DNA from: an uncultured Ectothiorhodospiraceae bacterium
GTDB lineage: Bacteria > Pseudomonadota > Gammaproteobacteria > HK1
Reading direction: 5' to 3'
Assembly (NCBI GenBank): GCA_964605765.1
Contig: CAZSDY010000001.1
Location: 1 to 62,810 of the forward strand
Length of the DNA stretch: 62,810 nt
Shown: piece by piece, positions 1-62,810 of the stretch
How positions within the stretch are numbered: the first letter of the stretch is position 1
Layout: the number at the start of each line of letters is the position of its first letter
Translations under genes and position numbers: made by a program
Notes under the pieces: model-generated
The model's database searches: none
Told to the model about the DNA's origin: nothing
The model's input: the letters and a program-made list of their open reading frames with translations, nothing else

Positions 1-59
1 GCAGATTGCGCCGGACAGGCCGCGGCCGCCGCACGCACCACAGCGGCTCGACCCGGCGC

Positions 60-1838
60 TCACGTCTCGCCGCCGCCGGACAGCGCCGCGCGCCCCTGGG
101 CACACTCATGCACGAGCCGGTCGAGGTCATCCGCGCTCAACTGCCGCCACGCGGGGCGCACCGCACAGGCTTGTCGGTCGCACATCTCCAGATCACGCAG
201 CAAGCGGTCCATGTCGGGTATGTGCGCGGGCCGCGGTGCGTCGCCGAGCGCACGGTGCACCAGCAGCCTGAGCAGCGCGGCACGCCCGGTGTGCTCTGCC
301 GTGTCGGCCCGGGCCAGCCACGTGCACAAGTCGCCGAGCAACGCGGGCGCGTCGATCTGCTCGATGGCGGCTGGTATCCCGTGCAGGGAAACCACGCCAG
401 GGGCCGCCAGGCGCATATCGATGCCGAGCGGGAGCAATCGTGCCAAACGCTGCTCCGCGTCACGCGATACGTGCTCTGCGACGGCGAGCGTGGCGGGCAC
501 CAGCAATGGTCGCGTGATCACGCGCTCCTCGGCCAGCGCTCGCTGTAATCGGTCGTGCAGCACCTGCTCGCGTGCCGCATCGATATCGACCAACACCAGA
601 CCGGCGGCATTTTGCGACACCAGATACTTGTCGAGCACGCATCCCAGCGCACGGCCCAGCGCCGCGGTCGCATCATCCGGGGTGCTCGCCGGCGCACCGG
701 CCGTGTCCGCCGCCGATCGCGCCAGCTCGCCATAAGCAGCCATCTGCTGCGCGATGCCCGGCGCTGACGAACGCGACAGGGAAGGCGCGGGCGCGCCGGG
801 CGCCGGTGCGTCGATGGCAAGCTCCGGGTCCGCCGCCTGCTGCAAGGCACGGTGAAGGCTGCCGAACAGGAAATCGTGCACCAATCGACTCTCGCGGAAC
901 TTGACCTCGTGCTTGGTGGGATGAACGTTGACATCGACCTCGGCGGGACTCATGTGCAGGTACAGCACGAAAGCCGGATGGCAGCCGCGCTGCAGGCGCT
1001 CGCCGTAGGCCTGCCGAATGGCATGCGCCACGAGCTTGTCGCGGATCATGCGCCCGTTGAGGAAGAAATACTGCAGGTCCGACTGGTGGCGTTCGAGCGA
1101 CGGCAAGCCCGCCCAGCCCCACAGGCGCATGTCGGCCGCCTCGAACGTCAGGCTGAGCGCGTGCTCGCAAAACCGACCTCCGCAAAGCTTGGCCACGCGG
1201 CCCAGGCGATCGGCCTCGGTGCGCGCGGCGCGCAGGCGCCACACCGGGCGCCCATTGTGCTGGAACTTCAGCTCCACCTCGAAATGGCCGAGCGCCACGC
1301 GGCGTACCACGTCCTCCACGTAGCGCAGCTCGGTCTTCTCCGTGCGCAGGAATTTGCGACGTGCCGGTGTATTGAAGAACAACTCGCGCACGGTGATGGT
1401 GGTGCCGCCAGGGTGCGCCGCCGGCTCCGGCCGTGTCTCCCCTGCCGCCAGGCGCCAGGCGCCATCAGCCCCGGTGCTGCGCGACACGATCTCCACGCGC
1501 GCCACCGAAGCAATGCTGGGCAAGGCCTCTCCGCGGAAGCCGAGGCTGCCGAGTGCCTCCAGATCGGCCAGTGAACGGATCTTGCTCGTTGCGTGGCGGG
1601 CGAACGCGAGCGCCAGATCATCGGCCTCGATGCCACAGCCGTCGTCGCGCACGCGGATGAGGCGCACACCCCCGCTTTCCACTTCCACATCGAGGTGCGC
1701 CGCACCCGCGTCCAGGCTGTTCTCCAGCACCTCCTTGAGCACCGAGGCGGGACGCTCGACGACCTCGCCGGCCGCTATCTGATTGGCCAGCAGCAGCGGC
1801 AGCTTTTCAATTCTCCGGTGTGAACCAAGCGTCGTCAT
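60..1838 (-). CDS. mutL: DNA mismatch repair protein MutL
   Basis: ORF 60..1871. N-terminal GHKL ATPase signature LANQIAAGEVVERPASVLKEVLENSLDAGA. ATG at 1838 (MTTLGSHRRIEKLP) preferred over the upstream TTG at 1871. Confidence 0.93.
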   Translation of the reverse strand: MTTLGSHRRIEKLPLLLANQIAAGEVVERPASVLKEVLENSLDAGAAHLDVEVESGGVRLIRVRDDGCGIEADDLALAFARHATSKIRSLADLEALGSLGFRGEALPSIASVARVEIVSRSTGADGAWRLAAGETRPEPAAHPGGTTITVRELFFNTPARRKFLRTEKTELRYVEDVVRRVALGHFEVELKFQHNGRPVWRLRAARTEADRLGRVAKLCGGRFCEHALSLTFEAADMRLWGWAGLPSLERHQSDLQYFFLNGRMIRDKLVAHAIRQAYGERLQRGCHPAFVLYLHMSPAEVDVNVHPTKHEVKFRESRLVHDFLFGSLHRALQQAADPELAIDAPAPGAPAPSLSRSSAPGIAQQMAAYGELARSAADTAGAPASTPDDATAALGRALGCVLDKYLVSQNAAGLVLVDIDAAREQVLHDRLQRALAEERVITRPLLVPATLAVAEHVSRDAEQRLARLLPLGIDMRLAAPGVVSLHGIPAAIEQIDAPALLGDLCTWLARADTAEHTGRAALLRLLVHRALGDAPRPAHIPDMDRLLRDLEMCDRQACAVRPAWRQLSADDLDRLVHECAQGRAALSGGGET

Positions 1839-1889
1839 CGCCTCAGAGCGTGTACAGGATGGCAGCGTCAAGTCAAGTCCGCGTGCCGC

Positions 1890-3212
1890 TCAGCGTTGAA
1901 ACAAGTTGATCGACTCCACATGACTGGTGTGAGGGAACATGTCGACCACGGCCGTTTGCCGCAGCGCGAAGCCCTGCTCGCCGACCAGCACGGCAGTGTC
2001 ATGCGCCAGTGTGCGTGGGCTGCACGAGACATACACAATGCGAAGCGGCGCGTGTGCGGGGAGACTGCGTACCACGGCCGCGGCGCCGCTGCGCGGCGGG
2101 TCGAGCAACAGCTTGTACGCGCTCGCCCCGAGCCAGGTACGGCAATCTTCCTCGCATGAGAGGTCAACGGTGTGGAATTCGACGTTGTTGAGGCCGTTGC
2201 TCCGTGCGTTGCGGCCTGCCATGGCAACCAGCGCATCCCGTCCCTCGAGCCCCACCACGCAACCCGCAAGGCGCGCCGCGGGCAGGGAAAAGTTGCCGAG
2301 TCCACAGAACAGATCCATCACCGTGTCGATGCGCTCGGGCGCGAGCCAATCCAGCACGCGGGCGACGAGCGCCGCGTTGATCGCGGTGTTGACCTGCGTG
2401 AAATCGAGCGCCTCGAACGCCATGCTCAGACCCTGACCGGGAAGCTCATAGCAAAGCGCGGGCGGGGTCGCGGGCCACAGGGGATGCACGGTGCCGGGCC
2501 CGCCCGGCTGCAGAAAGACGTGGATGCGCTCGGCCAGTGCGAAGCCGCGCAACCTCTCCAGGTCTTCGTCGCTCAGGGCGTCCAGGTGCCGGAACACGAG
2601 CGCCGTGACGGTATCGCCGACTGCCACCTCGATCTGCGGGACACGCTCGCGCCCGTCCAGCGATGCGATCAAGCGGCGCAACACGCCGATACGCTTGCCG
2701 ACCGATGCGTGCAGTGTCTCGCAGCGCTCCAGAACGGCCACCTTGCTCGTGCGAAGCTCGCGGAATCCGACCAGCGCCAGGTTCTTCGTGCCCAGCCATT
2801 TCACGCCCATTCGCGCCTTCCTTCGGTAACCCCACACGGGCGCGGTGATGGGCGGCGCCACGCTGGCAGGCACCACGCCGGCCGTTTGTCGCAGGATCTC
2901 GAGCAGGTGCGCCTGCTTGTGGGCGAGTTGCGCCTCGGCGGACAAGTGCTGCAGCGTGCAACCGCCACAGTAGCCGAAATGCGCGCACCGCGGATCGACA
3001 CGCTCGGGCGAGCGCGACATCACCTTCTCGACGACGCCCTCGTCGTAATCCCTGCGCAGCCGCGTGTAGCGCATGCTGACAATCTCACCGGGCAGTGCGC
3101 CGTCGATGCGCACCGGCTTGCCATGAACATGGGCCTCTCCCCGGCCATCTTCGCGCAAGCCATCGATTTCCACGCGCAGCGGCGCACTCGGTAGACACTT
3201 CTTCCTGGACAT
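1890..3212 (-). CDS. rlmD: 23S rRNA (uracil-C5)-methyltransferase RlmD (RumA family)
   Basis: TRAM-like N-terminus, Fe-S cysteine cluster CAHFGYCGGCTLQH, SAM motif DLFCGLGNFSLP. ATG at 3212 (MSRKK); the track start at 3233 is GTG. Confidence 0.88.
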   Translation of the reverse strand: MSRKKCLPSAPLRVEIDGLREDGRGEAHVHGKPVRIDGALPGEIVSMRYTRLRRDYDEGVVEKVMSRSPERVDPRCAHFGYCGGCTLQHLSAEAQLAHKQAHLLEILRQTAGVVPASVAPPITAPVWGYRRKARMGVKWLGTKNLALVGFRELRTSKVAVLERCETLHASVGKRIGVLRRLIASLDGRERVPQIEVAVGDTVTALVFRHLDALSDEDLERLRGFALAERIHVFLQPGGPGTVHPLWPATPPALCYELPGQGLSMAFEALDFTQVNTAINAALVARVLDWLAPERIDTVMDLFCGLGNFSLPAARLAGCVVGLEGRDALVAMAGRNARSNGLNNVEFHTVDLSCEEDCRTWLGASAYKLLLDPPRSGAAAVVRSLPAHAPLRIVYVSCSPRTLAHDTAVLVGEQGFALRQTAVVDMFPHTSHVESINLFQR

Positions 3213-3581
3213 GGAAACGCGGCTCCCTGGCACCTACAATTGATTATCACGCTTCGCTCGGACGCGCCATCGCTCGAACGAGGGCGCGTCGCACGGCGCG
3301 GTGCGTTCAATCATCTCACCACAGGACATGACGAGCGCCCCCGCACCCCGGCGAGACCACCCTGAACGTTTCCCGTTGACGCGGCGCGATGCGCACCGGA
3401 AAGTGCAAATGCGCGGCGTGCACATTATGATGATCACAACCGTTGTCAGGGATTCATGGCGTGCCAGCACCCGCTCGGTGGAAACTGGGGGGAGCCGTTG
3501 GCTTTCGCGGGCTCGATCTGCGAGGTTCGTACGCCACTTGCGCGATCATGGACCCGACCTCCGCAATGGGGGCGCGCTGGT

Positions 3582-3887
3582 ATGAGCAAGTACACGTGGA
3601 TAGTCACCCGTGACCGTTATGTGGGTGACAGCTCTGACGCCGTCGGCAAGATCGGCCCACGCGGCGAAACGGACCGCGCTCCCTTCGACCAGGTCATCCT
3701 CCACGGCGAGAAGTTCCGGTTGCTCAACAGCAGCGGCGAATCCGAGTTCAGCGGCTACATTTACGGTGAATACACCGGCATGGAGCCACTGGAGGAATAC
3801 GGGCGCGACTACGGCTGCACCGGCATCGAGTACGACAGGGATGGCCACTGGGTGTCTCTGGACGGCACGCCGCATCAATCACTATGA
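3582..3887 (+). CDS. small hypothetical protein (about 101 aa), no recognisable family
   Basis: In-frame ATG at 3582 (MSKYTWIVTRDRY...) inside ORF 3456..3887. Normal amino-acid composition. Its stop overlaps the ATG of the next gene (ATGA at 3884-3887). Confidence 0.5.
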   Translation: MSKYTWIVTRDRYVGDSSDAVGKIGPRGETDRAPFDQVILHGEKFRLLNSSGESEFSGYIYGEYTGMEPLEEYGRDYGCTGIEYDRDGHWVSLDGTPHQSL

Positions 3888-4210
3888 GCTTCGACCACGA
3901 AGCGCTGGAGCGGATAAGTGGCGGCGACCACGCGCTTGCGATCGAGCTCGTGGACATGTTGCTGCGGGCTCTGCCCGAGCAGCGCCGCAGCATCGGGACA
4001 GCACACCGCGAGGTTGACCTGGCGACGCTCGCGCGCATCGCGCACACGGTCTCCGGCGGGGCTGCGTACTGCGGCGCCCCGGCACTGAAAGGGGCAGCCG
4101 ACGCGCTGGAGAACGCGGCCGCGCGCGGCGACCGCGCGTGTCTGGCCGATGCCGTCGAAGACGTGTACCGGGAGATGGCTGCATTGACCGACGGCGCCCA
4201 TTCGCCGTAA
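3884..4210 (+). CDS. stand-alone Hpt (histidine phosphotransfer) domain protein
   Basis: 108 aa. Helical-bundle-like sequence with the Hpt-type motif ARIAHTVSGGAAYCGAPALKGAADALE (phosphorylatable His followed by G..A...G). Confidence 0.7.
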   Translation: MSFDHEALERISGGDHALAIELVDMLLRALPEQRRSIGTAHREVDLATLARIAHTVSGGAAYCGAPALKGAADALENAAARGDRACLADAVEDVYREMAALTDGAHSP

Positions 4211-4219
4211 CCCCCGGCG

Positions 4220-4705
4220 TCAGCGGCGCGTCGCGTCGCGGGAATCCCGCCGCGCGCCACCGGGCGTGTCGCTTTGCAACTCCATTGCCATGATCAGTGC
4301 GTCTTCTCTGCGGCCCTCGGCAGGGTAGTAGCCGCGCCGGGTTCCCACCTCGTTGAAGCCGACGGCGCGATACAAGTGCAGCGCCTGCATGTTGGACGGC
4401 CGCACCTCGAGCATCACGGTGAGCGCGCGGTGCCCGCGCGCGACCTCCAGCAGATGATCGAGTATGAGCCTGCCCATGCCGCGGCCCTGAAACCGCTCGT
4501 GCACGCACAGGTTGAGGATGTGCGATTCGCGCGCGCCGGCCGACATGATGCCGTAGCCGCGCAGGATCGATCGGTGCTCCAGCACCCAGCAGCAGTATCC
4601 CACCCGCAGGCAGTCCCTGAATATCCCGGGAGACCAGGGAAAAGGATACGCACCGCGTTCTATGCGCACGACTTCGCGCACGTCGCATTCCTGCATGGGA
4701 CGCAT
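4220..4705 (-). CDS. rimI: ribosomal-protein-alanine N-acetyltransferase RimI (GNAT)
   Basis: GNAT acetyl-CoA motif ERFQGRGMGRLILDHLL, plus RRGYYPAEGRREDALIMA as in RimI. ATG at 4705 (MRPMQECDV) chosen; the longer track ORF would overlap the upstream UDG gene. Confidence 0.85.
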   Translation of the reverse strand: MRPMQECDVREVVRIERGAYPFPWSPGIFRDCLRVGYCCWVLEHRSILRGYGIMSAGARESHILNLCVHERFQGRGMGRLILDHLLEVARGHRALTVMLEVRPSNMQALHLYRAVGFNEVGTRRGYYPAEGRREDALIMAMELQSDTPGGARRDSRDATRR

Positions 4706-4788
4706 GCGCGCGCAGCCGATTTCCGGCACTTCCAGGTTGTCGCCACCCGCGCGCGGGCGGGACTTCTCCCTAGCTTGCGCAAAATGAG

Positions 4789-5523
4789 TCACTGGGCTTG
4801 GGGCTCGCCCGCCAGGATACCGCGCAACATACTCAGATCCTCCCATGCCTTGCGCTTCTCGAGCGGTGAACGCAGCAGGTAAGCGGGATGATAGGTCACC
4901 ACGAGCGGCGTGCGTGCCCCGCCGTATTCATGGACGCTGCCCCGCAAGCGCCCGATGGCCACCCCCGTGTCGAGCAGATTCTGCGCGGCGATGCGCCCCA
5001 CGGCAAGTATGGCGCGCGGCCGAACCAGCTCGAGCTGGCGCAGCCAGTGGGCCTCGCAACAGCGGACCTCGTCGGGCCGGGGGTCACGGTTTCGCGGCGG
5101 CCGGCACTTGAGAATGTTGCCGATGTAGACCTGTTCCCTGGCGAGCCCTATCGCGGCGAGCATGGCGTTCAATAGCCGGCCCGCCCGCCCCACGAAGGGC
5201 TCACCGCGCCGGTCCTCCTCGGCGCCGGGCGCCTCTCCGATGACGAAGCACGATGCGCTGCGATCACCGGTCCCGAACACGGTCTGCGTTCGGGATTCGG
5301 CGAGAGCACACGCCCGGCACGACGCCACGCGGGCCTCGAGCGCCGGCCAGTCGAGTTGCGCGACGGGCACCGACCCCTGGAGCCCGTCACCGGGCGTGGG
5401 CGGGTCGGCGCCGGGCGCCGCGTGCGTGTCACGCGGTGTGCGTGCCGGTGCGGCATCGCGAGGCTCCCACACGGGTATCCCCATTGCCTGCAGATAGCGG
5501 TGCTGGCGCGAACTGTATGCCAT
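4789..5523 (-). CDS. uracil-DNA glycosylase, family 4
   Basis: [24 protein letters not shown] motif, N-terminal [11 protein letters not shown]-terminal HPAYLLR. Conserved position upstream of rimI. Confidence 0.88.
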
Positions 5524-5540
5524 GCGATTCCCCGCCCCGT

Positions 5541-7076
5541 TCAGACCTGCGGATGCGTCCTCGGCTCGGCGCTCAGCATCCGGTTCAATGCATTCACGTA
5601 GGCTTTGGCCGAGGCAATCACGATATCGGTATCAGCCGCCTGGCCGTTGACGATTCGCCCATCCTTCGCAACCCGCACCGTCACTTCTCCCTGCGCGTCG
5701 GTACCACCGGTGATGGCATTGACGGAGTAAAGTTGCAGCTCGCACTCGCACCTGACGATCGAGTCGATGGCCTTGAAGGCCGCGTCGACCGGCCCATCGC
5801 CCTGCGCCGTGCCCCGCGACTCCGTGCCGTCATCGCTCACCGTGACCCGCGCGCGTGGCGTCTCACCCGTCTCCGAGCAGACATGCAAGGATACCAGGCG
5901 AAAACGTTCCTCCACATCCAGCGCGACAGCCTCGCCGACCAGCGCATGCAGATCATCGTCGTATATTTCGTGCTTCTTGTCAGCAAGCGTCTTGAAGCGC
6001 CGAAATGCCGCATTGAGATCCTCCTCGGAGTCGAAAACCACGCCCAGCGTCTCGAGCCGCGCGCGGAACGCGTTGCGCCCCGAGTGCTTGCCCAGCACCA
6101 TGCGGTTGGCCGCCCACCCCACATCCTCCGCGCGCATGATCTCGTAGGTCTCACGGCTCTTGATCACACCGTCCTGGTGAATGCCGGCCTCATGTGCGAA
6201 AGCGTTGGCCCCAACGATTGCCTTGTTGGGCTGCACGGGGAATCCGGTGATCGACGACACCAGCCGCGACGCCGGTACGATCTGCGTGGTGTCGATACGG
6301 GTGTCGCAACTGAACTCGTCCTGACGCGTTCGCACCGCCATCACGACCTCCTCCAGCGATGCGTTGCCGGCACGCTCGCCGAGCCCGTTGATCGTGCATT
6401 CCACCTGGCGCGCACCGTGCATGACCGCGGCCAGTGAGTTGGCAACGGCGAGCCCCAGATCATTGTGGCAGTGCATGGAAAACACCGCCTTGTCGGCATT
6501 CGGCACGCGCTCGATGAGTTGGCCGATCAAGGATCCGAATCGATGCGGCAAGGTATAACCCACGGTGTCGGGTATGTTCACCGTGCCGGCACCGGCCGTT
6601 ATCACCGCCTCGATTACGCGACACAGGAAGTCAGGCTCCGAGCGCCCCGCGTCCTCCGGCGAGAACTCCACGTCATCGCAGTAGCTGCGAGCGCGCTTCA
6701 CCGCCCGCACGGCCTCGGCCAGCACCTGCTCGGGACTCATCCGCAGCTTCTTCTCCATGTGAATGGGCGAGGTGGCAATGAACGTGTGGATGCGCGCCGC
6801 ATTGGCCCCCTTCAACGCCTCTGCCGCCCGGTCGATGTCCGCGTCCAGGGTTCGCGCCAGGGCGCACACGGTGCTGTCCTTGACCACGTTCGCGACTGCT
6901 TTGACTGCCTCGAAGTCCCCGTTGCTCGCGATCGGGAATCCGGCCTCGATGACATCGACACGCATGCGCTCCAGCACGGCGGCAATGCGCAGTTTCTCGT
7001 CGCGGGTCATGGAGGCCCCTGGACTCTGCTCGCCGTCGCGCAGCGTCGTGTCGAAAATTACCAATGCGTCACTCAT
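5541..7076 (-). CDS. leuA: 2-isopropylmalate synthase
   Basis: 511 aa. N-terminal [27 protein letters not shown], and a C-terminal LeuA regulatory domain. Confidence 0.96.
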
Positions 7077-7450
7077 CGTTTCGCTCCTGCTGTGTCTGAA
7101 TGGCTACGGCTCGCCCAAGCGCGGTGTGTCGCTCCCGGGTTTCGGGCCGGCGCCGTAACCTCGCCGCCACACGCCGGTAGCGCGAGGGTTTCCGCACCTT
7201 GGTCGAGGTGCCGGTTGCTGGGTCGTGGTCCCTGAGGACGTTGTACGGTGGGATATGCGCTGCCTAGGGCAGCAGTCGAAGCGGCAGCAGGCGTGCGAGC
7301 GGTGCGGGCGCACGGGCACCAGCGCACGCGCTCGCTCGGCGGCGTGATACTGGAATACCCGATTGCTCGATCATTGTTTGTGCACGGTCACTGTTGGACG
7401 GCTGAGACTATAGCCTGCTTTGACGGTGATTCCAACCCGGGTTCCGACGC

Positions 7451-8227
7451 TCACTCGCGCTTGGCAAGCTCGTCCCCAGGCGAGGCGTGCTTACGCCTGG
7501 CACGCCGGCGGCGAATCTGCAGGAGCGTCAGCACGGGACCGGATCCGGCATACAGGAAAGTGATCGAAAACAGCACCAGCGGCGGATCGGTGGAGACCAG
7601 CACGAAGACCAGCACAATCAGCAGCAACGCGATGAACGGCACACGCCCGCGCAGATCGAGCTCCTTGAAGCTGTGATAGCGAATGTTGCTGACCATCAGC
7701 GCGCCGGTTGCCACGGTAAGCGCGAGCGCACCGCCCGCCAGATCCTTGCCGCTGAAGCCATAATCGGTGGCCAACCAGAACATGCCCGCCATGACACCGG
7801 CCGCCATGGGGCACGGCAGACCCTGAAAGAATCGCTTGTCCGCGGTGCCGAGCTGCGTATTGAAGCGGGCAAGGCGCAGCGCGGTCGCCGCGGCGTAGAA
7901 GAATGCGACCAGCCAGCCGAGCTTGCCCAGATCCTGCAGCGCCCACAGGAACGCGACCAGGGCCGGTGCGAGCCCGAAAGAAATGACGTCGGACAGACTG
8001 TCGTACTCGCCACCGAATGCACTCTGGGTGTTCGTCATGCGTGCGATTCGCCCATCCGCACCGTCGAGCACCATGGCGATGAAAATCGCCACACCGGCCT
8101 GCGCGAAGCGCCCGCTCATACCCGCCACGATGGCGTAGAAGCCGGCGAACAGGGCGGCGGTCGTGAACAGGTTCGGCAGCAGGTAAATACCGCGTCGCTG
8201 CTTCCTGGCGGGTTGCGAAGTTTCCAT
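7451..8227 (-). CDS. pssA: CDP-diacylglycerol--serine O-phosphatidyltransferase
   Basis: CDP-alcohol phosphatidyltransferase motif DGADGRIARMTNTQSAFGGEYDSLSD. Multi-pass membrane protein. ATG at 8227; the track start at 8242 is GTG. Confidence 0.9.
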   Translation of the reverse strand: METSQPARKQRRGIYLLPNLFTTAALFAGFYAIVAGMSGRFAQAGVAIFIAMVLDGADGRIARMTNTQSAFGGEYDSLSDVISFGLAPALVAFLWALQDLGKLGWLVAFFYAAATALRLARFNTQLGTADKRFFQGLPCPMAAGVMAGMFWLATDYGFSGKDLAGGALALTVATGALMVSNIRYHSFKELDLRGRVPFIALLLIVLVFVLVSTDPPLVLFSITFLYAGSGPVLTLLQIRRRRARRKHASPGDELAKRE

Positions 8228-8291
8228 TGCGTCGAACGGCACCGTGAGTGTACGCGACTAAGTGAATATCATAGCGCCCGCGGCCGGCCGG

Positions 8292-8933
8292 TCAAACCGT
8301 GGGCTGTGCCACCTTGCCTGAATGGCCCGCTGCCGGCGCCTCCCTGACGAGCTTTGCGATAACGTCGGTTGCGCCAAGCACTGCACCCCCGTCGGCGATA
8401 CACGCTCTGGCGCTGGCGGGTACGTAGACATCCACGCGCCGCGCAAAGTAGACGAATCCGTTCCTCTGCCCCTGGCCGATGCGCTCCCCGGGGGCAACAT
8501 CACAACGAAACAGCGCCCGGCGCCGCGTCCTCACGCACATCGCGACATCGTCACCCTCGTCGGTTTGAATCCATATGGCATAGGAACCGCCGCACGCCCC
8601 TGGCGCATCGGCCCAGAAATCCATCACCTTGCCTTCCGTCGGGCTGCGCAATGCTCCGATGCCGAATCGCCGCGGGACGATGCTCATGACCAGTGCTTCG
8701 CGGTTCAGCCACGGATCGAGGCCCGGTGCTACGCTGCGCACGTGCCCGTCTACGGGACTGACGATGCCGAGAGGGGACGGCGGCACGACGCGCAGGGGTT
8801 CGAAGTAGATCCACAACGTAGCCGCCAGAAGCGCCACCAACGGCGCGCTCGCGATCGCCCCCGCCGCATGCCACAGCACCGCGGCACCGACAGCCAGGCC
8901 GAGCACCGGTAGACGTCCCTCGGGCGCGATCAC
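8292..8933 (-). CDS. phosphatidylserine decarboxylase-related protein (short form)
   Basis: 213 aa. Two N-terminal TM helices followed by a Psd-like beta domain. Lies directly upstream of pssA in the same operon. Confidence 0.65.
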   Translation of the reverse strand: MIAPEGRLPVLGLAVGAAVLWHAAGAIASAPLVALLAATLWIYFEPLRVVPPSPLGIVSPVDGHVRSVAPGLDPWLNREALVMSIVPRRFGIGALRSPTEGKVMDFWADAPGACGGSYAIWIQTDEGDDVAMCVRTRRRALFRCDVAPGERIGQGQRNGFVYFARRVDVYVPASARACIADGGAVLGATDVIAKLVREAPAAGHSGKVAQPTV

Positions 8934-8950
8934 CGCCCTGACCTGACCGA

Positions 8951-10018
<1,068 letters not shown>

Positions 10019-10513
10019 TCAGACGTTGAGTGACTTCTCGCCGCGCCCGATCCCGAGGGGACCGGAACGCACGATCTCGAGGATCGACTTGCCGTCAAGC
10101 GCATTGATGAATGCATCGAGCTTCGCCGCCCCACCGGTCAGCTCGATGATGTATGTGCCCTCCGTCACATCCAGGATCCGCCCACGAAAAATGTCGGAGA
10201 GGCGTTTGATCTCCTCGCGCCATGGGCCCGTGGCATGCAGCTTGGCCATCATGATCTCGCGCTTGATGTGCGCTGCCTCGGTAATGTCCTGCAGCTTCAC
10301 GACGTCCACCAGCTTGTTGAGCTGCTTGGTGATCTGCTCGATGATCTCCGGGTCGTCGTCGGCCGTGACCAGCGTCATTCTCGAGATGGTGGGATCCTCG
10401 GTGGGCGCCACGCTCAGCGCCTCGATGTTGTAGCCGCGCGCGGAGAACAGCCCTGCTACGCGGCACAGAGCCCCGGGCTCGTTTTCCATCAGCACGGAGA
10501 TGATGTGCTGCAT
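10019..10513 (-). CDS. ilvH: acetolactate synthase small (regulatory) subunit
   Basis: MQHIISVLMENEPGALCRVAGLFSARGYNIEAL (ACT domain). Its ATG overlaps the ilvI stop by 1 nt (TGATG). Confidence 0.93.
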   Translation of the reverse strand: MQHIISVLMENEPGALCRVAGLFSARGYNIEALSVAPTEDPTISRMTLVTADDDPEIIEQITKQLNKLVDVVKLQDITEAAHIKREIMMAKLHATGPWREEIKRLSDIFRGRILDVTEGTYIIELTGGAAKLDAFINALDGKSILEIVRSGPLGIGRGEKSLNV

Positions 10514-12237
10514 CAGGCGAGCTCTCGATCGCACAGGGCCGAGAGACGCATCTCGTGATGGCCCTTGCCCTGGATCATCATCGGATAGACATTCTCGGCC
10601 GGGTCGGTGATGAAGTCCATGAACACCAGCCTGTCCTTCATGGCAATCGCCTCTTTGAGCGCGCCCTCGACGTCGCCGGGTTTGTCGATCAGCATGCCGA
10701 CGTGCCCGAAGCTCTCGGCCAGCTTCACGAAATCGGGCAGTGCGTCCATGTAGGAATGGGAATAGCGGTGCTCGTACATGAACTCCTGCCACTGGCGCAC
10801 CATGCCGAGATAACGGTTGTTGAGGTTCACCACCTTGATCGGCAGACCGTACTGCTTGGCCGTGGATAACTCCTGAATGCACATCACGATGCTGCCTTCG
10901 CCGGTCACGCAGGCAACCGTCTCGTCGGGGTGGGCAAACTGCACGCCCATGGCCGCCGGCAGGCCGAATCCCATGGTGCCGAGCCCCCCGGAGTTGATCC
11001 AGCGCCTCGGCTTACTGAACGGATAGAACTGCGCGGCCCACATCTGGTGCTGCCCCACGTCGGAGGTGATGAAGGCATCGCCGTTCGTTACCTCATGGAG
11101 TTTCTGCAGCACATACTGGGGTTTGATCAGCGTATCGGACCACTCGTAGCGCAAACAGTCGATGGCCTTCCATGCCCTGATGCGTTCCCACCAGGCAGCG
11201 AGGGCCTGCGCGTCCGGCTTGCGCTCGGTGTTGTGCAACACCCTGTTCAAGTCGCTCAGCACGCTCTTCACCGAGCCAACGATCGGGACGTGCACCTTGA
11301 CCGTCTTGGCGATTGATGAAGGGTCTATGTCGATGTGCACGATCTTCGCGTTAGGGCAGAACTTCTTGACGTCGCCCACCACGCGGTCGTCGAAACGCGC
11401 CCCTATGCCGATCAGCACATCGCAGTGATGCATCGCCATGTTGGCTTCGTAGGTGCCGTGCATGCCCAGCATGCCGACGAACTGATCGTCGGAGGCCGGA
11501 AAAGAACCGAGCCCCATCAACGTATTGGTCACTGGATAGCCGAGAGCGCGCGCGAACTCGATGAGCTCAGGCGAGGCATCATCGAGCACGACGCCACCAC
11601 CGGCATAGATCATGGGTTGCCTGGCCGACACAATGAGCTTGACCGCCCGCTTGATCTGACCCGCGTGGCCCTTGTAGACGGGGTTGTACGAACGCAGCCT
11701 GATTTCGGCCGGGTACTTGTAGGGGACCTTGATGTCGGGTTGCGTCACGTCCTTGGGAATGTCGACCACCACCGGCCCGGGCCTGCCCGATGTCGCGATG
11801 TAGAAGGCCTTCTTGAGCGTGACAGCCAGATCGCGCGCATCCGTAACTAGAAAGTTGTGCTTCACACAGGGCCGCGTGATACCGACGCAGTCGACCTCCT
11901 GGAAGGCATCCATGCCGATCGCGCTGGTCGGCACCTGCCCGGTCAACACGACCATGGGAATGGAATCCATGTACGCGGTCGCGATACCGGTCACCGCGTT
12001 CGTGGCGCCGGGGCCGGATGTCACCAGGCACACGCCGGGCCTGCCGGTTGCGCGCGCGTAACCGTCCGCCATGTGCGCGGCGCCCTGCTCATGGCGCACC
12101 AGGACATGCTTGATATCGCCCTGCTCGTACAGTGCATCGTAGATATGCAGCACGGCCCCGCCCGGGTAGCCGAAGATGATATCCACGCCTTCGTCCTTGA
12201 GGAATTGAACGAGGATCTGTGCTCCAGAAAGTTCCAC
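10513..12237 (-). CDS. ilvI: acetolactate synthase large subunit
   Basis: ThDP-enzyme motifs GYPGGAVLHIYDAL and GGLGTMGFGLPAAMG. GTG at 12237 (VELSGAQIL) has GGAG 10 nt upstream. The in-frame ATG at 12300 would put a terminator hairpin inside the CDS. Confidence 0.93.
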   Translation of the reverse strand: MELSGAQILVQFLKDEGVDIIFGYPGGAVLHIYDALYEQGDIKHVLVRHEQGAAHMADGYARATGRPGVCLVTSGPGATNAVTGIATAYMDSIPMVVLTGQVPTSAIGMDAFQEVDCVGITRPCVKHNFLVTDARDLAVTLKKAFYIATSGRPGPVVVDIPKDVTQPDIKVPYKYPAEIRLRSYNPVYKGHAGQIKRAVKLIVSARQPMIYAGGGVVLDDASPELIEFARALGYPVTNTLMGLGSFPASDDQFVGMLGMHGTYEANMAMHHCDVLIGIGARFDDRVVGDVKKFCPNAKIVHIDIDPSSIAKTVKVHVPIVGSVKSVLSDLNRVLHNTERKPDAQALAAWWERIRAWKAIDCLRYEWSDTLIKPQYVLQKLHEVTNGDAFITSDVGQHQMWAAQFYPFSKPRRWINSGGLGTMGFGLPAAMGVQFAHPDETVACVTGEGSIVMCIQELSTAKQYGLPIKVVNLNNRYLGMVRQWQEFMYEHRYSHSYMDALPDFVKLAESFGHVGMLIDKPGDVEGALKEAIAMKDRLVFMDFITDPAENVYPMMIQGKGHHEMRLSALCDRELA

Positions 12238-12253
12238 CGGCGAAAATCTCCAG

Positions 12254-12277
12254 AAAAAAACGCCCGCTCGAGCGGGC
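12254..12277 (-). terminator. intrinsic-terminator-like hairpin plus U-run in the ilvIH leader (putative attenuator)
   Basis: Minus strand reads GCCCGC-TCGA-GCGGGC-G-TTTTTTT, 17 nt upstream of the GTG start of ilvI. No upstream minus-strand gene exists for it to terminate (proS is divergent). Confidence 0.55.
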
Positions 12278-12516
12278 TTCTCGTTGCTGATCCCAAACAT
12301 GGAAAACTACTGTCATTTTGACTAGAGGTCAAGGAGATGCCGCGCCGAACGCGACCATCTCGGCCTATGGCAAAACGCCCGCTGACAACCGATACTGTCG
12401 CGCGGTCCCCATCGTTTGTACCTGATCGCGTGTCGATGGCGGGATGCCGGCCCTCAGACGGCCCTGCGGACTGGACTAGATTCTGACGATCTCGAGACGC
12501 CGGGAGCTTGGATCTC

Positions 12517-14241
12517 ATGCGTGCCTCACAGCTACTGCTCGCCACCTTGAAGGAAACGCCTGCCGACGCGGAAGTCGTCAGCCACCAGCTCATGCTGCGG
12601 GCCGGAATGATTCGCATGCTGGCTGCCGGCTTGTATACGTGGCTGCCGATCGGCATGCGCGTCCTGCGCAAGGTGGAAAACATCGTCCGCGAGGAAATGG
12701 ACCGTGCCGGGGCGCAGGAAGTGCTGATGCCCGCGGTGCAGCCCGCCGAGATCTGGCGCGAATCGGGCCGCTGGGACGAGTACGGCCCGGAGTTGCTGCG
12801 CTTCACCGACCGCCATGCGCGGGAATTCTGCCTCGGACCCACGCATGAGGAGGTGATCACGGACATCGCGCGGCGCGAGATACGCAGCTACAAGCAACTG
12901 CCGGCGAACTTCTACCAGATCCAGACCAAGTTCCGAGACGAGATCAGGCCGCGTTTCGGCGTCATGCGCTCGCGCGAGTTCATCATGAAAGACGCCTACT
13001 CGTTCGGCATCGACAAGGCATCCCTCAAGCAGGCCTACGACCTGATGTACGATGCCTATACCCGCATCTTCACGCGAACGGGGCTCGACTTCCGTGTCGT
13101 CGTCGCCGACTCCGGCAGCATCGGCGGAAGCGTCTCAAACGAGTTTCACGTGCTCGCGGCCTCGGGGGAGGATGCCATAGCGTTCAGCACCGAGGGCAAC
13201 TTTGCGGCCAATGTCGAGCTGGTGCCGGCGCCGGGACCTGCCGCCGGGCGGGCCCCACCGAGAGAGGAGTTGCGGGCCGTCTCCACGCCCGGGCAGACCA
13301 CCATCGGCGCCGTCGCCGAGTTTCTGGACATGCCCGCCTCGCGCCTGGTCAAAACCTTGCTCGTCAAGGCCGAGGGCGGGGGTGTGATAGCCCTGCTGCT
13401 GCGCGGCGACCACGAGCTGAACCTGCTCAAGGCTGGTGCTGTCGCCGGCGTCGCGGATCCGGTCGTGTTTGCAAGCGCCGAGGACGTGCGGCAAACGACG
13501 GGTGCGGAGCCGGGCTCCATCGGTCCGGTGGACCTCGAGATCCCGGTCATCGCTGACAACGCGCTCAGCGCCATGGCGGACTTCGTGTGCGGAGCCAACC
13601 TGCCCGACCAGCATTACGTGGGGGTAAACTGGGAACGTGATCTGCCGGTGGCAAACTTCGCCGACCTGAGAAACGTCGTGGAAGGTGATCCCGACCCTGC
13701 AGGCAACGGCGTGCTGCGCATCGCCAGGGGAATCGAGGTGGGTCACATCTTCCAGCTAGGCACCAAGTACAGCGAGTCGATGCATGCGATGTGCCTGGAT
13801 GAGCGCGGCAAGGCCGTGCCAATGTCGATGGGTTGCTACGGCATCGGTGTGACACGTGTCGTGGCTGCGGCCATCGAGCAGAACCACGACGACAGGGGCA
13901 TTATCTGGCCGCTCGCCATTGCACCGTTTCACGTCGCCTTGCTGCCCATGAACATGCACAAGTCGGTGCGCCTGCGAGAGGCGGTAGCGGCGCTCGAAGG
14001 CGCGCTCGCGGACAACGGCGTGCAGGTGCTGGTCGACGACCGGCAGGTACGCCCGGGCGTCATGTTTGCGGATGCGGAGCTCATCGGCATCCCGTACCGT
14101 GTGGTGATGAGCGACCGCGGGCTCGACGAAGGCAGCGTCGAGTTCAAGAGTCGCGAAGGCGGCGAATCGCGGAACATCGACCTCGGCGAGGCCGGTGACT
14201 TTCTATCGCAGCGAGTGAAAAACGCGATGCGTGCGCCTTGA
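12517..14241 (+). CDS. proS: proline--tRNA ligase
   Basis: [33 protein letters not shown] matches the bacterial ProS N-terminus. Has an INS editing domain. The track start at 12508 is TTG; ATG at 12517 preferred. Confidence 0.96.
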
Positions 14242-14355
14242 CGACTCCGGACATCAAGCACGGCGGTGACCCACGGGGCCGGCCCTTGCCGAGCGCGCAC
14301 GTTGTAGACTACAAAGCGTCAAACGCGAAAACTTGCGGAGATCGACGGTCGTTCA

Positions 14356-16574
<2,219 letters not shown>

Positions 16575-16615
16575 GCGCCGCGCGAAGGGGACCGCCACGG
16601 CCCGTCGAGGCCACC

Positions 16616-17323
16616 TCAGGTGATGCCCAGCATGCGTTTCACGAACGGGATGGTGACCAGACGCTTCTCGGCCAGCGTCGTGCGGTCAAGGCGATCGAGC
16701 AGCGCCATCAGCGCGTGCATGTCGCGCGGCTGGCGGTGCATGAGGAAATCCGCTACCGCATCCGGGATCTGGAAACCACGGCTCACGGCGCGGCGCTGCA
16801 GCGCCTGCTTGCGCCCGGCATCATCGAGCTCGCGAAGCTGGTAGGCAACACCGGAGGAAAGCCTCGAGGCGAGGTCGCGCAGCACAAAGGATATTTCCGA
16901 AACCTTGCTGGCCGCGCTGACCAGCATCCGCGTCCCGGCTGCGTCCGCACGGTTGTAGAGGTCGAACAGGGCACGCTCCCAGTCCTCGCGCCCGGCGATC
17001 ACCTGCACGTCGTCGATGCAGATCACCGATATCCGCTCCAGTCCGTCGAGGAGGCGCAGTGAAAGCTCATGGCGAAGCGAGAGCGGAAGGTACGTGACGG
17101 TTTGCGGCCCGTCGCTCAGATGCTGGCAGACCGCTTCGAGCAAATGCGTCTTGCCACTGCCGGGGCGACCCCACAGCAGCACGAGCCGCGTGCCGCGCCC
17201 GGCCAACATCTCGGTGAGCGCGTGGACTGCCTCGCGGTTGCGACCCGGCACGAAGTTGTCGAAGCCCGCCCCTTGGGGCAGGTTGAGCCGTAGCGGGATC
17301 TGTGAGAGCTTTTCGGGTGTCAA
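16616..17323 (-). CDS. hda: DnaA regulatory inactivator Hda
   Basis: LWGRPGSGKTHLLEAVC Walker A and the C-terminal KRLVTIPFVKRML typical of Hda. TTG start overlapping the stop of the upstream gene. Confidence 0.88.
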   Translation of the reverse strand: MTPEKLSQIPLRLNLPQGAGFDNFVPGRNREAVHALTEMLAGRGTRLVLLWGRPGSGKTHLLEAVCQHLSDGPQTVTYLPLSLRHELSLRLLDGLERISVICIDDVQVIAGREDWERALFDLYNRADAAGTRMLVSAASKVSEISFVLRDLASRLSSGVAYQLRELDDAGRKQALQRRAVSRGFQIPDAVADFLMHRQPRDMHALMALLDRLDRTTLAEKRLVTIPFVKRMLGIT

Positions 17324-18393
17324 GGCAACAGGCGGTATTGCATCGCATCGCCACCGGCCACCGGGTCCAGGGTGCGGCCGAGCGCAATGATCTGTTCAAG
17401 CGCCGGCTGCCCGCCTTGCGCCTCCAGGTGGAACGACACCCGATCGCCGGCAGCCCCCGTCACGTCGACGCGCGAGACACCGTCGAGCGATTGCAGGTAG
17501 GCCAGCACACGCGCGTAGTCGGCCAGTGTACGAACCTGCGCGATGTGCAGGCCGACTGCCGCCTCGGCCGTGTTTCCGGGCCTGCGCGCGAAGCGCTGTG
17601 CCAGGCGGTCCGTCGCGTCGTTTATGCCTGCGTCGAGCACTGCATCGAGTGAGGGATCACGGGTTGTCCAGTCGTCCGCGAAGCCCTCCCCGGCATACAG
17701 CCGCCATTTCGCTTCCCACAGATCCGCGCCTTGCGGATAGGCGTTGACGGTGAGAATCGTGTCGGGCTGGTAACGCGCCGATGCGGCGAGAATCTTTTCC
17801 CTGAAGGCCATCCACACGTCGCCCGCGCCGAGACGGGCCCGGTCTTCGAGGTCGAGCAGCGGGATTACCAGCGGCAGACCGCGCAGCGCCGCAGCATCAC
17901 GGATCACCTGCGTCACGGTGGCGCTATCGTCCACCCCGACCAGATCACGCTCGCCCTGCGACTCCAGGGCGAGCCACACGAGCACCGAGGGCCGGATGCG
18001 TCCCCAAGCGGGCAGCCCCGCCCTGAGCACCAGGCGGCCGATAGCCGACTCGTCGAAGTGTGCCCATAACCTGAGTTCCCCGGTGGGCAACTCGGTCTCT
18101 CCCAGAGTCTCGATGGCGAGCGTGCGATAGCGGTACTGCTCGACGTAGCGCCCGGGACTGCTCATCGCCTGCACGATCCCCGGGTACGATTTCGGGTCCC
18201 GCCGCCCGCTCACCTTGACCAGCACGTCGCGCAGTGCCGCACCGAGCGCGAGGTCGCGCTGTTTGGCGTCCTTGCTGGGCACGGACACCTCCGCCTCGTA
18301 CAATCCCTCCACGCGAGCGGCATGCGCAACTCGCACGAGCCCCAGACCCGACCAACAGGCAGCGATGACGACAATTGAGCGGCAAACGCGCAT
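17320..18393 (-). CDS. DUF2066-like secreted protein
   Basis: Signal peptide MRVCRSIVVIAACWSGLGLVRVAHA. Conserved position between hda and the divergent purMN, as in Pseudomonas-type genomes. Confidence 0.7.
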   Translation of the reverse strand: MRVCRSIVVIAACWSGLGLVRVAHAARVEGLYEAEVSVPSKDAKQRDLALGAALRDVLVKVSGRRDPKSYPGIVQAMSSPGRYVEQYRYRTLAIETLGETELPTGELRLWAHFDESAIGRLVLRAGLPAWGRIRPSVLVWLALESQGERDLVGVDDSATVTQVIRDAAALRGLPLVIPLLDLEDRARLGAGDVWMAFREKILAASARYQPDTILTVNAYPQGADLWEAKWRLYAGEGFADDWTTRDPSLDAVLDAGINDATDRLAQRFARRPGNTAEAAVGLHIAQVRTLADYARVLAYLQSLDGVSRVDVTGAAGDRVSFHLEAQGGQPALEQIIALGRTLDPVAGGDAMQYRLLP

Positions 18394-18476
18394 GCAGCGA
18401 CGCTATGCGCAGCACCCGTGCAAGTCAAGGATCGGGCGCTAGTGTATTGTCTCACCACGCTTTATGATCTCGAGCC

Positions 18477-19544
18477 GTGAGCAGATCGTGCCCGCCCCCG
18501 CTGAGCTATCGCGACGCCGGTGTCGATATCGACCGGGCCGATGAACTCATCGGCCGCATCAAATCGCTGGCGGCCGGCACCCCGCGCACCGGCGTGCTCG
18601 GCGGCATAGGCGGATTCGGTGGGTTGTTCGAGCTGCCGCTCGAGCGATACCGCCATCCCGTGCTGGTCTCCGGCACCGACGGGGTGGGCACCAAGCTGCG
18701 CCTCGCCATCGACCTGGGGATCCACGACACCGTGGGCATCGATCTCGTCGCGATGTGCGTGAACGATATTCTGGTGCTCGGCGCGGAGCCGCTGTTCTTT
18801 CTCGATTACTTTGCCACCGCCCGGCTCGACGTCGCCGTCGCCGAAGCGGTCGTTCGCGGCATATCGCGCGGCTGCGAGATTGCCGGCATGGCCTTGCTCG
18901 GCGGCGAAACAGCGGAGCTGCCGGGCATGTACGCACCCGGCGACTACGATCTCGCGGGCTTCTGCGTGGGGGTGGTCGAGAAGGCGCGGATTATCGACAG
19001 CGCGTCCGTGCGCGCCGGCGATGTCCTGCTCGGCATCGCATCGAGCGGGCCCCACTCCAACGGCTACTCGCTGATTCGCAAGGTGCTGGAACGGTCTGCG
19101 GCGGGGCTGGAAATGCTGCTCGGCGATGCCACGCTGGGCGAGATCCTGATGGCCCCCACGCGGATCTACGCGGCGGCCACAAAAGCGCTGCTGTCGAGCG
19201 TATCCGTGCACGCCATGGCACACATCACCGGGGGCGGACTGCTGGAGAACATCCCGCGCGTGTTGCCCAACGGCCTGCACGCACGCATGGACCTGCGCTG
19301 CTGGCAGCGCCCGCCGGTCTTCCGGTGGTTGCAGGAAGGCGGCCAGATCGACGATCAGGAAATGCTGCGCACCTTCAATTGCGGCCTCGGCATGGTCGTG
19401 TGCGTGGCGGCCGCGGAGGCAGAGGCTGCCTGCCGCGCGCTGCTGGACAGTGGCGAGAAGGTCACGCAGGTCGGGCACATCGTCGCCGACGATGTCGTCC
19501 CGCCGCGGGTGATCGTGGATGGACTGGCGGTGGCCGATGGCTGA
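18477..19544 (+). CDS. purM: phosphoribosylformylglycinamidine cyclo-ligase
   Basis: [21 protein letters not shown], then the DGVGTKL and HSNGYSL motifs. GTG start. Confidence 0.95.
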
Positions 19545-20172
19545 GCCGCTTTCCGTCGTTGCGCTGATTTCCGGGCGTGGCACGAATCTCCAGGCGATCA
19601 TCGATGCAGCACGCGACGACTTCCCGGCCCGGCTCGTCGCGGTCATCAGCAACCGCCCCGGCGTGGCGGGCCTGGAGCGTGCGGCGCGCGCCGGCATCCC
19701 GGCGCACACGGTCGATCACAAGGACTACGGCTCGCGCGAGTCCTTCGAGGCGGCGTTGCGCGCACGGTTAGCCCCCTACGCACCGGACCTCGTCGTGCTG
19801 GCGGGCTTCATGCGTATACTTACGCCCGAGTTCATCGCCGGCTTTGCCGACCGGCTGCTGAACATCCACCCCTCGCTGCTGCCGCGCTTCCCGGGACTCG
19901 ATACGCACCAGCGGGCGCTCGATGCCGGTGTGCGCGAGCACGGCGCCAGCGTGCATTTCGTGACGCCGGAGCTCGATGCGGGCCCCGTCATCATTCAGGC
20001 GCGGGTGCCGGTCGAGCCCGGCGACGACGCCGAGACGCTCGCCGCCAGAGTCCTCGAGCAGGAGCACCGCATCTATGTGCAGGCAATCCGCTGGTTCGCC
20101 GAGGACAGGCTGCGCGTGGCCGGCAGGCAGGTGCTGCTCGATGGGCAGCCCGTCGACCTCGTTGCAGGCTAA
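19537..20172 (+). CDS. purN: phosphoribosylglycinamide formyltransferase
   Basis: [18 protein letters not shown] and NIHPSLLP motifs. ATG at 19537 overlaps the purM stop. Confidence 0.94.
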
Positions 20173-20408
20173 AGAAAGGCGCCTCGGAGAAAGTGGCGCG
20201 CGCCCCGACGACGCTTTTCCACCAGTCCACACGCCGTAGGCTTACATATCATGGGCTTGCGGCTCGTGGACCCCGTGGGAGACCCCCGACACCCGTCAAC
20301 GATGCCGAATTCCTCGAAGACCTGGCTTTGAGGGAAGACAACGCATCGAATATCACTCGATAGCAGTTGACCCGGCGCGGCGCCGGCCCGGGGACTTTGC
20401 TCCAGAGC

Positions 20409-21170
20409 CTAACGCGCGCGCCTGGCCGCCTGCTGCGCCGCGCTCAGGATGCCGCGCAGGATGTTGAGCTCGGCGTTGTCGGGCTCGAGCCGGTTGAACA
20501 TCTTGCGCAGGCGGCGCATCAGCAGGCGCGGCGCGCGTTCATCGTAGTAGCCGATTTCGCTTAGCGCCTGCGCGAGGTGCGTGTACAGACCGTCCATCTG
20601 CTCGGTGGTCACGGGCACGTGTGCGGGCGTGCATACGGGCGCCTGCCCGCCGCCGGGGGCATCACCCGCAGGTAACGCAAGCGCCACCTCATAGCCGAGG
20701 ATCTGCACGGCAGCCGCCAGATTGAGAGAGCCGAATGCAGGATTGGCGGGAATGCGCACCACGGCGTGGCATTGGTCCAGATCGGCATTTGCGAGCCCCG
20801 AGCTCTCGCGTCCGAAGACCAGAGCAACCTCGGCGTGCGCCACACGCGCACGGACCTGGGCCGCGCACTGCCGCGCGTCGATCTCCGGCCAGCCGATGTG
20901 GCGCGCGCGCGCGCTGGCGCCCGCCACCCAGGTGCAGCCGGCCAGCGCTGCGCCGAGCGAGCGACAACGTGTGGCTGCATGCAGAATATCGTCGGCGCCG
21001 GCCGCCCTGGCAGTCGCCTCGGCCGAGGGCAAACACTTGGGATTGACCAGGAACAAGCGCTCGAGGCCCATGGTCTTCATGGCGCGCGCCACCGCGCCGA
21101 TGTTACCCGGGTGCGAGGGCTCGATCAGGACGATTCGCAGCCCCGCGCTGACAGCAGCATCGCTTGTCAT
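20409..21170 (-). CDS. trmJ: tRNA (cytidine/uridine-2'-O-)-methyltransferase TrmJ
   Basis: SpoU/TrmH fold: RIVLIEPSHPGNIGAVARAMKTMG ... IPANPAFGSLNLAAAV. Confidence 0.88.
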   Translation of the reverse strand: MTSDAAVSAGLRIVLIEPSHPGNIGAVARAMKTMGLERLFLVNPKCLPSAEATARAAGADDILHAATRCRSLGAALAGCTWVAGASARARHIGWPEIDARQCAAQVRARVAHAEVALVFGRESSGLANADLDQCHAVVRIPANPAFGSLNLAAAVQILGYEVALALPAGDAPGGGQAPVCTPAHVPVTTEQMDGLYTHLAQALSEIGYYDERAPRLLMRRLRKMFNRLEPDNAELNILRGILSAAQQAARRAR

Positions 21171-21259
21171 TGTTGCACGCCGGCGGACTCAGCAGTGTAC
21201 TGTTTCACGAGTACACTAGAATATACGGTCATTCCTTGCCTTCTATTGGAGATCATCGG

Positions 21260-22057
21260 GTGCATGCGCTCGTCAACATTGCCATTCGTGCCGCGCGTGC
21301 GGCGGGCAACATCATCGTACGCCATGCCGAGCATGTCGATGGCCTGCAGATCAACATCAAGGGCATGAACGACTTCGTGACCGCTGTCGACGAGCAGGCC
21401 GAGCAGGCCATCATCGACGTCATCCGCAAAGTCTACCCGGAGCACGGCATCCTCGCCGAGGAGTCCGGGCAAAGTGGCGGCGACGAAACCGTATGGATCA
21501 TAGATCCACTGGACGGCACGACGAATTTCCTGCACGGCTTTCCGCAGTTCGCCGTGTCCATCGCGATCAAGCACAAGGGCCGCCTGGAGCACGCGGTGGT
21601 GTTCGACCCCCTGCGCCAGGAAATGTTCAGCGCCTCGCGCGGCGCGGGCGCGCAGCTCAACGAGCGCAAGGTCCGGGTGAGCGCCCGCAACGACCTGTCC
21701 GGTGCATTGCTCGGCACGGGTTTCCCGTTTCGTGCCATGCATGACCTCGACGCTTACCTCGACACCTTCCGGGCACTCGTCACCGTAACCGCAGGTGTGC
21801 GCCGCGCGGGTGCCGCCGCACTGGACCTCGCATACGTCGCGGCCGGCCGGCTCGACGGGTTCTGGGAGTTCGGACTCAAACCGTGGGACCTCGCCGCCGG
21901 CGCCGTGCTGATTCAGGAGGCGGGCGGGCTGGTCACCTCGCCGAGCGGTGCGGATACGTGGTTTGATTCGGGCAACATCGCCGCCGCCAATCCGAAGGTG
22001 CTCAAGGCCATGCTCAAATGCATCAGGCCACACCTGCGGGGTTCGCTGGCCGGATAG
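21260..22057 (+). CDS. suhB: inositol monophosphatase family protein SuhB
   Basis: VHALVNIAIRAARAAG, WIIDPLDGTTNF and WDLAAG motifs. GTG at 21260 with GGAG 9 nt upstream. Divergent from trmJ, as is typical. Confidence 0.92.
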   Translation: MHALVNIAIRAARAAGNIIVRHAEHVDGLQINIKGMNDFVTAVDEQAEQAIIDVIRKVYPEHGILAEESGQSGGDETVWIIDPLDGTTNFLHGFPQFAVSIAIKHKGRLEHAVVFDPLRQEMFSASRGAGAQLNERKVRVSARNDLSGALLGTGFPFRAMHDLDAYLDTFRALVTVTAGVRRAGAAALDLAYVAAGRLDGFWEFGLKPWDLAAGAVLIQEAGGLVTSPSGADTWFDSGNIAAANPKVLKAMLKCIRPHLRGSLAG

Positions 22058-22115
22058 TCGACCTGCCACATGGCTGCTCGCAACCCTGTAGCAAGACGCG
22101 CAATCCCTATAGGAT

Positions 22116-23120
22116 ATGCAGCCGTGGACTCATGAGCCGTTCGGGTCAAAGATCAGGAGACACACGCAGTTGTTCGAGAACGCGACGGTGGCCGTTGTGG
22201 TGCCCTGCTATAACGAGGAACTGTTGATCGGCACAGTCATCGAGACCATGCCCGGGCTCGTGGATCGTATTTTCGTGGTCGACGATCGCAGCACGGACGC
22301 CACGGCCGACAAGGCGCGCCGCTATGCCGCCGAGCAACCCGAGCGCATCACCGTTATCGAGCACGACGTCAACCAGGGCGTTGGCGGCGCCATTGCGACC
22401 GGCTACAAGGCGGCACTCGCCGAGCGCTTCGACATCACGGTGGTGATGGCGGGCGACGCGCAGATGGACCCCGATGACCTGCCCCATGTCGTGGCGCCGG
22501 TCGCCCGCGGCGAGTGTGATTACGCCAAGGGCAACCGCCTGTTCAGGGGCGACGCCTGGCAGCTCATTCCGCGCGTGCGATATCTCGGCAACTCCATGAT
22601 TTCGCTGCTCACCAAGATCGCTTCTGGCTACTGGCACGTGGCGGACTCGCAATCGGGATATACCGCCATCGGGCTCGTTGCTCTCGAGCGCATCGACTGG
22701 GACCACATGTTCAAGCGCTACGGCCAGCCCAACGATTTGCTGGTGCGCCTCAACATCTACAATTTCAAGGTGCGCGACGTGAACGTCAAGCCCGTCTACG
22801 GCATCGGGGAGGAATCGGGGGTCAAGCCCATTCGCATGATCCCGAAGCTCGCCTGGCTGCTGTTCCGGTTGTTCATGTATCGCCTGTTCCAGAAATATGT
22901 GATCCGCGACTTCCATCCGCTGCTGTTCTTCTACGCGCTCGGCATGGTGCTGTTCCCCACCGGATCGCTGCTCGGCGCATACCTGTTCTTCAGGCGCATC
23001 TTCGTGGGCCCTGTGGCCGAGACGAGCGCGCTGTTCGCGGTTTTTCTGGTCATCATGGGGTTGCAGTTCCTGCTCTTCGCCATGTGGTTCGACATGGAGT
23101 ACAACAAGGACCTCAAGTGA
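22116..23120 (+). CDS. GT2 glycosyltransferase with two C-terminal TM helices (GtrB/ArnC/DPM1-like polyprenol-phosphate sugar synthase type)
   Basis: VAVVVPCYNEE ... FVVDDRSTD ... MAGDAQMDP (DxD-type) GT-A motifs. C-terminal hydrophobic pair FHPLLFFYALGMVLFPTGSLLGAYLFF and ALFAVFLVIMGLQFLLFAMWF. Confidence 0.8.
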   Translation: MQPWTHEPFGSKIRRHTQLFENATVAVVVPCYNEELLIGTVIETMPGLVDRIFVVDDRSTDATADKARRYAAEQPERITVIEHDVNQGVGGAIATGYKAALAERFDITVVMAGDAQMDPDDLPHVVAPVARGECDYAKGNRLFRGDAWQLIPRVRYLGNSMISLLTKIASGYWHVADSQSGYTAIGLVALERIDWDHMFKRYGQPNDLLVRLNIYNFKVRDVNVKPVYGIGEESGVKPIRMIPKLAWLLFRLFMYRLFQKYVIRDFHPLLFFYALGMVLFPTGSLLGAYLFFRRIFVGPVAETSALFAVFLVIMGLQFLLFAMWFDMEYNKDLK

Positions 23121-23124
23121 GTCG

Positions 23125-31538: not shown

Positions 31539-32861
31539 TCACTCCAGGTCGAGCTTCTGCATCCGATAACGCAATGCACCGAAGCTGATACCCAGGTGCT
31601 TGGCGGCCGCGGTCTTGTTCCAGCGTGTGTGCTCCAGCGCCTCGAGGATCTTGTCTTTCTCCACGGAAACCAGCAGCGTGTCCAGGTCACTGTCGCCGCC
31701 ATCGCCCATCTCGGTGACGACATCGGCCGACGGCAGGCTCAGGTTGATCCTCTCTATTCGGTTGCCTTCGCAAAGGGTCATGGCGCGTTCCAGGATGTTC
31801 TCGAGCTCGCGCACGTTACCGTAGAACGGATAACTCTCGAGCGCGCCGAGCGCCTCGTCGGACAGCGCCGGCAGCTCCGTGCCGGCCTGGCGGGCCAGGC
31901 GCTCCAGAATGTACCCTGCCATTAGCGCTATGTCCTCTGGGCGTTCGCGCAGCGGGGGCACGTGAAGCTCGATAACGTTGATGCGATAGTAGAGGTCCTG
32001 GCGAAACTCGCCGCTCTTGACCAGATCCGCGAGATCCTTGTGCGTGGCGCTCAGGATGCGCACGTCGACTGCTTCCTCGCGGGCGGCACCGACCGGGCGC
32101 ACGGATTTCTCCTGTATGGCACGCAACAGCTTCACCTGCATGTGCAGGGGGAGCTCGGCCACCTCGTCGAGAAACAGCGTACCGCGCTCCGCGGCCTGGA
32201 ACAGGCCCTGCTTGTCCGCGAGCGCGCCCGTGAAGCTGCCCTTCTTGTGTCCGAACAGCTCGCTTTCCATCAGCTCGTGGGGGATGGCGCCGCAGTTGAC
32301 GGGCACGAAGGACCGGTCCGCGCGCGGTCCCTGCTCGTGAATCATGCGCGCCACGAGTTCCTTGCCCGTCCCCGATTCACCGCTGATGTAGATGGGCGCC
32401 TGGCTTCTCGCGAGCTTCGCGATGGTCGCGCGCACGGCCTGCATGGGAGCGGAATCGCCAATCAGCCGGCGGTCGGGATAAAACCCATGCTTCTCGGCGA
32501 GCCGCACGGCCGTGTTGACGAGATTGCGCAGCACCCGCAGATCAACCGGCTTCGACACGAAGTCGAACGCGCCCGCCTTGAGCGCCTCGACCGCCGACTC
32601 CATGTTGCCGTGCGCCGTGATCATGGCCACCGGCAGGGACGGGAATTGCTGCGCCATGAAGCGCACCAGGTTGATACCGCTGCCGTCGGGCAGGCGCATG
32701 TCGGTGAGGCAGAGATCATAGGATGCGTCTTTGAGCGCCGCGCGCGCGCGTTGCAGGCTCTCCACGGCCACGGTGTCGATATCCATCCTCTGCAGGGTGA
32801 TCTCGAGCAGCTCGCGGATATCCGGCTCGTCATCGACGATGAGGGCGCGCGGTTTGTTCAT
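31539..32861 (-). CDS. pilR: sigma-54-dependent response regulator PilR
   Basis: Receiver domain (ALIVDDEPDIRELL ... CLTDMRLPDG), AAA+ sigma-54 interaction domain (GESGTGKELVAR, GAFTGA-like GSFTGA) and a C-terminal Fis-type HTH. Its ATG overlaps the pilS stop. Confidence 0.92.
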   Translation of the reverse strand: MNKPRALIVDDEPDIRELLEITLQRMDIDTVAVESLQRARAALKDASYDLCLTDMRLPDGSGINLVRFMAQQFPSLPVAMITAHGNMESAVEALKAGAFDFVSKPVDLRVLRNLVNTAVRLAEKHGFYPDRRLIGDSAPMQAVRATIAKLARSQAPIYISGESGTGKELVARMIHEQGPRADRSFVPVNCGAIPHELMESELFGHKKGSFTGALADKQGLFQAAERGTLFLDEVAELPLHMQVKLLRAIQEKSVRPVGAAREEAVDVRILSATHKDLADLVKSGEFRQDLYYRINVIELHVPPLRERPEDIALMAGYILERLARQAGTELPALSDEALGALESYPFYGNVRELENILERAMTLCEGNRIERINLSLPSADVVTEMGDGGDSDLDTLLVSVEKDKILEALEHTRWNKTAAAKHLGISFGALRYRMQKLDLE

Positions 32862-34495
32862 GTGCTCGGCAGGTCCTGCCTTCTGAGGTCGCTGAAGGTG
32901 ATACGAAAGCAACCCCCCGGGCTGCCCGGGGAGCGCAGGCTCAGCGATGCCTGGTTTATCTCGCACAGCTCACGCGCAATATACAGGCCGAGTCCCGTGC
33001 CGTCAGGCTGCGTGGTGAAGAACGGCTCGAACAGATTGTCGGCAATATCCTCCGCGATGCCCGGACCGTTGTCCATGACCTCCAGGTAGGCGCGTCCGCT
33101 ATACGCGCTGACGTCGGCCCTGATGGTGAGGCGGGGTTCGGCGCCTGCATGGCGGATGCCGTTCTCGCAGAGGTTCCACAACACCTGGTGTAGCTGGCTC
33201 GGGTCGATGCGCACGTCCAGCGCCGCTTCGCCCAGCAGCAACGCGATCTGCCCCGCGCGCAGGCCCTTGACCGAGCGCAGCTCGGTCGTGAACTGGTCCA
33301 GCCACCCCCGCAGATCGATTCGCTCGCGCACCGCTTCCTTGCGCCGGCTCAACTGCAGAATGTTCTCCACGATGGCGTTCATGCGCGTGCAGTTCTCCTG
33401 GATGATTTGTGTCAGGCGCCGATCGGAGCGAGGTAGCGCGGGCGCCTCTTCGAGCAACTGCCCCGCGTGGCTGATGGCCCCAAGAGGATTGCGGATCTCA
33501 TGGGCGATACTGGCGGTGAGCCTACCGAGCGACGCGAGCTTGAGCTGCTGCGCGCGCTGCCGCGTGGCCGATGCATCCTCCAGGTACACGAGCGCACCGT
33601 GTGCGCCGCCTTGCCCGAGCTGGGCGAAAGAGGCCAGCACTTCGGCGGGCCCCTTGCTGGGGAGAAACAGACGCGGCGCGGGTTGTGTGTCATGGCGCCA
33701 GATCGAATCCAGGCCGGTCAGCTCCGGAGCGATCGTGCGCAGGTGCTTCCCCGATGCATCCCCGGAAAAGCCGAGCAACTGCTTCGCAGACTCGTTCATG
33801 AACCGTATGCAGGCTTGCTCGTCGAGCACCAGCACACCGGACTGCATGCGCTGAATGATATGCTCGTTGAGCTGCGCGAGATTGGCGGCGTCTATGCCGC
33901 GCTTCAAGGCGAGCGCCTCGCTCGCGCGGACACGCTTGGCCAGCGCGTGCGCCAGATACGCCGTGGCAAAGAACGTGATGCCGAGCATGCCGGCCTGGCT
34001 GTAGCTGGTGGTGGGGAACGACTGGTACAGCCACGCGTATATCTGCTGCGAGAGCACGGCCAGCGAGGCCAGCGCCGCGAACAGTACCGCGATCCGGCCT
34101 TCGGTGAGCAGGCTGGCCCCGGCAATGGCGACCACCAGCAACATGCCGAAGCCACTCGCGACTCCACCGCTTGCGTGCATCATGAGCGTGATGCACGCGA
34201 TGTCACCGGTGATTTGCAGCACGACCTGTAGCTGAAAGCCCATCCAGCGCATCTGTATGGCCAGCGCGCATACAAAGCTGAACAGGAAATAAGCGATCGC
34301 CGTTATCCAGAACAGCTCCGAGTCGGCCTGGCCGAAATAGCGCGGCGCAATGCCGAAGAAGCCCAGCGTGATGATCAGCCCGGACAGGGTCGCCCGGTAC
34401 AGATTGAAATACCTGAGCGGCGTCCAGTTCGCGTGGACAGATTCAGCGCCGGCGGGGCCATCGCGGGCGCTCCCGGAGACCGGTTCGAAGATCAT
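32858..34495 (-). CDS. pilS: sensor histidine kinase PilS
   Basis: Six N-terminal TM helices, H-box SIAHEIRNPLGAI, and N/G boxes (NLCENGIRH, DNGPGI, GTGLGLYIAREL). ATG at 34495; an alternative GTG lies at 34516. Confidence 0.9.
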   Translation of the reverse strand: MIFEPVSGSARDGPAGAESVHANWTPLRYFNLYRATLSGLIITLGFFGIAPRYFGQADSELFWITAIAYFLFSFVCALAIQMRWMGFQLQVVLQITGDIACITLMMHASGGVASGFGMLLVVAIAGASLLTEGRIAVLFAALASLAVLSQQIYAWLYQSFPTTSYSQAGMLGITFFATAYLAHALAKRVRASEALALKRGIDAANLAQLNEHIIQRMQSGVLVLDEQACIRFMNESAKQLLGFSGDASGKHLRTIAPELTGLDSIWRHDTQPAPRLFLPSKGPAEVLASFAQLGQGGAHGALVYLEDASATRQRAQQLKLASLGRLTASIAHEIRNPLGAISHAGQLLEEAPALPRSDRRLTQIIQENCTRMNAIVENILQLSRRKEAVRERIDLRGWLDQFTTELRSVKGLRAGQIALLLGEAALDVRIDPSQLHQVLWNLCENGIRHAGAEPRLTIRADVSAYSGRAYLEVMDNGPGIAEDIADNLFEPFFTTQPDGTGLGLYIARELCEINQASLSLRSPGSPGGCFRITFSDLRRQDLPST

Positions 34496-34799
34496 CGTGT
34501 CGGAATCAGAGACCACCGTGCTCCCCTGCCAGCGCGATGCGCCGGGCCCCAGCGGTCATCGCGGGACCGTTGTCCCGGGCACCTGCCCGGCGCCCCATGG
34601 CGCCTGTGATATGCTTAACCAGCGGCTGCCCGGAAAGATTAACTCTCACCAAGACGCAAAGATCGCAAAGCGACGAGTGATGATTTTCGAACTCACGCCG
34701 AAAGCGCCTTCTTGGCGACCTTGCGAAAGGAATATTGACGTTTCCGGATGGGCACCAGCCCGCCGATAATGCTCCACCATAACAAAGAACTGTCAACCG

Positions 34800-35960
34800 A
34801 TGAACTTGCACGAATATCAGGCGAAGCAACTGCTGTCCCGGTACGGCGTGCCGACACCCGCCGGTGGCCCGGCATTCTCGGCGAGCGAAGCCGTGGAGCG
34901 CTCGCGCAGCCTCGGCGGCGAGCGCTGGATGGTCAAGGCGCAGGTGCACGCCGGTGGGCGCGGCAAGGCGGGTGGCGTGAAGATGGCCGGCAGCACCGAG
35001 GAGGTCGCGGAGATCGCCGCATCGCTCATCGGCCAACGCCTCGTGACCGGGCAGACGACCGCCGCAGGCCAACCGATCAACGCAGTCTTGATCGAGGCGA
35101 CCAGCGAGATCGCCACGGAGCTCTACCTGAGCATGCTCGTCGACAGGTCCCGGCGGCGCATCGCGATCATCGCCTCGGCGGCCGGCGGCATGAACATAGA
35201 AGAGGTGGCGGCCACGCACCCCGACAGGATCGTGACCGTCTACCTGGACCCCGGCGCCGGGCTGCTGCCGTATCAGTCACGACGCATCGGCTTTGCTCTG
35301 GGACTCGTGCCTGGCCAGATCAAGCAACTCGGCAAGATCCTCGGCGCCCTGGCACGGCTGATGGTCGACAAGGACCTGAGCCTGCTCGAGCTGAACCCCT
35401 TGGTGACGACCCGCGGTGGCGATCTCATGGCACTCGACGCCAAGATCAACCTGGATGACAACGCGCTGTTCCGGCATCCCGACATGGAAGCGCTCCACGA
35501 CGCGTCACAGGACGACGAGAAAGAGACCGAGGCCAAACGCTTCGACCTCAACTACATCACCCTTGACGGCAATATTGCCTGCATGGTCAACGGCGCGGGG
35601 CTCGCCATGGCCACCATGGACATCATCAAGCTGCACGGGGGCGAGCCTGCCAACTTCCTCGACGTGGGTGGCGGCACCGATGCCGAAAAGGTCTCCGAGG
35701 CCTTCAAGCTGATCGTTTCCGATGACAAGGTGCAGGCCATCCTGGTGAATATTTTCGGTGGCATCGTGCGCTGTGATCTGATAGCCGAGGGCATCATCAA
35801 GGCGGTCAAGGAGGTGGGCGTGAGCGTGCCCGTCGTCGTGCGGCTGGAAGGGACCAACGTGGACAGGGGGCGCGAGTTGCTCGAGCTGAGCGGGCTCGAG
35901 CTGACGCCCGCCGAGTCCCTTGCCGATGCCGCGTCCAAGGTCGTCGCGGCAGCCACCTGA
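34800..35960 (+). CDS. sucC: succinate--CoA ligase beta subunit
   Basis: [18 protein letters not shown] ... the full ATP-grasp and ligase-CoA domains are recognisable. Confidence 0.96.
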
Positions 35961-35971
35961 GGAACCCCTCC

Positions 35972-37211
<1,240 letters not shown>

Positions 37212-37218
37212 GGGCGCG

Positions 37219-38016
37219 TCAGTTCGTCAGCACGATGCCCTCCACCTCCGAGATACCGGGGTGGTCCGGAAAGTTCATCTTCAACACGCGTATCGCATCG
37301 ACCGACAGATCGTCGAGCTTCAGGATCTTGTAGGCCTTGGCCATGATCACCAGGGCATCGGCTACCGACGGCGTGCGCTGATAGTTCTCCACCACGAACT
37401 TCGCCCGGTTCGCCGCGGCGATGTAGGCCTTGCGATCCATGTAGTAGTTCGCCACATTGATCTCATGCTGGGCAAGGGTGTTGCGCAGATAGATCATGCG
37501 CTGGGCGGCGTCTCGAGAATACTGGCTGTCGGGGAAGCGCTCGACCAGGTCCGAGAAGTTGTCGAACGCATCGCGCAGCGCCGCGGTATCGCGCTCGGAG
37601 TCGTCCGTCGGCACGTAGCGCTCCACGATCGAGGTGATGAACCCCTTGCCCCGGTTGAAGTTGGTGAGCCCCTTGAGGTAGTAGACATAATCGAGGCTGG
37701 GATGGCTGGGATAGAGCTTGATGAAACGATCCGCGGACGCCAGCGCAGATGCCGGCTCCTCGAACTTGTAATAAGCGTAGGCAACTTCGAGCTGCGCCTG
37801 CTGGGCATAGCGGCCGAACGGATAGCGCGACTCCAGCTTCTCGTAGTAGTCGATGGCCGTCTCGTAGTTTCCACCGTCAAGAGCAGCCTTGGCGGAGTTG
37901 TACAAGCGCTGGGCGGACCAGTCCCTGGTCTTGTCCTCCTTGGCCTTGAGCATCCCGCAGCCCGACACGCTGGAGGCGATGAGGCTCGCGGCAAGGAGCA
38001 TGATCATCAAACGCAT
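37219..38016 (-). CDS. bamD: outer membrane protein assembly factor BamD
   Basis: Lipobox LIASSVSGC followed by TPR-like repeats (YYEKLESRYPFGRYAQQAQLEVAYAYYK). Divergent from rluD, as is typical. Confidence 0.9.
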   Translation of the reverse strand: MRLMIMLLAASLIASSVSGCGMLKAKEDKTRDWSAQRLYNSAKAALDGGNYETAIDYYEKLESRYPFGRYAQQAQLEVAYAYYKFEEPASALASADRFIKLYPSHPSLDYVYYLKGLTNFNRGKGFITSIVERYVPTDDSERDTAALRDAFDNFSDLVERFPDSQYSRDAAQRMIYLRNTLAQHEINVANYYMDRKAYIAAANRAKFVVENYQRTPSVADALVIMAKAYKILKLDDLSVDAIRVLKMNFPDHPGISEVEGIVLTN

Positions 38017-38132
38017 GATTTCAGTCCGCTCGGCTGGTGTGATCCATGTCCATTGTCTCAAAATCTCCTGCATTAGTCCTGCGCGAACCCGTGGGTGAGC
38101 CGTCGCAGCGTGATTCGGGAAGAAACCGCGAC

Positions 38133-39074
38133 ATGCAGGCCACGATCCCGCGCGAGCTCGCCCTGAGTCGCTTCGATCAAGCGCTGGCGGCGATGCTTCC
38201 GGATTACTCGCGCTCGCGCATTCAGCGCTGGATCAAGGACGGTCTGGCAACCCTGGATGGGCGCACGGTGTCACCCCGGCACAAGGTGAGCGGCGGTGAG
38301 CGGGTCACCGTGCGGCCGTGCGCGGACCCCAATGGCCGCGCACTGGCGCAACCCATGGGCCTCGACCTCGTCTACGAGGACGATCACATACTGGTCATCA
38401 ACAAGCCGGCCGGGCTCGTCGTGCACCCCGGCGCGGGTAACCGGGACGGCACGCTGCTCAACGGCCTGCTGCACCACGCGCCGGAGCTGGCAGACGTCCC
38501 ACGTGCCGGGATCGTGCACCGCCTGGACAAGAACACCACGGGGTTGCTGGTCGTTGCGCGCACGCTGCAAGCGCATGCGCGCCTGGTCGAAGCACTCGGG
38601 CTGCGGCACATTCACCGCGAATACGAAGCTATCGTGCATGGCCGAGTCACGGGCGGCGGCCGCGTGGACGCGCCGCTCGGGCGACACCGATCGCAGCGCA
38701 CGCGCATGACCGTGACACACGCGGGAAAACCCGCCGTCACGCGTTTCCGCATCCGCGCCCGCTTCCCCGCGCACACGCACCTCGTGCTCGCGCTGGAGAC
38801 CGGACGCACGCACCAGATCAGGGTTCACATGGCGCACATGGGGCACCCCATCGTGGGCGATCGAGACTACGGCGGGCGCGCCAGGGTGCCGCGGGGTGCG
38901 ACCGAAGCACTCGCCCGGTACATCAGGGATTTCCCTCGCCAGGCGCTGCACGCCTCGCGCCTGGCGCTGAAGCATCCCGCCACGCGCCAGCCCTGTGAGT
39001 TCAAGGTGGCGCTGCCCGTGGACATGCAGCGCTTGATCGAGCGACTGGCGCCGCCACGCACCGCCGATCTGTGA
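38133..39074 (+). CDS. rluD: 23S rRNA pseudouridine synthase RluD
   Basis: S4 domain, then the catalytic motif HRLDKNTTGLLVVA. ATG at 38133 gives an E. coli-like N-terminal length. Confidence 0.9.
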   Translation: MQATIPRELALSRFDQALAAMLPDYSRSRIQRWIKDGLATLDGRTVSPRHKVSGGERVTVRPCADPNGRALAQPMGLDLVYEDDHILVINKPAGLVVHPGAGNRDGTLLNGLLHHAPELADVPRAGIVHRLDKNTTGLLVVARTLQAHARLVEALGLRHIHREYEAIVHGRVTGGGRVDAPLGRHRSQRTRMTVTHAGKPAVTRFRIRARFPAHTHLVLALETGRTHQIRVHMAHMGHPIVGDRDYGGRARVPRGATEALARYIRDFPRQALHASRLALKHPATRQPCEFKVALPVDMQRLIERLAPPRTADL

Positions 39075-39166
39075 ACCAGATCACCGCGGCCGACGCCGCA
39101 GTGGCTAATCTCGCGCCGATAATCTAGTATTCCCTTGAGAATTAACCGTATAGGTGTGTTGCAGCA

Positions 39167-40888
39167 ATGGCCGTTAGCAGCCAAGGCGTACATCTGGGCG
39201 GACTCGCCCGCAAGCTCGTCCTCGACGGCCTCATAGAAGAAGACAAGGCGGCACAGGCCTTCGAGGAGTCGCTGCGCGACAAGATACCGTTTGTCGCGCA
39301 TGTCGTCTCGCAAGGGCTCGCCGATGCCAGCAAGATCGCACACGCCGCGGCCATCGAGTTCGGCGCCGCGCTCATGGACATCAGCACTGTCGAGGTCGAT
39401 CGCGATGTCACCAAGCTGATCGAGGAAAAGCTCATTCGAAAGCACCGCGTGCTGCCCATTCACAAGCGCGGCAATCGCCTGTTCGTGGCTGCCTCCGACC
39501 CCACCAACCTGGCCGCGCTCGATGAGCTCAAGTTCGCCACCGGCTTTCACGTCGAGTTCATCCTGGTCGAGGAGAACAAGCTCGCCACCGCCATCGACGG
39601 GGCGCTGGATGCCGCCGACACCAGCATGGACATGGGCGAGGATGACGACCTGGAAGACCTCGAGGGGTTGGAAGTCGGCGACGAGCCGGACGCCGGCGAC
39701 GACATCACCGCGCAGGATATCGACGATGCGCCGGTGGTGAAATTTGTCAACAAGATGCTGCTCGACTGCATGAAGAAGGGCGCCTCGGACATCCACTTCG
39801 AGCCCTACGAGAAGTACTGCCGGGTTCGGCTTCGCATCGACGGTGTTTTGAAGGAGGTCTCGAAGCCGCCGCTCGCGCTCGCCCAGAAGATCGCCGCGCG
39901 CGTCAAGGTGATGTCGCGCCTCGACGTCTCGGAGCGGCGCGTGCCGCAGGACGGGCGCATCAAGCTGAAGCTGTCCAAGACCAAGGCGATCGACTTTCGT
40001 GTCAGCACCTGCCCCACGCTGTTCGGAGAGAAGGCCTGCCTGCGTCTCCTCGATTCCAGCATGAGCATCCCGCTCGACGCGCTCGGCTACGAGGACTTCC
40101 AGAAGGAGATGTTCCTCAAGAACCTGCACAAGCCCTATGGCATGTTCCTGGTCACGGGACCGACCGGCAGCGGCAAGACCGTGTCCTTGTACACGGGCAT
40201 CGACATCCTCAACACCGAGGACGTGAATATCTCCACCGCCGAGGACCCGGTCGAGATCAACCTGGCGGGCATCAACCAGGTGCAGGTCGACGAGCGTACC
40301 GGCATGACCTTCGAAAAGGCCCTCAAAGCATTCCTGCGCCAGGATCCCGACATCATCCTGGTCGGCGAGATACGTGATCTGATCACCGGCGGCATCGCCA
40401 TCAAGGCGGCGCAGACCGGCCACATGGTGATGTCCACCCTGCACACCAATGACGGGCCGCAGACACTGACACGCATGATCGACATGGGCATCCAGCCGTT
40501 CGCCATAGCCACGGCGGTCAACATCATCACCGCCCAGCGCCTGGGCAGAAGGCTGTGCGGCAAGTGCAAGAGACCGCTCGAGAACGTGCCCAAGGAGGCA
40601 CTGCTCAAGGAGGGCTTCACGGAGGAACAGGTCGAGGGCGATCTCGTGCTCTATGAGGCCAAGGGCTGTGACCAGTGCACCGACGGCTACAAGGGGCGCG
40701 TGGGGATCTACCAGGTGATGGAGATCTCCGAAGAGATGAAACGCTTGATCATGGAGGGACGCAACGCCATCGACCTGGCTGAGCAGGCGCGCAAGGAGGG
40801 CATCCCCGATATCCGCCAGTCCGGCCTCAAGAAGATAGTGGATGGCATCCTGGACCTTGCGGAACTCAACCGCGTGACACAGGAGTAG
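39167..40888 (+). CDS. pilB: type IV pilus assembly ATPase PilB
   Basis: N-terminal MshEN/GSPII domain, Walker A GPTGSGKT, Asp/His boxes, and the tetracysteine CGKCK...CDQC. Confidence 0.95.
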   Translation: MAVSSQGVHLGGLARKLVLDGLIEEDKAAQAFEESLRDKIPFVAHVVSQGLADASKIAHAAAIEFGAALMDISTVEVDRDVTKLIEEKLIRKHRVLPIHKRGNRLFVAASDPTNLAALDELKFATGFHVEFILVEENKLATAIDGALDAADTSMDMGEDDDLEDLEGLEVGDEPDAGDDITAQDIDDAPVVKFVNKMLLDCMKKGASDIHFEPYEKYCRVRLRIDGVLKEVSKPPLALAQKIAARVKVMSRLDVSERRVPQDGRIKLKLSKTKAIDFRVSTCPTLFGEKACLRLLDSSMSIPLDALGYEDFQKEMFLKNLHKPYGMFLVTGPTGSGKTVSLYTGIDILNTEDVNISTAEDPVEINLAGINQVQVDERTGMTFEKALKAFLRQDPDIILVGEIRDLITGGIAIKAAQTGHMVMSTLHTNDGPQTLTRMIDMGIQPFAIATAVNIITAQRLGRRLCGKCKRPLENVPKEALLKEGFTEEQVEGDLVLYEAKGCDQCTDGYKGRVGIYQVMEISEEMKRLIMEGRNAIDLAEQARKEGIPDIRQSGLKKIVDGILDLAELNRVTQE

Positions 40889-40891
40889 CCA

Positions 40892-42112
40892 ATGGCCGAC
40901 ATAGCCGCAAAAGCCAACATGTTCCTGTGGGAGGGAACCGACAAATCCGGCAAGAAGGTCAAGGGTGAGATGTCGGGCACGAGCAACGCGCTCGTCAAGG
41001 CGCAGCTACGCCGCCAGGGGGTCAATCCGCGCAAGGTCAAGAAAAAGCCCAAGGACCTGTTCGGCGGCGGAGGGAAGGCGATTACGCCCAAGGACATCGC
41101 CATCTTCAGCCGTCAGATGGCCACCATGATGGCCGCGGGCGTTCCGATGGTGCAGTCATTCGAGATCGTGGGGCGCGGTCACGAGAACCCGAACATGCAG
41201 GACCTGATCATGGCCGTCAAAGCCGACGTGGAAGCCGGCAACATGCTGGCCGACGCGCTGGCCAAGCACCCAATGTACTTCGACGATCTGTACATCAATC
41301 TGGTGCGCGCGGGTGAGGCGGCGGGTATCCTGGAATCGTTGCTCGACAAGATTGCCACCTACAAGGAGAAAGTGGAGGCCATCAAGGGCAAGATCAAGAA
41401 AGCGCTGTTCTATCCCGCCGCCGTGCTGATAATGGCGTTCATCGTGACCACCGTGCTCATGATCTTCGTCATTCCGCAGTTCGCCAGCCTGTTCAAGGAT
41501 TTCGGTGCCGATCTGCCGGCAATGACGCAGGTCGTCGTCGCCATGTCGGACTTCTTCGTTGCGCGCTGGTACGTCATCTTCGGTGCGGTGGGCGGTGGCT
41601 TCTTTGGCATCAAGCAAATGCACAAGCGCTCGCGGCCCTTCCGTAACGCCCTGCAGCGCGCGTCGCTCAAAGCACCCGTATTTGGCGACATACTGGTCAA
41701 GGCGACCATCGCGCGCTTCGCGCGCACGCTGGGCACGATGTTCTCCGCCGGCGTACCGCTGGTGGAAGCCATGGATTCGGTGGCGGGCGCCGCGGGCAAC
41801 GTGGTCTACTCTGACGCCATCTACAAGATGCGTGATGAGATCGCGACCGGCACGCAATTGCAGGTGAGCATGCGCGAGACGAATCTGTTCCCCAACATGG
41901 TCGTGCAGATGGTGGCCATCGGCGAAGAGTCGGGCTCCATCGACCACATGCTCGGCAAGGTCGCGGATTTCTACGAGGAGGAGGTCGACAACGCGGTGGA
42001 CGCCATGAGCAGCCTCATGGAACCGATGATCATGGCCATACTCGGCGTGCTGATCGGCGGCCTCGTGATAGCCATGTACCTGCCCATCTTCAAGATGGGT
42101 CAGGTGGTCTGA
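40892..42112 (+). CDS. pilC: type IV pilus platform protein PilC
   Basis: 406 aa. Two GspF-type repeats and three TM segments. Confidence 0.95.
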   Translation: MADIAAKANMFLWEGTDKSGKKVKGEMSGTSNALVKAQLRRQGVNPRKVKKKPKDLFGGGGKAITPKDIAIFSRQMATMMAAGVPMVQSFEIVGRGHENPNMQDLIMAVKADVEAGNMLADALAKHPMYFDDLYINLVRAGEAAGILESLLDKIATYKEKVEAIKGKIKKALFYPAAVLIMAFIVTTVLMIFVIPQFASLFKDFGADLPAMTQVVVAMSDFFVARWYVIFGAVGGGFFGIKQMHKRSRPFRNALQRASLKAPVFGDILVKATIARFARTLGTMFSAGVPLVEAMDSVAGAAGNVVYSDAIYKMRDEIATGTQLQVSMRETNLFPNMVVQMVAIGEESGSIDHMLGKVADFYEEEVDNAVDAMSSLMEPMIMAILGVLIGGLVIAMYLPIFKMGQVV

Positions 42113-42174
42113 CGCCGCCAGGCGCCATTCCCGCGTAATCTCCTGGCCCGGGTCCGGGCCGCCGGAGACGCTTC

Positions 42175-43038
42175 GTGCTGATCATCGATTACCTGCAGGC
42201 CAGCCCCACCGGCTTTGTCGTGGCCGGTGTGATGCTGGGACTTATCGTGGGGAGCTTTCTGAACGTCGTCATCCACCGCTTACCCGTCATCATGGAGCGC
42301 GACTGGCGCGCGCAATGCACCGAGTTTCTCGATCTGCCGGCGCACGCGCCCGCCGACGAGGCGCCTTTCAATCTCATCGTGCCCCGCTCGCGTTGTCCGA
42401 GCTGCGGGCACGGCATCACGGCGCTCGAGAACGTGCCGGTCATCAGCTATATCGCACTGCGCGGACGCTGCTCGCAGTGCGCCACCGCCATCGGACTGCG
42501 CTATCCGCTCGTCGAGGTCCTCTCGGGCATCCTGACCGGGGTGGTCGCGTGGCATTTCGGCTTCGGCCCGCAAAGCGCCTGCGCCTGGCTGTTGACGTGG
42601 TCGCTGATCGCGCTCAGCGGTATCGATCTGGACCATCAGCTCATCCCCGATGCCATCACCCTGCCCTTCCTGTGGATCGGGCTTGGCATCAGCCTGGTAC
42701 CGATCTTCGTGGACACGCACGCGAGCCTGATCGGCGCGATGGCGGGTTACGGTATTCTGTGGTGCATCTATCAGGCCTTCAGGCTGCTGACCGGAAAACG
42801 GGGCATGGGGTACGGGGACTTCAAGCTGCTTGCCATGCTCGGCGCGTGGCTCGGCTGGCAGAGCCTGCCCGTCGTCGTGCTGCTGTCTTCCCTGATAGGG
42901 GCCGTGGTCGGCGTCTCGCTCATACTCGTTCGCGGACAGGACCGGAACATCCCCATTCCCTTCGGCCCCTATCTGGCAGCGGCCGGATTCGTCGCCATGC
43001 TGTGGGGCCAGGACATCGTTGCCTGGTATTTGTCCTGA
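42175..43038 (+). CDS. pilD: prepilin peptidase / N-methyltransferase PilD
   Basis: Cys box CPSCGH...CSQC and catalytic Asp motifs (GIDLDHQLIPD, GYGDFKLLA). GTG start. Confidence 0.93.
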   Translation: MLIIDYLQASPTGFVVAGVMLGLIVGSFLNVVIHRLPVIMERDWRAQCTEFLDLPAHAPADEAPFNLIVPRSRCPSCGHGITALENVPVISYIALRGRCSQCATAIGLRYPLVEVLSGILTGVVAWHFGFGPQSACAWLLTWSLIALSGIDLDHQLIPDAITLPFLWIGLGISLVPIFVDTHASLIGAMAGYGILWCIYQAFRLLTGKRGMGYGDFKLLAMLGAWLGWQSLPVVVLLSSLIGAVVGVSLILVRGQDRNIPIPFGPYLAAAGFVAMLWGQDIVAWYLS

Positions 43039-43658
43039 AAGCCCGGCTGGTCATCGGCCTGACCGGCGGCATAGGCGCCGGAAAGTCGACCGTTGGCGCA
43101 CAGTTCGCGTCTTTGGGGGTGAGCGTGATCGACGCCGACAGCGTGGCCAGGGAACTCGTGGAACCCGGGCAACCGGCGCTCAGCGAGGTCGTGCAGTCCT
43201 TCGGCGTCGGCGTTCAGGATGCGGGCGGCCGGCTCGACAGGGCGAAGCTCAGAGAGGTGGTGTTCGCCGAGCCGGGTAAACGCCGTGCGCTCGAACGCAT
43301 CCTGCATCCACGCATACGCCGCGAGATGGACCGCCGGCTGCACGAGTCGCACGGTCCTTATTGCATCTTGTCCATTCCCCTGCTGCTGGAAACCGGGCAG
43401 GCGGACAGGGTCGATCGTGTGCTCGTGGTTGATGTGCCCGAGGAGGTCCAGCTCGCGCGTGTCATGCGCCGTGACGGCTCGTCACGCCGGGTCGTTGAGG
43501 GTATTCTTTGCGCTCAGCTGGCAAGGGCCGATCGCCTGGCGCGCGCCGATGACGTGATCGACAACAGCGCCGGGCTCGAATCGCTGACCGGGCAGGTGCA
43601 CGAAATACATCAGCGGTACCTGCGATTGGCGCAGTCGTTGCCAGTCGCGGACAAGTAA
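43002..43658 (+). CDS. coaE: dephospho-CoA kinase
   Basis: P-loop IGLTGGIGAGKST. This is the C-terminal part of track ORF 42315..43658. The start is uncertain: GTG at 43002 is the nearest canonical in-frame start and overlaps the pilD end. Confidence 0.85.
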   Translation: MGPGHRCLVFVLKARLVIGLTGGIGAGKSTVGAQFASLGVSVIDADSVARELVEPGQPALSEVVQSFGVGVQDAGGRLDRAKLREVVFAEPGKRRALERILHPRIRREMDRRLHESHGPYCILSIPLLLETGQADRVDRVLVVDVPEEVQLARVMRRDGSSRRVVEGILCAQLARADRLARADDVIDNSAGLESLTGQVHEIHQRYLRLAQSLPVADK

Positions 43659-44485
43659 TGGAGAATCTCCCAGTGGCGGCCCTACCGGAAAGATCGATTC
43701 GCATGCCAGATGACGCGGGCAGCACCGTCGTGTACGAGCAGCCGCTCAGCGAGCGGATTCGGTCGTTCCTGCGCCTCGAGCACCTGTTCGACCGAGCCAA
43801 CCACGAGTTAGGTGGGCAGGACACCTGGTCGAGTCGCGGGACGCTCGACTCGCTCATCGACATCATGTCATTGATGGGGCGTTCGGACGTCAAGAAGGAA
43901 GTCATCAAGGAGCTGGAACGAAACGCCGGCACGCTGCAGGCACTGGCAACGAACCCCAAGGTCGACAATGAACGGCTGCAGAGCATTCTGCTCCAGATCA
44001 AGGAGTTCCTGGATGTGCTCAAGATTCGGGACAACCCGCCAGGCTACGAGCTGCGCTACCACGACTTTCTGAGCTCGGTGCGCCAGCGCAGCAGCATTCC
44101 GGCCGGCACCTGCGACTTCGACCTGCCCAATCTGCACTGCTGGCTGCAAAGTCCGCGCGGGCTTCGCGACCGCGATCTCGAGCGCTGGCTGTCGGCCTTC
44201 GACGTCATACGCGACGCCATCTTGCTGTGCCTCGCACTGGTCCGTGAGAGCGCACCGGCCACTCGCGAGGTGGCGCATCACGGCTTCTACCAGCGAACCC
44301 TCGATACCGCCAACCCCTGCCATATGATCCGCGTCAGCCTGCGCGGTGAGCTCCGCGTGTTTCCCGAAATCAGTGCCGGCCGGCATCGATTCACGGTGCG
44401 ATTCATGCAGCTCACGAACGCCAACGAGCGTCCGATTCAGACGGACCAGGACATCGACTTCAATCTCAACTGCTGCATGATCTAG
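43658..44485 (+). CDS. zapD: cell division protein ZapD
   Basis: VVYEQPLSERIRSFLRLEHLF ... C-terminal FNLNCC, colinear with E. coli ZapD. An alternative ATG lies at 43703. Confidence 0.85.
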   Translation: MENLPVAALPERSIRMPDDAGSTVVYEQPLSERIRSFLRLEHLFDRANHELGGQDTWSSRGTLDSLIDIMSLMGRSDVKKEVIKELERNAGTLQALATNPKVDNERLQSILLQIKEFLDVLKIRDNPPGYELRYHDFLSSVRQRSSIPAGTCDFDLPNLHCWLQSPRGLRDRDLERWLSAFDVIRDAILLCLALVRESAPATREVAHHGFYQRTLDTANPCHMIRVSLRGELRVFPEISAGRHRFTVRFMQLTNANERPIQTDQDIDFNLNCCMI

Positions 44486-45501
44486 TCGAGGCGCCCCAGC
44501 GCGGTGCGCACGCTGCGATACCGCGGATCGCGCTCGAGCACCGAGAGCGGCGCCCCGCGGCGAGCATGCATGCGCGCAAGGCGCGAGCTGACCACGGCAT
44601 CGGGCCGCGCACATCCCGCATCCAGTATTTCATGCACGGCCGCGTGGTCGTTGCAAACGAGCACCATGTCGCAACCCGCACCGTGTGCCGAAGCAAACCT
44701 GTCGGCGGGGCCGCCGGCGACGGCGGCGCCGGCCATCACAATATCGTCGCTGAATACCGGCCCGCTGAAACCGAGCCGCCCGCGCAGGACGTCGGTTAGC
44801 CAGAACCGCGAGAAGGTTGCCGCTCGATCATCGACGGCGGGGAACAGCACGTGCGCCGTCATGATGGCGGGCAGCCCGTAGTGAATCATGCGCTCGAATG
44901 CCAGAAGGTCGTGCGCGGCGACACTCTCGAACGGCCGCGGGTCGACTGGCAGGGCGAGGTGTGAGTCCCCCCTCGCCGTGCCATGTCCCGGAAAGTGCTT
45001 GCCTACCACGGGCATCGAGGCTTCCCGTGCGCCCTGCATGATTGCTCTGGCAAGCTCGGCCACCGTCTGCGGGTCGTGGTGCAGCGCACGCTCACCTATG
45101 GCATCGTGATCACTACCCCTGAGATCGAGCACCGGAGCGAAACTGAAATCGATGCCAACCGAACGCAGCTCGCTTGCCATGACCCAGCCGGATTCCCTGG
45201 CGAGCCCGAGTGCACGTACGGGGTCGCTATCGTACAGCTCACCGAATCTCGCCATGGCGGGCAGGCGCGTGAACGCGCCACGCAAACGCTGCACGCGCCC
45301 GCCTTCCTGATCCACGGCCACCAGCAGGCGCGGCTCGCGCAGCGCGTGGATGACGGCTGTCAGCTCGCTGATCTGCTCCACGGACTCGTAGTTGCGCGAG
45401 AACAAGATGACGCCACCGACACCCGGTCGCATGAGAAGCTCGCGCTCATCATCGGCGAGGGTGGTGCCCGCGACATCGAGCATGACAGGGCCTAAAGCCA
45501 T
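44482..45501 (-). CDS. nagZ: beta-N-acetylhexosaminidase NagZ
   Basis: GVILFSRNY, VDQEGGRVQR and KHFPGHG motifs of GH3 NagZ. ATG at 45501. Confidence 0.92.
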   Translation of the reverse strand: MALGPVMLDVAGTTLADDERELLMRPGVGGVILFSRNYESVEQISELTAVIHALREPRLLVAVDQEGGRVQRLRGAFTRLPAMARFGELYDSDPVRALGLARESGWVMASELRSVGIDFSFAPVLDLRGSDHDAIGERALHHDPQTVAELARAIMQGAREASMPVVGKHFPGHGTARGDSHLALPVDPRPFESVAAHDLLAFERMIHYGLPAIMTAHVLFPAVDDRAATFSRFWLTDVLRGRLGFSGPVFSDDIVMAGAAVAGGPADRFASAHGAGCDMVLVCNDHAAVHEILDAGCARPDAVVSSRLARMHARRGAPLSVLERDPRYRSVRTALGRLD

Positions 45502-45718
45502 GGCGCCGCTTCGCCGATAGGGAGTCACGACTAGAATCAATCTGGACCAATAGCAATGTCAAGACCGGATGCGAGCGAACCATCGCGCCGATGGACAGAT
45601 CCATTCAGCCCGGCGCGGCAGCCGTAGCGCGGGGCTGACCACCCGGGCCGCGGTGCTGTAAAGAGACGATACACCGCTCTGAAGCCCTGATCTGGATAGA
45701 TCTATCCCTATCGCGGGA

Positions 45719-45991
45719 TCAGCCGGCTCCCGGGTCCTCGCGCGGGGGCCCGGCGGTAAGCAGATGGCGCGCTTCGGTCAGGGTCTGCACCCCCACCGCG
45801 ACCAGTTCGCCGTCGAACAGGATGGCCGGCAGAACACGCAGTCCAAGCGCGGCGATACGCTGTTCGCCTTCGGGTTCCTCGGCTGCAAGGACCACCAGTT
45901 CGAGATCGTTTTCGGCGCATGCCTCACGCCACACGGCGATAGCGTCGCCGCACGGCGCGCACTCCGCGCAAGTCAGCAACTCTACACGCAT
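45719..45991 (-). CDS. small thioredoxin-fold protein (redox-active disulfide protein 2-like)
   Basis: 90 aa. N-terminal MRVELLTCAECAPCG with CxxC motifs, and a ...LPAILFDGELV beta-strand pattern. Confidence 0.55.
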   Translation of the reverse strand: MRVELLTCAECAPCGDAIAVWREACAENDLELVVLAAEEPEGEQRIAALGLRVLPAILFDGELVAVGVQTLTEARHLLTAGPPREDPGAG

Positions 45992-46400
45992 GACTGTGTA
46001 AGCTGCTTGGCATTTCTCAGTGCGCCGTCACGGCGGATCGCCAAGTCCAAGGTGCGTGCAGACACAGCCGTGGAGGCCGGGGCGCAGCCGTAGTCGGGGC
46101 TCGGGTGGCGCATCTGCCCGGAGCAGACCGGGACGGGCGCAGGCTGGCTCGAAGAGCGGCGTCCAGGGATGAGGGCCGTAGCGGCAAATCCGCCCGTGGC
46201 TCGGCGAGCGAGGGCCGTGCCAGGTGAACGCCCTGCCACCCTGTTGCGGAATAACGTCCCATTCACGCAGTTCTTTTCCTTTGTCACTCAGTCGGTCAAG
46301 AGATCCGGCCACCGCCCCGGTGAGAGATGCGGGCCAGACGCCTCGTGGCTCCGGAAGGTTCCGGCTCGCCTCTATCATGGCCGGCAGGACGTGTTGTGCA

Positions 46401-46414
46401 TTGACTTAGGTCAA
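46401..46414. promoter_or_regulatory. FNR/DNR-type box TTGAC-TTAG-GTCAA upstream of the Crp/Fnr regulator gene
   Basis: Perfect inverted half-sites, 82 nt upstream of the ATG at 46496. A TAGAAT -10-like hexamer sits at 46457-46462. Confidence 0.6.
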
Positions 46415-46495
46415 ACCCACACCGGCATCGCAAACGTCAACGGCACGGCGCGGGTGATAGAATCAACAGCGTGTCCGGTGTTTCAGGGGGAAGGA

Positions 46496-47206
46496 ATGAC
46501 CGCTGATGAAGCCGTCGAGGTTGGCGATCTGCGCGGGATCCACCTCTTCGCGAGTCTCGATGACTCCCAAATCCGACGGGTTGCCGAGCACATGCGGGTC
46601 GAGCGATTGGCGGACGGCGAGCGCTTGTTCGACTTCGGCGATCCGGCGCGGCGCTTCTACTATCTGCGTAGCGGGATGCTCAAATTGTACCGGCTTTCCC
46701 CTGAGGGCGTGGAGAAGGTCATCTGGTTCGTACGTCCGCGTGAAACCTTCGCCGAAGCGATCATGTTCATGGACAAGGGCGACGCCTATCCGGTGAGCGC
46801 CGAGGCCATCGCGCCGAGCGTGGTGCAGAGCTTCGACAATGCCACCATGCTGGCGATCCTGCGCGAATCCACGAGCTGTTGTTTTCGGGTGATGGCGGCA
46901 ATGAGCCGGCGGCTGCGCCAACAGGTCGAAGAGATCGACCGCCTGACGTTACACAACGCGACCTATCGATTGGCGAATTTCCTGTTGCAGCAGATCCCAC
47001 TGGGCGTATTCGAATCCCCCGAGCTGCTCTTGACCATGCGCAAGCATGACATCGCGTCACGGCTCGGGATTGCGCCGGAGACACTGTCACGCATGCTGGC
47101 ACGGCTCGGCCAGCGGGGGCTGATTCAGGTCGACCGTCAGAACATTGTGTTGCGCGATATCGATGGATTGCGTCGCCTCGTCGATGTGGAGCGTGCGAAA
47201 GCGTAG
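46496..47206 (+). CDS. Crp/Fnr-family transcriptional regulator, DNR/NnrR-type (no FNR Cys cluster)
   Basis: cNMP-binding-like fold (HLFASLDDSQIRRVAEHM...), C-terminal HTH with the E--SR recognition motif (IAPETLSRMLARL), and no N-terminal Cys cluster. ATG at 46496 with a GGGGGAAGG SD. Confidence 0.85.
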   Translation: MTADEAVEVGDLRGIHLFASLDDSQIRRVAEHMRVERLADGERLFDFGDPARRFYYLRSGMLKLYRLSPEGVEKVIWFVRPRETFAEAIMFMDKGDAYPVSAEAIAPSVVQSFDNATMLAILRESTSCCFRVMAAMSRRLRQQVEEIDRLTLHNATYRLANFLLQQIPLGVFESPELLLTMRKHDIASRLGIAPETLSRMLARLGQRGLIQVDRQNIVLRDIDGLRRLVDVERAKA

Positions 47207-47263
47207 TACGGTAAGCAAGCCGCCGATTGCTTCGAGCTCCAGGATAGCCGAGGAGAGAAAGAG

Positions 47264-47449
47264 ATGGATATCGTCCTCTTTACCATTACCGCAATTGCGC
47301 TGTATGCATTTTCGGACTGGGTGGTACGGCGTATCGAGACGGCGCGAGGCGGCGTGATGAAGAATCGTTCACTGGTGTTCTTCGCGATTATCACGCCGTT
47401 GGCTTTACTCAGCTTTGCCCTGATACGCCACCTGCTCGCTTCGGGCTGA
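47264..47449 (+). CDS. small two-TM membrane protein
   Basis: 61 aa. AGGAGAG SD 6 nt upstream of the ATG. Two hydrophobic helices flank RRIETARGGVMKNR. Confidence 0.5.
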   Translation: MDIVLFTITAIALYAFSDWVVRRIETARGGVMKNRSLVFFAIITPLALLSFALIRHLLASG

Positions 47450-47494
47450 CCCCTCTCCCCGCTGCGGATTCCTTCTCCAACCCGATTCCCCGCT

Positions 47495-47508
47495 TTGACT
47501 TAAGTCAA
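47495..47508. promoter_or_regulatory. FNR/DNR-type box TTGAC-TTAA-GTCAA upstream of the heme-copper oxidase operon
   Basis: Perfect palindrome. A TTAGAT -10-like hexamer at 47531-47536 puts the box centre near -41.5 (class II geometry). 86 nt upstream of the ATG at 47594. Confidence 0.65.
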
Positions 47509-47593
47509 GGCGGGGAATGCTCGCTTCCCTTTAGATCAGCTCGCCAGGCATGGGCACGCGTCCATGACCGCTTCGGCTCTGGAGGGAAAATTG

Positions 47594-47764
47594 ATGGTGG
47601 ACGAGAAAGAACCGGTCGCCCCGACCGAAGAAGAGCGAATTCCGGTGATGCAGCAGATTCTGGATAACCCGTTTCTGCTGTTGTTTCTGGGGGTCACCAT
47701 ACCAGCGGTGCTGTACGTGATCTGGGGAGTGATAGAAGTCGTGCAGATACCCATCGGGCAATAA
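47594..47764 (+). CDS. small single-TM protein, first gene of the oxidase operon (possible subunit IIa-like accessory subunit)
   Basis: GGAGGG SD 7 nt upstream of the ATG at 47594. 56 aa with one TM helix, FLLLFLGVTIPAVLYVIWGVI. Confidence 0.55.
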   Translation: MVDEKEPVAPTEEERIPVMQQILDNPFLLLFLGVTIPAVLYVIWGVIEVVQIPIGQ

Positions 47765-47784
47765 AGAACACAGGGGGAAACGTC

Positions 47785-48318
47785 ATGTCTGCAATCTCAC
47801 CGCCGGAAGTACGCGTCTGGTGGCGGACGCCGATTGGTCGCACCGAGCTCGTGTGGATGACGATAGCCTTCCTGTGGGGGCTGTTCATGTTCTTCATGAT
47901 GATCTACTGGCACGGGGCGGGCGGTCAGAATCTTTCCAACGAAGCCTATCGCACCACGCCGGAGCGTTTCGCGGCAAAAACCGACGCGATGATCGAGAAG
48001 TACAAGGTGCGCGAGGAAAACGGTTACCCCGTGGTGCACCCGCCCGCGGGCAGCGACGTGTATATATTCGGCCGGCGCTGGCAGTGGTGGCCGATTCTTG
48101 AACTGGAAAAGGGCAAGAGCTATCGCATCCACCTGACCTCGCTCGACTGGGCGCACGGCTTTTCCCTGCAGCCGGTCAATCTCAACATCCAGGTGCAGCC
48201 GGGCTACGAGATGGTCTTCAAATTGACGCCCACCGAAAGCGGTGAGTTCACCATCGTCTGCAACGAATATTGCGGCATCGGACATCATCTGATGCTCGGC
48301 AAGATCTTCGTCAAGTAG
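47785..48318 (+). CDS. heme-copper oxidase subunit II, single TM plus CuA cupredoxin domain
   Basis: 177 aa, close to ba3 subunit II in size. CuA ligand pattern WAHGF ... CNEYCGIGHHLM (H, CxExCxxxHxxM). Confidence 0.85.
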   Translation: MSAISPPEVRVWWRTPIGRTELVWMTIAFLWGLFMFFMMIYWHGAGGQNLSNEAYRTTPERFAAKTDAMIEKYKVREENGYPVVHPPAGSDVYIFGRRWQWWPILELEKGKSYRIHLTSLDWAHGFSLQPVNLNIQVQPGYEMVFKLTPTESGEFTIVCNEYCGIGHHLMLGKIFVK

Positions 48319-48339
48319 CCGGGACCAGGGGGAGTAGAC

Positions 48340-50043
48340 ATGGCAAAGCAAGACCAATATCGTATCTGCCCGGCGACCGGGCTGCGCATCTACCGATCGG
48401 CGGAAAATCTCATCAAGGCCAACGCGGTGGTCGCGGTGATCTTTCTGGCGGTCGGCGGCGTGTTCGGGGTCGGGGTGGCCTTGACCCGTTGGCCGGCGGT
48501 GCACATGCTGCCGGCCGACTGGTTCTATCTGGCGCTGACCGCCCATGGCCTGGACATCCTGGTGGTCTGGGTGATTTTCTTCGAGATCGCGATCCTCTAT
48601 TTCGCCTCCGCGGTGCTGCTCAGCTCACGTCTGGCAACGCCCAGGTGGGCTTGGGCGGGCTTCATTCTGATGCTCGTCGGCGCCGCGGTGACGAACTACG
48701 CGGTGCTCCAGGGACAGTCGAGCGTGATGTTCACGTCTTATCCGCCGATGCAAGCCGCGCCGCATTACTATCTCGGCATCGTGCTGTTCGCGGTGGGGGC
48801 GCTGATTGCCTGTTTCGTGTTCTTCGGGACCTTGGTGATCGCGAAAAACGAGCAAACCTACGAGGGATCGGTACCGCTGGTGACCTTCGGTGCGATCACC
48901 GCCGCGATCATCGCGGTGTTCACCATCGCTTCGGGGGCGATCATTCTGATCCCGACCTTCCTGTGGTCGGTGGGACTCGTCAGCCACATCGATCCGGTGA
49001 TGTACAAGGTCGTCTTCTGGGCCTTCGGGCACTCCTCGCAGCAGATCAACGTGGCGGCGCACGTCGCGGTGTGGTATGCAATCGCCGCGATCCTGTTCGG
49101 CGCCAAGCCGCTGTCCGAGAAGGTCAGCCGCGGGGCCTATCTGCTCTACATCCTGTTCCTGCAGCTTGCCAGCGCCCACCACTTGCTGGTCGAGCCGGGG
49201 ATCAGTTCGGCGTGGAAGATCTTCAACACCAGCTACGCCATGTACCTCGCGGTGCTCGGCAGCCTGATCCACGGGATGACGGTGCCCGGCTCGATCGAGG
49301 CCGCGCAGCGGGTGCGCGGATACACCCACGGCATGTTCGAGTGGCTGCGCAAGGCGCCGTGGGGCAATCCGGCCTTTTCCGGCATGTTCCTTTCGCTAGT
49401 TGGCTTCGGCGTGCTCGGCGGCATTACAGGGGTGGTGCTCGGCACTGAGCAGATCAACCTGTTCATGCACAACACGCTATACGTGCCGGGCCATTTCCAC
49501 GGCACCGTGGCGGTCGGGACCACGCTCGCCTTCATGGCGCTTACCTATCTGGTGGTGCCGTTGATCTTCCAGCGCGAGATCATCCTCAAGGGTTGGGCCA
49601 AGTGGCAGCCCTACGTGTTCGGCGCCGGGGTGATCGGGATCTCGGTATTCCAAATGGCCGCCGGGGTGCTCGGGGTGTCGCGCCGCCATTGGGATATCAC
49701 CTTCGCCGACGCACCGCTGCATTTCAGCTACCCTGATTCGGCGATCCTGATGATGAGCCTGAACGGCATCTCCGCGCTGCTCGCGTTTGTCGGCGGCGGC
49801 ATGTTCGTGGTCGTGATTGTGGGCTCGATCCTGTTCGGCAAGAGCACCAAGTCTTCCGAGGCCGCCGAAGAGAAGAAGCCGGGCGTGGCACCGCCGATCG
49901 GATCCGCCGTCGGCCAGTATGGCAGCGCGGGTGTGCACGGCATTCCGGGAACCGCGGTGCTCGTGAGCGTGTTTTTCGTCGCCTTCGTGCTCTACTATTT
50001 CGTCAACTGGAAGTACGTTTCCGAGCTCTGGCTACTGGGCTAG
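48340..50043 (+). CDS. heme-copper oxidase subunit I, B-family-like, lacking the cross-linked Tyr (candidate NO reductase type)
   Basis: 567 aa. His69, His231, His280/281 and His385/387 line up with T. thermophilus ba3 His72, His233, His282/283 and His384/386. Position 235 (ba3 Tyr237) is Gln, in GHSSQQ. Confidence 0.8.
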   Translation: MAKQDQYRICPATGLRIYRSAENLIKANAVVAVIFLAVGGVFGVGVALTRWPAVHMLPADWFYLALTAHGLDILVVWVIFFEIAILYFASAVLLSSRLATPRWAWAGFILMLVGAAVTNYAVLQGQSSVMFTSYPPMQAAPHYYLGIVLFAVGALIACFVFFGTLVIAKNEQTYEGSVPLVTFGAITAAIIAVFTIASGAIILIPTFLWSVGLVSHIDPVMYKVVFWAFGHSSQQINVAAHVAVWYAIAAILFGAKPLSEKVSRGAYLLYILFLQLASAHHLLVEPGISSAWKIFNTSYAMYLAVLGSLIHGMTVPGSIEAAQRVRGYTHGMFEWLRKAPWGNPAFSGMFLSLVGFGVLGGITGVVLGTEQINLFMHNTLYVPGHFHGTVAVGTTLAFMALTYLVVPLIFQREIILKGWAKWQPYVFGAGVIGISVFQMAAGVLGVSRRHWDITFADAPLHFSYPDSAILMMSLNGISALLAFVGGGMFVVVIVGSILFGKSTKSSEAAEEKKPGVAPPIGSAVGQYGSAGVHGIPGTAVLVSVFFVAFVLYYFVNWKYVSELWLLG

Positions 50044-50113
50044 CAGGTATGGGAACGGTGCATATCGCGCGGGGCGCGGGCCCTAGCGGGGCGGCGCAAG
50101 GGAACGGATCCGT

Positions 50114-50986
50114 ATGAGTGACACGCTGCGAGTGCTGTTTTCGGTGTTCAAGCTGCGCATCGGCTTCGCGATCATGTTGTGCACCTTGGCCGGAATCGCG
50201 ATAGCGCCCGGTGTGGGGCTGCAATCCTGGCAGGTGGCGGTACTGGCATTGGCGGTACTGATGTCTTCGGCGAGCGCCGGGGCCTTCAACCAACTCGTGG
50301 AGCGCGATCTGGACGTGCGCATGCGGCGCACCCGCCAGCGACCTTTCGTAACCGGCCGTTTTCGTGCGGGTTGGCGCTGGTACGCCGTGACTGCTCTGTT
50401 GGTGATCGTCGCGGTAGTGGCGGCGGGGTGGGCGACCAATGCCGTGGCGGCCGTGAACGTGTTGCTCGGCGCCGTGACTTACGGCATCGTCTATACGCTA
50501 TGGCTGAAACGGCGCACCCGTTTGAATATCGTGATCGGTGGGCTGGCCGGGAGTTTCGCGGTCCTCGCGGGAGCCACGGCGGTCGATGCGAACCTGGCGC
50601 CGGCGCCGCTGATCCTGGCGCTGGTGCTGTTCCTGTGGACGCCGCCGCATTTCTGGAGCCTTGCTTTCGCCTACCGCGAGGACTATGCGCGGGCCGGCGT
50701 GCCTATGCTGCCGGTGGTCGTCGGCGAACGCGCCGCGGCGCGCGCGATCTTCGCCCATACGGTGGCCCTGGTCGGGCTGTCGCTGGTACCCGTCGTATTC
50801 GGGGCCGGCTGGATTTATCTGCTCGGTGCCGGCGCCGGAGGCGCGGTGTTCGTGCGGGAAAGCTGGCGGCTGTTGCGGCATCCGTCGACCGTGTTGGCGA
50901 TGAAGAACTTCCATGCCTCCCTGATCCAGCTCGGGGCGTTGCTGGGGGCGACGATCCTCGATGCGTGGTTGATCGCAGGCGAATGA
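50114..50986 (+). CDS. ctaB: protoheme IX farnesyltransferase (heme O synthase)
   Basis: UbiA-family polytopic protein with NQLVERDLDVRMRRTRQRP and WTPPHFWSLA motifs. Confidence 0.88.
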   Translation: MSDTLRVLFSVFKLRIGFAIMLCTLAGIAIAPGVGLQSWQVAVLALAVLMSSASAGAFNQLVERDLDVRMRRTRQRPFVTGRFRAGWRWYAVTALLVIVAVVAAGWATNAVAAVNVLLGAVTYGIVYTLWLKRRTRLNIVIGGLAGSFAVLAGATAVDANLAPAPLILALVLFLWTPPHFWSLAFAYREDYARAGVPMLPVVVGERAAARAIFAHTVALVGLSLVPVVFGAGWIYLLGAGAGGAVFVRESWRLLRHPSTVLAMKNFHASLIQLGALLGATILDAWLIAGE

Positions 50987-51837
50987 TACCGGCGGGCAGA
51001 CCGTGCCGGGTGGCGGTGGGGTTATTGTCACTGGCGCTTGGTGCGCCGGCGCCGGGCGTGGCGGCCGCAACGCCTCATTCGGCGACCGCGTTCGACGCCG
51101 ATCAGGCGCTCGCAGCCAGCCGGGCGACGCTCGGCGTGCGTTTGGGCAGGCACCGCTTCACCACCCGTGATGGCCGCGAGGTCAGCTTGCGGGCGTTGGC
51201 CGCCGGCCGTCCCCTGGTGTTGAGCCTGATCTACACCGGTTGTTATCACGTTTGCAGTGTCTCGACCCGCCATCTGGGTGGTGCGGTGCGGGTGGCACGT
51301 GAAGCGTTGGGGGACACGTTCGCGGTAGCCACGGTGGGATTCGATAGCGCCGCGGATACGCCCGCGCGGATGCGCGCCTACGCGCGCCGGCAAGGCGTTG
51401 CCGACGTGCTGGACTGGGCGTTCTTGAGCGGCGACGCCGCGAACATCGCCGCGCTCGTGAAAGACGTGGGATTCAGTTACTTCCGTTCCCCCAAGGGCTT
51501 CGACCATCTGGTTCAGACGACCGTCGTCGATGCCGAGGGGCGGGTCTACCGGCAGATTTACGGCGATGCATTTCAACCGCCGGCCCTGGTCGAACCACTC
51601 AAGGAGTTGGTGTTCGGCCGCGCGGTAGATGCCTCGGCGGGCTCCGTCGAGGCCTGGACCAATCGCCTGTTGTTGTTCTGTACCCTCTACGACCCGGCAT
51701 CCGGACGCTACCGCTTCGACTACTCGATATTTGTCGGAATCGGGGTGGGGATATTGGTTCTCGGCTCGCTCGGTGGATTCTTGGTGCGCGCCTGGAACGA
51801 GAATCTTCGGCGATCGAGTCATGGCAGCCGGGGTTAG
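50983..51837 (+). CDS. SCO1/SenC-family copper chaperone with a C-terminal TM anchor
   Basis: Signal/anchor, CxxxC motif LIYTGCYHVCS and downstream His (FDHLVQTTVVDAEGRV). ATG at 50983 overlaps the ctaB stop (ATGA). Confidence 0.8.
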   Translation: MIPAGRPCRVAVGLLSLALGAPAPGVAAATPHSATAFDADQALAASRATLGVRLGRHRFTTRDGREVSLRALAAGRPLVLSLIYTGCYHVCSVSTRHLGGAVRVAREALGDTFAVATVGFDSAADTPARMRAYARRQGVADVLDWAFLSGDAANIAALVKDVGFSYFRSPKGFDHLVQTTVVDAEGRVYRQIYGDAFQPPALVEPLKELVFGRAVDASAGSVEAWTNRLLLFCTLYDPASGRYRFDYSIFVGIGVGILVLGSLGGFLVRAWNENLRRSSHGSRG

Positions 51838-51843
51838 CCGCGG

Positions 51844-53433
51844 ATGGCGGTCAACGGCGGCATTGCACGACGCGGATTGGAGCGCGTGGAAAAGGCCTTC
51901 GATGCCGCATTCACGCCTGCTTGGAACCCGCTCAGCCAGCTCGGTGCGCTCGGCTGGTTCTTCTATTGGATCGTCGCGGTCAGCGGGATTTACCTCTACG
52001 TCTTTTTCGACACCGGCATTCATGCGGCCTACGACTCCGTCGAACACTTGACGCACGCGCAGTGGTACGCCGGCGGCGTGATGCGCAGCCTCCATCGCTA
52101 CGCCTCCGACGCGATGGTGGTGGTGATGTTGTTGCACCTGACGCGCGAATTCGTCATGGGGCGCCTGCGGGGTCCGCGCTGGTTCACCTGGCTGGTCGGC
52201 ATCCCGGTGTTATGGGCGGTGTTTGCTTCCGGTATCAGTGGTTACTGGCTGGTGTGGGACCGTTTGGCGCAGTATGTCGCGGTGGCAACCACCGAGTGGC
52301 TCGACGCCTTGCCGCTGTTCGGCCAGCCCATCGCGCACAACTTCCTCCACCAGGGGACCCTCAGCGGGCGCTTTTTCACCCTGATGATTTTTATCCACAT
52401 CGGGGTGCCGCTGTTTCTGTTGTTTCTGATGTGGCTGCACATCAGCCGGCTTTCACACGCCAGGGTGAATCCGCCGCCGGGGCTGGCGCTCGGGAGCCTG
52501 CTGATGCTGGTTGTGGTGGCGCTCTGGCGGCCGGCGCTGAGTCAGGGTCCGGCCGACCTGAACAGCCTCCCGGAGGTGCTGCGCATCGACTGGTTCTATC
52601 TGTTCGCGCTGCCTCTTCAGGACGCCTTTTCGGGCGCCTGGGTGTGGATTGCGGTAGTGGCCGGAAGCTTCGCGTTGATGCTGGCGCCGTGGATGGCGCG
52701 CCGCGTACCGGCGTCGGTGGCGATCGTGAACCTGAACAATTGCAATGGTTGCGGGCGTTGCTGCGCGGACTGCCCTTACGCGGCGGTGAGCTTGCAGCCG
52801 CGCACCGATGGTAGCGCGTACAGCCACGAAGCGGTGGTGCGCGCGGACCTGTGCGCCGCTTGTGGCATGTGTACCGGCGCCTGTCCGACGGCCACGCCGT
52901 TTCGCCGCCGCGGCGAAGTGGTGGCTGGAATCGAACTACCCAACCTCCCGGTGCGCGTATTGCGCGAGCGCGTATTGAAGGCGACGCGCGCGCTGCGCGG
53001 TGATACGCGGGTGTTGATTTTCGGCTGCGAGCGTAGTGCGTCGCTCGCCGTCCTGGACGATCCCGGTATCGCGGTCATGGAGTTGCCGTGTATCGGTATG
53101 TTGCCGCCCGCGTTCATCGATTTCTTGCTCACCCGCCGGCATGTAGACGGGATCGTGCTCGGTGGTTGTCGTGAAGGGAGCTGTTTTCATCGTTTGGGAA
53201 TCGACTGGACGCTGCGGCGGATCGCCGGCGAACGGGACCCCTATCTCAGAGCGCGGGTGCCACGGGAGCGGCTCGTCGCTGCGTTCACGGGGCTGGACGG
53301 GGTGCCCGGGGTGCGCGCCGAGCTGCAAGCGTTGCACGCGCGTTTGCGGGTGCTGGGGGAACTCCGCCGGGTGTCCGGGCAGCGCGCGGATGTGCCGGTG
53401 GTGCAGGCTCAGGCGGAGCGTACCCGTGGCTAA
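51844..53433 (+). CDS. fusion protein: di-heme cytochrome b (bc-type N-terminal domain) + 2x[4Fe-4S] ferredoxin + MvhD/FlpD-like domain
   Basis: Two His pairs, each spaced 14 residues apart (SLHRYASDAMVVVMLLHLTR; FIHIGVPLFLLFLMWLHISR). CNGCGRCCADCP and CAACGMCTGACP. C-terminal FGCERSA...LPCIGMLPPAFIDFLL...GGCREGSCFH. Confidence 0.8.
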   Translation: MAVNGGIARRGLERVEKAFDAAFTPAWNPLSQLGALGWFFYWIVAVSGIYLYVFFDTGIHAAYDSVEHLTHAQWYAGGVMRSLHRYASDAMVVVMLLHLTREFVMGRLRGPRWFTWLVGIPVLWAVFASGISGYWLVWDRLAQYVAVATTEWLDALPLFGQPIAHNFLHQGTLSGRFFTLMIFIHIGVPLFLLFLMWLHISRLSHARVNPPPGLALGSLLMLVVVALWRPALSQGPADLNSLPEVLRIDWFYLFALPLQDAFSGAWVWIAVVAGSFALMLAPWMARRVPASVAIVNLNNCNGCGRCCADCPYAAVSLQPRTDGSAYSHEAVVRADLCAACGMCTGACPTATPFRRRGEVVAGIELPNLPVRVLRERVLKATRALRGDTRVLIFGCERSASLAVLDDPGIAVMELPCIGMLPPAFIDFLLTRRHVDGIVLGGCREGSCFHRLGIDWTLRRIAGERDPYLRARVPRERLVAAFTGLDGVPGVRAELQALHARLRVLGELRRVSGQRADVPVVQAQAERTRG

Positions 53434-54130
53434 GCGTGGCGGCGTGTTGCCCGGGGTGGTTCACGAATCGGGTTTGCGTCCCGCCGCGACTCGCGCGGTG
53501 GCGCAACTGCTTTGCTACATTGCCTTAGGGCTATTGCTCGGCTATTGCTCGGCTACGCCGTACCGCTATGTCGCGCCGGGTGCGGCCGTACTCAAGCTGA
53601 GCTTCGATCATGCCGGAGCGCACGTCACGCCCTGCCGGCGCCGCTCGCCCGCGGAACTGGCGGCTCTCGCGCCGAATATGCGCCAGGTGGCGCAGTGCCC
53701 GCGGGCGCGCGTTGCGGTACGGGTGGAACTCGATCTCGACGGGCGATCATTGTATGGCGCCGATTTGCCGCCCGCCGGGCTCGCCAAGGACGGGGAGTCA
53801 AGCGTCTACCAGCGCTTTACGCTGCGCGCGGGCAAGCATCGGCTGGCCATGCGCCTGCGCGATTCCCGGCGGCGGACGGGATTCGATTACGCGCGCGAAA
53901 TCGCGGTCGAGCTGGCGCCCGGTGGAGTTTTCGTGATCGACTTCAATGCCAAGGCCGGCGGTTTCCAGTTCCCGATCGCCGCACCCTTGCGTAGCGCGCC
54001 GGCGGCAGAGGCCAACCCGGCCGGGGGCATCGACCGGCGAGCGGCCGCACCGCGGCAGGCCGCAATCGACACCCCGGACGCCATGCGCATTGCATTGGCG
54101 CGTGGTCATCGGTCCGACCTTTCGAGATAA
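53426..54130 (+). CDS. hypothetical single-TM protein
   Basis: In the operon, with GTG at 53426 overlapping the preceding stop (other in-frame starts are possible up to about 53444). TM helix AVAQLLCYIALGLLLGYCS, then a beta-rich domain with two Cys and a low-complexity tail. Confidence 0.45.
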   Translation: MAKRGGVLPGVVHESGLRPAATRAVAQLLCYIALGLLLGYCSATPYRYVAPGAAVLKLSFDHAGAHVTPCRRRSPAELAALAPNMRQVAQCPRARVAVRVELDLDGRSLYGADLPPAGLAKDGESSVYQRFTLRAGKHRLAMRLRDSRRRTGFDYAREIAVELAPGGVFVIDFNAKAGGFQFPIAAPLRSAPAAEANPAGGIDRRAAAPRQAAIDTPDAMRIALARGHRSDLSR

Positions 54131-54137
54131 TCCGGAC

Positions 54138-54533
54138 ATGGCTTTGATCGAATGGAAGGATGCATACGCTCTGGGTGTCCCGAGCGTCGACCTGGAACAC
54201 CGTCAACTCATCGACCTGATTAACGAGTTGCACGAGAGCCTGTGCGGTGATCGCGATGAATCGGCGACGATCGTCGAATTTCTCGGTGAGTTGTGTGCTT
54301 GCATCGGCGCGCACTTCGCCCTCGAGGAACGGATGATGCGCACCAGCGGTTACCCGGATTTTTCCGCGCACAAGGCCGATCACGAGCGGTTGCTCGATGA
54401 GCTTCGTGATTTGATGGATGCCTACGAGGATGGATTGTGCTGCGCTCCGGCACCAGTCTCAGCCAGTCTGGATGTCTGGTTCACGGAGCACTTCGGGAGC
54501 CACGACGCCAAACTCCATGGCAAAGTGGGATAA
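54138..54533 (+). CDS. bacteriohemerythrin (hemerythrin-like metal-binding protein)
   Basis: MALIEWKDAYALGVPSVDLEHRQLIDLIN ... HFALEERMM ... HKADHERLL ... WFTEHFGSHD: the full His/Glu/Asp di-iron ligand pattern. Confidence 0.88.
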   Translation: MALIEWKDAYALGVPSVDLEHRQLIDLINELHESLCGDRDESATIVEFLGELCACIGAHFALEERMMRTSGYPDFSAHKADHERLLDELRDLMDAYEDGLCCAPAPVSASLDVWFTEHFGSHDAKLHGKVG

Positions 54534-54756
54534 TCCCAGGGACTCGGATGCAGGGGCTCCGGGAGCCCCGGGTTGGAAGGCATGATATGGTTGCACGGAC
54601 GACGCTTACGGCCACGGGGTTGGACACCCAGCCCGGGCACGGTGTGCCGGATATGAGCGGTCGTGCTCATCACACTGTTGCTGGGAGCCTGCCACTTCTT
54701 GCGCCGGAAGAGCGGCCCCTAGAAGCCTTTCCGCACAAGTTCTGACTGGCCAGGGG

Positions 54757-56307
54757 CTAATGGCTGGTGCCGCGCGAACGCGTGATCTTGTTCCAGACAT
54801 TGTACTTGCCGGATGGTTTGACCATCGGGATGCGTTTGACCTCGGTGAGGGTCTGTGCATCGTAGACGACGATGGCGCCGCGCATGTCCCATACGCTGAG
54901 CAGAGCGTAGCGTCCGTCGCGGGTGAACTCGACGTGCGCGGCGGTCTTGCCGGGCGCGGGGCGCAGGGTCTTGACGATCTCGAGGGTTCTCTTGTCGATG
55001 ATCTGTTCGGCATCGCGCTCGGGACCGAAAAACACGTCCACCCACGCGTAGGGCGTGTGTTCATGACTGCGCAAGAAAAACCCCGGCCCCAGCGTTTTGA
55101 TGCGCCGGATGGTCTTCCAGGTGCGCATGTCGATCACGCTCACCACCCCCTCTCTCAGGTTGGGCGTCGCGAGCACCGGGCGGCCTTGATAGTCCCAGGT
55201 GATCCCCGAGCCGAGATGCGGCATCCCCGGCAGGTCGACTTCCGCGATCTTGCGCCCGACCAGCAGGCTCACTACCTGACCGTTGCGGGTATTGCGCGCG
55301 GTGCCGATGAGCGTGTCGTAGCTTTGGTCGAAAAAGAAATCGTCGAGATAGTCGTCGAGCCGGATGCGGCGCACCGGGAAGCGTTCGCTGACCTCGGGTG
55401 CTCCTTCGATGCGGTAGTCGTGGACCGGGCCGTAGTAGACCGGGTCATCGCCGTACTGGATCTCCCAGACCTCCGTCAGGTCCTTCAGCGCGGCGATGAA
55501 ACTCTTGCGTGGCGGAGCATCGTAAACGGCGCTGACACGCGACTCGCGTCCCGCCTCGTCTCGCACCGGGACGACCTCGATCAACGAAAGATCGGTGGCG
55601 TCCAGTATCACCAGGGTGTGCGGCAGGTAGTTGCCGACCATCACGTAGCGCCCATCGCTCGAAACCGCGAGATTGCGGGTGTTGACCCCGGCGCGCACCT
55701 CTGCGACGCGCTCCAATCCCCACAGATCGTATTGTGAGATCCAGCCGTCGCGCGACGCGAAGTACACGAAACGCCCTCGCGGCGAGAATTTCGCGCCGCC
55801 GTGCAGTGCGTAGTGGGATTTGAAGCGCGCCAGCCGCTCGAAACGATCACCGTCCACAATGCTGACGTGATGATCGCCGGATTCCACGACCACGAACAGG
55901 TTAAGCGGATCGGCCGCGTACACGGGATGACGGGGAAGCTCGGCGAGCGGGTGGTAAACGGTGTGGCTCGCGCGGATTTCAGCGTTGCCCCAGGGCGGTA
56001 CCCGAGGTAGCGGGGTGTAGATGAAATCGACCAGCGCGTCGATGGCCGAGGCTGCCAGCTCGGTGCTGAATCCGGGCATCTGGGTTGCCGCAAGGCCGTC
56101 GCGAATCGCCGTGCGGGCAGCCGCGCGTTGGAGCCGTTTGAGATTTTGCGGCAACAACGCCGGGCCGATTCCACCGAGGCGATCGGCCCCGTGACAGCGC
56201 GCGCAATGCCGGGCATAGAGAGCCGGCGTATCGGGCGTTGCCGACACCGCGCCGATGCACAAGGCGGCCTGGAAAAAGAGCAGCGCGGTGGCAGGCAGGC
56301 GCGCCAC
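54757..56307 (-). CDS. nirN: NirN (cytochrome c + d1-type beta-propeller; dihydro-heme d1 dehydrogenase)
   Basis: Signal peptide, CARCHG heme-c motif, then a cd1-like propeller. Last gene after nirJ. GTG start. Confidence 0.82.
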   Translation of the reverse strand: MARLPATALLFFQAALCIGAVSATPDTPALYARHCARCHGADRLGGIGPALLPQNLKRLQRAAARTAIRDGLAATQMPGFSTELAASAIDALVDFIYTPLPRVPPWGNAEIRASHTVYHPLAELPRHPVYAADPLNLFVVVESGDHHVSIVDGDRFERLARFKSHYALHGGAKFSPRGRFVYFASRDGWISQYDLWGLERVAEVRAGVNTRNLAVSSDGRYVMVGNYLPHTLVILDATDLSLIEVVPVRDEAGRESRVSAVYDAPPRKSFIAALKDLTEVWEIQYGDDPVYYGPVHDYRIEGAPEVSERFPVRRIRLDDYLDDFFFDQSYDTLIGTARNTRNGQVVSLLVGRKIAEVDLPGMPHLGSGITWDYQGRPVLATPNLREGVVSVIDMRTWKTIRRIKTLGPGFFLRSHEHTPYAWVDVFFGPERDAEQIIDKRTLEIVKTLRPAPGKTAAHVEFTRDGRYALLSVWDMRGAIVVYDAQTLTEVKRIPMVKPSGKYNVWNKITRSRGTSH

Positions 56308-56308
56308 T

Positions 56309-57493
56309 TCAGGCGCGCGCCGGTTGTGTGATTCCCCGGTTGCCGGTGGACAACCCGACCTCGGTATCGTCGAGGTAGCAGCCCGGATCCTCGGCCCATG
56401 GATCGCCCGTGAGTTGTTGGGCGCGCACCCGGGTGTTACCGCCGCAAATGTCGAGGTGGCGGCACGCGCCGCAACGACCCTTGACCGGTCGCGGCCGGGT
56501 CTTCAGGCCGGCCATCAGCGGGTCCGAGCAGTCCTCCCAGATTGTGGAGAAGGGCGTGTCGCGCACGTTCCCCAGCCGATGGTGCGACCAGAAAGTATCC
56601 GGATGCACGTCGCCCAGGTTGTCGATATTGGAGATGTGCACCCCGGACGCGTTGCCGCCCCAGCGGGCCAGGCTCGCGCGCAGGCGAGCGACCCGATCGG
56701 GCGCGAAGCGGGATCGTGCCCAATGCAGCAGATAGACCCCGTCGGCATCATTGTTGCCGGTGACGAACTCCCGCCGGCGCTCGCTCAGCACGTCGTCGAG
56801 GCAGGTCTCGAAGAGCAGGTCCATCGCCCGCCGGGTCATCGAGTGACGGGCGTCCAGGCGCCGGTTACGATTTCCGCGCCCGGCGTAGTTGAGGTGTGAC
56901 AGATAGAACTTGTCGACGTCCTCGATCTGCATCAAGGTCAGCATTTCGGGGAGTTCCGCGGCGTTGTCGGCGGTCAAAGTGAGGCGCAGCCCGACCTTGA
57001 TGCGCCGTTCGCGGCACAGTCGAACGCCTTGCAGAGCGGCGTCGAAGGCCCCCGTCTTGCGCCTGAACCGATCGTGGGTCGCACGCATTCCATCGAGGCT
57101 GATGCCGACGTAGTCGTAGCCCACCGCGCTGATCCGATTGGCCATCGGCTCGTCGATCAGCGTACCGTTGGTTGACAGCGCGACGAAGAATCCGAGCTTC
57201 TTGGCGCGCTCCGATAGGGCGAAGATGTCGCGGCGCATGAGCGGTTCTCCGCCCGACAAGACCAGCACCCGGACACCGTAGTGGTGCAGGTCATCCATGA
57301 CCGCATGAATCTCCTCGGTGCTGAGTTCCCCCGGAAAATCGCGATCGGCCGAGGTCGAGTAGCAGTGCTTGCAGGTCAAGTTGCAGCGTCGCACCAGATT
57401 CCAGATGACCACCGGGCCGGTCGCGGCCGGCGATCGGCGCGGGGGTGACTGAGCCCCGGCCAGTTCGCGGATGAAGTGCGAAACCCGAAACAT
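56309..57493 (-). CDS. nirJ: radical SAM heme d1 biosynthesis protein NirJ
   Basis: CNLTCKHCY radical-SAM cluster motif and a C-terminal SPASM-like Cys cluster (GRCGACRHLDICGG). Confidence 0.9.
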   Translation of the reverse strand: MFRVSHFIRELAGAQSPPRRSPAATGPVVIWNLVRRCNLTCKHCYSTSADRDFPGELSTEEIHAVMDDLHHYGVRVLVLSGGEPLMRRDIFALSERAKKLGFFVALSTNGTLIDEPMANRISAVGYDYVGISLDGMRATHDRFRRKTGAFDAALQGVRLCRERRIKVGLRLTLTADNAAELPEMLTLMQIEDVDKFYLSHLNYAGRGNRNRRLDARHSMTRRAMDLLFETCLDDVLSERRREFVTGNNDADGVYLLHWARSRFAPDRVARLRASLARWGGNASGVHISNIDNLGDVHPDTFWSHHRLGNVRDTPFSTIWEDCSDPLMAGLKTRPRPVKGRCGACRHLDICGGNTRVRAQQLTGDPWAEDPGCYLDDTEVGLSTGNRGITQPARA

Positions 57494-57504
57494 TTGCGCC
57501 TCCT

Positions 57505-58059
57505 TCAGGCGGTGAGCCGAACGCCGGTCTTTTTCAGGATGCGCGTGCTGAACAGCACCTCGTGGCCACGCTGGCGCCGCCCCAGCACAGCCGCGATTCT
57601 TGCCACCCCGGCTGCCACTTCGGAGCGGCTACGGGCGTGGACCATCGCGTACAGGCTGTAGGGCCACTCGGGCGCGCGGCGCACCCGGTGGTAGCAGTGA
57701 CTGACGAAAGGCAGCGCACCGACTTCGGCACCGGCCTCGGCAACGGCTTCATCTGCGACGTCCCACACCGACATGCCGTTGGCCCGGTACCCGAGCGCAT
57801 AATGATTGGGAACCGCCGCAATGCGCCGCACGACGCCCGTGTCGAGCATCCGCTGGAAGCGTTCCATCACGTCCATTTCGCTCAGCCCGAGCCGTAGCGC
57901 GAGGTCGGCGAACGGCCGCGCAACCAAGGGCAATCCCGCGTGGGTGGCCGCGAGTAGCGCGCGATCGATGCTTCCCAGGTCGGGACGGGGGCGAGCACTG
58001 CCGCGCCCGCCCGATACGCCGGCGAGATCCGTGGGCAGAGTCCGATTACGCGGCTGCAC
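57505..58059 (-). CDS. nirH: siroheme decarboxylase subunit, NirH-like (AsnC/Lrp fold)
   Basis: LPLVARPFADLALRLGLSE ... VSHCYHRVRRAPEWPYSLYAMVHA, characteristic of NirD/L/G/H (AhbA/B). GTG start. Confidence 0.8.
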   Translation of the reverse strand: MQPRNRTLPTDLAGVSGGRGSARPRPDLGSIDRALLAATHAGLPLVARPFADLALRLGLSEMDVMERFQRMLDTGVVRRIAAVPNHYALGYRANGMSVWDVADEAVAEAGAEVGALPFVSHCYHRVRRAPEWPYSLYAMVHARSRSEVAAGVARIAAVLGRRQRGHEVLFSTRILKKTGVRLTA

Positions 58060-58074
58060 CGGGCGCTCAGGGTC

Positions 58075-58377
58075 TCATTTCAGCGAGGCATAATAGGCGG
58101 CGAGATTGGCCAGGTCGGCGTCCGACAGCGAGTCGAGGATCGGCTTCATCATCGGGTTGTTGCGGGCGCCGGACTTCATGTCCTTGAGCTGCTTGAGCAG
58201 GTACGGTTCGTTCTGGCCGGCGAGATTCGGCCATATCGCGTTGGTGGCCTTGCCGGCGGCGCCGTGACATGCGGCGCACATCCCGGACTTGGCCTTGCCC
58301 GCGGCCGCGTCGCCGCTCGCCAGCGCGCTCTGGGCGCCGATCAGCATCAACGCGGAGATGGCAAGCGTGAGTTTCAT
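58075..58377 (-). CDS. monoheme class I c-type cytochrome (c4-half/c5-like)
   Basis: Signal peptide MKLTLAISALMLIGAQSALA, CAACHG heme motif, distal Met region NNPMMKP. 100 aa. Confidence 0.88.
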   Translation of the reverse strand: MKLTLAISALMLIGAQSALASGDAAAGKAKSGMCAACHGAAGKATNAIWPNLAGQNEPYLLKQLKDMKSGARNNPMMKPILDSLSDADLANLAAYYASLK

Positions 58378-58408
58378 GTTTTCTCCTTAGGCTGCCGAGC
58401 CGTGGGCA

Positions 58409-58852
58409 TCAGACGCTCAAGTGCAAACCGACAAAGAACTCCTCGAGCTTCGGCAGACACAATACCCGGCAACCGCTGCCAGCTTCAATACCTTCGACCA
58501 CTTGCGCGATCCGTGCAGGCGTTTCACAGGCGAGCACGAACCACAGATTATAGCGGTGGTCGCGCTCGTAGTTGTGCGCGACTTCCGGGTAAGCGTTCAC
58601 CAGCGCCGCGACCTCGTCCAGGCGCTCCTGCGGCACCGCCATCGCGCACAGGCAGTAGCCGCCGCCGGCTCGTTCGATGTCAATCATGGGTCCGAACCGC
58701 GACAACGTGCCCTCGGCGAGCAGTCGGCGCAAGCGTGCGAGGAGATCGGATTCACTGATCCGAAGCGCCCGTGCCACGGCCAGATACGGTTGCTCGGTGA
58801 TCGGGATCCCGTCCTGGAGCCGGTTCAGGATCGCGCGGTCCAGATCATCCAT
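58409..58852 (-). CDS. nirG: siroheme decarboxylase subunit, NirG-like
   Basis: MDDLDRAILNRLQDGIPITEQPY ... VAHNYERDHRYNLWFVLA. Its ATG at 58852 overlaps the nirDL stop by 8 nt. Confidence 0.82.
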   Translation of the reverse strand: MDDLDRAILNRLQDGIPITEQPYLAVARALRISESDLLARLRRLLAEGTLSRFGPMIDIERAGGGYCLCAMAVPQERLDEVAALVNAYPEVAHNYERDHRYNLWFVLACETPARIAQVVEGIEAGSGCRVLCLPKLEEFFVGLHLSV

Positions 58853-59897
58853 TACCCGAACGCTCCGCGGGGCTCGGCGCGTAGCGTGCTCCACGCTGCC
58901 GGAAGCAGCGGGTGCTGAACAAGACCTCGCGCCGGAAGGCCGCGAGGCCGGCATCGGCGGTGGCGGATTCGAGCACTCGCCACGCTTCCGCGCGGCGGCG
59001 CGCGTGCACCATGCAGTACAGGTTGTAGGGCCACTGGGGCGGGCTGCGGCGGCGTGCATAGCACAGCGTAACCCCCTCACGGGTCGCGAGGCGGCGCCCG
59101 AGCACATGGACCTCGGAGTCCGGCACATCCCACACCGTCATCGCGTTTTCGGTCAGGCCGAGGCTGCGGTGCCGCACCACCGCGCCGATGCGCTTGATGG
59201 CGCCGCCGGCGAGCAGGCCCGCGATGGCGTCGATGACCGACGCCTCGCTAGTGCCCAACGCGTGCGCAAGCACCGCATAGGGGCGCGCCACGAGCGGCAG
59301 TCCGTCCTGAAGCACCGCGAGCAGGCACCGGTCGAAGTCGCTCAGCGCGCCGTTCCAGGGCGCGGGCACGTTCGGCCTGTTGGCCCGGGAATCGGCCGTG
59401 TGGCGGAAGCCGAGATCGATGTGGTAGGCGCGCACCATCGGCAGATCGATGGGTGTGGTGGCAGTGCGCGCCTCGATTCCGGCAAGCACCCCATTGATGG
59501 CTTGACGGTTGCGCGCCGTGAGTACGAACCACAAATTGTAACGATGCTCGCGTGCGTAGTTGTGGTTCACCTCGGGGTAGGAGTTGACGATCGCGGCGGC
59601 TTCCTCGATTCGAGGAGGGGCGATCGTGAGCGCCGCCAGTGTGCTCGCACCGCAGGCGCGTGGTTCGAGCACCGGGCCGACCCGGCTCAGGATCTCACGG
59701 GCGTGAAGGTCGACGAAGGTCTCGATCACCAGGTGCTCGGAGGCACCCAACGCCTCGGCCAGAACCCGGAAAGGTCGCTGTTCGAGTGCCAGATCACGTT
59801 GTGAAGCATCGAGCAGGCGGCGTTCGAAGGGCGTCAACGCGACACCCCGCGGGTGCGAAGCGCCGGCGAACGGCTCGCGGGGAAGTTGTTCAGTCAT
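58845..59897 (-). CDS. nirDL: siroheme decarboxylase NirD-NirL fusion
   Basis: Two tandem AsnC-like modules (VNHNYAREHRYNLWFVL and TLCYARRRSPPQWPYNLYCMVHA). ATG at 59897; an alternative GTG lies at 59921. Confidence 0.85.
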   Translation of the reverse strand: MTEQLPREPFAGASHPRGVALTPFERRLLDASQRDLALEQRPFRVLAEALGASEHLVIETFVDLHAREILSRVGPVLEPRACGASTLAALTIAPPRIEEAAAIVNSYPEVNHNYAREHRYNLWFVLTARNRQAINGVLAGIEARTATTPIDLPMVRAYHIDLGFRHTADSRANRPNVPAPWNGALSDFDRCLLAVLQDGLPLVARPYAVLAHALGTSEASVIDAIAGLLAGGAIKRIGAVVRHRSLGLTENAMTVWDVPDSEVHVLGRRLATREGVTLCYARRRSPPQWPYNLYCMVHARRRAEAWRVLESATADAGLAAFRREVLFSTRCFRQRGARYAPSPAERSGNG

Positions 59898-59924
59898 CGT
59901 CTCCGGCGCCCCCGGCCGCACGGC

Positions 59925-61115
59925 TCACAGGCCGATCCTGTGGGCGCGATCGGTGAAAAAGATCCCGCTCGGACTTTCCGCCGGGAGTGACGACACTCGG
60001 CGATAGCTTCGGGTGTCGTAGACGAGCACCCGGTTGTCGTCGCGCACCGAGACCCAGACCTGTTCGCCGCGAGGCGCGAACTCCATGTGCAGCACCGCCT
60101 TGCCGGGTTTGAGAGTCCGCTCGACACGCAGACTTTCGACATCGATGACCTGGATCGTGTCGTTGAGCGGATGCGCGAAGTTGACCCACACCTTGCGTCC
60201 GTCCGGCCGGGCCATGACGAACACCGGTTGTCCGTGCACCGCGATATGCGCCCGGATGCTCCAGTCACGCCGATTCACCACCAGCACCTGGTGATGGCCG
60301 ACCGCCGGCACGAGCGCGTAGTCACCGGCTATCGCCCAGCCTTCCAGATGCGGCATCTTGTAGACCGGCAACGCCCGTTCACCGCGCCCATAGCCATCGA
60401 GAATGCGACGCACACCGCGCTCGAGATGCCACAAATCGAGCAACGCCATCCCGTCTTCGCCGAACAGCCCGGCGACGTAGTAGCGTCCGTCGGGCGTGAT
60501 CAGCCCATCATACGGGAGGCGTCCGACGTTTTCGAAGCGGCGTACCTCGGGCCGGGCCGGGTCCTGCATGTTCAGCACCCAGATCTCCCCGGCATCGTAG
60601 AGGCTGAACACGAAAAGCTGACCCGGCGCATCCACCAGTCCGACCACCTTGGAACGTTTGCCCTCGTTGCCGTAAGTCGCCGGAATCTCCGCCACCAGTC
60701 GCAGCGTGTCGGCGGCGAACACCTTGACCCCTCCGGGAACGTAGTTCGAGACCGCCACCAGCGACCCGTCCTGCGATATCGCGCCGCCGATGGCGTTGCC
60801 TCCCTGCACCACGCGGCGCGCAATGGCGCCACTCAACATATCGATCTTGGTGAGCCCACCGTCACGCCCGAACACGTAGGCATAGCGCTCGTCACGCGAA
60901 TACACCACCGTCGCGTGCGACAGATCGCCGAGCCCGTCCACCTGGGCGAGTTCCGTGCGGTGGCTGGTATCGACAATCAACACCCGCCCCGCCGTACGTT
61001 CAATGACGATCCCGAGATCACCGGTCCCGCGCAGCGTGGCACAGCCGCCAAGCACGAGGCCCGGCAGCAGCACGCCCGCGCACCAGAATCGCGAATAACG
61101 CCCGCTGTTTCTCAT
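59925..61115 (-). CDS. nirF: NirF (d1-type propeller heme d1 biosynthesis protein), lipoprotein form
   Basis: ATG at 61115 overlaps the nirC stop (ATGA). Lipobox LVLGGC. cd1-like beta-propeller without a heme-c motif. Confidence 0.85.
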   Translation of the reverse strand: MRNSGRYSRFWCAGVLLPGLVLGGCATLRGTGDLGIVIERTAGRVLIVDTSHRTELAQVDGLGDLSHATVVYSRDERYAYVFGRDGGLTKIDMLSGAIARRVVQGGNAIGGAISQDGSLVAVSNYVPGGVKVFAADTLRLVAEIPATYGNEGKRSKVVGLVDAPGQLFVFSLYDAGEIWVLNMQDPARPEVRRFENVGRLPYDGLITPDGRYYVAGLFGEDGMALLDLWHLERGVRRILDGYGRGERALPVYKMPHLEGWAIAGDYALVPAVGHHQVLVVNRRDWSIRAHIAVHGQPVFVMARPDGRKVWVNFAHPLNDTIQVIDVESLRVERTLKPGKAVLHMEFAPRGEQVWVSVRDDNRVLVYDTRSYRRVSSLPAESPSGIFFTDRAHRIGL

Positions 61116-61432
61116 CGCGGGTCCTCCGCGCCGCTCAGCATGCGTGCAACGAGCCAGCGAATCTCTTCGGTCGAGAGAAGATTCTTCCACGGTGGCATAG
61201 GGGTTCCCGGTCGTCCTTCCGCGATGATGGTCTCGACCTGGATCGCACTCTTTGCGGCGAGTGCCGCGGAGGTCAGGGCCGGACCCAGCCCGCCGGTCAG
61301 GCGGTTGCCGTGGCAAGCGCCGCAGTCCTGATGCAGCAGGTTGCTGAGTTCCGCGCGGCGCGCCGCGCTCAATCCGCTCGCGGCTGCCAGCGCCGGCAGG
61401 ACAAGCATGATGAGCCCGATCGAGCATCGCAT
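61112..61432 (-). CDS. nirC: cytochrome c55X NirC
   Basis: Signal peptide, CGACHG motif, PMPPW Met-ligand region. 106 aa. Confidence 0.85.
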   Translation of the reverse strand: MRCSIGLIMLVLPALAAASGLSAARRAELSNLLHQDCGACHGNRLTGGLGPALTSAALAAKSAIQVETIIAEGRPGTPMPPWKNLLSTEEIRWLVARMLSGAEDPR

Positions 61433-61453
61433 CGTGCTTCGACGCTCCGGCTC

Positions 61454-62287
61454 TTACCCTACGTCCTTGGCCGGCGGCGCGTCGGCCTGGGGCGAGAACC
61501 AGCTCAGTTCCTCCGCCAGCGCGACGACCTCGCCGATAACGATCAGGGCGGGGCTCGCGACCGCCGCGCTCCTCACCGTGGCGGCCAGCTCGGCGAGCGT
61601 CGTGAGTATCCGCCTTTGCGATCGCGTCGTGCCCCGCTCGATGATTGCGGCCGGGGTCGCCCCGTCGCGACCGGCGTCAAGGAGCGCGGCGCCGATCCCG
61701 TCGACTTGGGCAAGCCCCATATAGACCACCAGGGTCAGCAACGGATTGGCGAGCGAACGCCAGTCGAGGTCCAGCGGCGCGTCCGCCTGGCAGTGCCCGG
61801 TGATGAACTGGACACCCTGCGCAAAGTCGCGATGGGTCACCGGGATCCCGGCATAAGCAGTGCAGGCTATGGCCGCCGTAATGCCGGGGACGATCTCGAA
61901 AGTGATGCCGTGTCTCGCCAGGTACCGGGCTTCCTCCCCGCCGCGCCCGAAGACCAGCGGATCGCCCCCCTTGAGGCGTACCACGCCGCGGTTGGCGCGC
62001 GCCAGACGCACCAGCATCTCGTTGATTTCTTCCTGGGGCATGTGATGATGGCCGGGGCGCTTGCCGGCGAAAAACCGCGAGACCCCCTCCGGGATCAAGG
62101 CAAGGATTTCGTCCGACACCAGGCGATCATAGACCACCACATCCGCCTGCGTTAACAAACGGATGGCCTTGACCGTCAGCAAGTCCGGATCGCCAGGGCC
62201 TGCCCCGACGAGATATACGCGACCTGTTGCTTCCACGACACCCGCCCTTCGAGTTGATACCGATTCGCCGATCCCAGGCGGTAGCAT
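61454..62287 (-). CDS. nirE: uroporphyrinogen-III C-methyltransferase (NirE/CobA)
   Basis: VYLVGAGPGDPDLLTVKA ... VVRLKGGDPLVFGRGGEE SUMT motifs. First gene of the nir biosynthetic cluster. Confidence 0.9.
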   Translation of the reverse strand: MLPPGIGESVSTRRAGVVEATGRVYLVGAGPGDPDLLTVKAIRLLTQADVVVYDRLVSDEILALIPEGVSRFFAGKRPGHHHMPQEEINEMLVRLARANRGVVRLKGGDPLVFGRGGEEARYLARHGITFEIVPGITAAIACTAYAGIPVTHRDFAQGVQFITGHCQADAPLDLDWRSLANPLLTLVVYMGLAQVDGIGAALLDAGRDGATPAAIIERGTTRSQRRILTTLAELAATVRSAAVASPALIVIGEVVALAEELSWFSPQADAPPAKDVG

Positions 62288-62589
62288 AGCAAATACGGCG
62301 CGCGGACAAGTACACTGCGAAAATCGAAGTCCCCAGTTGCGCGTCCATGGTCAGTCAGGCCTCCTGGCATGGTATGCGCCGAGGGGAGGCCCGGCGTGAC
62401 GGGACCTTGTCCCGACTTTGCCCGAGCGCTTTGGTGCTCCCGGCTGCGCCGTGCGGACCTTGCATCAGGTCTACTCGAGGACTGGGGTGCGCGCATTGGC
62501 CCGCTGTGGCACGCGATGGCGCCCGGATCCAGGCTCTGGCCGGCGGCGGGATTAGCGGGACTCCCGGGGTAATGGGTCTCGCTCGGCGG

Positions 62590-62603
62590 TTGACCAAAGT
62601 CAA
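62590..62603. promoter_or_regulatory. FNR/DNR-type box TTGAC-CAAA-GTCAA in the nirE-divergent intergenic region
   Basis: Perfect half-sites. A GATTAT -10-like hexamer at 62626-62631 fits -41.5 geometry for a + strand transcript. The flanking GTCAAGGCGG is shared with the box at 47495. Confidence 0.55.
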
Positions 62604-62794
62604 GGCGGAACCGCCCGCCAATTGCGATTATTCATTTTGGGCAATCTTTGGTATGGGGTGTAGGCAGCGCGGGGTGGATTGGGACGCGAGGTGCGTGGAG
62701 TGGCGGCCGGCGGCGCCCGGCCCCCGGGTCGCGACCTGCCGATAGCATCGCGGGGTGTCTGACCCAGCAAACAGGGGGAGATCAGGAGGGGAAG

Positions 62795-62810
62795 ATGGAC
62801 ATTTCCAAGC
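62795..62810 (+). CDS. 5' end of an unidentified gene (truncated by the window edge)
   Basis: AGGAGGGG SD 5-6 nt upstream of the ATG at 62795 (MDISK...). Only 5 codons are visible. Confidence 0.4.

What the first reader, a model, noticed from the sequence alone, without database searches (positions are those of the whole stretch)
47495..54533. DNR-box-driven eight-gene operon for an atypical CuA heme-copper oxidase with its own cofactor and electron-transfer genes: candidate non-canonical NO reductase system
Eight + strand genes are packed with gaps of 70 nt or less, or with ATGA/GTG overlaps. In order they are a small TM protein, a CuA subunit II, subunit I, heme O synthase, a Sco/SenC protein, a cytochrome b-FeS-MvhD fusion, an unknown TM protein and a hemerythrin. 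A perfect TTGAC-N4-GTCAA box lies at class II distance from a -10-like hexamer upstream. A cysteine-less Crp/Fnr regulator is encoded immediately upstream, and the heme d1 (nir) cluster lies immediately downstream. No canonical norCB is visible in this window. Heme-copper enzymes derived from the B family with altered active sites (the sNOR/eNOR/gNOR-type families) have been proposed, and in one case shown, to reduce NO. The norSY-senC-orf1 cluster of ammonia oxidisers has a similar oxidase + SenC + extra membrane ORF layout. The combination seen here, with ctaB, the tripartite cytochrome b fusion and a hemerythrin, is not a described system to my knowledge.
Basis: partly seen in the sequence, partly recalled or inferred. 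Interest (0 to 1): 0.85.

Follow-up and report, generated by a model that had tools for sequence, protein, structure and literature searches.

The report
eNOR nitric oxide reductase operon
This is a well-conserved operon for an eNOR-type nitric oxide reductase, a known and environmentally abundant enzyme family that makes N2O during denitrification, and it also carries three conserved accessory genes whose roles are still unknown.

Summary
Eight tightly packed + strand genes (47564/47594-54533) lie behind a perfect TTGAC-N4-GTCAA box. A Crp/Fnr regulator sits upstream and heme d1 (nir) genes sit downstream. No other heme-copper enzyme is in the window.

Subunit I lacks the cross-link tyrosine and has glutamine in its place (GHSSQQ). 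It keeps all six histidines, K-channel-like residues and a complete CuA subunit II. That is the published signature of eNOR, a family shown to reduce NO in Rhodothermus marinus. It is not an undescribed system.

The layout is strongly conserved. In 65 complete alpha- and gammaproteobacterial loci, the small TM protein, CuA subunit, Sco, cytochrome b-FeS-MvhD fusion and the unknown protein occur in 65/65. Hemerythrin occurs in 61/65, ctaB in 51/65 and all eight genes in 49/65. The FNR-type box recurs in 60/82 loci, with a conserved TAnnnT at class II distance.

The core set (eNOR II/I, heme o synthase, sco1) and cytochrome b-FeS fusions are already noted in a 2026 preprint. The role of the fusion/beta-sandwich/hemerythrin module remains open. 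I read it as a maturation module, by inference only. In this genome the adjacent ctaA is an internally deleted remnant.

Verdict: new member of a known kind.

The parts
46401..46414 (.). FNR/DNR-type box TTGACTTAGGTCAA, upstream of the regulator gene
   Evidence: one of three perfect sites in the window (0.08 expected). L001 has a box at the same place upstream of its crp/fnr gene. A TAGAAT hexamer at 46458-46463 would put the box near -62 (class I); this is read directly from the sequence.
46496..47206 (+). Crp/Fnr-family regulator (236 aa) without the FNR N-terminal Cys cluster; DNA-recognition helix reads ETLSR
   Evidence: cNMP_binding + HTH_Crp_2. The best NCBIfam matches (FtrB, Fnr) are below cut-off. 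The L001 orthologue is 235 aa and 83% identical, dN/dS 0.11. The E--SR motif is read directly from the sequence.
47264..47449 (+). Conserved 61-aa two-TM ORF between the regulator and the box; it lies outside the eight-gene unit
   Evidence: tblastn hits in 35 of 65 loci at about -1000 nt from subunit I. dN/dS 0.035 against L001. Two hydrophobic segments.
47495..47508 (.). FNR/DNR-type box TTGACTTAAGTCAA, the operon's likely activator site
   Evidence: A perfect TTGA-N6-TCAA sits at the equivalent position in 60 of 82 orthologous loci. DNA similarity to L001 starts exactly here.
47531..47536 (+). -10-like hexamer TTAGAT at class II distance (box centre at -41.5)
   Evidence: Only 3 of 6 matches, and the sigma-70 scan finds no site. 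Across 45 loci, T (28), A (25) and T (24) are enriched at +29.5, +30.5 and +34.5 from the box centre.
47594..47764 (+). Small single-TM protein, 56 aa from ATG 47594 (the longest ORF starts at 47564); probably a small eNOR subunit
   Evidence: Present in 65 of 65 loci immediately upstream of subunit II. GGAGGG lies 7 nt before ATG 47594. No Pfam, NCBIfam or PDB match. The subunit role is inferred by analogy with ba3 subunit IIa.
47785..48318 (+). eNOR subunit II: one TM helix plus a cupredoxin domain with a complete CuA site (H...CNEYCGIGHHLM)
   Evidence: The best PDB matches are Thermus ba3 subunit II/CuA domains (1.7e-14), with the His, Cys, Cys, His and Met ligands aligned. 65 of 65 loci.
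48340..50043 (+). eNOR subunit I (567 aa): Gln235 replaces the cross-link Tyr. It keeps His69/His387 (low-spin heme), His385 (high-spin heme), His231/280/281 (CuB/FeB site) and the K-channel-like residues Y246, S259, S308, H311 and T314.
   Evidence: COX1 1.5e-63. Alignment to ba3, 4e-42. Site table and NJ tree. Invariant columns. The Gln criterion for eNOR comes from PMC8756737.
50114..50986 (+). Heme o synthase (CtaB/CyoE)
   Evidence: TIGR01473 equivalog, 254 bits against a cut-off of 210. In the cluster in 51 of 65 loci.
50983..51837 (+). Sco/SenC copper chaperone or thiol-disulfide protein (CYHVC), membrane-anchored
   Evidence: PF02630, 6e-10. 65 of 65 loci. ATGA overlap with ctaB.
51844..53433 (+). 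Fusion protein: bc1/b6-type cytochrome b (4 TM, two bis-His hemes: H84/H98 and H185/H199), 2 further TM helices, a cytoplasmic 2x[4Fe-4S] ferredoxin domain, and an MvhD/FlpD domain with four Cys
   Evidence: All four His, eight ferredoxin Cys and four MvhD Cys are invariant in 37 homologues. 65 of 65 loci. Topology is inferred from the cytochrome b fold and the TM count. The AF2 model is poor (pLDDT 61).
53426..54130 (+). Unknown protein: N-terminal TM helix plus a beta-sandwich domain (predicted periplasmic). C70, N84-M85-R86, C91, R93 and R95 are invariant and H62 is nearly invariant. A C-terminal tail of about 50 aa is found only in this sequence and its closest relatives.
   Evidence: No Pfam or NCBIfam match. 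AF2 pLDDT 84, with 97-98 across the sandwich. No PDB fold match below E 0.004. 65 of 65 loci. It is fused to the C-terminus of the cytochrome b-FeS-FlpD protein in the 53%-identity eNOR clade (L087, 715 aa) and to FlpD in P0362 and P0380.
54138..54533 (+). Single-domain bacteriohemerythrin (131 aa) with the full di-iron ligand set (H21, H59, E63, H78, H82, H116, D121)
   Evidence: NF033749, 101 bits against a cut-off of 84. The closest solved protein is a 131-aa bacteriohemerythrin, 4xpw, 3.5e-14. 61 of 65 loci. Ligands are read directly from the sequence.
54587..54719 (+). Remnant of heme a synthase ctaA. The 5' end (54587-54627) and the 3' end (54657-54719) survive, and about 1 kb between them is deleted. 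The nnrS gene that follows ctaA in the closest relative is absent.
   Evidence: tblastn with L001 CtaA hits only 19 aa, at 54657-54713. blastn aligns both ends to L001 ctaA. L001 carries hemerythrin-ctaA-nnrS-nirN.
54757..62287 (-). Heme d1 biogenesis cluster: nirN, nirJ, nirH/G-like genes, a cytochrome c gene, nirDL, nirF and nirE
   Evidence: Pfam Cytochrom_D1, Radical_SAM, NirdL-like_HTH/AsnC_trans_reg2 and TP_methylase. One further NirG/H-like ORF at 58377-58845.
62590..62603 (.). Third FNR/DNR-type box, TTGACCAAAGTCAA, with GATTAT at class II spacing. It lies upstream of a + strand gene that starts at about 62793 and runs off the contig.
   Evidence: The hexamer and the start codon with its SD are read directly from the sequence.

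Best explanation
**What it is.** The locus is the operon of an eNOR-family nitric oxide reductase.

**Regulation.** A Crp/Fnr-family activator without an Fe-S cysteine motif is encoded just upstream and appears to be autoregulated. It binds the TTGAC-N4-GTCAA box centred about 41.5 bp before the start site and switches the operon on together with the neighbouring nir genes. This would happen under low O2 or in the presence of NO (inferred).

**Catalysis.** Subunit II takes electrons from a periplasmic carrier through CuA. Subunit I passes them through a low-spin heme to a high-spin heme/non-heme metal site that has Gln instead of the Tyr cofactor. There 2 NO are reduced to N2O. Protons probably arrive through a K-channel-like path, so the step may conserve energy. 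The small TM protein is probably a third subunit.

**Maturation half.** CtaB makes the heme o precursor and Sco loads or reduces the CuA site. The always-linked pair, cytochrome b-2[4Fe-4S]-MvhD fusion and TM-anchored periplasmic beta-sandwich protein, forms one unit, because the two are fused in another eNOR clade. That unit moves electrons across the membrane.
- I read this pair as a cofactor-maturation device, about 45% likely. It would be a metal reductase/chaperone comparable in architecture to CcoG of cbb3 oxidases, or an electron donor for heme modification.
- I read the hemerythrin as an O2 binder that serves or protects this maturation at trace O2.

**Shown versus inferred.**
- Shown: domain content, diagnostic residues, synteny, box conservation.
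- Inferred: NO-reductase activity (by family membership), regulation, and all accessory roles.
For: **Family assignment.**
- Gln replaces ba3 Y237 in the motif GHSSQQ.
- The six His and the residues Y246, S259, S308 and T314 are kept.
- The CuA ligands are complete.
- In the NJ tree the Gln clade has 89% support. It contains the window, three gammaproteobacterial representatives, the 53%-identity clade and a haloarchaeal Natrarchaeobius protein. It is split at 100% from ba3-type enzymes.
- The literature uses Gln as the eNOR diagnostic. The R. marinus eNOR reduces NO and not O2.

**Context.**
- d1/nir genes are adjacent here and lie within 10 kb in 19 of 51 large loci.
- nnrS is linked in 14 of 65 loci.
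- No other HCO is in the window.

**Regulation.**
- Three boxes against 0.08 expected.
- 60 of 82 loci carry the box, with a TAnnnT element conserved in position.
- The regulator carries an E--SR helix.

**Synteny.** 65/65 for g1, g2, sco, the cytochrome b-FeS fusion and the unknown protein; 61/65 for hemerythrin; 51/65 for ctaB. dN/dS is 0.05-0.25.

**Accessory unit.**
- A Rosetta-stone fusion joins the two proteins.
- The heme and Fe-S ligands are invariant.
- The beta-sandwich has an invariant Cys pair and Met, and a nearly invariant His.
- All genes downstream of subunit I that can be named are assembly genes (ctaB, sco, and ctaA in relatives).
- CcoG has a membrane part, two [4Fe-4S] clusters and a periplasmic Ig-like domain, and it is an HCO assembly factor.
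- The hemerythrin's closest solved relative is a 131-aa bacteriohemerythrin. Where ctaA is in the operon direction, it directly follows the hemerythrin gene.
Against: **On the enzyme.**
- No activity, heme or metal data exist for this protein.
- I could not obtain the R. marinus reference sequence or the curated HCO HMMs. Membership therefore rests on diagnostic residues, a small NJ tree and literature statements.

**On regulation.**
- The -10 hexamer is weak (3 of 6), and no promoter was called.
- The regulator scores below every NCBIfam cut-off, so calling it 'DNR' is a guess.

**On the accessory roles.**
- The unknown protein has no sequence or significant fold similarity to CcoG/FixG_C or to any chaperone.
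- The fusion protein's model is unreliable.
- The cytochrome b-FeS fusion and the unknown protein are more tightly linked to eNOR than ctaB or ctaA are. This fits a structural or electron-supply role at least as well as a heme-maturation role.
- A preprint proposes a respiratory quinol:NAD+ function for a Ferrigenium variant.
- The haloarchaeal eNOR locus lacks all three accessory genes.
- This genome has lost the adjacent ctaA, and nothing shows where its heme a, if any, comes from.
Confidence: 0.8

Rival explanations
1. The cytochrome b-FeS-MvhD fusion and its beta-sandwich partner are a respiratory electron-input or electron-coupling module, not a maturation device. They would link the quinone pool or a cytoplasmic donor to NO reduction in a supercomplex with eNOR. 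A preprint proposes this for the Ferrigenium variant that carries FAD and NADH domains.
For: - Both proteins occur in 65 of 65 loci, more often than ctaB (51) or ctaA (8).
- The bc1-type cytochrome b has both bis-His hemes invariant.
- The Ferrigenium proteins were detected in the proteome under denitrifying Fe(II) oxidation, and a quinol:NAD+ oxidoreductase role was proposed for one of them.
- MvhD domains are electron-transfer adaptors in Hdr/Mvh complexes (family knowledge; PDB matches).
Against: - eNOR has a complete CuA site, which receives electrons from the periplasm, whereas the Fe-S domains of the fusion are predicted to be cytoplasmic.
- No Rieske or cytochrome c partner is encoded.
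- The gene sits among assembly genes.
- The haloarchaeal eNOR locus lacks it, and the 2024 study reports eNOR as a CuA-containing enzyme assayed with ascorbate/TMPD, without mention of such subunits.
Confidence: 0.3
2. The enzyme is a high-affinity B-family O2 reductase used for microaerobic respiration. Its FNR-type control would simply reflect low O2.
For: - The closest solved structures are ba3/B-type oxidases.
- CuA, K-channel-like residues, ctaB, Sco and (in relatives) ctaA are all typical of oxidases.
- An O2-binding hemerythrin is encoded in the operon.
- The sister sequences keep the Tyr.
Against: - The redox-active Tyr that HCO O2 reduction requires is replaced by Gln in every member examined.
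- The purified R. marinus eNOR did not reduce O2 with any donor tried.
- The operon is linked to nir and nnrS genes.
Confidence: 0.04
3. The complex belongs to the eNOR family but serves NO detoxification or NO/O2 homeostasis rather than respiratory denitrification. The hemerythrin would act as a NO or O2 buffer or sensor, or protect the Fe-S clusters of the fusion protein.
For: - The turnover of the characterised eNOR is low, 0.68 NO per s.
- The Ferrigenium preprint raises a detoxification role.
- Hemerythrin-like di-iron proteins accompany nor genes elsewhere (NorA/DnrN/YtfE), and hemerythrins protect Fe-S enzymes in Campylobacter. Both points come from my own knowledge.
- The operon encodes three Fe-S clusters.
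Against: - The hemerythrin here is the classical O2-carrier type, not the YtfE/ScdA type.
- eNOR is the only NOR candidate beside the nir genes in this window.
- eNOR is the most transcribed nor type in denitrifying sediments.
- The conserved proton path suggests an energy-conserving, respiratory role.
Confidence: 0.12

Closest known systems
eNOR of Rhodothermus marinus DSM 4252 (Murali et al. 2024, PMC11214002) and the eNOR family of Hemp & Gennis 2008
   Same: - A B-family-derived HCO with a CuA subunit II.
- The cross-link Tyr is absent and replaced by Gln, and three His are kept at the non-heme metal site.
- K-channel-like residues include the S309 equivalent.
- Heme-biosynthesis genes sit in the operon, and the context is denitrification.
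   Different: - I could not make a direct sequence comparison with the R. marinus protein.
- This is a gammaproteobacterial version.
- It carries a conserved cytochrome b-FeS-MvhD fusion, a beta-sandwich protein and a hemerythrin, which that paper does not describe.
- ctaA is deleted at this locus.
eNOR operon of Ferrigenium straubiae (bioRxiv 10.64898/2026.01.22.701106)
   Same: - It contains eNOR II, eNOR I, heme o synthase, sco1 and a protein of unknown function ('scaffold'), a set the authors call very common.
- It also contains cytochrome b-[Fe-S] fusion genes.
- It is expressed under denitrifying conditions.
   Different: - One Ferrigenium fusion carries FAD and NADH domains, whereas the one here ends in MvhD.
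- No hemerythrin is reported there.
- The authors regard the cytochrome b fusions as unusual. Here they are universal: 65 of 65 alpha- and gammaproteobacterial loci, and also the 53%-identity clade.
Magnetospirillum magnetotacticum 'cytochrome a1-like' hemoprotein (Tamegai/Tanimura & Fukumori), assigned to eNOR by Murali et al.
   Same: - An HCO without cytochrome c oxidase activity.
- From my own memory, its genes are subunit II, subunit I and a heme o synthase, in that order.
   Different: - Its function was never determined.
- I could not retrieve its sequence or neighbourhood.
Thermus thermophilus ba3 oxidase (B family; PDB 1EHK/1XME)
   Same: - It is the best solved match for subunit I (4e-42) and subunit II (3e-14).
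- It has the same heme and CuB histidines, the same CuA ligands, and a single K-type channel.
- It has a small extra TM subunit (IIa).
   Different: - ba3 has the His-Tyr cofactor (Y237) and reduces O2. Here that position is Gln.
- ba3 T312 corresponds to an invariant His311 here.
sNOR (norSY-senC-orf1) of ammonia oxidisers
   Same: - A CuA-type HCO lacking the Tyr, followed by a SenC/Sco gene and a membrane ORF.
   Different: - It is a different HCO family. According to Murali et al., sNOR lacks the S309-equivalent Ser and shares its active site with bNOR. Here the Ser is conserved and the Gln signature is that of eNOR.
- Its operon has no ctaB, cytochrome b fusion or hemerythrin.
CcoG/FixG, cupric reductase assembly factor of cbb3 oxidase (Marckmann et al. 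2019; review PMC7558416)
   Same: - It is encoded next to HCO structural genes.
- It has a membrane domain, two cytoplasmic [4Fe-4S] clusters and a C-terminal periplasmic Ig-like domain. This matches the architecture of the fusion protein plus the beta-sandwich protein, which are literally fused in one eNOR clade.
   Different: - No sequence or significant fold homology was detected.
- The membrane part here is a di-heme cytochrome b.
- An MvhD domain is added.
- No activity is known.

Membership tests
eNOR (heme-copper NO reductase family) | HCO subunit I with both heme ligand sets and three His at the CuB/FeB site | tested here: met
   H69/H387, H385 and H231/H280/H281 align with the ba3 ligands. 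COX1 1.5e-63.
eNOR (heme-copper NO reductase family) | Cross-link Tyr absent, with a conserved Gln at that position (criterion of PMC8756737 / Hemp & Gennis) | tested here: met
   Q235 aligns with ba3 Y237. Gln is found in all six members of the clade, and Tyr in all 22 other sequences compared.
eNOR (heme-copper NO reductase family) | CuA-containing cupredoxin subunit II | tested here: met
   H...CNEYCGIGHHLM aligns with the ba3 CuA ligands.
eNOR (heme-copper NO reductase family) | Conserved K-channel-like polar residues, including the equivalent of ba3 S309 | tested here: met
   Y246, S308 and H311 are invariant across the clade. S259 and T314 vary in the two most distant members. Positions were mapped through the ba3 alignment.
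eNOR (heme-copper NO reductase family) | Clusters with reference eNORs, and scores best with the curated eNOR HMM | tested here: inconclusive
   In the NJ tree it groups with Gln-bearing sequences, including a haloarchaeal one (89% support), apart from the B family (100%). The R. marinus and Magnetospirillum references and the curated HMMs were not available.
eNOR (heme-copper NO reductase family) | Heme As in both heme sites | not testable with these tools
   Only indirect evidence: ctaB is in the operon, and ctaA is present in relatives but deleted here.
eNOR (heme-copper NO reductase family) | Reduces NO to N2O and does not reduce O2 | not testable with these tools
   This needs a biochemical assay.
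B-family O2 reductases (ba3 type) | Redox-active His-Tyr cofactor in helix VI | tested here: not met
   Gln is at the Tyr position. Y246 is the counterpart of ba3 Y248, not a migrated cofactor Tyr.
sNOR | S309-equivalent Ser missing (Murali et al. 2024) | tested here: not met
   S308 is invariant. I did not have an sNOR reference sequence.
gNOR | One active-site His replaced by Asp, and a subunit II without CuA ligands | tested here: not met
   All three His are present, and the CuA site is complete.
nNOR | Low-spin heme ligated by His and Met, with a cNOR-like active site | tested here: not met
   The low-spin ligands are His69 and His387.
cNOR/qNOR | Cytochrome c subunit NorC, or a fused quinol-binding N-terminal domain, with C-family relatedness | tested here: not met
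   Subunit II is a CuA cupredoxin. The closest structures are B family, and no NOR structure was matched at E <= 1e-5.
FNR/DNR-type regulon (Crp/Fnr class II activation) | TTGAT/C-N4-A/GTCAA palindrome centred about 41.5 bp upstream of the start site | tested here: met
   A perfect box, present in 60 of 82 loci, with TAnnnT at +29.5 to +34.5. The start site itself was not mapped.
FNR/DNR-type regulon (Crp/Fnr class II activation) | Regulator of the DNR/NnrR (NO-responsive, Fe-S-free) subgroup | tested here: inconclusive
   It has no N-terminal Cys cluster and carries an E--SR helix (read directly from the sequence). All NCBIfam matches are below cut-off.
CcoG/FixG-type cupric reductase assembly factors | Membrane protein with two [4Fe-4S] motifs and a periplasmic Ig-like domain | tested here: met
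   Eight invariant ferredoxin Cys. A TM-anchored beta-sandwich that is fused to the Fe-S protein in L087. This is a match in architecture only.
CcoG/FixG-type cupric reductase assembly factors | Sequence or fold homology to FixG / FixG_C | tested here: not met
   No Pfam hit even at E <= 10. The best PDB fold match has E 0.004, to a CARDB domain.

The most novel reading that the evidence does not exclude
Three genes travel with eNOR in most alpha- and gammaproteobacterial genomes examined: the di-heme cytochrome b-2[4Fe-4S]-MvhD fusion, its periplasmic Cys/His/Met beta-sandwich partner, and a bacteriohemerythrin.

On the most novel reading they form a previously unrecognised maturation machine that lets denitrifiers build an O2-dependent, copper- and heme-a-type enzyme at trace O2. 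The hemerythrin would capture O2 for heme o to heme a conversion. The fusion/beta-sandwich unit would carry electrons across the membrane, either to reduce and deliver the metal or to feed the heme-modifying step.

This would answer the question, raised in the 2026 Ferrigenium preprint, of how eNOR matures under near-anoxic conditions.
Probability: 0.25. Interest if true: 0.65.

Novelty: new member of a known kind. Interest (0 to 1): 0.38.

Why it matters
eNOR is reported as the most abundant and most transcribed NO reductase type in estuarine and coastal sediments. Woeseiales-type Gammaproteobacteria are reported there as the main net N2O producers, so this operon is a typical unit of environmental N2O formation.

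Recognising it as eNOR corrects the usual database label of 'cbb3-type' or 'cytochrome c oxidase subunit I'. It also changes the reading of this genome from 'nir without nor' to a potential denitrifier that goes at least as far as N2O.

The useful new point is comparative. Three uncharacterised genes are as tightly linked to eNOR as its own subunits are, and an FNR-type box with a -10 element conserved in position is shared across two proteobacterial classes. That gives concrete deletion targets for two questions: how eNOR receives its metals, hemes and electrons, and whether trace O2 is required.

Tried and rejected
**Look-ups that failed.**
- An exact look-up of the window's subunit I in the contig index found nothing on record. 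I therefore annotated the window by ORF calling and Pfam batches.
- I looked for residue-level definitions of eNOR, sNOR and gNOR in Murali et al. They are in figures and supplements that are not held. I used the Gln criterion from PMC8756737 instead.
- The genome scan with a six-sequence alignment returned only relatives at 65-77% identity (586 of 600 matched stretches encoded a relative; 80 loci kept). No Rhodothermus, Magnetospirillum, Accumulibacter or Nitrosomonas references came back. Direct comparison with characterised eNOR or with sNOR was therefore impossible.

**Structure work that led nowhere.**
- The AlphaFold model of the cytochrome b-FeS-MvhD fusion was poor (pLDDT 61), so I did not use it for fold search.
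- The fold search of the beta-sandwich protein gave only generic Ig/CBM-like matches (best E 0.004). Pfam at E <= 10 gave nothing consistent.
- The small TM protein has no PDB match.

**Readings rejected.**
- sNOR, gNOR, nNOR, cNOR/qNOR and a B-family oxidase; see the membership rows.
- A NO dismutase reading. That family is qNOR-derived, and the characterised eNOR yields N2O.
- The idea that ctaA simply lies elsewhere in the window. tblastn finds only the remnant.

**Literature.** Searches for eNOR with hemerythrin, and for bacteriohemerythrin with NO reductase, found no report of the linkage.

Full report
**1. Observation**

The eight + strand genes are real and tightly packed.
- ORF calling and start-codon inspection, with Pfam and NCBIfam, give the following.
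  - A small TM protein. The ORF starts at 47564, but ATG 47594 follows a GGAGGG by 7 nt and gives 56 aa, matching the 57-aa orthologue in the closest relative.
  - A cupredoxin subunit II (47785-48318).
  - A heme-copper subunit I (48340-50043; COX1 1.5e-63).
  - Heme o synthase (50114-50986; TIGR01473 254 bits, above its cut-off).
  - Sco/SenC (50983-51837).
  - A cytochrome b + 2x[4Fe-4S] + FlpD/MvhD fusion (51844-53433).
  - A protein with no family match (53426-54130).
  - A bacteriohemerythrin (54138-54533; NF033749 above cut-off).
- The gaps are 20, 21, 70, -4, 6, -8 and 7 nt.
- dN/dS against a 94%-identical relative is 0.05-0.25 for all eight genes.

The box TTGACTTAAGTCAA lies at 47495-47508.
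- The window holds three perfect TTGAY-N4-RTCAA sites, against 0.08 expected.
- One is upstream of the Crp/Fnr regulator gene, one is here, and one is upstream of a gene that starts at the contig end beside the nir genes.

- Downstream on the - strand are nirN, nirJ, nirDL/G/H-type genes, a cytochrome c gene, nirF and nirE.
- The rest of the window is housekeeping, and none of the ORFs scanned there is a heme-copper enzyme.

- The regulator has two cysteines, though it lacks the FNR cluster motif.
- The -10 hexamer TTAGAT matches only 3 of 6 positions, and no sigma-70 promoter is called.

**2. What subunit I is**

- The best solved relatives are B-family oxidases, with Thermus ba3 at 4e-42.
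- In that alignment ba3 Y237, the cross-linked tyrosine needed for O2 reduction, is a glutamine here (GHSSQQ).
- All six metal-ligand histidines are kept.
- Four ba3 K-channel residues (Y248, S261, S309, T315) have identical counterparts (Y246, S259, S308, T314). T312 is an invariant His311.
- Subunit II aligns with the ba3 CuA domain, with all ligands in place.
- Schwartz et al. (PMC8756737) define eNOR by exactly this Gln. They report such sequences, often mislabelled as cytochrome c oxidases, in Alpha-, Beta-, Gamma- and Deltaproteobacteria.
- Murali et al. (PMC11214002) purified the Rhodothermus marinus eNOR. They showed that it reduces NO but not O2 and that it contains heme As. They note that many eNOR operons carry ctaA, and that eNOR keeps a ba3-like channel including the S309 serine, which sNOR lacks.

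I aligned 28 sequences: representatives from the 50%-identity library, three closer gammaproteobacterial homologues, the window's protein, and ba3.
- The window's protein groups with the other Gln-bearing sequences at 89% NJ bootstrap. These are the gammaproteobacterial homologues, a 53%-identity clade, and a haloarchaeal Natrarchaeobius protein at 40-41% identity.
- Tyr-retaining archaeal sequences (motif GHxxQY) are their sisters.
- A 100% split separates the group from ba3-type enzymes.
- The gNOR, nNOR, sNOR and cNOR/qNOR signatures are not met; see the membership rows.
- I could not obtain the R. marinus sequence or the curated HMMs, so membership is strong but not formally closed.

**3. 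How common and how conserved**

- The protein search returned the maximum of 8000 homologues, with hundreds at about 75% identity. Where named, they come from Gammaproteobacteria and Woeseiaceae.
The best 80 loci (65-77% identity) come from Gamma- and Alphaproteobacteria.
- I ran tblastn of the window's proteins against all loci. Counts in the 65 non-duplicate loci with complete flanks:

| Gene | Loci with it |
|---|---|
| Small TM protein | 65 |
| CuA subunit | 65 |
| Sco | 65 |
| Cytochrome b-FeS-MvhD fusion | 65 |
| Unknown protein | 65 |
| Hemerythrin | 61 |
| ctaB | 51 |
| ctaA | 8 |
| nnrS | 14 |
| All eight genes | 49 |

- The core genes keep the same order and strand in these loci.
- A cytochrome d1-domain gene lies within 10 kb in 19 of 51 large loci.
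- The gene order is therefore conserved, and the second refutation criterion also fails to refute.

**4. Regulation**

- A perfect TTGA-N6-TCAA lies 240-400 nt upstream of subunit II in most of the 60 of 82 loci that carry one. About 0.008 per locus is expected from base counting.
- When 45 of these are aligned on the box, T, A and T are enriched at +29.5, +30.5 and +34.5 from the box centre. This is a TAnnnT -10 element at class II spacing.
- DNA similarity to the closest relative begins exactly at the box.
- The adjacent regulator carries the E--SR recognition helix typical of FNR-type proteins, and it has its own box.
- Its subgroup (DNR, NnrR or other) cannot be assigned.
- Activation by low O2 or NO is inferred, not shown.

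**5. Accessory genes**

The fusion protein:
- It has a bc1/b6-type cytochrome b core. Both H-x13-H heme pairs, all eight ferredoxin cysteines and the four MvhD cysteines are invariant in 37 homologues.
- From the fold and the TM count, the Fe-S domains should be cytoplasmic (inferred).

The unknown protein:
- It is a TM helix followed by a confidently modelled beta-sandwich (pLDDT 97-98 in the core).
- It has an invariant Cys pair, an invariant N-M-R triplet and a nearly invariant His.
- It has no significant fold or family match.
- The positive-inside rule places the domain in the periplasm.
- In the 53%-identity eNOR clade it is fused to the C-terminus of the cytochrome b-FeS-FlpD protein. 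That 715-aa protein lies between sco and ctaB. FlpD + beta-sandwich fusions also exist. The two proteins therefore act as one unit.

The hemerythrin:
- It has all seven di-iron ligands.
- Its closest solved relative is a 131-aa bacteriohemerythrin.

Distribution and literature:
- The haloarchaeal eNOR locus has none of these three genes.
- A 2026 preprint on Ferrigenium lists eNOR II, eNOR I, heme o synthase, sco1 and a 'scaffold protein' as a very common operon.
- It mentions two cytochrome b-[Fe-S] genes, one with FAD and NADH domains, as unusual.
- It proposes a quinol:NAD+ role and asks how O2 for heme a synthesis is supplied under anoxia.
- I found no report of the hemerythrin linkage.

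**6. Mechanism**

- Core (about 0.8): this is an FNR-type-activated eNOR that reduces NO made by the neighbouring cd1 nitrite reductase system. CtaB and Sco serve cofactor assembly.
- Accessory trio: I favour a maturation role, at about 45%. My reasons are as follows.
  - Every nameable gene downstream of subunit I is an assembly gene.
  - The fusion/beta-sandwich unit has the same architecture as CcoG, the cupric reductase assembly factor of cbb3 oxidases: a membrane part, two [4Fe-4S] clusters and a periplasmic Ig-like domain.
  - The beta-sandwich domain carries a Cys/His/Met set typical of copper sites.
  - Where ctaA is co-oriented, it directly follows the hemerythrin gene.
- The main rival (about 30%) is an electron-supply or supercomplex role. 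It is favoured by the fact that the pair is linked to eNOR more tightly than ctaB or ctaA are.
- None of this is shown.

**7. A local peculiarity**

- The closest relative carries hemerythrin-ctaA-nnrS-nirN.
- In the window only the first ~40 nt and the last ~60 nt of ctaA survive (54587-54627 and 54657-54719). nnrS is absent.
- All eight operon genes remain under purifying selection.
- So either another ctaA exists elsewhere in the genome, or this enzyme works without heme a.

**8. Verdict**

- The locus is a new member of a known, abundant family. eNOR is the most abundant and most expressed nor type in estuarine sediments, where Woeseiales dominate the net N2O producers.
- It is not a new system.
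- The remaining interest lies in the universally linked but uncharacterised accessory trio and in the conserved promoter architecture.

Noticed in passing
window 54587-54719: ctaA (heme a synthase) survives only as its 5' ~40 nt and 3' ~60 nt, around an internal deletion of about 1 kb. The nnrS gene that follows ctaA in the 94%-identical relative (L001 17372-18523) is absent. The eight eNOR genes are nevertheless under purifying selection.
   Followed up: partly
window 47264-47449: A conserved 61-aa two-TM ORF lies between the regulator gene and the FNR box. It has dN/dS 0.035 against L001 and homologues in 35 of 65 loci. It is probably co-transcribed with the regulator, and its function is unknown.
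   Followed up: partly
window 46401-46414 and 62590-62603: Two further perfect FNR/DNR-type boxes. One is upstream of the regulator gene, suggesting autoregulation; L001 has the same. The other, with a GATTAT hexamer at class II spacing, is upstream of a + strand gene that starts at about 62793 (MDISK...) and runs off the contig. That gene could be nirS.
   Followed up: partly
P0130, P0132, P0136, P0143: The closest relatives outside the Gln clade are sequences that keep the Tyr in the motif GHxxQY.N. The two with named sources are archaeal (Hodarchaeales, Thermoproteota). They look like the O2-reductase sister group of eNOR.
   Followed up: no
P0178, P0187, P0214, P0270: A separate HCO-like group, with one member from Dehalococcoidia. 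It has Tyr in place of the first His of the HH pair and Tyr in place of the proximal His of the high-spin heme (motifs FHxxHY, LYH, YFH/YLH/YVH). This is an unusual active site that I did not identify.
   Followed up: no
L087 7844-9337: In the 53%-identity eNOR clade a second, weakly COX1-like 497-aa gene sits immediately upstream of the eNOR genes, next to nirS and napA.
   Followed up: no
window 24001-26000 and 27209-31437: GC content dips to 0.55 against about 0.65 elsewhere. Two adjacent large ORFs (684 and 706 aa) have no Pfam match. This could be a foreign or variable segment.
   Followed up: no
literature: PMC9549626 (Magnetospirillum gryphiswaldense transcriptome): An HHE/hemerythrin gene (MSR1_19280, 50-fold), its neighbour MSR1_19290, and a putative 'cytochrome c oxidase' gene (MSR1_08150, M-value 8.1) are among the genes most induced under anoxic denitrifying growth. 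They might belong to that organism's eNOR operon. I could not check the sequences.
   Followed up: no
window 45719-45991 (- strand): A thioredoxin-like small ORF next to the regulator is also present at the same place in L001, L003 and L004.
   Followed up: no

What the first reader, a model, noticed from the sequence alone, without database searches (positions are those of the whole stretch)
49030..49044. Active-site Tyr of the His-Tyr cross-link is replaced by Gln (GHSSQQ) while all six His ligands are kept at ba3-like positions
I counted residues directly. The candidate ligands are His69, His231, His280, His281, His385 and His387. The known T. thermophilus ba3 ligands are His72, His233, His282, His283, His384 and His386, so the alignment is nearly ungapped. 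The residue four positions after the first CuB His (ba3 Tyr237) is Gln235, codon CAG at 49042-49044, preceded by Gln234. The cross-linked Tyr is required for O2 reduction chemistry in A and B family oxidases. Its loss with retention of the metal ligands is the hallmark of the NO-reducing offshoots. The HH-x3-E-P-G segment (AHHLLVEPG) resembles the ba3 HHQFADPG.
Basis: partly seen in the sequence, partly recalled or inferred. Interest (0 to 1): 0.8.

Follow-up and report, generated by a model that had tools for sequence, protein, structure and literature searches.

The report
Gln-for-Tyr oxidase relative: eNOR-type NO reductase

Summary
ORF 48340-50043(+) is a 567-aa heme-copper oxidoreductase subunit I. 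It has His69/231/280/281/385/387 and GHSSQQ at residues 230-235. Gln235 (CAG, 49042-49044) aligns without gaps to Tyr237 of Thermus ba3.

Gln at this site is the published diagnostic of the eNOR family (Hemp & Gennis 2008; PMC8756737, Table A4). The Rhodothermus marinus member reduces NO but not O2 (PMC11214002).

GHxxQQxN is present in 120/120 close metagenomic clusters, 81/81 species-level orthologues and 118/120 distant relatives (Thermus, Chloroflexi, Armatimonadota). It is also present in a haloarchaeal homologue.

These sequences form one clade. Its sister clade is archaeal and keeps the Tyr (GHxxQY).

No Tyr sits at the C-family helix-VII position; Leu274 is there.

Subunit II keeps every CuA ligand, and the K-path residues are largely kept.

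The gene lies in a conserved cassette preceded by an FNR/DNR-type box. The cassette is: small TM protein, subunit II, subunit I, heme O synthase, SCO1, a cytochrome b6-like/FeS/FlpD fusion, an unknown ORF and hemerythrin. Heme d1 (nir) biosynthesis genes are adjacent.

Verdict: a new member of a known kind, usually misannotated as "cbb3-type oxidase". The conserved accessory module is the only part I found undescribed.

The parts
46401..46414 (.). FNR/DNR-type palindromic box TTGACTTAGGTCAA, 82 nt upstream of the regulator's likely start codon
46496..47206 (+). Crp/FNR-family transcription regulator. The likely true start is ATG 46496, which has a GGGGGAAGGA ribosome-binding site. There is no N-terminal Cys cluster, so it looks DNR/NnrR-like (inference).
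47264..47449 (+). Small 61-aa two-TM protein, found in 33/80 related loci
47495..47508 (.). FNR/DNR-type box TTGACTTAAGTCAA, 56 nt upstream of the operon's first conserved gene. A box of this type lies upstream in 52/74 related loci.
47564..47764 (+). 66-aa single-TM protein conserved in 76/80 loci. It is a possible small third subunit, comparable to ba3 subunit IIa (inference).
47785..48318 (+). Subunit II. It is a cupredoxin with a complete CuA ligand set (H..CNEYCGIGHHLM) and an invariant Glu21 that corresponds to the ba3 Glu15(II) K-path entrance.
48340..50043 (+). Subunit I of an eNOR-type heme-copper NO reductase. Low-spin heme ligands are H69 and H387. The high-spin heme ligand is H385. 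Metal-B ligands are H231, H280 and H281.
49030..49044 (+). H231-S-S-Q234-Q235. H231 is a metal-B ligand and Gln235 occupies the position of the cross-linked Tyr (ba3 Y237, cNOR Glu).
50114..50986 (+). Heme O synthase (CtaB/CyoE), present in 59/80 loci
50983..51837 (+). SCO1/SenC copper chaperone (CxxxC), present in 77/80 loci
51844..53433 (+). Fusion of a cytochrome b6/b-like N-terminal di-heme domain, extra TM helices, 2x[4Fe-4S] and an FlpD/MvhD-like domain. Present in 73/80 loci; role unknown.
53426..54130 (+). Conserved protein with no family match and one predicted TM helix. Present in 71/80 loci.
54138..54533 (+). Bacteriohemerythrin, present in 65/80 loci
54757..56307 (-). NirN (dihydro-heme d1 dehydrogenase; 6rtd, E = 3e-188)
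56309..57493 (-). NirJ, the heme d1 radical-SAM enzyme
57505..59921 (-). NirH, a small cytochrome c (58075-58377), NirG and NirDL (siroheme decarboxylase subunits)
59925..61427 (-). NirF (6tv2, E = 4e-163)
61454..62287 (-). NirE / uroporphyrinogen-III C-methyltransferase
62590..62603 (.). Third copy of the box (TTGACCAAAGTCAA), upstream of the nir gene block near the contig end

Best explanation
Genes 47785-50043 encode the two core subunits of an eNOR-type nitric oxide reductase (2 NO + 2 e- + 2 H+ -> N2O + H2O). Inferred path, by homology with ba3: a periplasmic donor reduces CuA in subunit II. Electrons then pass to the low-spin heme (His69/His387) and on to the binuclear site. That site is the high-spin heme (His385) plus metal B (His231, His280, His281). 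Gln235 replaces the His-cross-linked Tyr. The site therefore lacks the redox-active Tyr that supplies the fourth electron for O2 reduction, while the two-electron NO chemistry remains possible. Gln235 sits where cNOR and qNOR place the Glu that ligates FeB. Its amide could weakly ligate metal B or hydrogen-bond to it or to bound (hypo)nitrite-level intermediates (inference). The pocket is also more polar than in ba3: Gln234 for Val236, Asn237 for Trp239, Ser133 for Phe135, and Ala279 for Phe281. The cytoplasmic K-path is largely retained (subunit II Glu21, Thr314, Tyr246, His311, Ser308). Protons may therefore come from the cytoplasm, which would make the reaction electrogenic (a prediction, not shown). 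An FNR/DNR-type box upstream and the adjoining heme d1 genes indicate expression together with nitrite reduction at low O2.
For: Sequence and alignment. B-family fold: AF2 model with pLDDT 90.7 and pTM 0.92; best Foldseek matches are 7deg_A and ba3 at TM about 0.8, with no cNOR/qNOR among the top 50. GHxxQQxN conservation. Monophyletic Gln clade spanning Pseudomonadota, Bacteroidota and Halobacteria, with homologues carrying the same motif in Thermus and Chloroflexi; the sister clade keeps Tyr. CuA ligands and subunit II Glu21 are invariant. K-path mapping uses the ba3 path given in PMC3141039. Context: NirN, NirJ, NirH, NirDL, NirF and NirE are adjacent. nir genes lie next to the homologue in about 17/80 loci and on the Thermus thermophilus NAR1 plasmid, beside nirS and a multicopper oxidase domain protein. 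An FNR/DNR-type box is found in 52/74 loci against 0.03 expected per locus. Literature: Gln is diagnostic of eNOR (PMC8756737); R. marinus eNOR reduces NO and not O2, and a K-channel is predicted (PMC11214002).
Against: No activity, metal content or heme type can be measured here. I could not retrieve the sequence of the biochemically characterised R. marinus enzyme, so the link to it runs through the family signature and shared taxa. Murali et al. say many eNOR operons carry CtaA; this cassette has CtaB but no recognisable CtaA. The ba3 K-path residue Tyr244 is Val242 here, so the path is not identical. I could not read model coordinates, so the Gln235-to-metal geometry and the positions of Tyr246, Tyr270 and Tyr299 are inferred from helix register only.
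Confidence: 0.82

Rival explanations
1. It is still an oxygen reductase. A Tyr from another helix (Tyr299 in helix VIII, Tyr270 in helix VII or Tyr246 in helix VI) substitutes for the missing Tyr, as happened in the C family.
For: Tyr299 is invariant in the Gln clade and absent from the sister clade and the B family. The cassette includes a hemerythrin, an O2-binding protein type.
Against: The C-family Tyr position, 6-7 residues before the HH motif, is Leu/Ile274. Tyr270 and Tyr246 are also conserved in the Tyr-retaining clades (Tyr270 in the sister clades, Tyr246 in all clades), so they are not compensatory. Tyr299 lies 9 residues to the P side of Ser308. Ser308 corresponds to ba3 Ser309, which sits at the level of Tyr237 (PMC3141039). 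By helix register, Tyr299 is therefore about 13 A from the site (inference). Murali et al. report no migrated Tyr in models of these families, and R. marinus eNOR does not reduce O2 (PMC11214002).
Confidence: 0.04
2. It is an eNOR-fold enzyme whose physiological role is not respiratory NO reduction. Possible roles are NO detoxification or scavenging under micro-oxic conditions, or turnover of another small substrate. The cytochrome b/FeS/FlpD protein and the hemerythrin would then provide a dedicated electron-input or sensing route.
For: The accessory cassette is conserved in 65-77 of 80 loci. nir genes are adjacent in only about 17/80. The reported R. marinus turnover is low (0.68 NO per second; PMC11214002).
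Against: In this window the operon abuts the heme d1 biosynthesis genes and shares their FNR/DNR-type box. Detoxification and respiration use the same chemistry, so this differs in physiology rather than mechanism.
Confidence: 0.12
3. It is a decaying or non-functional oxidase paralogue in which the Tyr codon has drifted.
For: None beyond the absence of the Tyr.
Against: The ORF is intact. 168 of 567 positions are invariant across 81 species, including all six His ligands. The motif is conserved across phyla and both prokaryotic domains. The operon and its regulatory box are conserved.
Confidence: 0.01

Closest known systems
eNOR family of heme-copper NO reductases (Hemp & Gennis 2008; Murali et al. 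2024, PMC11214002). Characterised member: Rhodothermus marinus DSM 4252. The 'cytochrome a1-like' protein of Magnetospirillum magnetotacticum also belongs.
   Same: B-family-like subunit I with six His ligands. Gln at the cross-link Tyr position. CuA subunit II encoded immediately upstream. K-channel-like residues including the Ser309 equivalent. Genomic association with nir genes. The sequence sits in a Gln clade that also holds a haloarchaeal sequence, and homologues from other taxa reported to carry eNOR (Thermus, Chloroflexi, Proteobacteria) carry the same motif.
   Different: No CtaA is recognisable in this cassette. The low-spin heme has His/His ligation, not the His/Lys variant reported for some eNORs. 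The proteobacterial cassette adds a cytochrome b6-like/FeS/FlpD fusion, an unknown protein and a hemerythrin; I found no mention of these in the held eNOR papers or in a full-text search for eNOR with hemerythrin. No direct comparison with the R. marinus sequence was possible.
B-family oxygen reductases (Thermus thermophilus ba3, 1EHK/1XME/3S8F; Aquifex aeolicus oxidase, 7DEG)
   Same: Best sequence matches (E about 1e-42 to 1e-44) and best structural matches (TM about 0.8). Same ligand spacing, same CuA subunit and same single K-type proton path.
   Different: Tyr237 to Gln, Val236 to Gln, Trp239 to Asn, Phe135 to Ser, Phe281 to Ala, Thr312 to His, Tyr244 to Val. Identity is only 24-30%.
Archaeal GHxxQY clade (Thermoproteota and Hodarchaeales MAG proteins P0130, P0132, P0136, P0143)
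   Same: Sister group in the NJ tree at 34-43% identity. It shares Glu82, Gln234, Asn237, Tyr270 and His311 with the eNOR clade.
   Different: It keeps the active-site Tyr, so it is presumably an O2 reductase. It lacks the eNOR-only residues Ser133, Ala279, Asn296 and Tyr299.
cNOR / qNOR (for example P. aeruginosa cNOR, G. stearothermophilus qNOR)
   Same: Same overall reaction. The cross-link Tyr is likewise replaced, and the replacement residue (Glu there, Gln here) is at the same position, four residues after the first metal-B His.
   Different: [quoted passage not shown] They use a Glu ligand to FeB, have a cytochrome c subunit or a quinol site instead of CuA, and lack a conserved cytoplasmic proton channel. 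Neither appears among the sequence hits or the top 50 fold hits.

Membership tests
eNOR | Heme-copper subunit I fold with the six canonical His ligands | tested here: met
   AF2 model with pLDDT 90.7. Foldseek TM about 0.8 to ba3 and 7deg.
eNOR | Gln at the position of the cross-linked active-site Tyr (ba3 Y237) | tested here: met
   Q235 by ungapped phmmer alignment and MAFFT alignment. The diagnostic is stated in PMC8756737 (section 2.7.1 and Table A4).
eNOR | Related to B-family rather than C-family oxidoreductases | tested here: met
   PDB sequence hits, fold hits and NJ tree.
eNOR | CuA-containing cupredoxin subunit II | tested here: met
   H...CNEYCGIGHHLM aligns to the ba3 CuA domain. 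The ligands are invariant in 77 orthologues plus the query.
eNOR | Conserved K-channel-like polar residues, including the ba3 Ser309 equivalent | tested here: met
   Ser308, His311, Tyr246 and subunit II Glu21 are invariant; Thr/Ser314 is conserved; Tyr244 is replaced by Val242. The ba3 path is taken from PMC3141039.
eNOR | Shares homology and the active-site motif with sequences from taxa reported to carry eNOR | tested here: met
   NJ tree: one Gln clade holding the proteobacterial sequences, P0121 and the haloarchaeal Natrarchaeobius P0128. Same GHxxQQ motif in the Thermus thermophilus NAR1 plasmid homologue at 46.5% identity and in Chloroflexi and Armatimonadota relatives.
eNOR | Direct similarity to the biochemically characterised R. 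marinus DSM 4252 enzyme | not tested
   The sequence was not retrievable. The genome-contig scan returned only the 80 closest loci. The Thermus-seeded search listed no Rhodothermus.
eNOR | Heme a/As in both heme sites; CtaA in many operons | tested here: inconclusive
   CtaB is in the cassette. No CtaA was recognised among the cassette genes. Heme type is not testable in silico.
eNOR | NO reductase activity without O2 reductase activity | not testable with these tools
   Biochemistry is required. Only context supports it: nir and heme d1 genes, and the FNR/DNR-type box.
B-family O2 reductase | His-Tyr cross-link (Tyr four residues after the first CuB His) | tested here: not met
   Gln235.
C-family (cbb3) O2 reductase, the name NCBI gives these genes | Cross-link Tyr supplied from helix VII, 6-7 residues before the HH motif; cytochrome c subunits | tested here: not met
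   Leu274 is at that position. Subunit II is a CuA cupredoxin. There are no cbb3 hits in PDB searches.
cNOR / qNOR / nNOR | Glu at the Tyr position as the fourth FeB ligand | tested here: not met
   Gln235, not Glu. No cNOR or qNOR among the sequence or fold hits.
sNOR / bNOR | Asn at the Tyr position | tested here: not met
   Gln235. [quoted passage not shown]
gNOR | One metal-B His replaced by Asp; subunit II without CuA ligands | tested here: not met
   All three metal-B His are present. CuA ligands are present.

The most novel reading that the evidence does not exclude
In Pseudomonadota, eNOR is not a two-subunit enzyme acting alone. It would be the core of a conserved eight-gene module placed under FNR/DNR control. 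The module holds a small TM subunit, CuA subunit II, subunit I, CtaB, SCO1, a cytochrome b6-like/2x[4Fe-4S]/FlpD fusion, an unknown membrane protein and a hemerythrin. In this reading the cytochrome b/FeS/FlpD protein supplies a dedicated quinol-linked or cytoplasmic electron route, or carries out an O2-independent heme or cofactor maturation step. The hemerythrin would sense or buffer O2 or NO. I found no mention of this module in the held eNOR papers. A second, smaller point concerns the order of evolutionary change. The polar remodelling of the pocket (Val236 to Gln, Trp239 to Asn, Ala85 to Glu, Thr312 to His) is shared with a Tyr-retaining archaeal sister clade, so it preceded the loss of the Tyr.
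Probability: 0.3. Interest if true: 0.55.

Novelty: new member of a known kind. Interest (0 to 1): 0.3.

Why it matters
The Tyr-to-Gln change is the recognised signature of eNOR, so it adds nothing to enzymology as such. Its practical value is in annotation and ecology. Recognising them as N2O-producing NO reductases changes the predicted denitrification capacity of abundant sediment and soil Gammaproteobacteria and Alphaproteobacteria, such as Woeseiaceae and Steroidobacteraceae. No eNOR structure appeared among the PDB sequence or fold matches. The metal in the B site, the role of the Gln pair and whether the enzyme is electrogenic therefore remain open, and the conserved accessory genes offer new handles for experiments.

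Tried and rejected
1. Single-sequence AlphaFold gave pLDDT 44 and was discarded. The MSA-based model was used instead.
2. I could not obtain model coordinates. Distances from Gln235 and the Tyr residues to the active site were therefore not measured, and I relied on helix register and the published ba3 K-path.
3. I tried to reach the R. marinus eNOR sequence three ways. The genome scan returned only the 80 closest loci, all at 64% identity or more. The Thermus-seeded protein search listed Thermus, Armatimonadota, Chloroflexi and Burkholderiales but no Rhodothermus. The supplements of both eNOR papers are not held.
4. The ba3 proton-channel PNAS papers are not held. PMC3141039 was used instead.
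5. I considered sNOR, because the SenC and heme O synthase neighbours recall the norSY-senC cluster. I rejected it because the diagnostic residue is Gln, not Asn.
6. I considered whether 54757-56307 is NirS. It is NirN (6rtd, E = 3e-188, against NirS at 5e-34). No nirS structural gene lies within the window, and the contig end (62288-62810) holds no long ORF.
7. Literature searches for an eNOR cryo-EM structure, or for eNOR together with hemerythrin, found nothing.
Full report
**1. The observation**

Translating 48340-50043(+) gives a 567-aa protein. Pfam assigns it to COX1, heme-copper oxidase subunit I, with E = 1.5e-63.
- His residues lie at 69, 231, 280, 281, 385 and 387.
- Bases 49030-49044 read CAC TCC TCG CAG CAG, which is H231-S-S-Q234-Q235.
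- phmmer against all PDB chains returns B-family oxidases as the best matches: 7deg_A at 8e-44 and Thermus ba3 1ehk/1xme at about 4e-42.
- Around the site the alignment has no gap: FWAFGHSSQQINV aligns with FWWTGHPIVYFWL.
- This places H231 on H233, Q235 on Y237, H280/281 on H282/283, and H385/387 on H384/386.

Every factual statement in the finding is correct.

**2. Conservation and chance**

GH-S-S-Q-Q is present in all 120 closest metagenomic protein clusters, at 74-94% identity.

I kept 80 loci at 64-77% identity. They come from Woeseiaceae, Steroidobacteraceae, other Gammaproteobacteria, many Alphaproteobacteria and one Bacteroidota MAG.
- Across these 80 plus the query, Q234, Q235, N237 and all six His are invariant.
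- About 30% of all positions are invariant at this depth, so this result alone is weak evidence.

More distant sequences settle the question.
- A 53%-identical representative has GHMSQQ and a haloarchaeal (Natrarchaeobius) protein at 41% has GHGTQQ.
- The Thermus thermophilus NAR1 plasmid homologue at 46.5% has GHGAQQ.
- 118 of 120 relatives of the Thermus protein have GHxxQQxN. They come from Thermus species, Armatimonadota, Anaerolineae/Caldilineales and Burkholderiales.

**3. Phylogenetic placement**

I built a neighbour-joining tree on 481 well-aligned columns.
- All Gln-type sequences form one clade.
- The sister clade is archaeal (Thermoproteota and Hodarchaeales MAGs). It has GHxxQY, so it keeps the Tyr.
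- Next comes an odd HxxHY clade, and then the ba3-like B family.

Column comparison separates two sets of residues.
- Only about 20 positions are invariant in the Gln clade and differ from both the sister clade and the B family. They include Q235 (Y237), S133 (F135), A279 (F281), N296 (H298) and Y299 (V300).
- E82, Q234 (V236), N237 (W239), Y270 (F272) and H311 (T312) are shared with the Tyr-retaining sister clade.

The pocket therefore became polar first, and the Tyr was lost afterwards, once, at the base of the clade.

**4. Could another Tyr substitute?**

- The C-family solution places a helix-VII Tyr 6-7 residues before the HH motif. That position is Leu/Ile274 here.
- Tyr246 (ba3 Y248, K-path) and Tyr270 are also conserved in clades that keep the active-site Tyr (Tyr246 in all clades, Tyr270 in the sister clades). 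They are therefore not replacements.
- Tyr299 is specific to the Gln clade. It lies nine residues to the P side of Ser308 on helix VIII.
- Ser308 corresponds to ba3 Ser309, which is at the level of Tyr237 in the published K-path (PMC3141039). By helix register Tyr299 is roughly 13 A away, near the heme-propionate and exit region. This is an inference.

I could not read model coordinates. Murali et al. report no migrated Tyr in their models of these families (PMC11214002).

**5. Structure**

A single-sequence AlphaFold run failed, with pLDDT 44. With a 76-sequence alignment (A2) the model reached pLDDT 90.7 and pTM 0.92.

Foldseek against the PDB gives 7deg_A and ba3 entries first, at TM about 0.8. 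A-family oxidases follow. No cNOR or qNOR is in the top 50. No eNOR entry appears among the sequence or fold matches.

**6. Partner subunit and proton path**

The upstream gene 47785-48318 encodes a cupredoxin. Its H...CNEYCGIGHHLM segment aligns to the ba3 CuA domain with all ligands. These ligands are invariant in 77 orthologues plus the query.

The ba3 K-path runs Glu15(II), Thr315, Tyr248, Thr312, Tyr244, Ser309, heme a3 hydroxyl, Tyr237 (PMC3141039). It maps here as follows:

| ba3 residue | Residue here | Conservation |
|---|---|---|
| Glu15 (subunit II) | Glu21 (subunit II) | invariant |
| Thr315 | Thr/Ser314 | conserved |
| Tyr248 | Tyr246 | invariant |
| Thr312 | His311 | invariant |
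| Tyr244 | Val242 | Tyr lost |
| Ser309 | Ser308 | invariant |
| Tyr237 | Gln235 | invariant |

This matches the statement that eNOR keeps a K-channel like that of the B family, including the Ser309 equivalent (PMC11214002).

**7. Genomic context**

The gene sits in a cassette that is conserved across the 80 loci.

| Gene | Loci with it (of 80) |
|---|---|
| 66-aa single-TM protein | 76 |
| Subunit II | 80 |
| Subunit I | 80 |
| Heme O synthase | 59 |
| SCO1/SenC | 77 |
| Cytochrome b6-like + 2x[4Fe-4S] + FlpD fusion | 73 |
| Protein with no family match | 71 |
| Bacteriohemerythrin | 65 |

The same cassette is on a Defluviimonas plasmid. [quoted passage not shown]

Immediately downstream in the window, on the minus strand, lie heme d1 biosynthesis genes.
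- They are NirE, NirF (6tv2, 4e-163), NirDL, NirG, a small cytochrome c, NirH, NirJ and NirN (6rtd, 3e-188).
- nir genes adjoin the cassette in about 17/80 loci.
- In Thermus the homologue lies beside genes annotated as nitrite reductase and multicopper oxidase domain protein.

A palindromic TTGAC-N4-GTCAA box occurs three times in the window, all in this region.
- The sites are 56 nt upstream of the operon (47495-47508), upstream of the adjacent Crp/FNR-family regulator (46401-46414) and upstream of the nir block (62590-62603).
- With one mismatch allowed, the window has 6 matches, three of them exact, against 1.0 expected.
- 52 of 74 related loci have TTGA[CT]-N4-[GA]TCAA within 350 nt upstream of the first cassette gene. 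The background is 0.03 per locus.

This points to FNR/DNR-type control, as expected for a denitrification enzyme.

**8. Identification**

Gln at the cross-link Tyr position is the published diagnostic of the eNOR family. It contrasts with Tyr in O2 reductases, Glu in cNOR/qNOR and Asn in sNOR (PMC8756737, Table A4, after Hemp & Gennis 2008).

eNOR is related to the B family and has a CuA subunit. The R. marinus enzyme reduces NO at 0.68 per second and does not reduce O2 (PMC11214002).

All the sequence-level defining features that I could test are met.
- Not tested: direct similarity to the R. marinus protein, because the sequence was not retrievable.
- Inconclusive: heme type. CtaB is present but no CtaA was recognised.
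- Not testable here: enzyme activity.

Membership of the alternative families fails on their defining residue. This applies to B-family O2 reductase, the C family, cNOR/qNOR/nNOR, sNOR/bNOR and gNOR.

**9. Mechanism**

*Shown by homology:* the ligand set for CuA, for a low-spin heme, and for a high-spin heme plus a three-His metal-B site; the absence of the redox-active Tyr; and a largely intact cytoplasmic K-path.

*Inferred:*
- Electrons flow from a periplasmic donor to CuA, then to the low-spin heme, then to the binuclear site, where two NO are coupled to N2O.
- Without the Tyr the site cannot supply the fourth electron for O2 reduction.
- Gln235 is at the position of the FeB-ligating Glu of cNOR. 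It may weakly ligate or hydrogen-bond the metal or the intermediates.
- Protons may come from the cytoplasm, which would make the reaction electrogenic.
- The identity of metal B (Cu or Fe) is unknown.

**10. Verdict**

The feature belongs to a family named in 2008 and biochemically validated in 2024. It is therefore a new member of a known kind, and interest is modest.

Three things are worth carrying forward.
- These genes are systematically misannotated as cbb3 oxidases.
- PDB holds no detectable eNOR entry.
- The proteobacterial cassette has conserved accessory genes that I found described nowhere in the held eNOR papers. They are the cytochrome b6-like/FeS/FlpD fusion, the unknown protein and the hemerythrin.

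Noticed in passing
window 51844-53433 (+); homologues in 73/80 loci, e.g. L082 12414-13994: A fusion protein is co-transcribed with the eNOR genes. It has a cytochrome b6/bc1-like N-terminal di-heme domain (PDB cytochrome b6 6rqf_I, 5e-17), extra TM helices, two [4Fe-4S] motifs and an FlpD/MvhD-like domain. Its function is unknown. It could be a quinol-linked electron module or a maturation factor.
   Followed up: partly
window 53426-54130 (+) and 54138-54533 (+): A 234-aa protein with no Pfam or NCBIfam match (71/80 loci) and a bacteriohemerythrin (65/80 loci) close the cassette. In Thermus the equivalent position holds an Rrf2 regulator and a ScdA_N/DUF542 protein, i.e. the N-terminal domain of ScdA.
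   Followed up: partly
window 47564-47764 (+): A 66-aa single-TM protein sits directly upstream of subunit II and is conserved in 76/80 loci. It has no family match. It may be a small third subunit like ba3 subunit IIa.
   Followed up: partly
window 46401-46414, 47495-47508, 62590-62603: Three exact TTGAC-N4-GTCAA palindromes lie upstream of the Crp/FNR regulator, the eNOR operon and the nir block. The long ORF 46169-47206 overcalls the regulator, whose likely start is ATG 46496.
   Followed up: yes
window 54757-62287 (-): A heme d1 biosynthesis block is present (NirE, NirF, NirDL, NirG, cytochrome c, NirH, NirJ, NirN), but no nirS structural gene lies within the window. The contig ends 207 nt after the third box.
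   Followed up: partly
proteins P0130, P0132, P0136, P0143: An archaeal sister clade (Thermoproteota and Hodarchaeales MAGs) has GHxxQY. It keeps the Tyr but shares the polar pocket residues Glu82, Gln234, Asn237 and His311 with eNOR. It looks like an intermediate state between the B-family oxidases and eNOR.
   Followed up: partly
proteins P0178, P0187, P0214, P0270: A further heme-copper clade (one member from a Dehalococcoidia MAG) has one metal-B His replaced by Tyr (LYH instead of HH). The proximal His of the high-spin heme is also replaced by Tyr (PGYFH), while the HxxxY motif is kept. This is an unusual ligand set that I did not identify with any named family.
   Followed up: no
L081 (Thermus thermophilus NAR1 plasmid 4) 8444-10668: The Thermus denitrification megaplasmid carries an eNOR-type pair (GHGAQQ) beside genes annotated as nitrite reductase and multicopper oxidase domain protein. 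My simple motif searches did not find the usual LTxHG and GHxH heme-ligand motifs in it. This may be the altered low-spin heme ligation reported for some eNORs.
   Followed up: no
window 1-44500: The rest of the contig carries ordinary chromosomal genes: mutL, leuA, an acetolactate synthase-type TPP enzyme, proS, type IV pilus/T2SS-type PilB/PilC-like genes, coaE, zapD and a GH3 glycosidase. The window equals a whole 62,810-nt NCBI contig (P0295).
   Followed up: partly

What the first reader, a model, noticed from the sequence alone, without database searches (positions are those of the whole stretch)
51844..53433. Tripartite fusion: bc-type di-heme cytochrome b + two [4Fe-4S] motifs + MvhD/FlpD-like domain, encoded inside an oxidase operon
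The N-terminal part has two His pairs, each exactly 14 residues apart on predicted helices B and D, with the R-x2-H...H-x2-R context of bc1/b6f cytochrome b. After roughly two more TM helices come CNGCGRCCADCP and CAACGMCTGACP. These are followed by a Cys-containing domain resembling the delta subunit of methyl-viologen-reducing hydrogenase, as found in Hdr/Qmo-type electron modules. A CuA oxidase is normally fed from the periplasmic side. A quinol-binding cytochrome b wired to presumably cytoplasmic Fe-S domains in the same operon suggests an unusual electron input, electron sink or redox-sensing branch. The function is unknown.
Basis: partly seen in the sequence, partly recalled or inferred. 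Interest (0 to 1): 0.75.

Follow-up and report, generated by a model that had tools for sequence, protein, structure and literature searches.

The report
Cytochrome b–iron-sulfur partner of eNOR
The fusion is real: a two-heme membrane cytochrome b joined to cytoplasmic iron-sulfur domains, always encoded inside the operon of a tyrosine-less heme-copper nitric-oxide reductase (eNOR type), where it probably links that N2O-producing enzyme or its copper-assembly factor electrically to the cytoplasm, although nobody has tested its function.

Summary
Observation confirmed. ORF 51844-53433 (529 aa) is a six-helix bc-type di-heme cytochrome b, followed by two CxxCxxCxxxCP [4Fe-4S] motifs and a four-Cys MvhD/FlpD-like domain. 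All ligands are invariant in homologues.

The "oxidase" is a Tyr-less, CuA-containing heme-copper enzyme with an invariant GHSSQQ(I/V)N motif. His+4 = Gln is the published eNOR signature. A cd1 nitrite reductase cluster lies next to it.

The gene belongs to a tightly packed nine-gene operon: two small membrane ORFs, eNOR II, eNOR I, heme O synthase, SenC, this gene, orfX and hemerythrin. That order holds in all 80 genome loci examined and in more than 20 metagenome loci.

The family is large: about 540 matches in species-representative genomes and 502 clusters at 50% identity. In about a third of the representatives orfX (one helix plus a periplasmic beta-sandwich) is fused to its C-terminus. 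Rare relatives replace Fe-S/MvhD with NAD(P)H-flavin reductase modules, or are fused to a heme-copper-oxidase-like protein.

A p-side Qo-like motif (LDWFY) is kept, Qi residues are not, and no Rieske protein is encoded.

Best reading (0.45): a NosR/NOX-like conduit carrying cytoplasmic electrons to the periplasmic face for eNOR/SenC.

A 2026 preprint noted such genes in one genus, so this is a new variant of a known kind. Function is untested.

The parts
46496..47206 (+). Crp/FNR-family regulator. The likely true start is about Met110 of ORF 46169-47206.
   Evidence: Pfam cNMP_binding plus HTH_Crp_2; NCBIfam FtrB/Fnr/FixK-like. A Crp/FNR gene lies near the cluster in 17-18 of 80 loci. No FNR box was found at up to 1 mismatch.
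47264..47449 (+). Small membrane ORF s61 (61 aa, two hydrophobic stretches).
   Evidence: Translation. tblastn finds it in 44 of 80 related loci.
47564..47764 (+). Small membrane ORF s66 (66 aa, one helix), 20 nt upstream of subunit II.
   Evidence: Translation. Conserved in 62 of 80 loci. Small genes are called in the same place in L081, L082, L131 and L132.
47785..48318 (+). Heme-copper enzyme subunit II (eNOR II): one helix plus a cupredoxin domain with a complete CuA site.
   Evidence: H124, C159-x-E161-x-C163-x3-H167-x2-M170. All six positions are invariant in 64 orthologues. Weak COX2/CoxB/NosZ C-terminal HMM hits.
48340..50043 (+). Heme-copper enzyme subunit I, Tyr-less (eNOR I).
   Evidence: Pfam COX1, E 1.5e-63. 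Closest solved relatives are B-family ba3 oxidases, E about 1e-42. ba3 G-H233-P-I-V-Y237 aligns with G-H231-S-S-Q-Q235. GHSSQQ(I/V)N and all six metal/heme His are invariant in 65-68 orthologues. His+4 = Gln is the eNOR signature (PMC8756737 Table A4).
50114..50986 (+). ctaB/cyoE heme O synthase.
   Evidence: Pfam UbiA, E 8e-51. NCBIfam TIGR01473 heme o synthase, E 2e-75, above its cut-off. Present at this position in 44 of 80 loci.
50980..51837 (+). SenC/Sco-family protein (285 aa): N-terminal anchor, a CxxxC and His copper site, then a conserved C-terminal LFCTxYDPxxGRYxFDYS motif and a second helix. The 552-aa ORF 50179-51837 overstates it.
   Evidence: Pfam SCO1-SenC. Sequence and hydropathy. 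Conservation profile. It lies immediately upstream of the target in 79-80 of 80 loci, with a 6-nt gap here.
51844..52713 (+). Target, residues 1-290: six-helix bc-type cytochrome b module (helices A-F). Heme ligands are H84/H185 (p-side heme) and H98/H199 (n-side heme). Qo-like GYWLVWD and LDWFY motifs are present.
52723..52899 (+). Target, residues 294-352: ferredoxin-like domain with two [4Fe-4S] motifs.
   Evidence: Matches HdrA/FwdF/FwdG/MvhB-type ferredoxin domains in solved structures.
52996..53358 (+). Target, residues 385-505: MvhD/FlpD-like domain with four invariant Cys (C395, C416, C442, C447). A [2Fe-2S] site is presumed.
53444..54130 (+). orfX: one transmembrane helix plus a periplasmic beta-sandwich with an invariant Cys pair. 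No family assignment. In many relatives it is fused to the C-terminus of the target. The start codon is approximate.
   Evidence: Found by tblastx. Present in 79 of 80 loci. Fused in L059 as a 725-aa ORF and in at least 53 of 150 representatives. No Pfam or NCBIfam hit. AlphaFold model pLDDT 92.4; Foldseek returns only generic Ig-like/CARDB/CBM matches.
54138..54533 (+). Bacteriohemerythrin (131 aa) with the full set of di-iron ligands. ORF 53946-54533 overstates it.
   Evidence: Pfam Hemerythrin and NCBIfam bacteriohemerythrin above cut-off. Ligand His/Glu/Asp are conserved. Present downstream in 77 of 80 loci.
54757..56307 (-). Context: cytochrome cd1 nitrite reductase NirS, convergent with the operon. 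It is followed by nirJ and nirD/L/G/H-like genes and a second d1-domain protein, up to about 61427.
   Evidence: nirS lies within 8 kb in 21-25 of 80 loci.

Best explanation
The protein is the membrane-spanning electron-transfer component of an accessory module (SenC, cytochrome b-FeS-MvhD and OrfX) that belongs to the eNOR-type nitric-oxide reductase.

Shown:
- It has the ligands for two b hemes stacked across the membrane.
- It has two [4Fe-4S] motifs and one MvhD-type four-Cys site on the cytoplasmic side.
- It lacks the bc1 Qi residues, helices G-H and a Rieske partner.
- It is strictly co-inherited with eNOR I/II, SenC and OrfX.

Inferred:
- Electrons enter from a cytoplasmic donor that is not encoded in the operon. 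In rare relatives a fused NAD(P)H-flavin reductase takes the place of the Fe-S/MvhD part.
- They pass from the MvhD cluster through the two [4Fe-4S] clusters to the n-side heme and then the p-side heme.
- They leave at the conserved acidic p-side pocket (D139, LD249WFY) under the periplasmic domains of SenC and OrfX.
- There they keep the copper/thiol centre of SenC and the CuA/active site of eNOR reduced, or feed eNOR turnover directly.

On this reading the protein works like NosR does for N2O reductase, or like NOX/FRE-type transmembrane reductases, but is built on a bc-type cytochrome b.
For: (1) Cofactor ligands are invariant, and the domain calls hold under Pfam, NCBIfam, PDB profile and fold searches.

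(2) Topology is N-in/C-in, with 12 Arg/Lys in n-side loops against 4 on the p side (sequence). The linker from helix F to the first cluster is only about 16 residues. The fused forms continue with one helix and a beta-sandwich carrying an invariant Cys pair.

(3) Synteny. The order cox2-cox1-(ctaB)-senC-cytbFeS-orfX-hemerythrin holds in all 80 species-representative loci wherever the contig reaches (SenC 79-80, orfX 79, hemerythrin 77, cox1 69-71). It also holds in more than 20 metagenome loci and in a cultured Defluviimonas plasmid. Intergenic gaps in the window run from -7 to 114 nt.

(4) Gene fusions. OrfX is fused in at least 53 of 150 representatives. The cytochrome b module is fused to a heme-copper-oxidase-like protein in 17 clusters, inside Betaproteobacterial eNOR operons.

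(5) Rare relatives replace Fe-S/MvhD with Fer2-FAD-NAD or flavodoxin-FAD-NAD modules. In characterised systems (my knowledge) these usually oxidise NAD(P)H. The flavodoxin-type paralogue is again directly preceded by a SenC gene.

(6) Thermodynamics (established knowledge). Ferredoxin-type clusters and NAD(P)H are far more reducing than b hemes. Electron movement from the n side to the p side is also helped by the membrane potential.

(7) The Qi residues of bc1 (His at bH ligand +5, Asp/Lys at the start of helix E) are absent. The n-side heme therefore has no quinone partner.

(8) Ferrigenium cytochrome b/[Fe-S] proteins from the eNOR operon were detected in the proteome under denitrifying conditions (preprint 10.64898/2026.01.22.701106).
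Against: - No cytoplasmic donor is encoded in the operon or the window. MvhD normally docks on HdrA-type flavoproteins, and none was seen.
- The Qo-like residues (GYW-x2-WD, LDWFY) are strongly conserved. That would be expected if quinol or quinone is a substrate.
- CuA ligands are invariant, so eNOR can take periplasmic electrons without this protein.
- The purified R. marinus eNOR is described without mention of such a component (PMC11214002).
- No redox cofactor is evident in OrfX to bridge the p-side heme to CuA.
- FNR- and CPR-like modules can run in reverse (plant FNR, pyruvate:NADP+ oxidoreductase; my knowledge), so the variants do not fix the direction.
- The full-length AlphaFold model is poor in the membrane part (pLDDT about 50-60). 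Heme-to-cluster distances therefore could not be checked.
Confidence: 0.45

Rival explanations
1. Rieske-less, bc-like quinol oxidation with electron bifurcation. Quinol is oxidised at the Qo-like pocket. One electron goes to a high-potential periplasmic acceptor (SenC copper or CuA, then eNOR and NO). The other runs from the p-side heme to the n-side heme, through the Fe-S clusters and the MvhD cluster, to a low-potential cytoplasmic acceptor (ferredoxin, or NAD(P)+ in the flavin-fused relatives). NO reduction would then drive reverse electron flow. This is essentially the proposal made for Ferrigenium.
For: - The Qo-like motifs and two p-side acidic residues (D139, D249) are at least 90% conserved across the family.
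- There is no Qi site, so low-potential electrons need another exit.
- MvhD and HdrA-type ferredoxin domains come from bifurcating complexes.
- SenC always sits next to the gene and could stand where the Rieske head does.
- Many hosts are chemolithoautotroph-like lineages such as Sulfuricaulis and Acidiferrobacterales.
- The idea has been published as a hypothesis.
Against: - It is strongly uphill, from about +90 mV to ferredoxin or NAD(P)H level, and runs against the membrane potential.
- It needs a one-electron acceptor of very high potential touching the pocket. A Sco-type copper site in that role has no precedent.
- Many hosts are ordinary heterotrophic Alphaproteobacteria.
- No acceptor enzyme is encoded nearby.
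Confidence: 0.2
2. Dedicated quinol dehydrogenase for eNOR, an alternative to bc1 plus cytochrome c. Quinol oxidised at the p-side pocket supplies eNOR with electrons laterally or through SenC/CuA. The cytoplasmic Fe-S/MvhD chain is only an overflow sink, or a redox loop to a cytoplasmic oxidant such as oxidised hemerythrin.
For: - Conserved Qo-like pocket.
- The cytochrome b module is fused directly to a heme-copper-oxidase-like protein, with no cytoplasmic redox domain, in 17 clusters.
- Hemerythrin is co-inherited in 77 of 80 loci.
- NarI-type redox loops show that the principle works (my knowledge).
Against: - Without a Rieske-type acceptor, both electrons must pass through low-potential b hemes.
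- The invariance of twelve cluster Cys argues that the Fe-S chain is central, not an overflow.
- Betaproteobacterial operons lack hemerythrin by Pfam.
- The heme-copper-oxidase-like fusion comes from one narrow clade of 77-83% identity.
Confidence: 0.12
3. Cofactor-biogenesis reductase for heme rather than copper. The protein would carry cytoplasmic electrons up to the p-side level of the membrane for heme A synthase (CtaA). eNOR needs the product of CtaA in both heme sites, and the electron donor of bacterial CtaA is unknown.
For: - ctaB lies in the operon in 44 of 80 loci, and CtaA lies within 8 kb in 17 of 80 loci.
- CtaA directly follows the cytochrome b genes in L132.
- eNOR uses heme As in both sites (PMC11214002).
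- Eukaryotic Cox15 depends on a ferredoxin and a ferredoxin reductase (my knowledge).
- The partner modules seen here (ferredoxin, FNR-like, CPR-like) are the classes that serve monooxygenases.
Against: - CtaA is absent from most of the loci, while SenC and OrfX are always present.
- There is no direct link between the proteins.
- The first idea, that the protein replaces CtaA, is contradicted by their co-occurrence.
Confidence: 0.08
4. Redox/NO/O2 sensor. The NO- and O2-labile Fe-S clusters, together with hemerythrin, would report cytoplasmic NO or O2, or the state of the quinone pool, and gate eNOR activity or expression.
For: - A hemerythrin and sometimes a Crp/FNR regulator are in or near the cluster.
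- NnrS and GGDEF-EAL genes occur nearby in some loci.
- SenC/PrrC relatives have been called sensors in the literature.
Against: - There is no output domain.
- A full seven-centre electron wire across the membrane is far more than sensing needs.
- The regulator is present in only 17-18 of 80 loci.
Confidence: 0.05

Closest known systems
Cytochrome b of bc1/b6f complexes (Pfam PF00033)
   Same: Helices A-D carry the four heme His with bc1 spacing and the flanking Arg residues. The cd-helix GY-x3-W motif is present. A collinear helix E, ef-loop and helix F follow, with LDWFY in the place of PEWY.
   Different: There are no helices G-H and no PF00032 domain. No Rieske protein or cytochrome c1/f is encoded. 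The Qi residues are absent. The chain continues into cytoplasmic Fe-S domains.
Cytochrome b/[Fe-S] proteins of the Ferrigenium straubiae eNOR operon (bioRxiv 10.64898/2026.01.22.701106)
   Same: Same operon type (eNOR II, eNOR I, heme o synthase, sco1, a 'scaffold protein'), with a gene described as cytochrome b plus an [Fe-S] domain. The proteins are expressed under denitrifying conditions. Equivalent Betaproteobacterial loci were seen here.
   Different: The preprint calls these genes 'rather unusual' and emphasises the FAD/NADH-fused paralogue as a quinol:NAD+ oxidoreductase. Here the Fe-S/MvhD form is the dominant, widely distributed one. It carries an MvhD domain and usually OrfX. It occurs with hemerythrin and without the NADH-linked paralogue. 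Orthology to the Ferrigenium genes was not tested directly.
MvhD / HdrA C-terminal ferredoxin module of heterodisulfide reductase complexes
   Same: Residues 287-481 match the ferredoxin-plus-MvhD end of HdrA2 (NCBIfam E 7e-10). The MvhD fold and its Cys are conserved.
   Different: No HdrA flavoprotein, HdrBC or hydrogenase lies in the neighbourhood. The module is tethered to a membrane cytochrome.
NarI, HdrE, QmoC and DsrM: di-heme b subunits wired to cytoplasmic Fe-S proteins
   Same: The principle is the same: two hemes span the membrane between a p-side quinone site and a cytoplasmic Fe-S chain. QmoC is likewise a cytochrome b/Fe-S fusion (my knowledge).
   Different: Those use the NarI-type fold, not the bc-type. 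In them electrons flow from quinol into the cytoplasm to a known reductase, and none is tied to a heme-copper enzyme.
NosR/NapH/CcoG-type polytopic Fe-S proteins and NOX/FRE transmembrane reductases
   Same: They are accessory membrane proteins with cytoplasmic 2x[4Fe-4S] (NosR, NapH, CcoG) or NAD(P)H-flavin domains (NOX/FRE). They serve periplasmic or extracellular copper or iron centres. CcoG is a cupric reductase for cbb3 assembly (my knowledge). NosR-like genes are neighbours in 13 of 80 loci.
   Different: There is no sequence relationship beyond the ferredoxin motifs (NapH E 2.7e-4, far below its cut-off). The membrane part here is a bc-type cytochrome b.
Anammox Rieske/cytochrome b complexes with NAD(P)-linked subunits (hypothesised bifurcation; my knowledge, not checked here)
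   Same: The shared idea is that electrons on the n-side heme leave to a cytoplasmic Fe-S/flavin subunit instead of a Qi site.
   Different: Those complexes keep a Rieske protein and are multi-subunit. They are not linked to a heme-copper NO reductase.

Membership tests
Cytochrome b of bc1/b6f (N-terminal domain, PF00033) | HMM match above the curated threshold | tested here: met
   PF00033, 63.9 bits against 27.2; PF13631, 47 bits against 27. Cytochrome b6 in the PDB at E 4.7e-17, and 1.4e-22 with the family profile.
Cytochrome b of bc1/b6f (N-terminal domain, PF00033) | Four bis-His heme ligands on helices B and D, 13 residues between the members of each pair | tested here: met
   H84/H98 and H185/H199. 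They are invariant in 30 homologues and at least 90% conserved in 150 representatives.
Functional bc1/b6f complex | C-terminal domain (helices E-H, PF00032, or subunit IV) | tested here: not met
   No PF00032 hit. Only helices E-F are present, with a weak ExtQ-like hit at 219-293 and a weak collinear alignment to bc1.
Functional bc1/b6f complex | Rieske iron-sulfur protein and cytochrome c1/f encoded alongside | tested here: not met
   None is found among the nine operon genes or the conserved neighbours. A true petABC locus, L130, is shown for contrast.
Functional bc1/b6f complex | Qo-site PEWY motif and cd-helix residues | tested here: inconclusive
   LDWFY aligns with P(E/V)WYF only in a weak second HMM segment (2.6 bits). 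D249, W250 and Y252 are invariant. Quinol binding was not tested.
Functional bc1/b6f complex | Qi-site residues (bovine His201, Ser205, Asp228) | tested here: not met
   The position five residues after the n-side heme ligand is Ser, Thr or Arg and is not conserved. There is no Asp-Lys at the start of helix E (by inspection).
MvhD/FlpD (PF02662) | HMM match above threshold, and the MvhD fold | tested here: met
   26.8 bits against 22.3. Up to 77.8 bits in relatives. Profile against MvhD chains, E 1.5e-12. Foldseek TM-score 0.72-0.76 normalised to the target.
MvhD/FlpD (PF02662) | Four Cys that bind the [2Fe-2S] cluster | tested here: inconclusive
   Four Cys are invariant. Three of them align with MvhD Cys. 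The fourth (C395) lies outside the aligned stretch. Cluster type was not tested.
MvhD/FlpD (PF02662) | Partnership with an HdrA-type flavoprotein or Mvh hydrogenase | tested here: not met
   No such gene lies in the window or among the recurrent neighbours. The rest of the genome could not be examined.
2x[4Fe-4S] ferredoxin domain (PF12838) | Two CxxCxxCxxxCP motifs | tested here: met
   C300/303/306/310-P and C337/340/343/347-P, all invariant.
eNOR family of heme-copper NO reductases (assignment of the neighbouring enzyme) | No cross-link Tyr; Gln at first CuB/FeB His +4 | tested here: met
   H231-x3-Q235 aligns with H233-x3-Y237 of ba3. Invariant in 65 orthologues. The signature is taken from PMC8756737 Table A4.
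eNOR family of heme-copper NO reductases (assignment of the neighbouring enzyme) | CuA subunit II, B-family relationship and K-channel-like residues | tested here: met
   CuA ligands are invariant. The best PDB relatives are ba3-type. Y246, S308 and T/S314 align with ba3 Y248, S309 and T315.
eNOR family of heme-copper NO reductases (assignment of the neighbouring enzyme) | Placement in the eNOR clade by phylogeny; NO-reductase activity | not tested
sNOR (His+4 = Asn) was my first guess and was dropped. An invariant N237 two residues further on leaves a small doubt.
NarI-type di-heme cytochrome b redox loops | NarI/HdrE-type fold | tested here: not met
   Only bc-type models match. The resemblance is functional only.

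The most novel reading that the evidence does not exclude
The SenC, cytochrome b-FeS-MvhD and OrfX module is a Rieske-less bc-type complex that bifurcates quinol electrons. One electron is pulled by the very oxidising NO/N2O couple through a copper centre (SenC/CuA) into eNOR. The other is pushed across the membrane through the two b hemes into a ferredoxin-like chain, producing low-potential cytoplasmic reductant. That would be quinone-based bifurcation coupled to denitrification, a new way of driving reverse electron flow.
Probability: 0.13. Interest if true: 0.9.

Novelty: new variant of a known kind. Interest (0 to 1): 0.62.

Why it matters
eNOR-type enzymes are reported to be among the commonest NO reductases in environmental data, and they produce the greenhouse gas N2O (PMC11214002). 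Their bioenergetics is currently described as two subunits, periplasmic electrons and a proton channel.

This work shows that a large fraction of such operons carry a conserved seven-centre transmembrane electron wire plus SenC, OrfX and hemerythrin. Matches were found in about 540 species-representative genomes of Gamma-, Alpha- and Betaproteobacteria.

If the wire feeds eNOR or its copper centres from the cytoplasm, two things change: the energy yield assigned to NO reduction, and the list of genes needed to predict or express an active enzyme. If the wire runs the other way, it would be a new form of quinone-based bifurcation.

Either way it gives a testable handle on how B-family-derived NO reductases are supplied and matured. 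It is also a natural example of a bc-type cytochrome b working without a Rieske protein or a Qi site.

Tried and rejected
(1) sNOR assignment. I first took the cluster for the norSY-senC-orf1 (sNOR) cluster of ammonia oxidisers. I dropped this because the residue at the Tyr position is Gln, not Asn, and because the operon composition matches the published eNOR operon. Whether the 'orf1' of ammonia oxidisers is related could not be checked.

(2) Replacement of heme A synthase. This is disfavoured, because CtaA genes co-occur in 17 of 80 loci.

(3) Full-length AlphaFold model. Mean pLDDT was 62.6 and the membrane part about 50-60. It was used only to confirm the MvhD fold.

(4) OrfX as a Rieske, cupredoxin or PCuAC substitute. 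There is no motif, no family hit, and only generic beta-sandwich fold matches.

(5) SenC-cytochrome b fusion (P0274) as Rosetta-stone evidence. It has no helix between the two parts and only one representative, so it is probably a gene-call artefact. P0456 (1011 aa) likewise looks frameshifted.

(6) Flavodoxin-FAD-NAD variant. Only one contig was found in the metagenome scan, so it is an anecdote, not a class.

(7) Promoter, terminator and FNR-box scans gave nothing above chance.

(8) Single-sequence PDB search with the ef-loop region and hhalign against a true bc1 cytochrome b did not reach the PEWY region. Only a weak HMM segment did.

(9) Literature searches for this fusion (MvhD plus cytochrome b plus heme-copper; sNOR plus hemerythrin; N. 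europaea locus tags) found nothing apart from the Ferrigenium preprint.

(10) Cluster-member look-up gave only generic names: 'hydrogenase iron-sulfur subunit' and 'cytochrome b N-terminal domain-containing protein'.

Full report

Yes. The ORF 51844-53433 (+) encodes 529 residues. Pfam places three domains above their curated thresholds:
- Cytochrome_B at residues 32-203 (E 2.3e-17);
- a 4Fe-4S dicluster domain at 299-350 (E 1.6e-7);
- FlpD/MvhD at 407-505 (E 5.5e-6).

The two His pairs are H84/H98 and H185/H199. Each is i/i+14, in the R-x2-H ... This is the bc1 spacing: the alignment with cytochrome b6 needs a one-residue gap in helix D. The two cluster motifs, CNGCGRCCADCP and CAACGMCTGACP, are present.

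The C-terminal domain has four Cys (C395, C416, C442, C447). Three of them align with Cys of solved MvhD chains. A family profile hits MvhD at E 1.5e-12. The best structural matches of the AlphaFold model are MvhD chains, with TM-score 0.72-0.76 normalised to the target.

In 30 homologues of 55-77% identity, all four His and all twelve Cys are invariant. The four His remain at least 90% conserved in 150 representatives down to 26% identity. This is not a chance pattern or a frameshift fusion.

**2. Anatomy and topology**

A profile of the family aligns with mitochondrial cytochrome b as far as profile positions 286-300. Against a true bc1 cytochrome b (Alteromonas petB, L130), helices A-D align at E 3.5e-19. 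A weak but collinear second segment puts LDWFY on P(V/E)WYF, and puts the '...LPWL' end of helix F on the same motif in bc1. The membrane part is therefore helices A-F of a bc-type cytochrome b, without helices G-H.

On the p side, the following are conserved:
- GYW-x2-WD, the equivalent of cd1;
- D249-W250-x-Y252, in the place of PEWY;
- D139 and D249, each at least 90% conserved family-wide.

On the n side, the bc1 Qi residues are absent (by inspection).

Predicted n-side segments hold 12 Arg/Lys against 4 on the p side (sequence). Only about 16 residues separate helix F from the first cluster Cys. In the fused relatives the MvhD domain is followed by one helix and a beta-sandwich with an invariant Cys pair. 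This rests on inference from several consistent lines of evidence, not on an experiment.

**3. The operon, re-annotated**

The genes are packed with gaps of -7 to 114 nt. In order:
- Two small membrane ORFs (47264-47449 and 47564-47764). They are conserved in 44 and 62 of 80 related loci.
- Subunit II (47785-48318), with a complete and invariant CuA site.
- Subunit I (48340-50043).
- Heme O synthase (50114-50986; TIGR01473, E 2e-75).
- SenC (about 50980-51837).
- The target gene (51844-53433).
- orfX (about 53444-54130).
- A bacteriohemerythrin (54138-54533).

The long ORFs 50179-51837 and 53946-54533 overstate SenC and hemerythrin. Their N-terminal parts are Arg/Gly-rich read-through over other genes.

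Convergent with the operon lie nirS, nirJ, nirD/L/G/H-like genes and a second d1-domain protein. The rest of the window is housekeeping.

**4. What the 'oxidase' is**

Subunit I is closest to B-family ba3 oxidases (E about 1e-42). Where ba3 has G-H233-P-I-V-Y237, it has G-H231-S-S-Q-Q235. GHSSQQ(I/V)N and all six metal/heme His are invariant in 65-68 orthologues.

In the scheme of Hemp and Gennis, as tabulated in PMC8756737, the residue at this position is:
- Tyr in O2 reductases;
- Glu in cNOR and qNOR;
- Asn in sNOR and bNOR;
- Gln in eNOR.

The operon composition is also the one described for eNOR in Ferrigenium: eNOR II, eNOR I, heme o synthase, sco1 and a 'scaffold protein'. eNOR has been shown biochemically to reduce NO and not O2, and to carry heme As in both sites (PMC11214002).

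I therefore file the enzyme as eNOR-type. No phylogeny with reference sequences could be made. My first guess, sNOR (the norSY-senC-orf1 cluster of ammonia oxidisers), was abandoned.

**5. Distribution and co-inheritance**

The family is large:
- More than 4,800 proteins match in the 90%-identity collection. The best 120 all have the same architecture.
- There are 502 clusters at 50% identity with E at or below 1e-30.
- 541 stretches in species-representative genomes encode a relative.

The 80 best loci are Gamma- and Alphaproteobacterial MAGs (Sulfuricaulis, Woeseiaceae, Acidiferrobacterales, Rhodospirillales, Hyphomicrobiales and others). In every one of them, wherever the contig reaches, the order is cox2-cox1-(ctaB in 44)-senC-cytbFeS-orfX-hemerythrin. 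Counts are SenC 79-80, orfX 79, hemerythrin 77 and cox1 69-71.

The same order holds in more than 20 metagenome loci. It also holds on a plasmid of a cultured Defluviimonas, where the genes carry only generic names.

Recurrent neighbours are nirS (21-25 loci), NosR/NirI-like genes (13), NnrS (12), CtaA (17), SUMT (11) and Crp/FNR (17-18).

**6. Architectural variants**

Among the 150 best representatives:
- At least 53 have orfX fused to the C-terminus (about 650-750 aa). The window therefore carries the split version of what is mostly a four-part protein.
- Two carry Fer2-FAD-NAD in place of Fe-S/MvhD. This is the Ferrigenium type.
- One carries flavodoxin-FAD-NAD.
- One or two are fused to a heme-copper-oxidase-like domain.

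That last fusion is recurrent, with 17 clusters of 741-768 aa. It sits in Betaproteobacterial eNOR operons of the form small ORF - COX2 - COX1 - UbiA - SCO1 - [cytb-Fer2-FAD-NAD] - orfX - [cytb(-Fer4)-HCO-like] - CtaA.

The single flavodoxin-type gene lies 4 kb from a canonical cytbFeS-orfX pair and is directly preceded by its own SenC gene.

OrfX itself models with high confidence (pLDDT 92.4) as one helix plus a beta-sandwich. It has no specific structural relative and no cofactor motif.

**7. How it most likely works**

Shown:
- Ligands for seven redox centres are arranged from the cytoplasm to the p side.
- There is no Qi site and no Rieske protein.
- The gene is strictly linked to eNOR, SenC and OrfX.

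Inferred direction: ferredoxin-type clusters and the NAD(P)H-flavin modules of the variants are much more reducing than b hemes. Electron transfer from the n side to the p side is helped by the membrane potential. Flow from cytoplasm to periplasm is therefore the easy direction.

Inferred target: the periplasmic face beneath SenC and OrfX, that is, the SenC copper/thiol site, CuA, or the eNOR hemes. This is comparable to NosR for N2O reductase, to CcoG for cbb3, or to NOX/FRE reductases. I give this 0.45.

The main rival (0.2) is the bifurcation model published for Ferrigenium. It explains the conserved Qo-like pocket and the MvhD ancestry better. It faces a large uphill step, however, and needs an unprecedented copper 'Rieske substitute'.

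The other rivals are:
- a plain quinol dehydrogenase for eNOR (0.12);
- an electron donor for heme A synthase (0.08);
- a sensor (0.05).

The weakest point of my preferred model is that no cytoplasmic donor is encoded nearby. In addition, the CuA ligands are invariant, so eNOR does not obviously need this input.

**8. Comparison with what is known, and novelty**

Each domain is a member of a known family. The membership tests for PF00033, PF12838 and PF02662 are met. The protein is not, however, a bc1/b6f cytochrome b in the functional sense: the tests for a C-terminal domain, a Rieske/c1 partner and a Qi site are not met. It works like the NarI/QmoC or NosR/NOX kinds of transmembrane wire, without belonging to them.

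In the libraries searched, the only paper that mentions such genes is the May 2026 Ferrigenium preprint. It calls them 'rather unusual' and focuses on the NADH-linked paralogue. The eNOR literature otherwise treats the enzyme as two subunits.

New here:
- the breadth and strictness of the association;
- the MvhD domain;
- OrfX as a fourth domain;
- the special SenC subfamily;
- the hemerythrin;
- the conserved Qo-like and lost Qi features;
- the range of fused partners.

I rate it a new variant of a known kind, with interest 0.62. It is real, widespread, relevant to N2O production and mechanistically open, but it is built from known parts and partly anticipated.

Noticed in passing
window 50179-51837 and 50114-50986: The 552-aa ORF that looks like a giant SenC is a chimera. 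Its first ~267 codons are an Arg/Gly-rich alternative frame lying over a bona fide heme O synthase gene (ctaB, 290 aa). The real SenC starts near 50980. The same kind of over-extension affects the hemerythrin ORF (real start 54138) and the Crp/FNR ORF (real start about 46496).
   Followed up: yes
window 53444-54130; L059 7899-10076: orfX is a conserved gene with no Pfam or NCBIfam family. It consists of one helix plus a beta-sandwich, with invariant C64/C85, E71, N78-M79-R80, R87, R89, E95 and Y122. It models at pLDDT 92.4. In many genomes it is the C-terminal domain of the cytochrome b-FeS-MvhD protein. It is probably the 'eNOR scaffold protein of unknown function' of the Ferrigenium preprint.
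   Followed up: yes
window 50980-51837: The operon's SenC belongs to a divergent Sco subfamily. It has C-x3-C with no Pro/Asp (TGCYHVCS here). It also has a conserved C-terminal extension, LFCTxYDPxxGRYxFDYS, followed by a second transmembrane helix. Canonical Sco genes (CPDICP) occur separately near some loci, for example L059 10538-11188 and L081 4107-4805.
   Followed up: partly
window 47264-47449 and 47564-47764: Two small hydrophobic ORFs (61 and 66 aa) upstream of subunit II are conserved in 44 and 62 of 80 related loci. They are possibly extra small subunits, like subunit IIa of ba3 oxidase.
   Followed up: partly
window 48340-50043: Besides H-x3-Q, the eNOR-type subunit I has further invariant polar residues near the active site: N237, H311 (at ba3 T312), and H241 (57 of 65; Gln in 7). 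They might bear on FeB ligation or proton delivery.
   Followed up: no
L131 8001-10295; L132 8001-11036; proteins P0284, P0438-P0453, P0457-P0556: Betaproteobacterial eNOR operons carry a second heme-copper-oxidase-like protein of about 450-480 aa, annotated 'cbb3-type subunit I'. It has FWGGGHVLQF and IPAHYHG motifs and no Tyr, Glu, Gln or Asn at His+4. In one clade it is fused to the cytochrome b module. I could not identify its family or its role.
   Followed up: partly
L083 4367-7107: Three consecutive ORFs (294, 229 and 361 aa) between orfX and the second SenC gene have no Pfam match. They sit inside an eNOR cluster that holds two cytochrome b paralogues.
   Followed up: no
window 14356-15945, 27209-29263, 29317-31437; 24001-26000: Three large ORFs with high GC3 (529, 684 and 706 aa) have no Pfam domain at E <= 1e-5. 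The latter two lie next to a 2-kb stretch of markedly lower G+C (0.55 against 0.64) and a family-2 glycosyltransferase, which suggests a variable surface or island region.
   Followed up: no
L007 (CAWKAE010000009.1): A MAG labelled 'uncultured Halobacteria archaeon' carries a cluster 57-72% identical to the proteobacterial one, in the same order. Mis-binning or a mislabel seems more likely than an archaeal origin.
   Followed up: no
window 59925-61427: A second cytochrome d1-domain protein (NirN/NirF-like, 500 aa) and two NirD/L-type siroheme decarboxylase genes complete a heme d1 biosynthesis set beside the eNOR operon.
   Followed up: no
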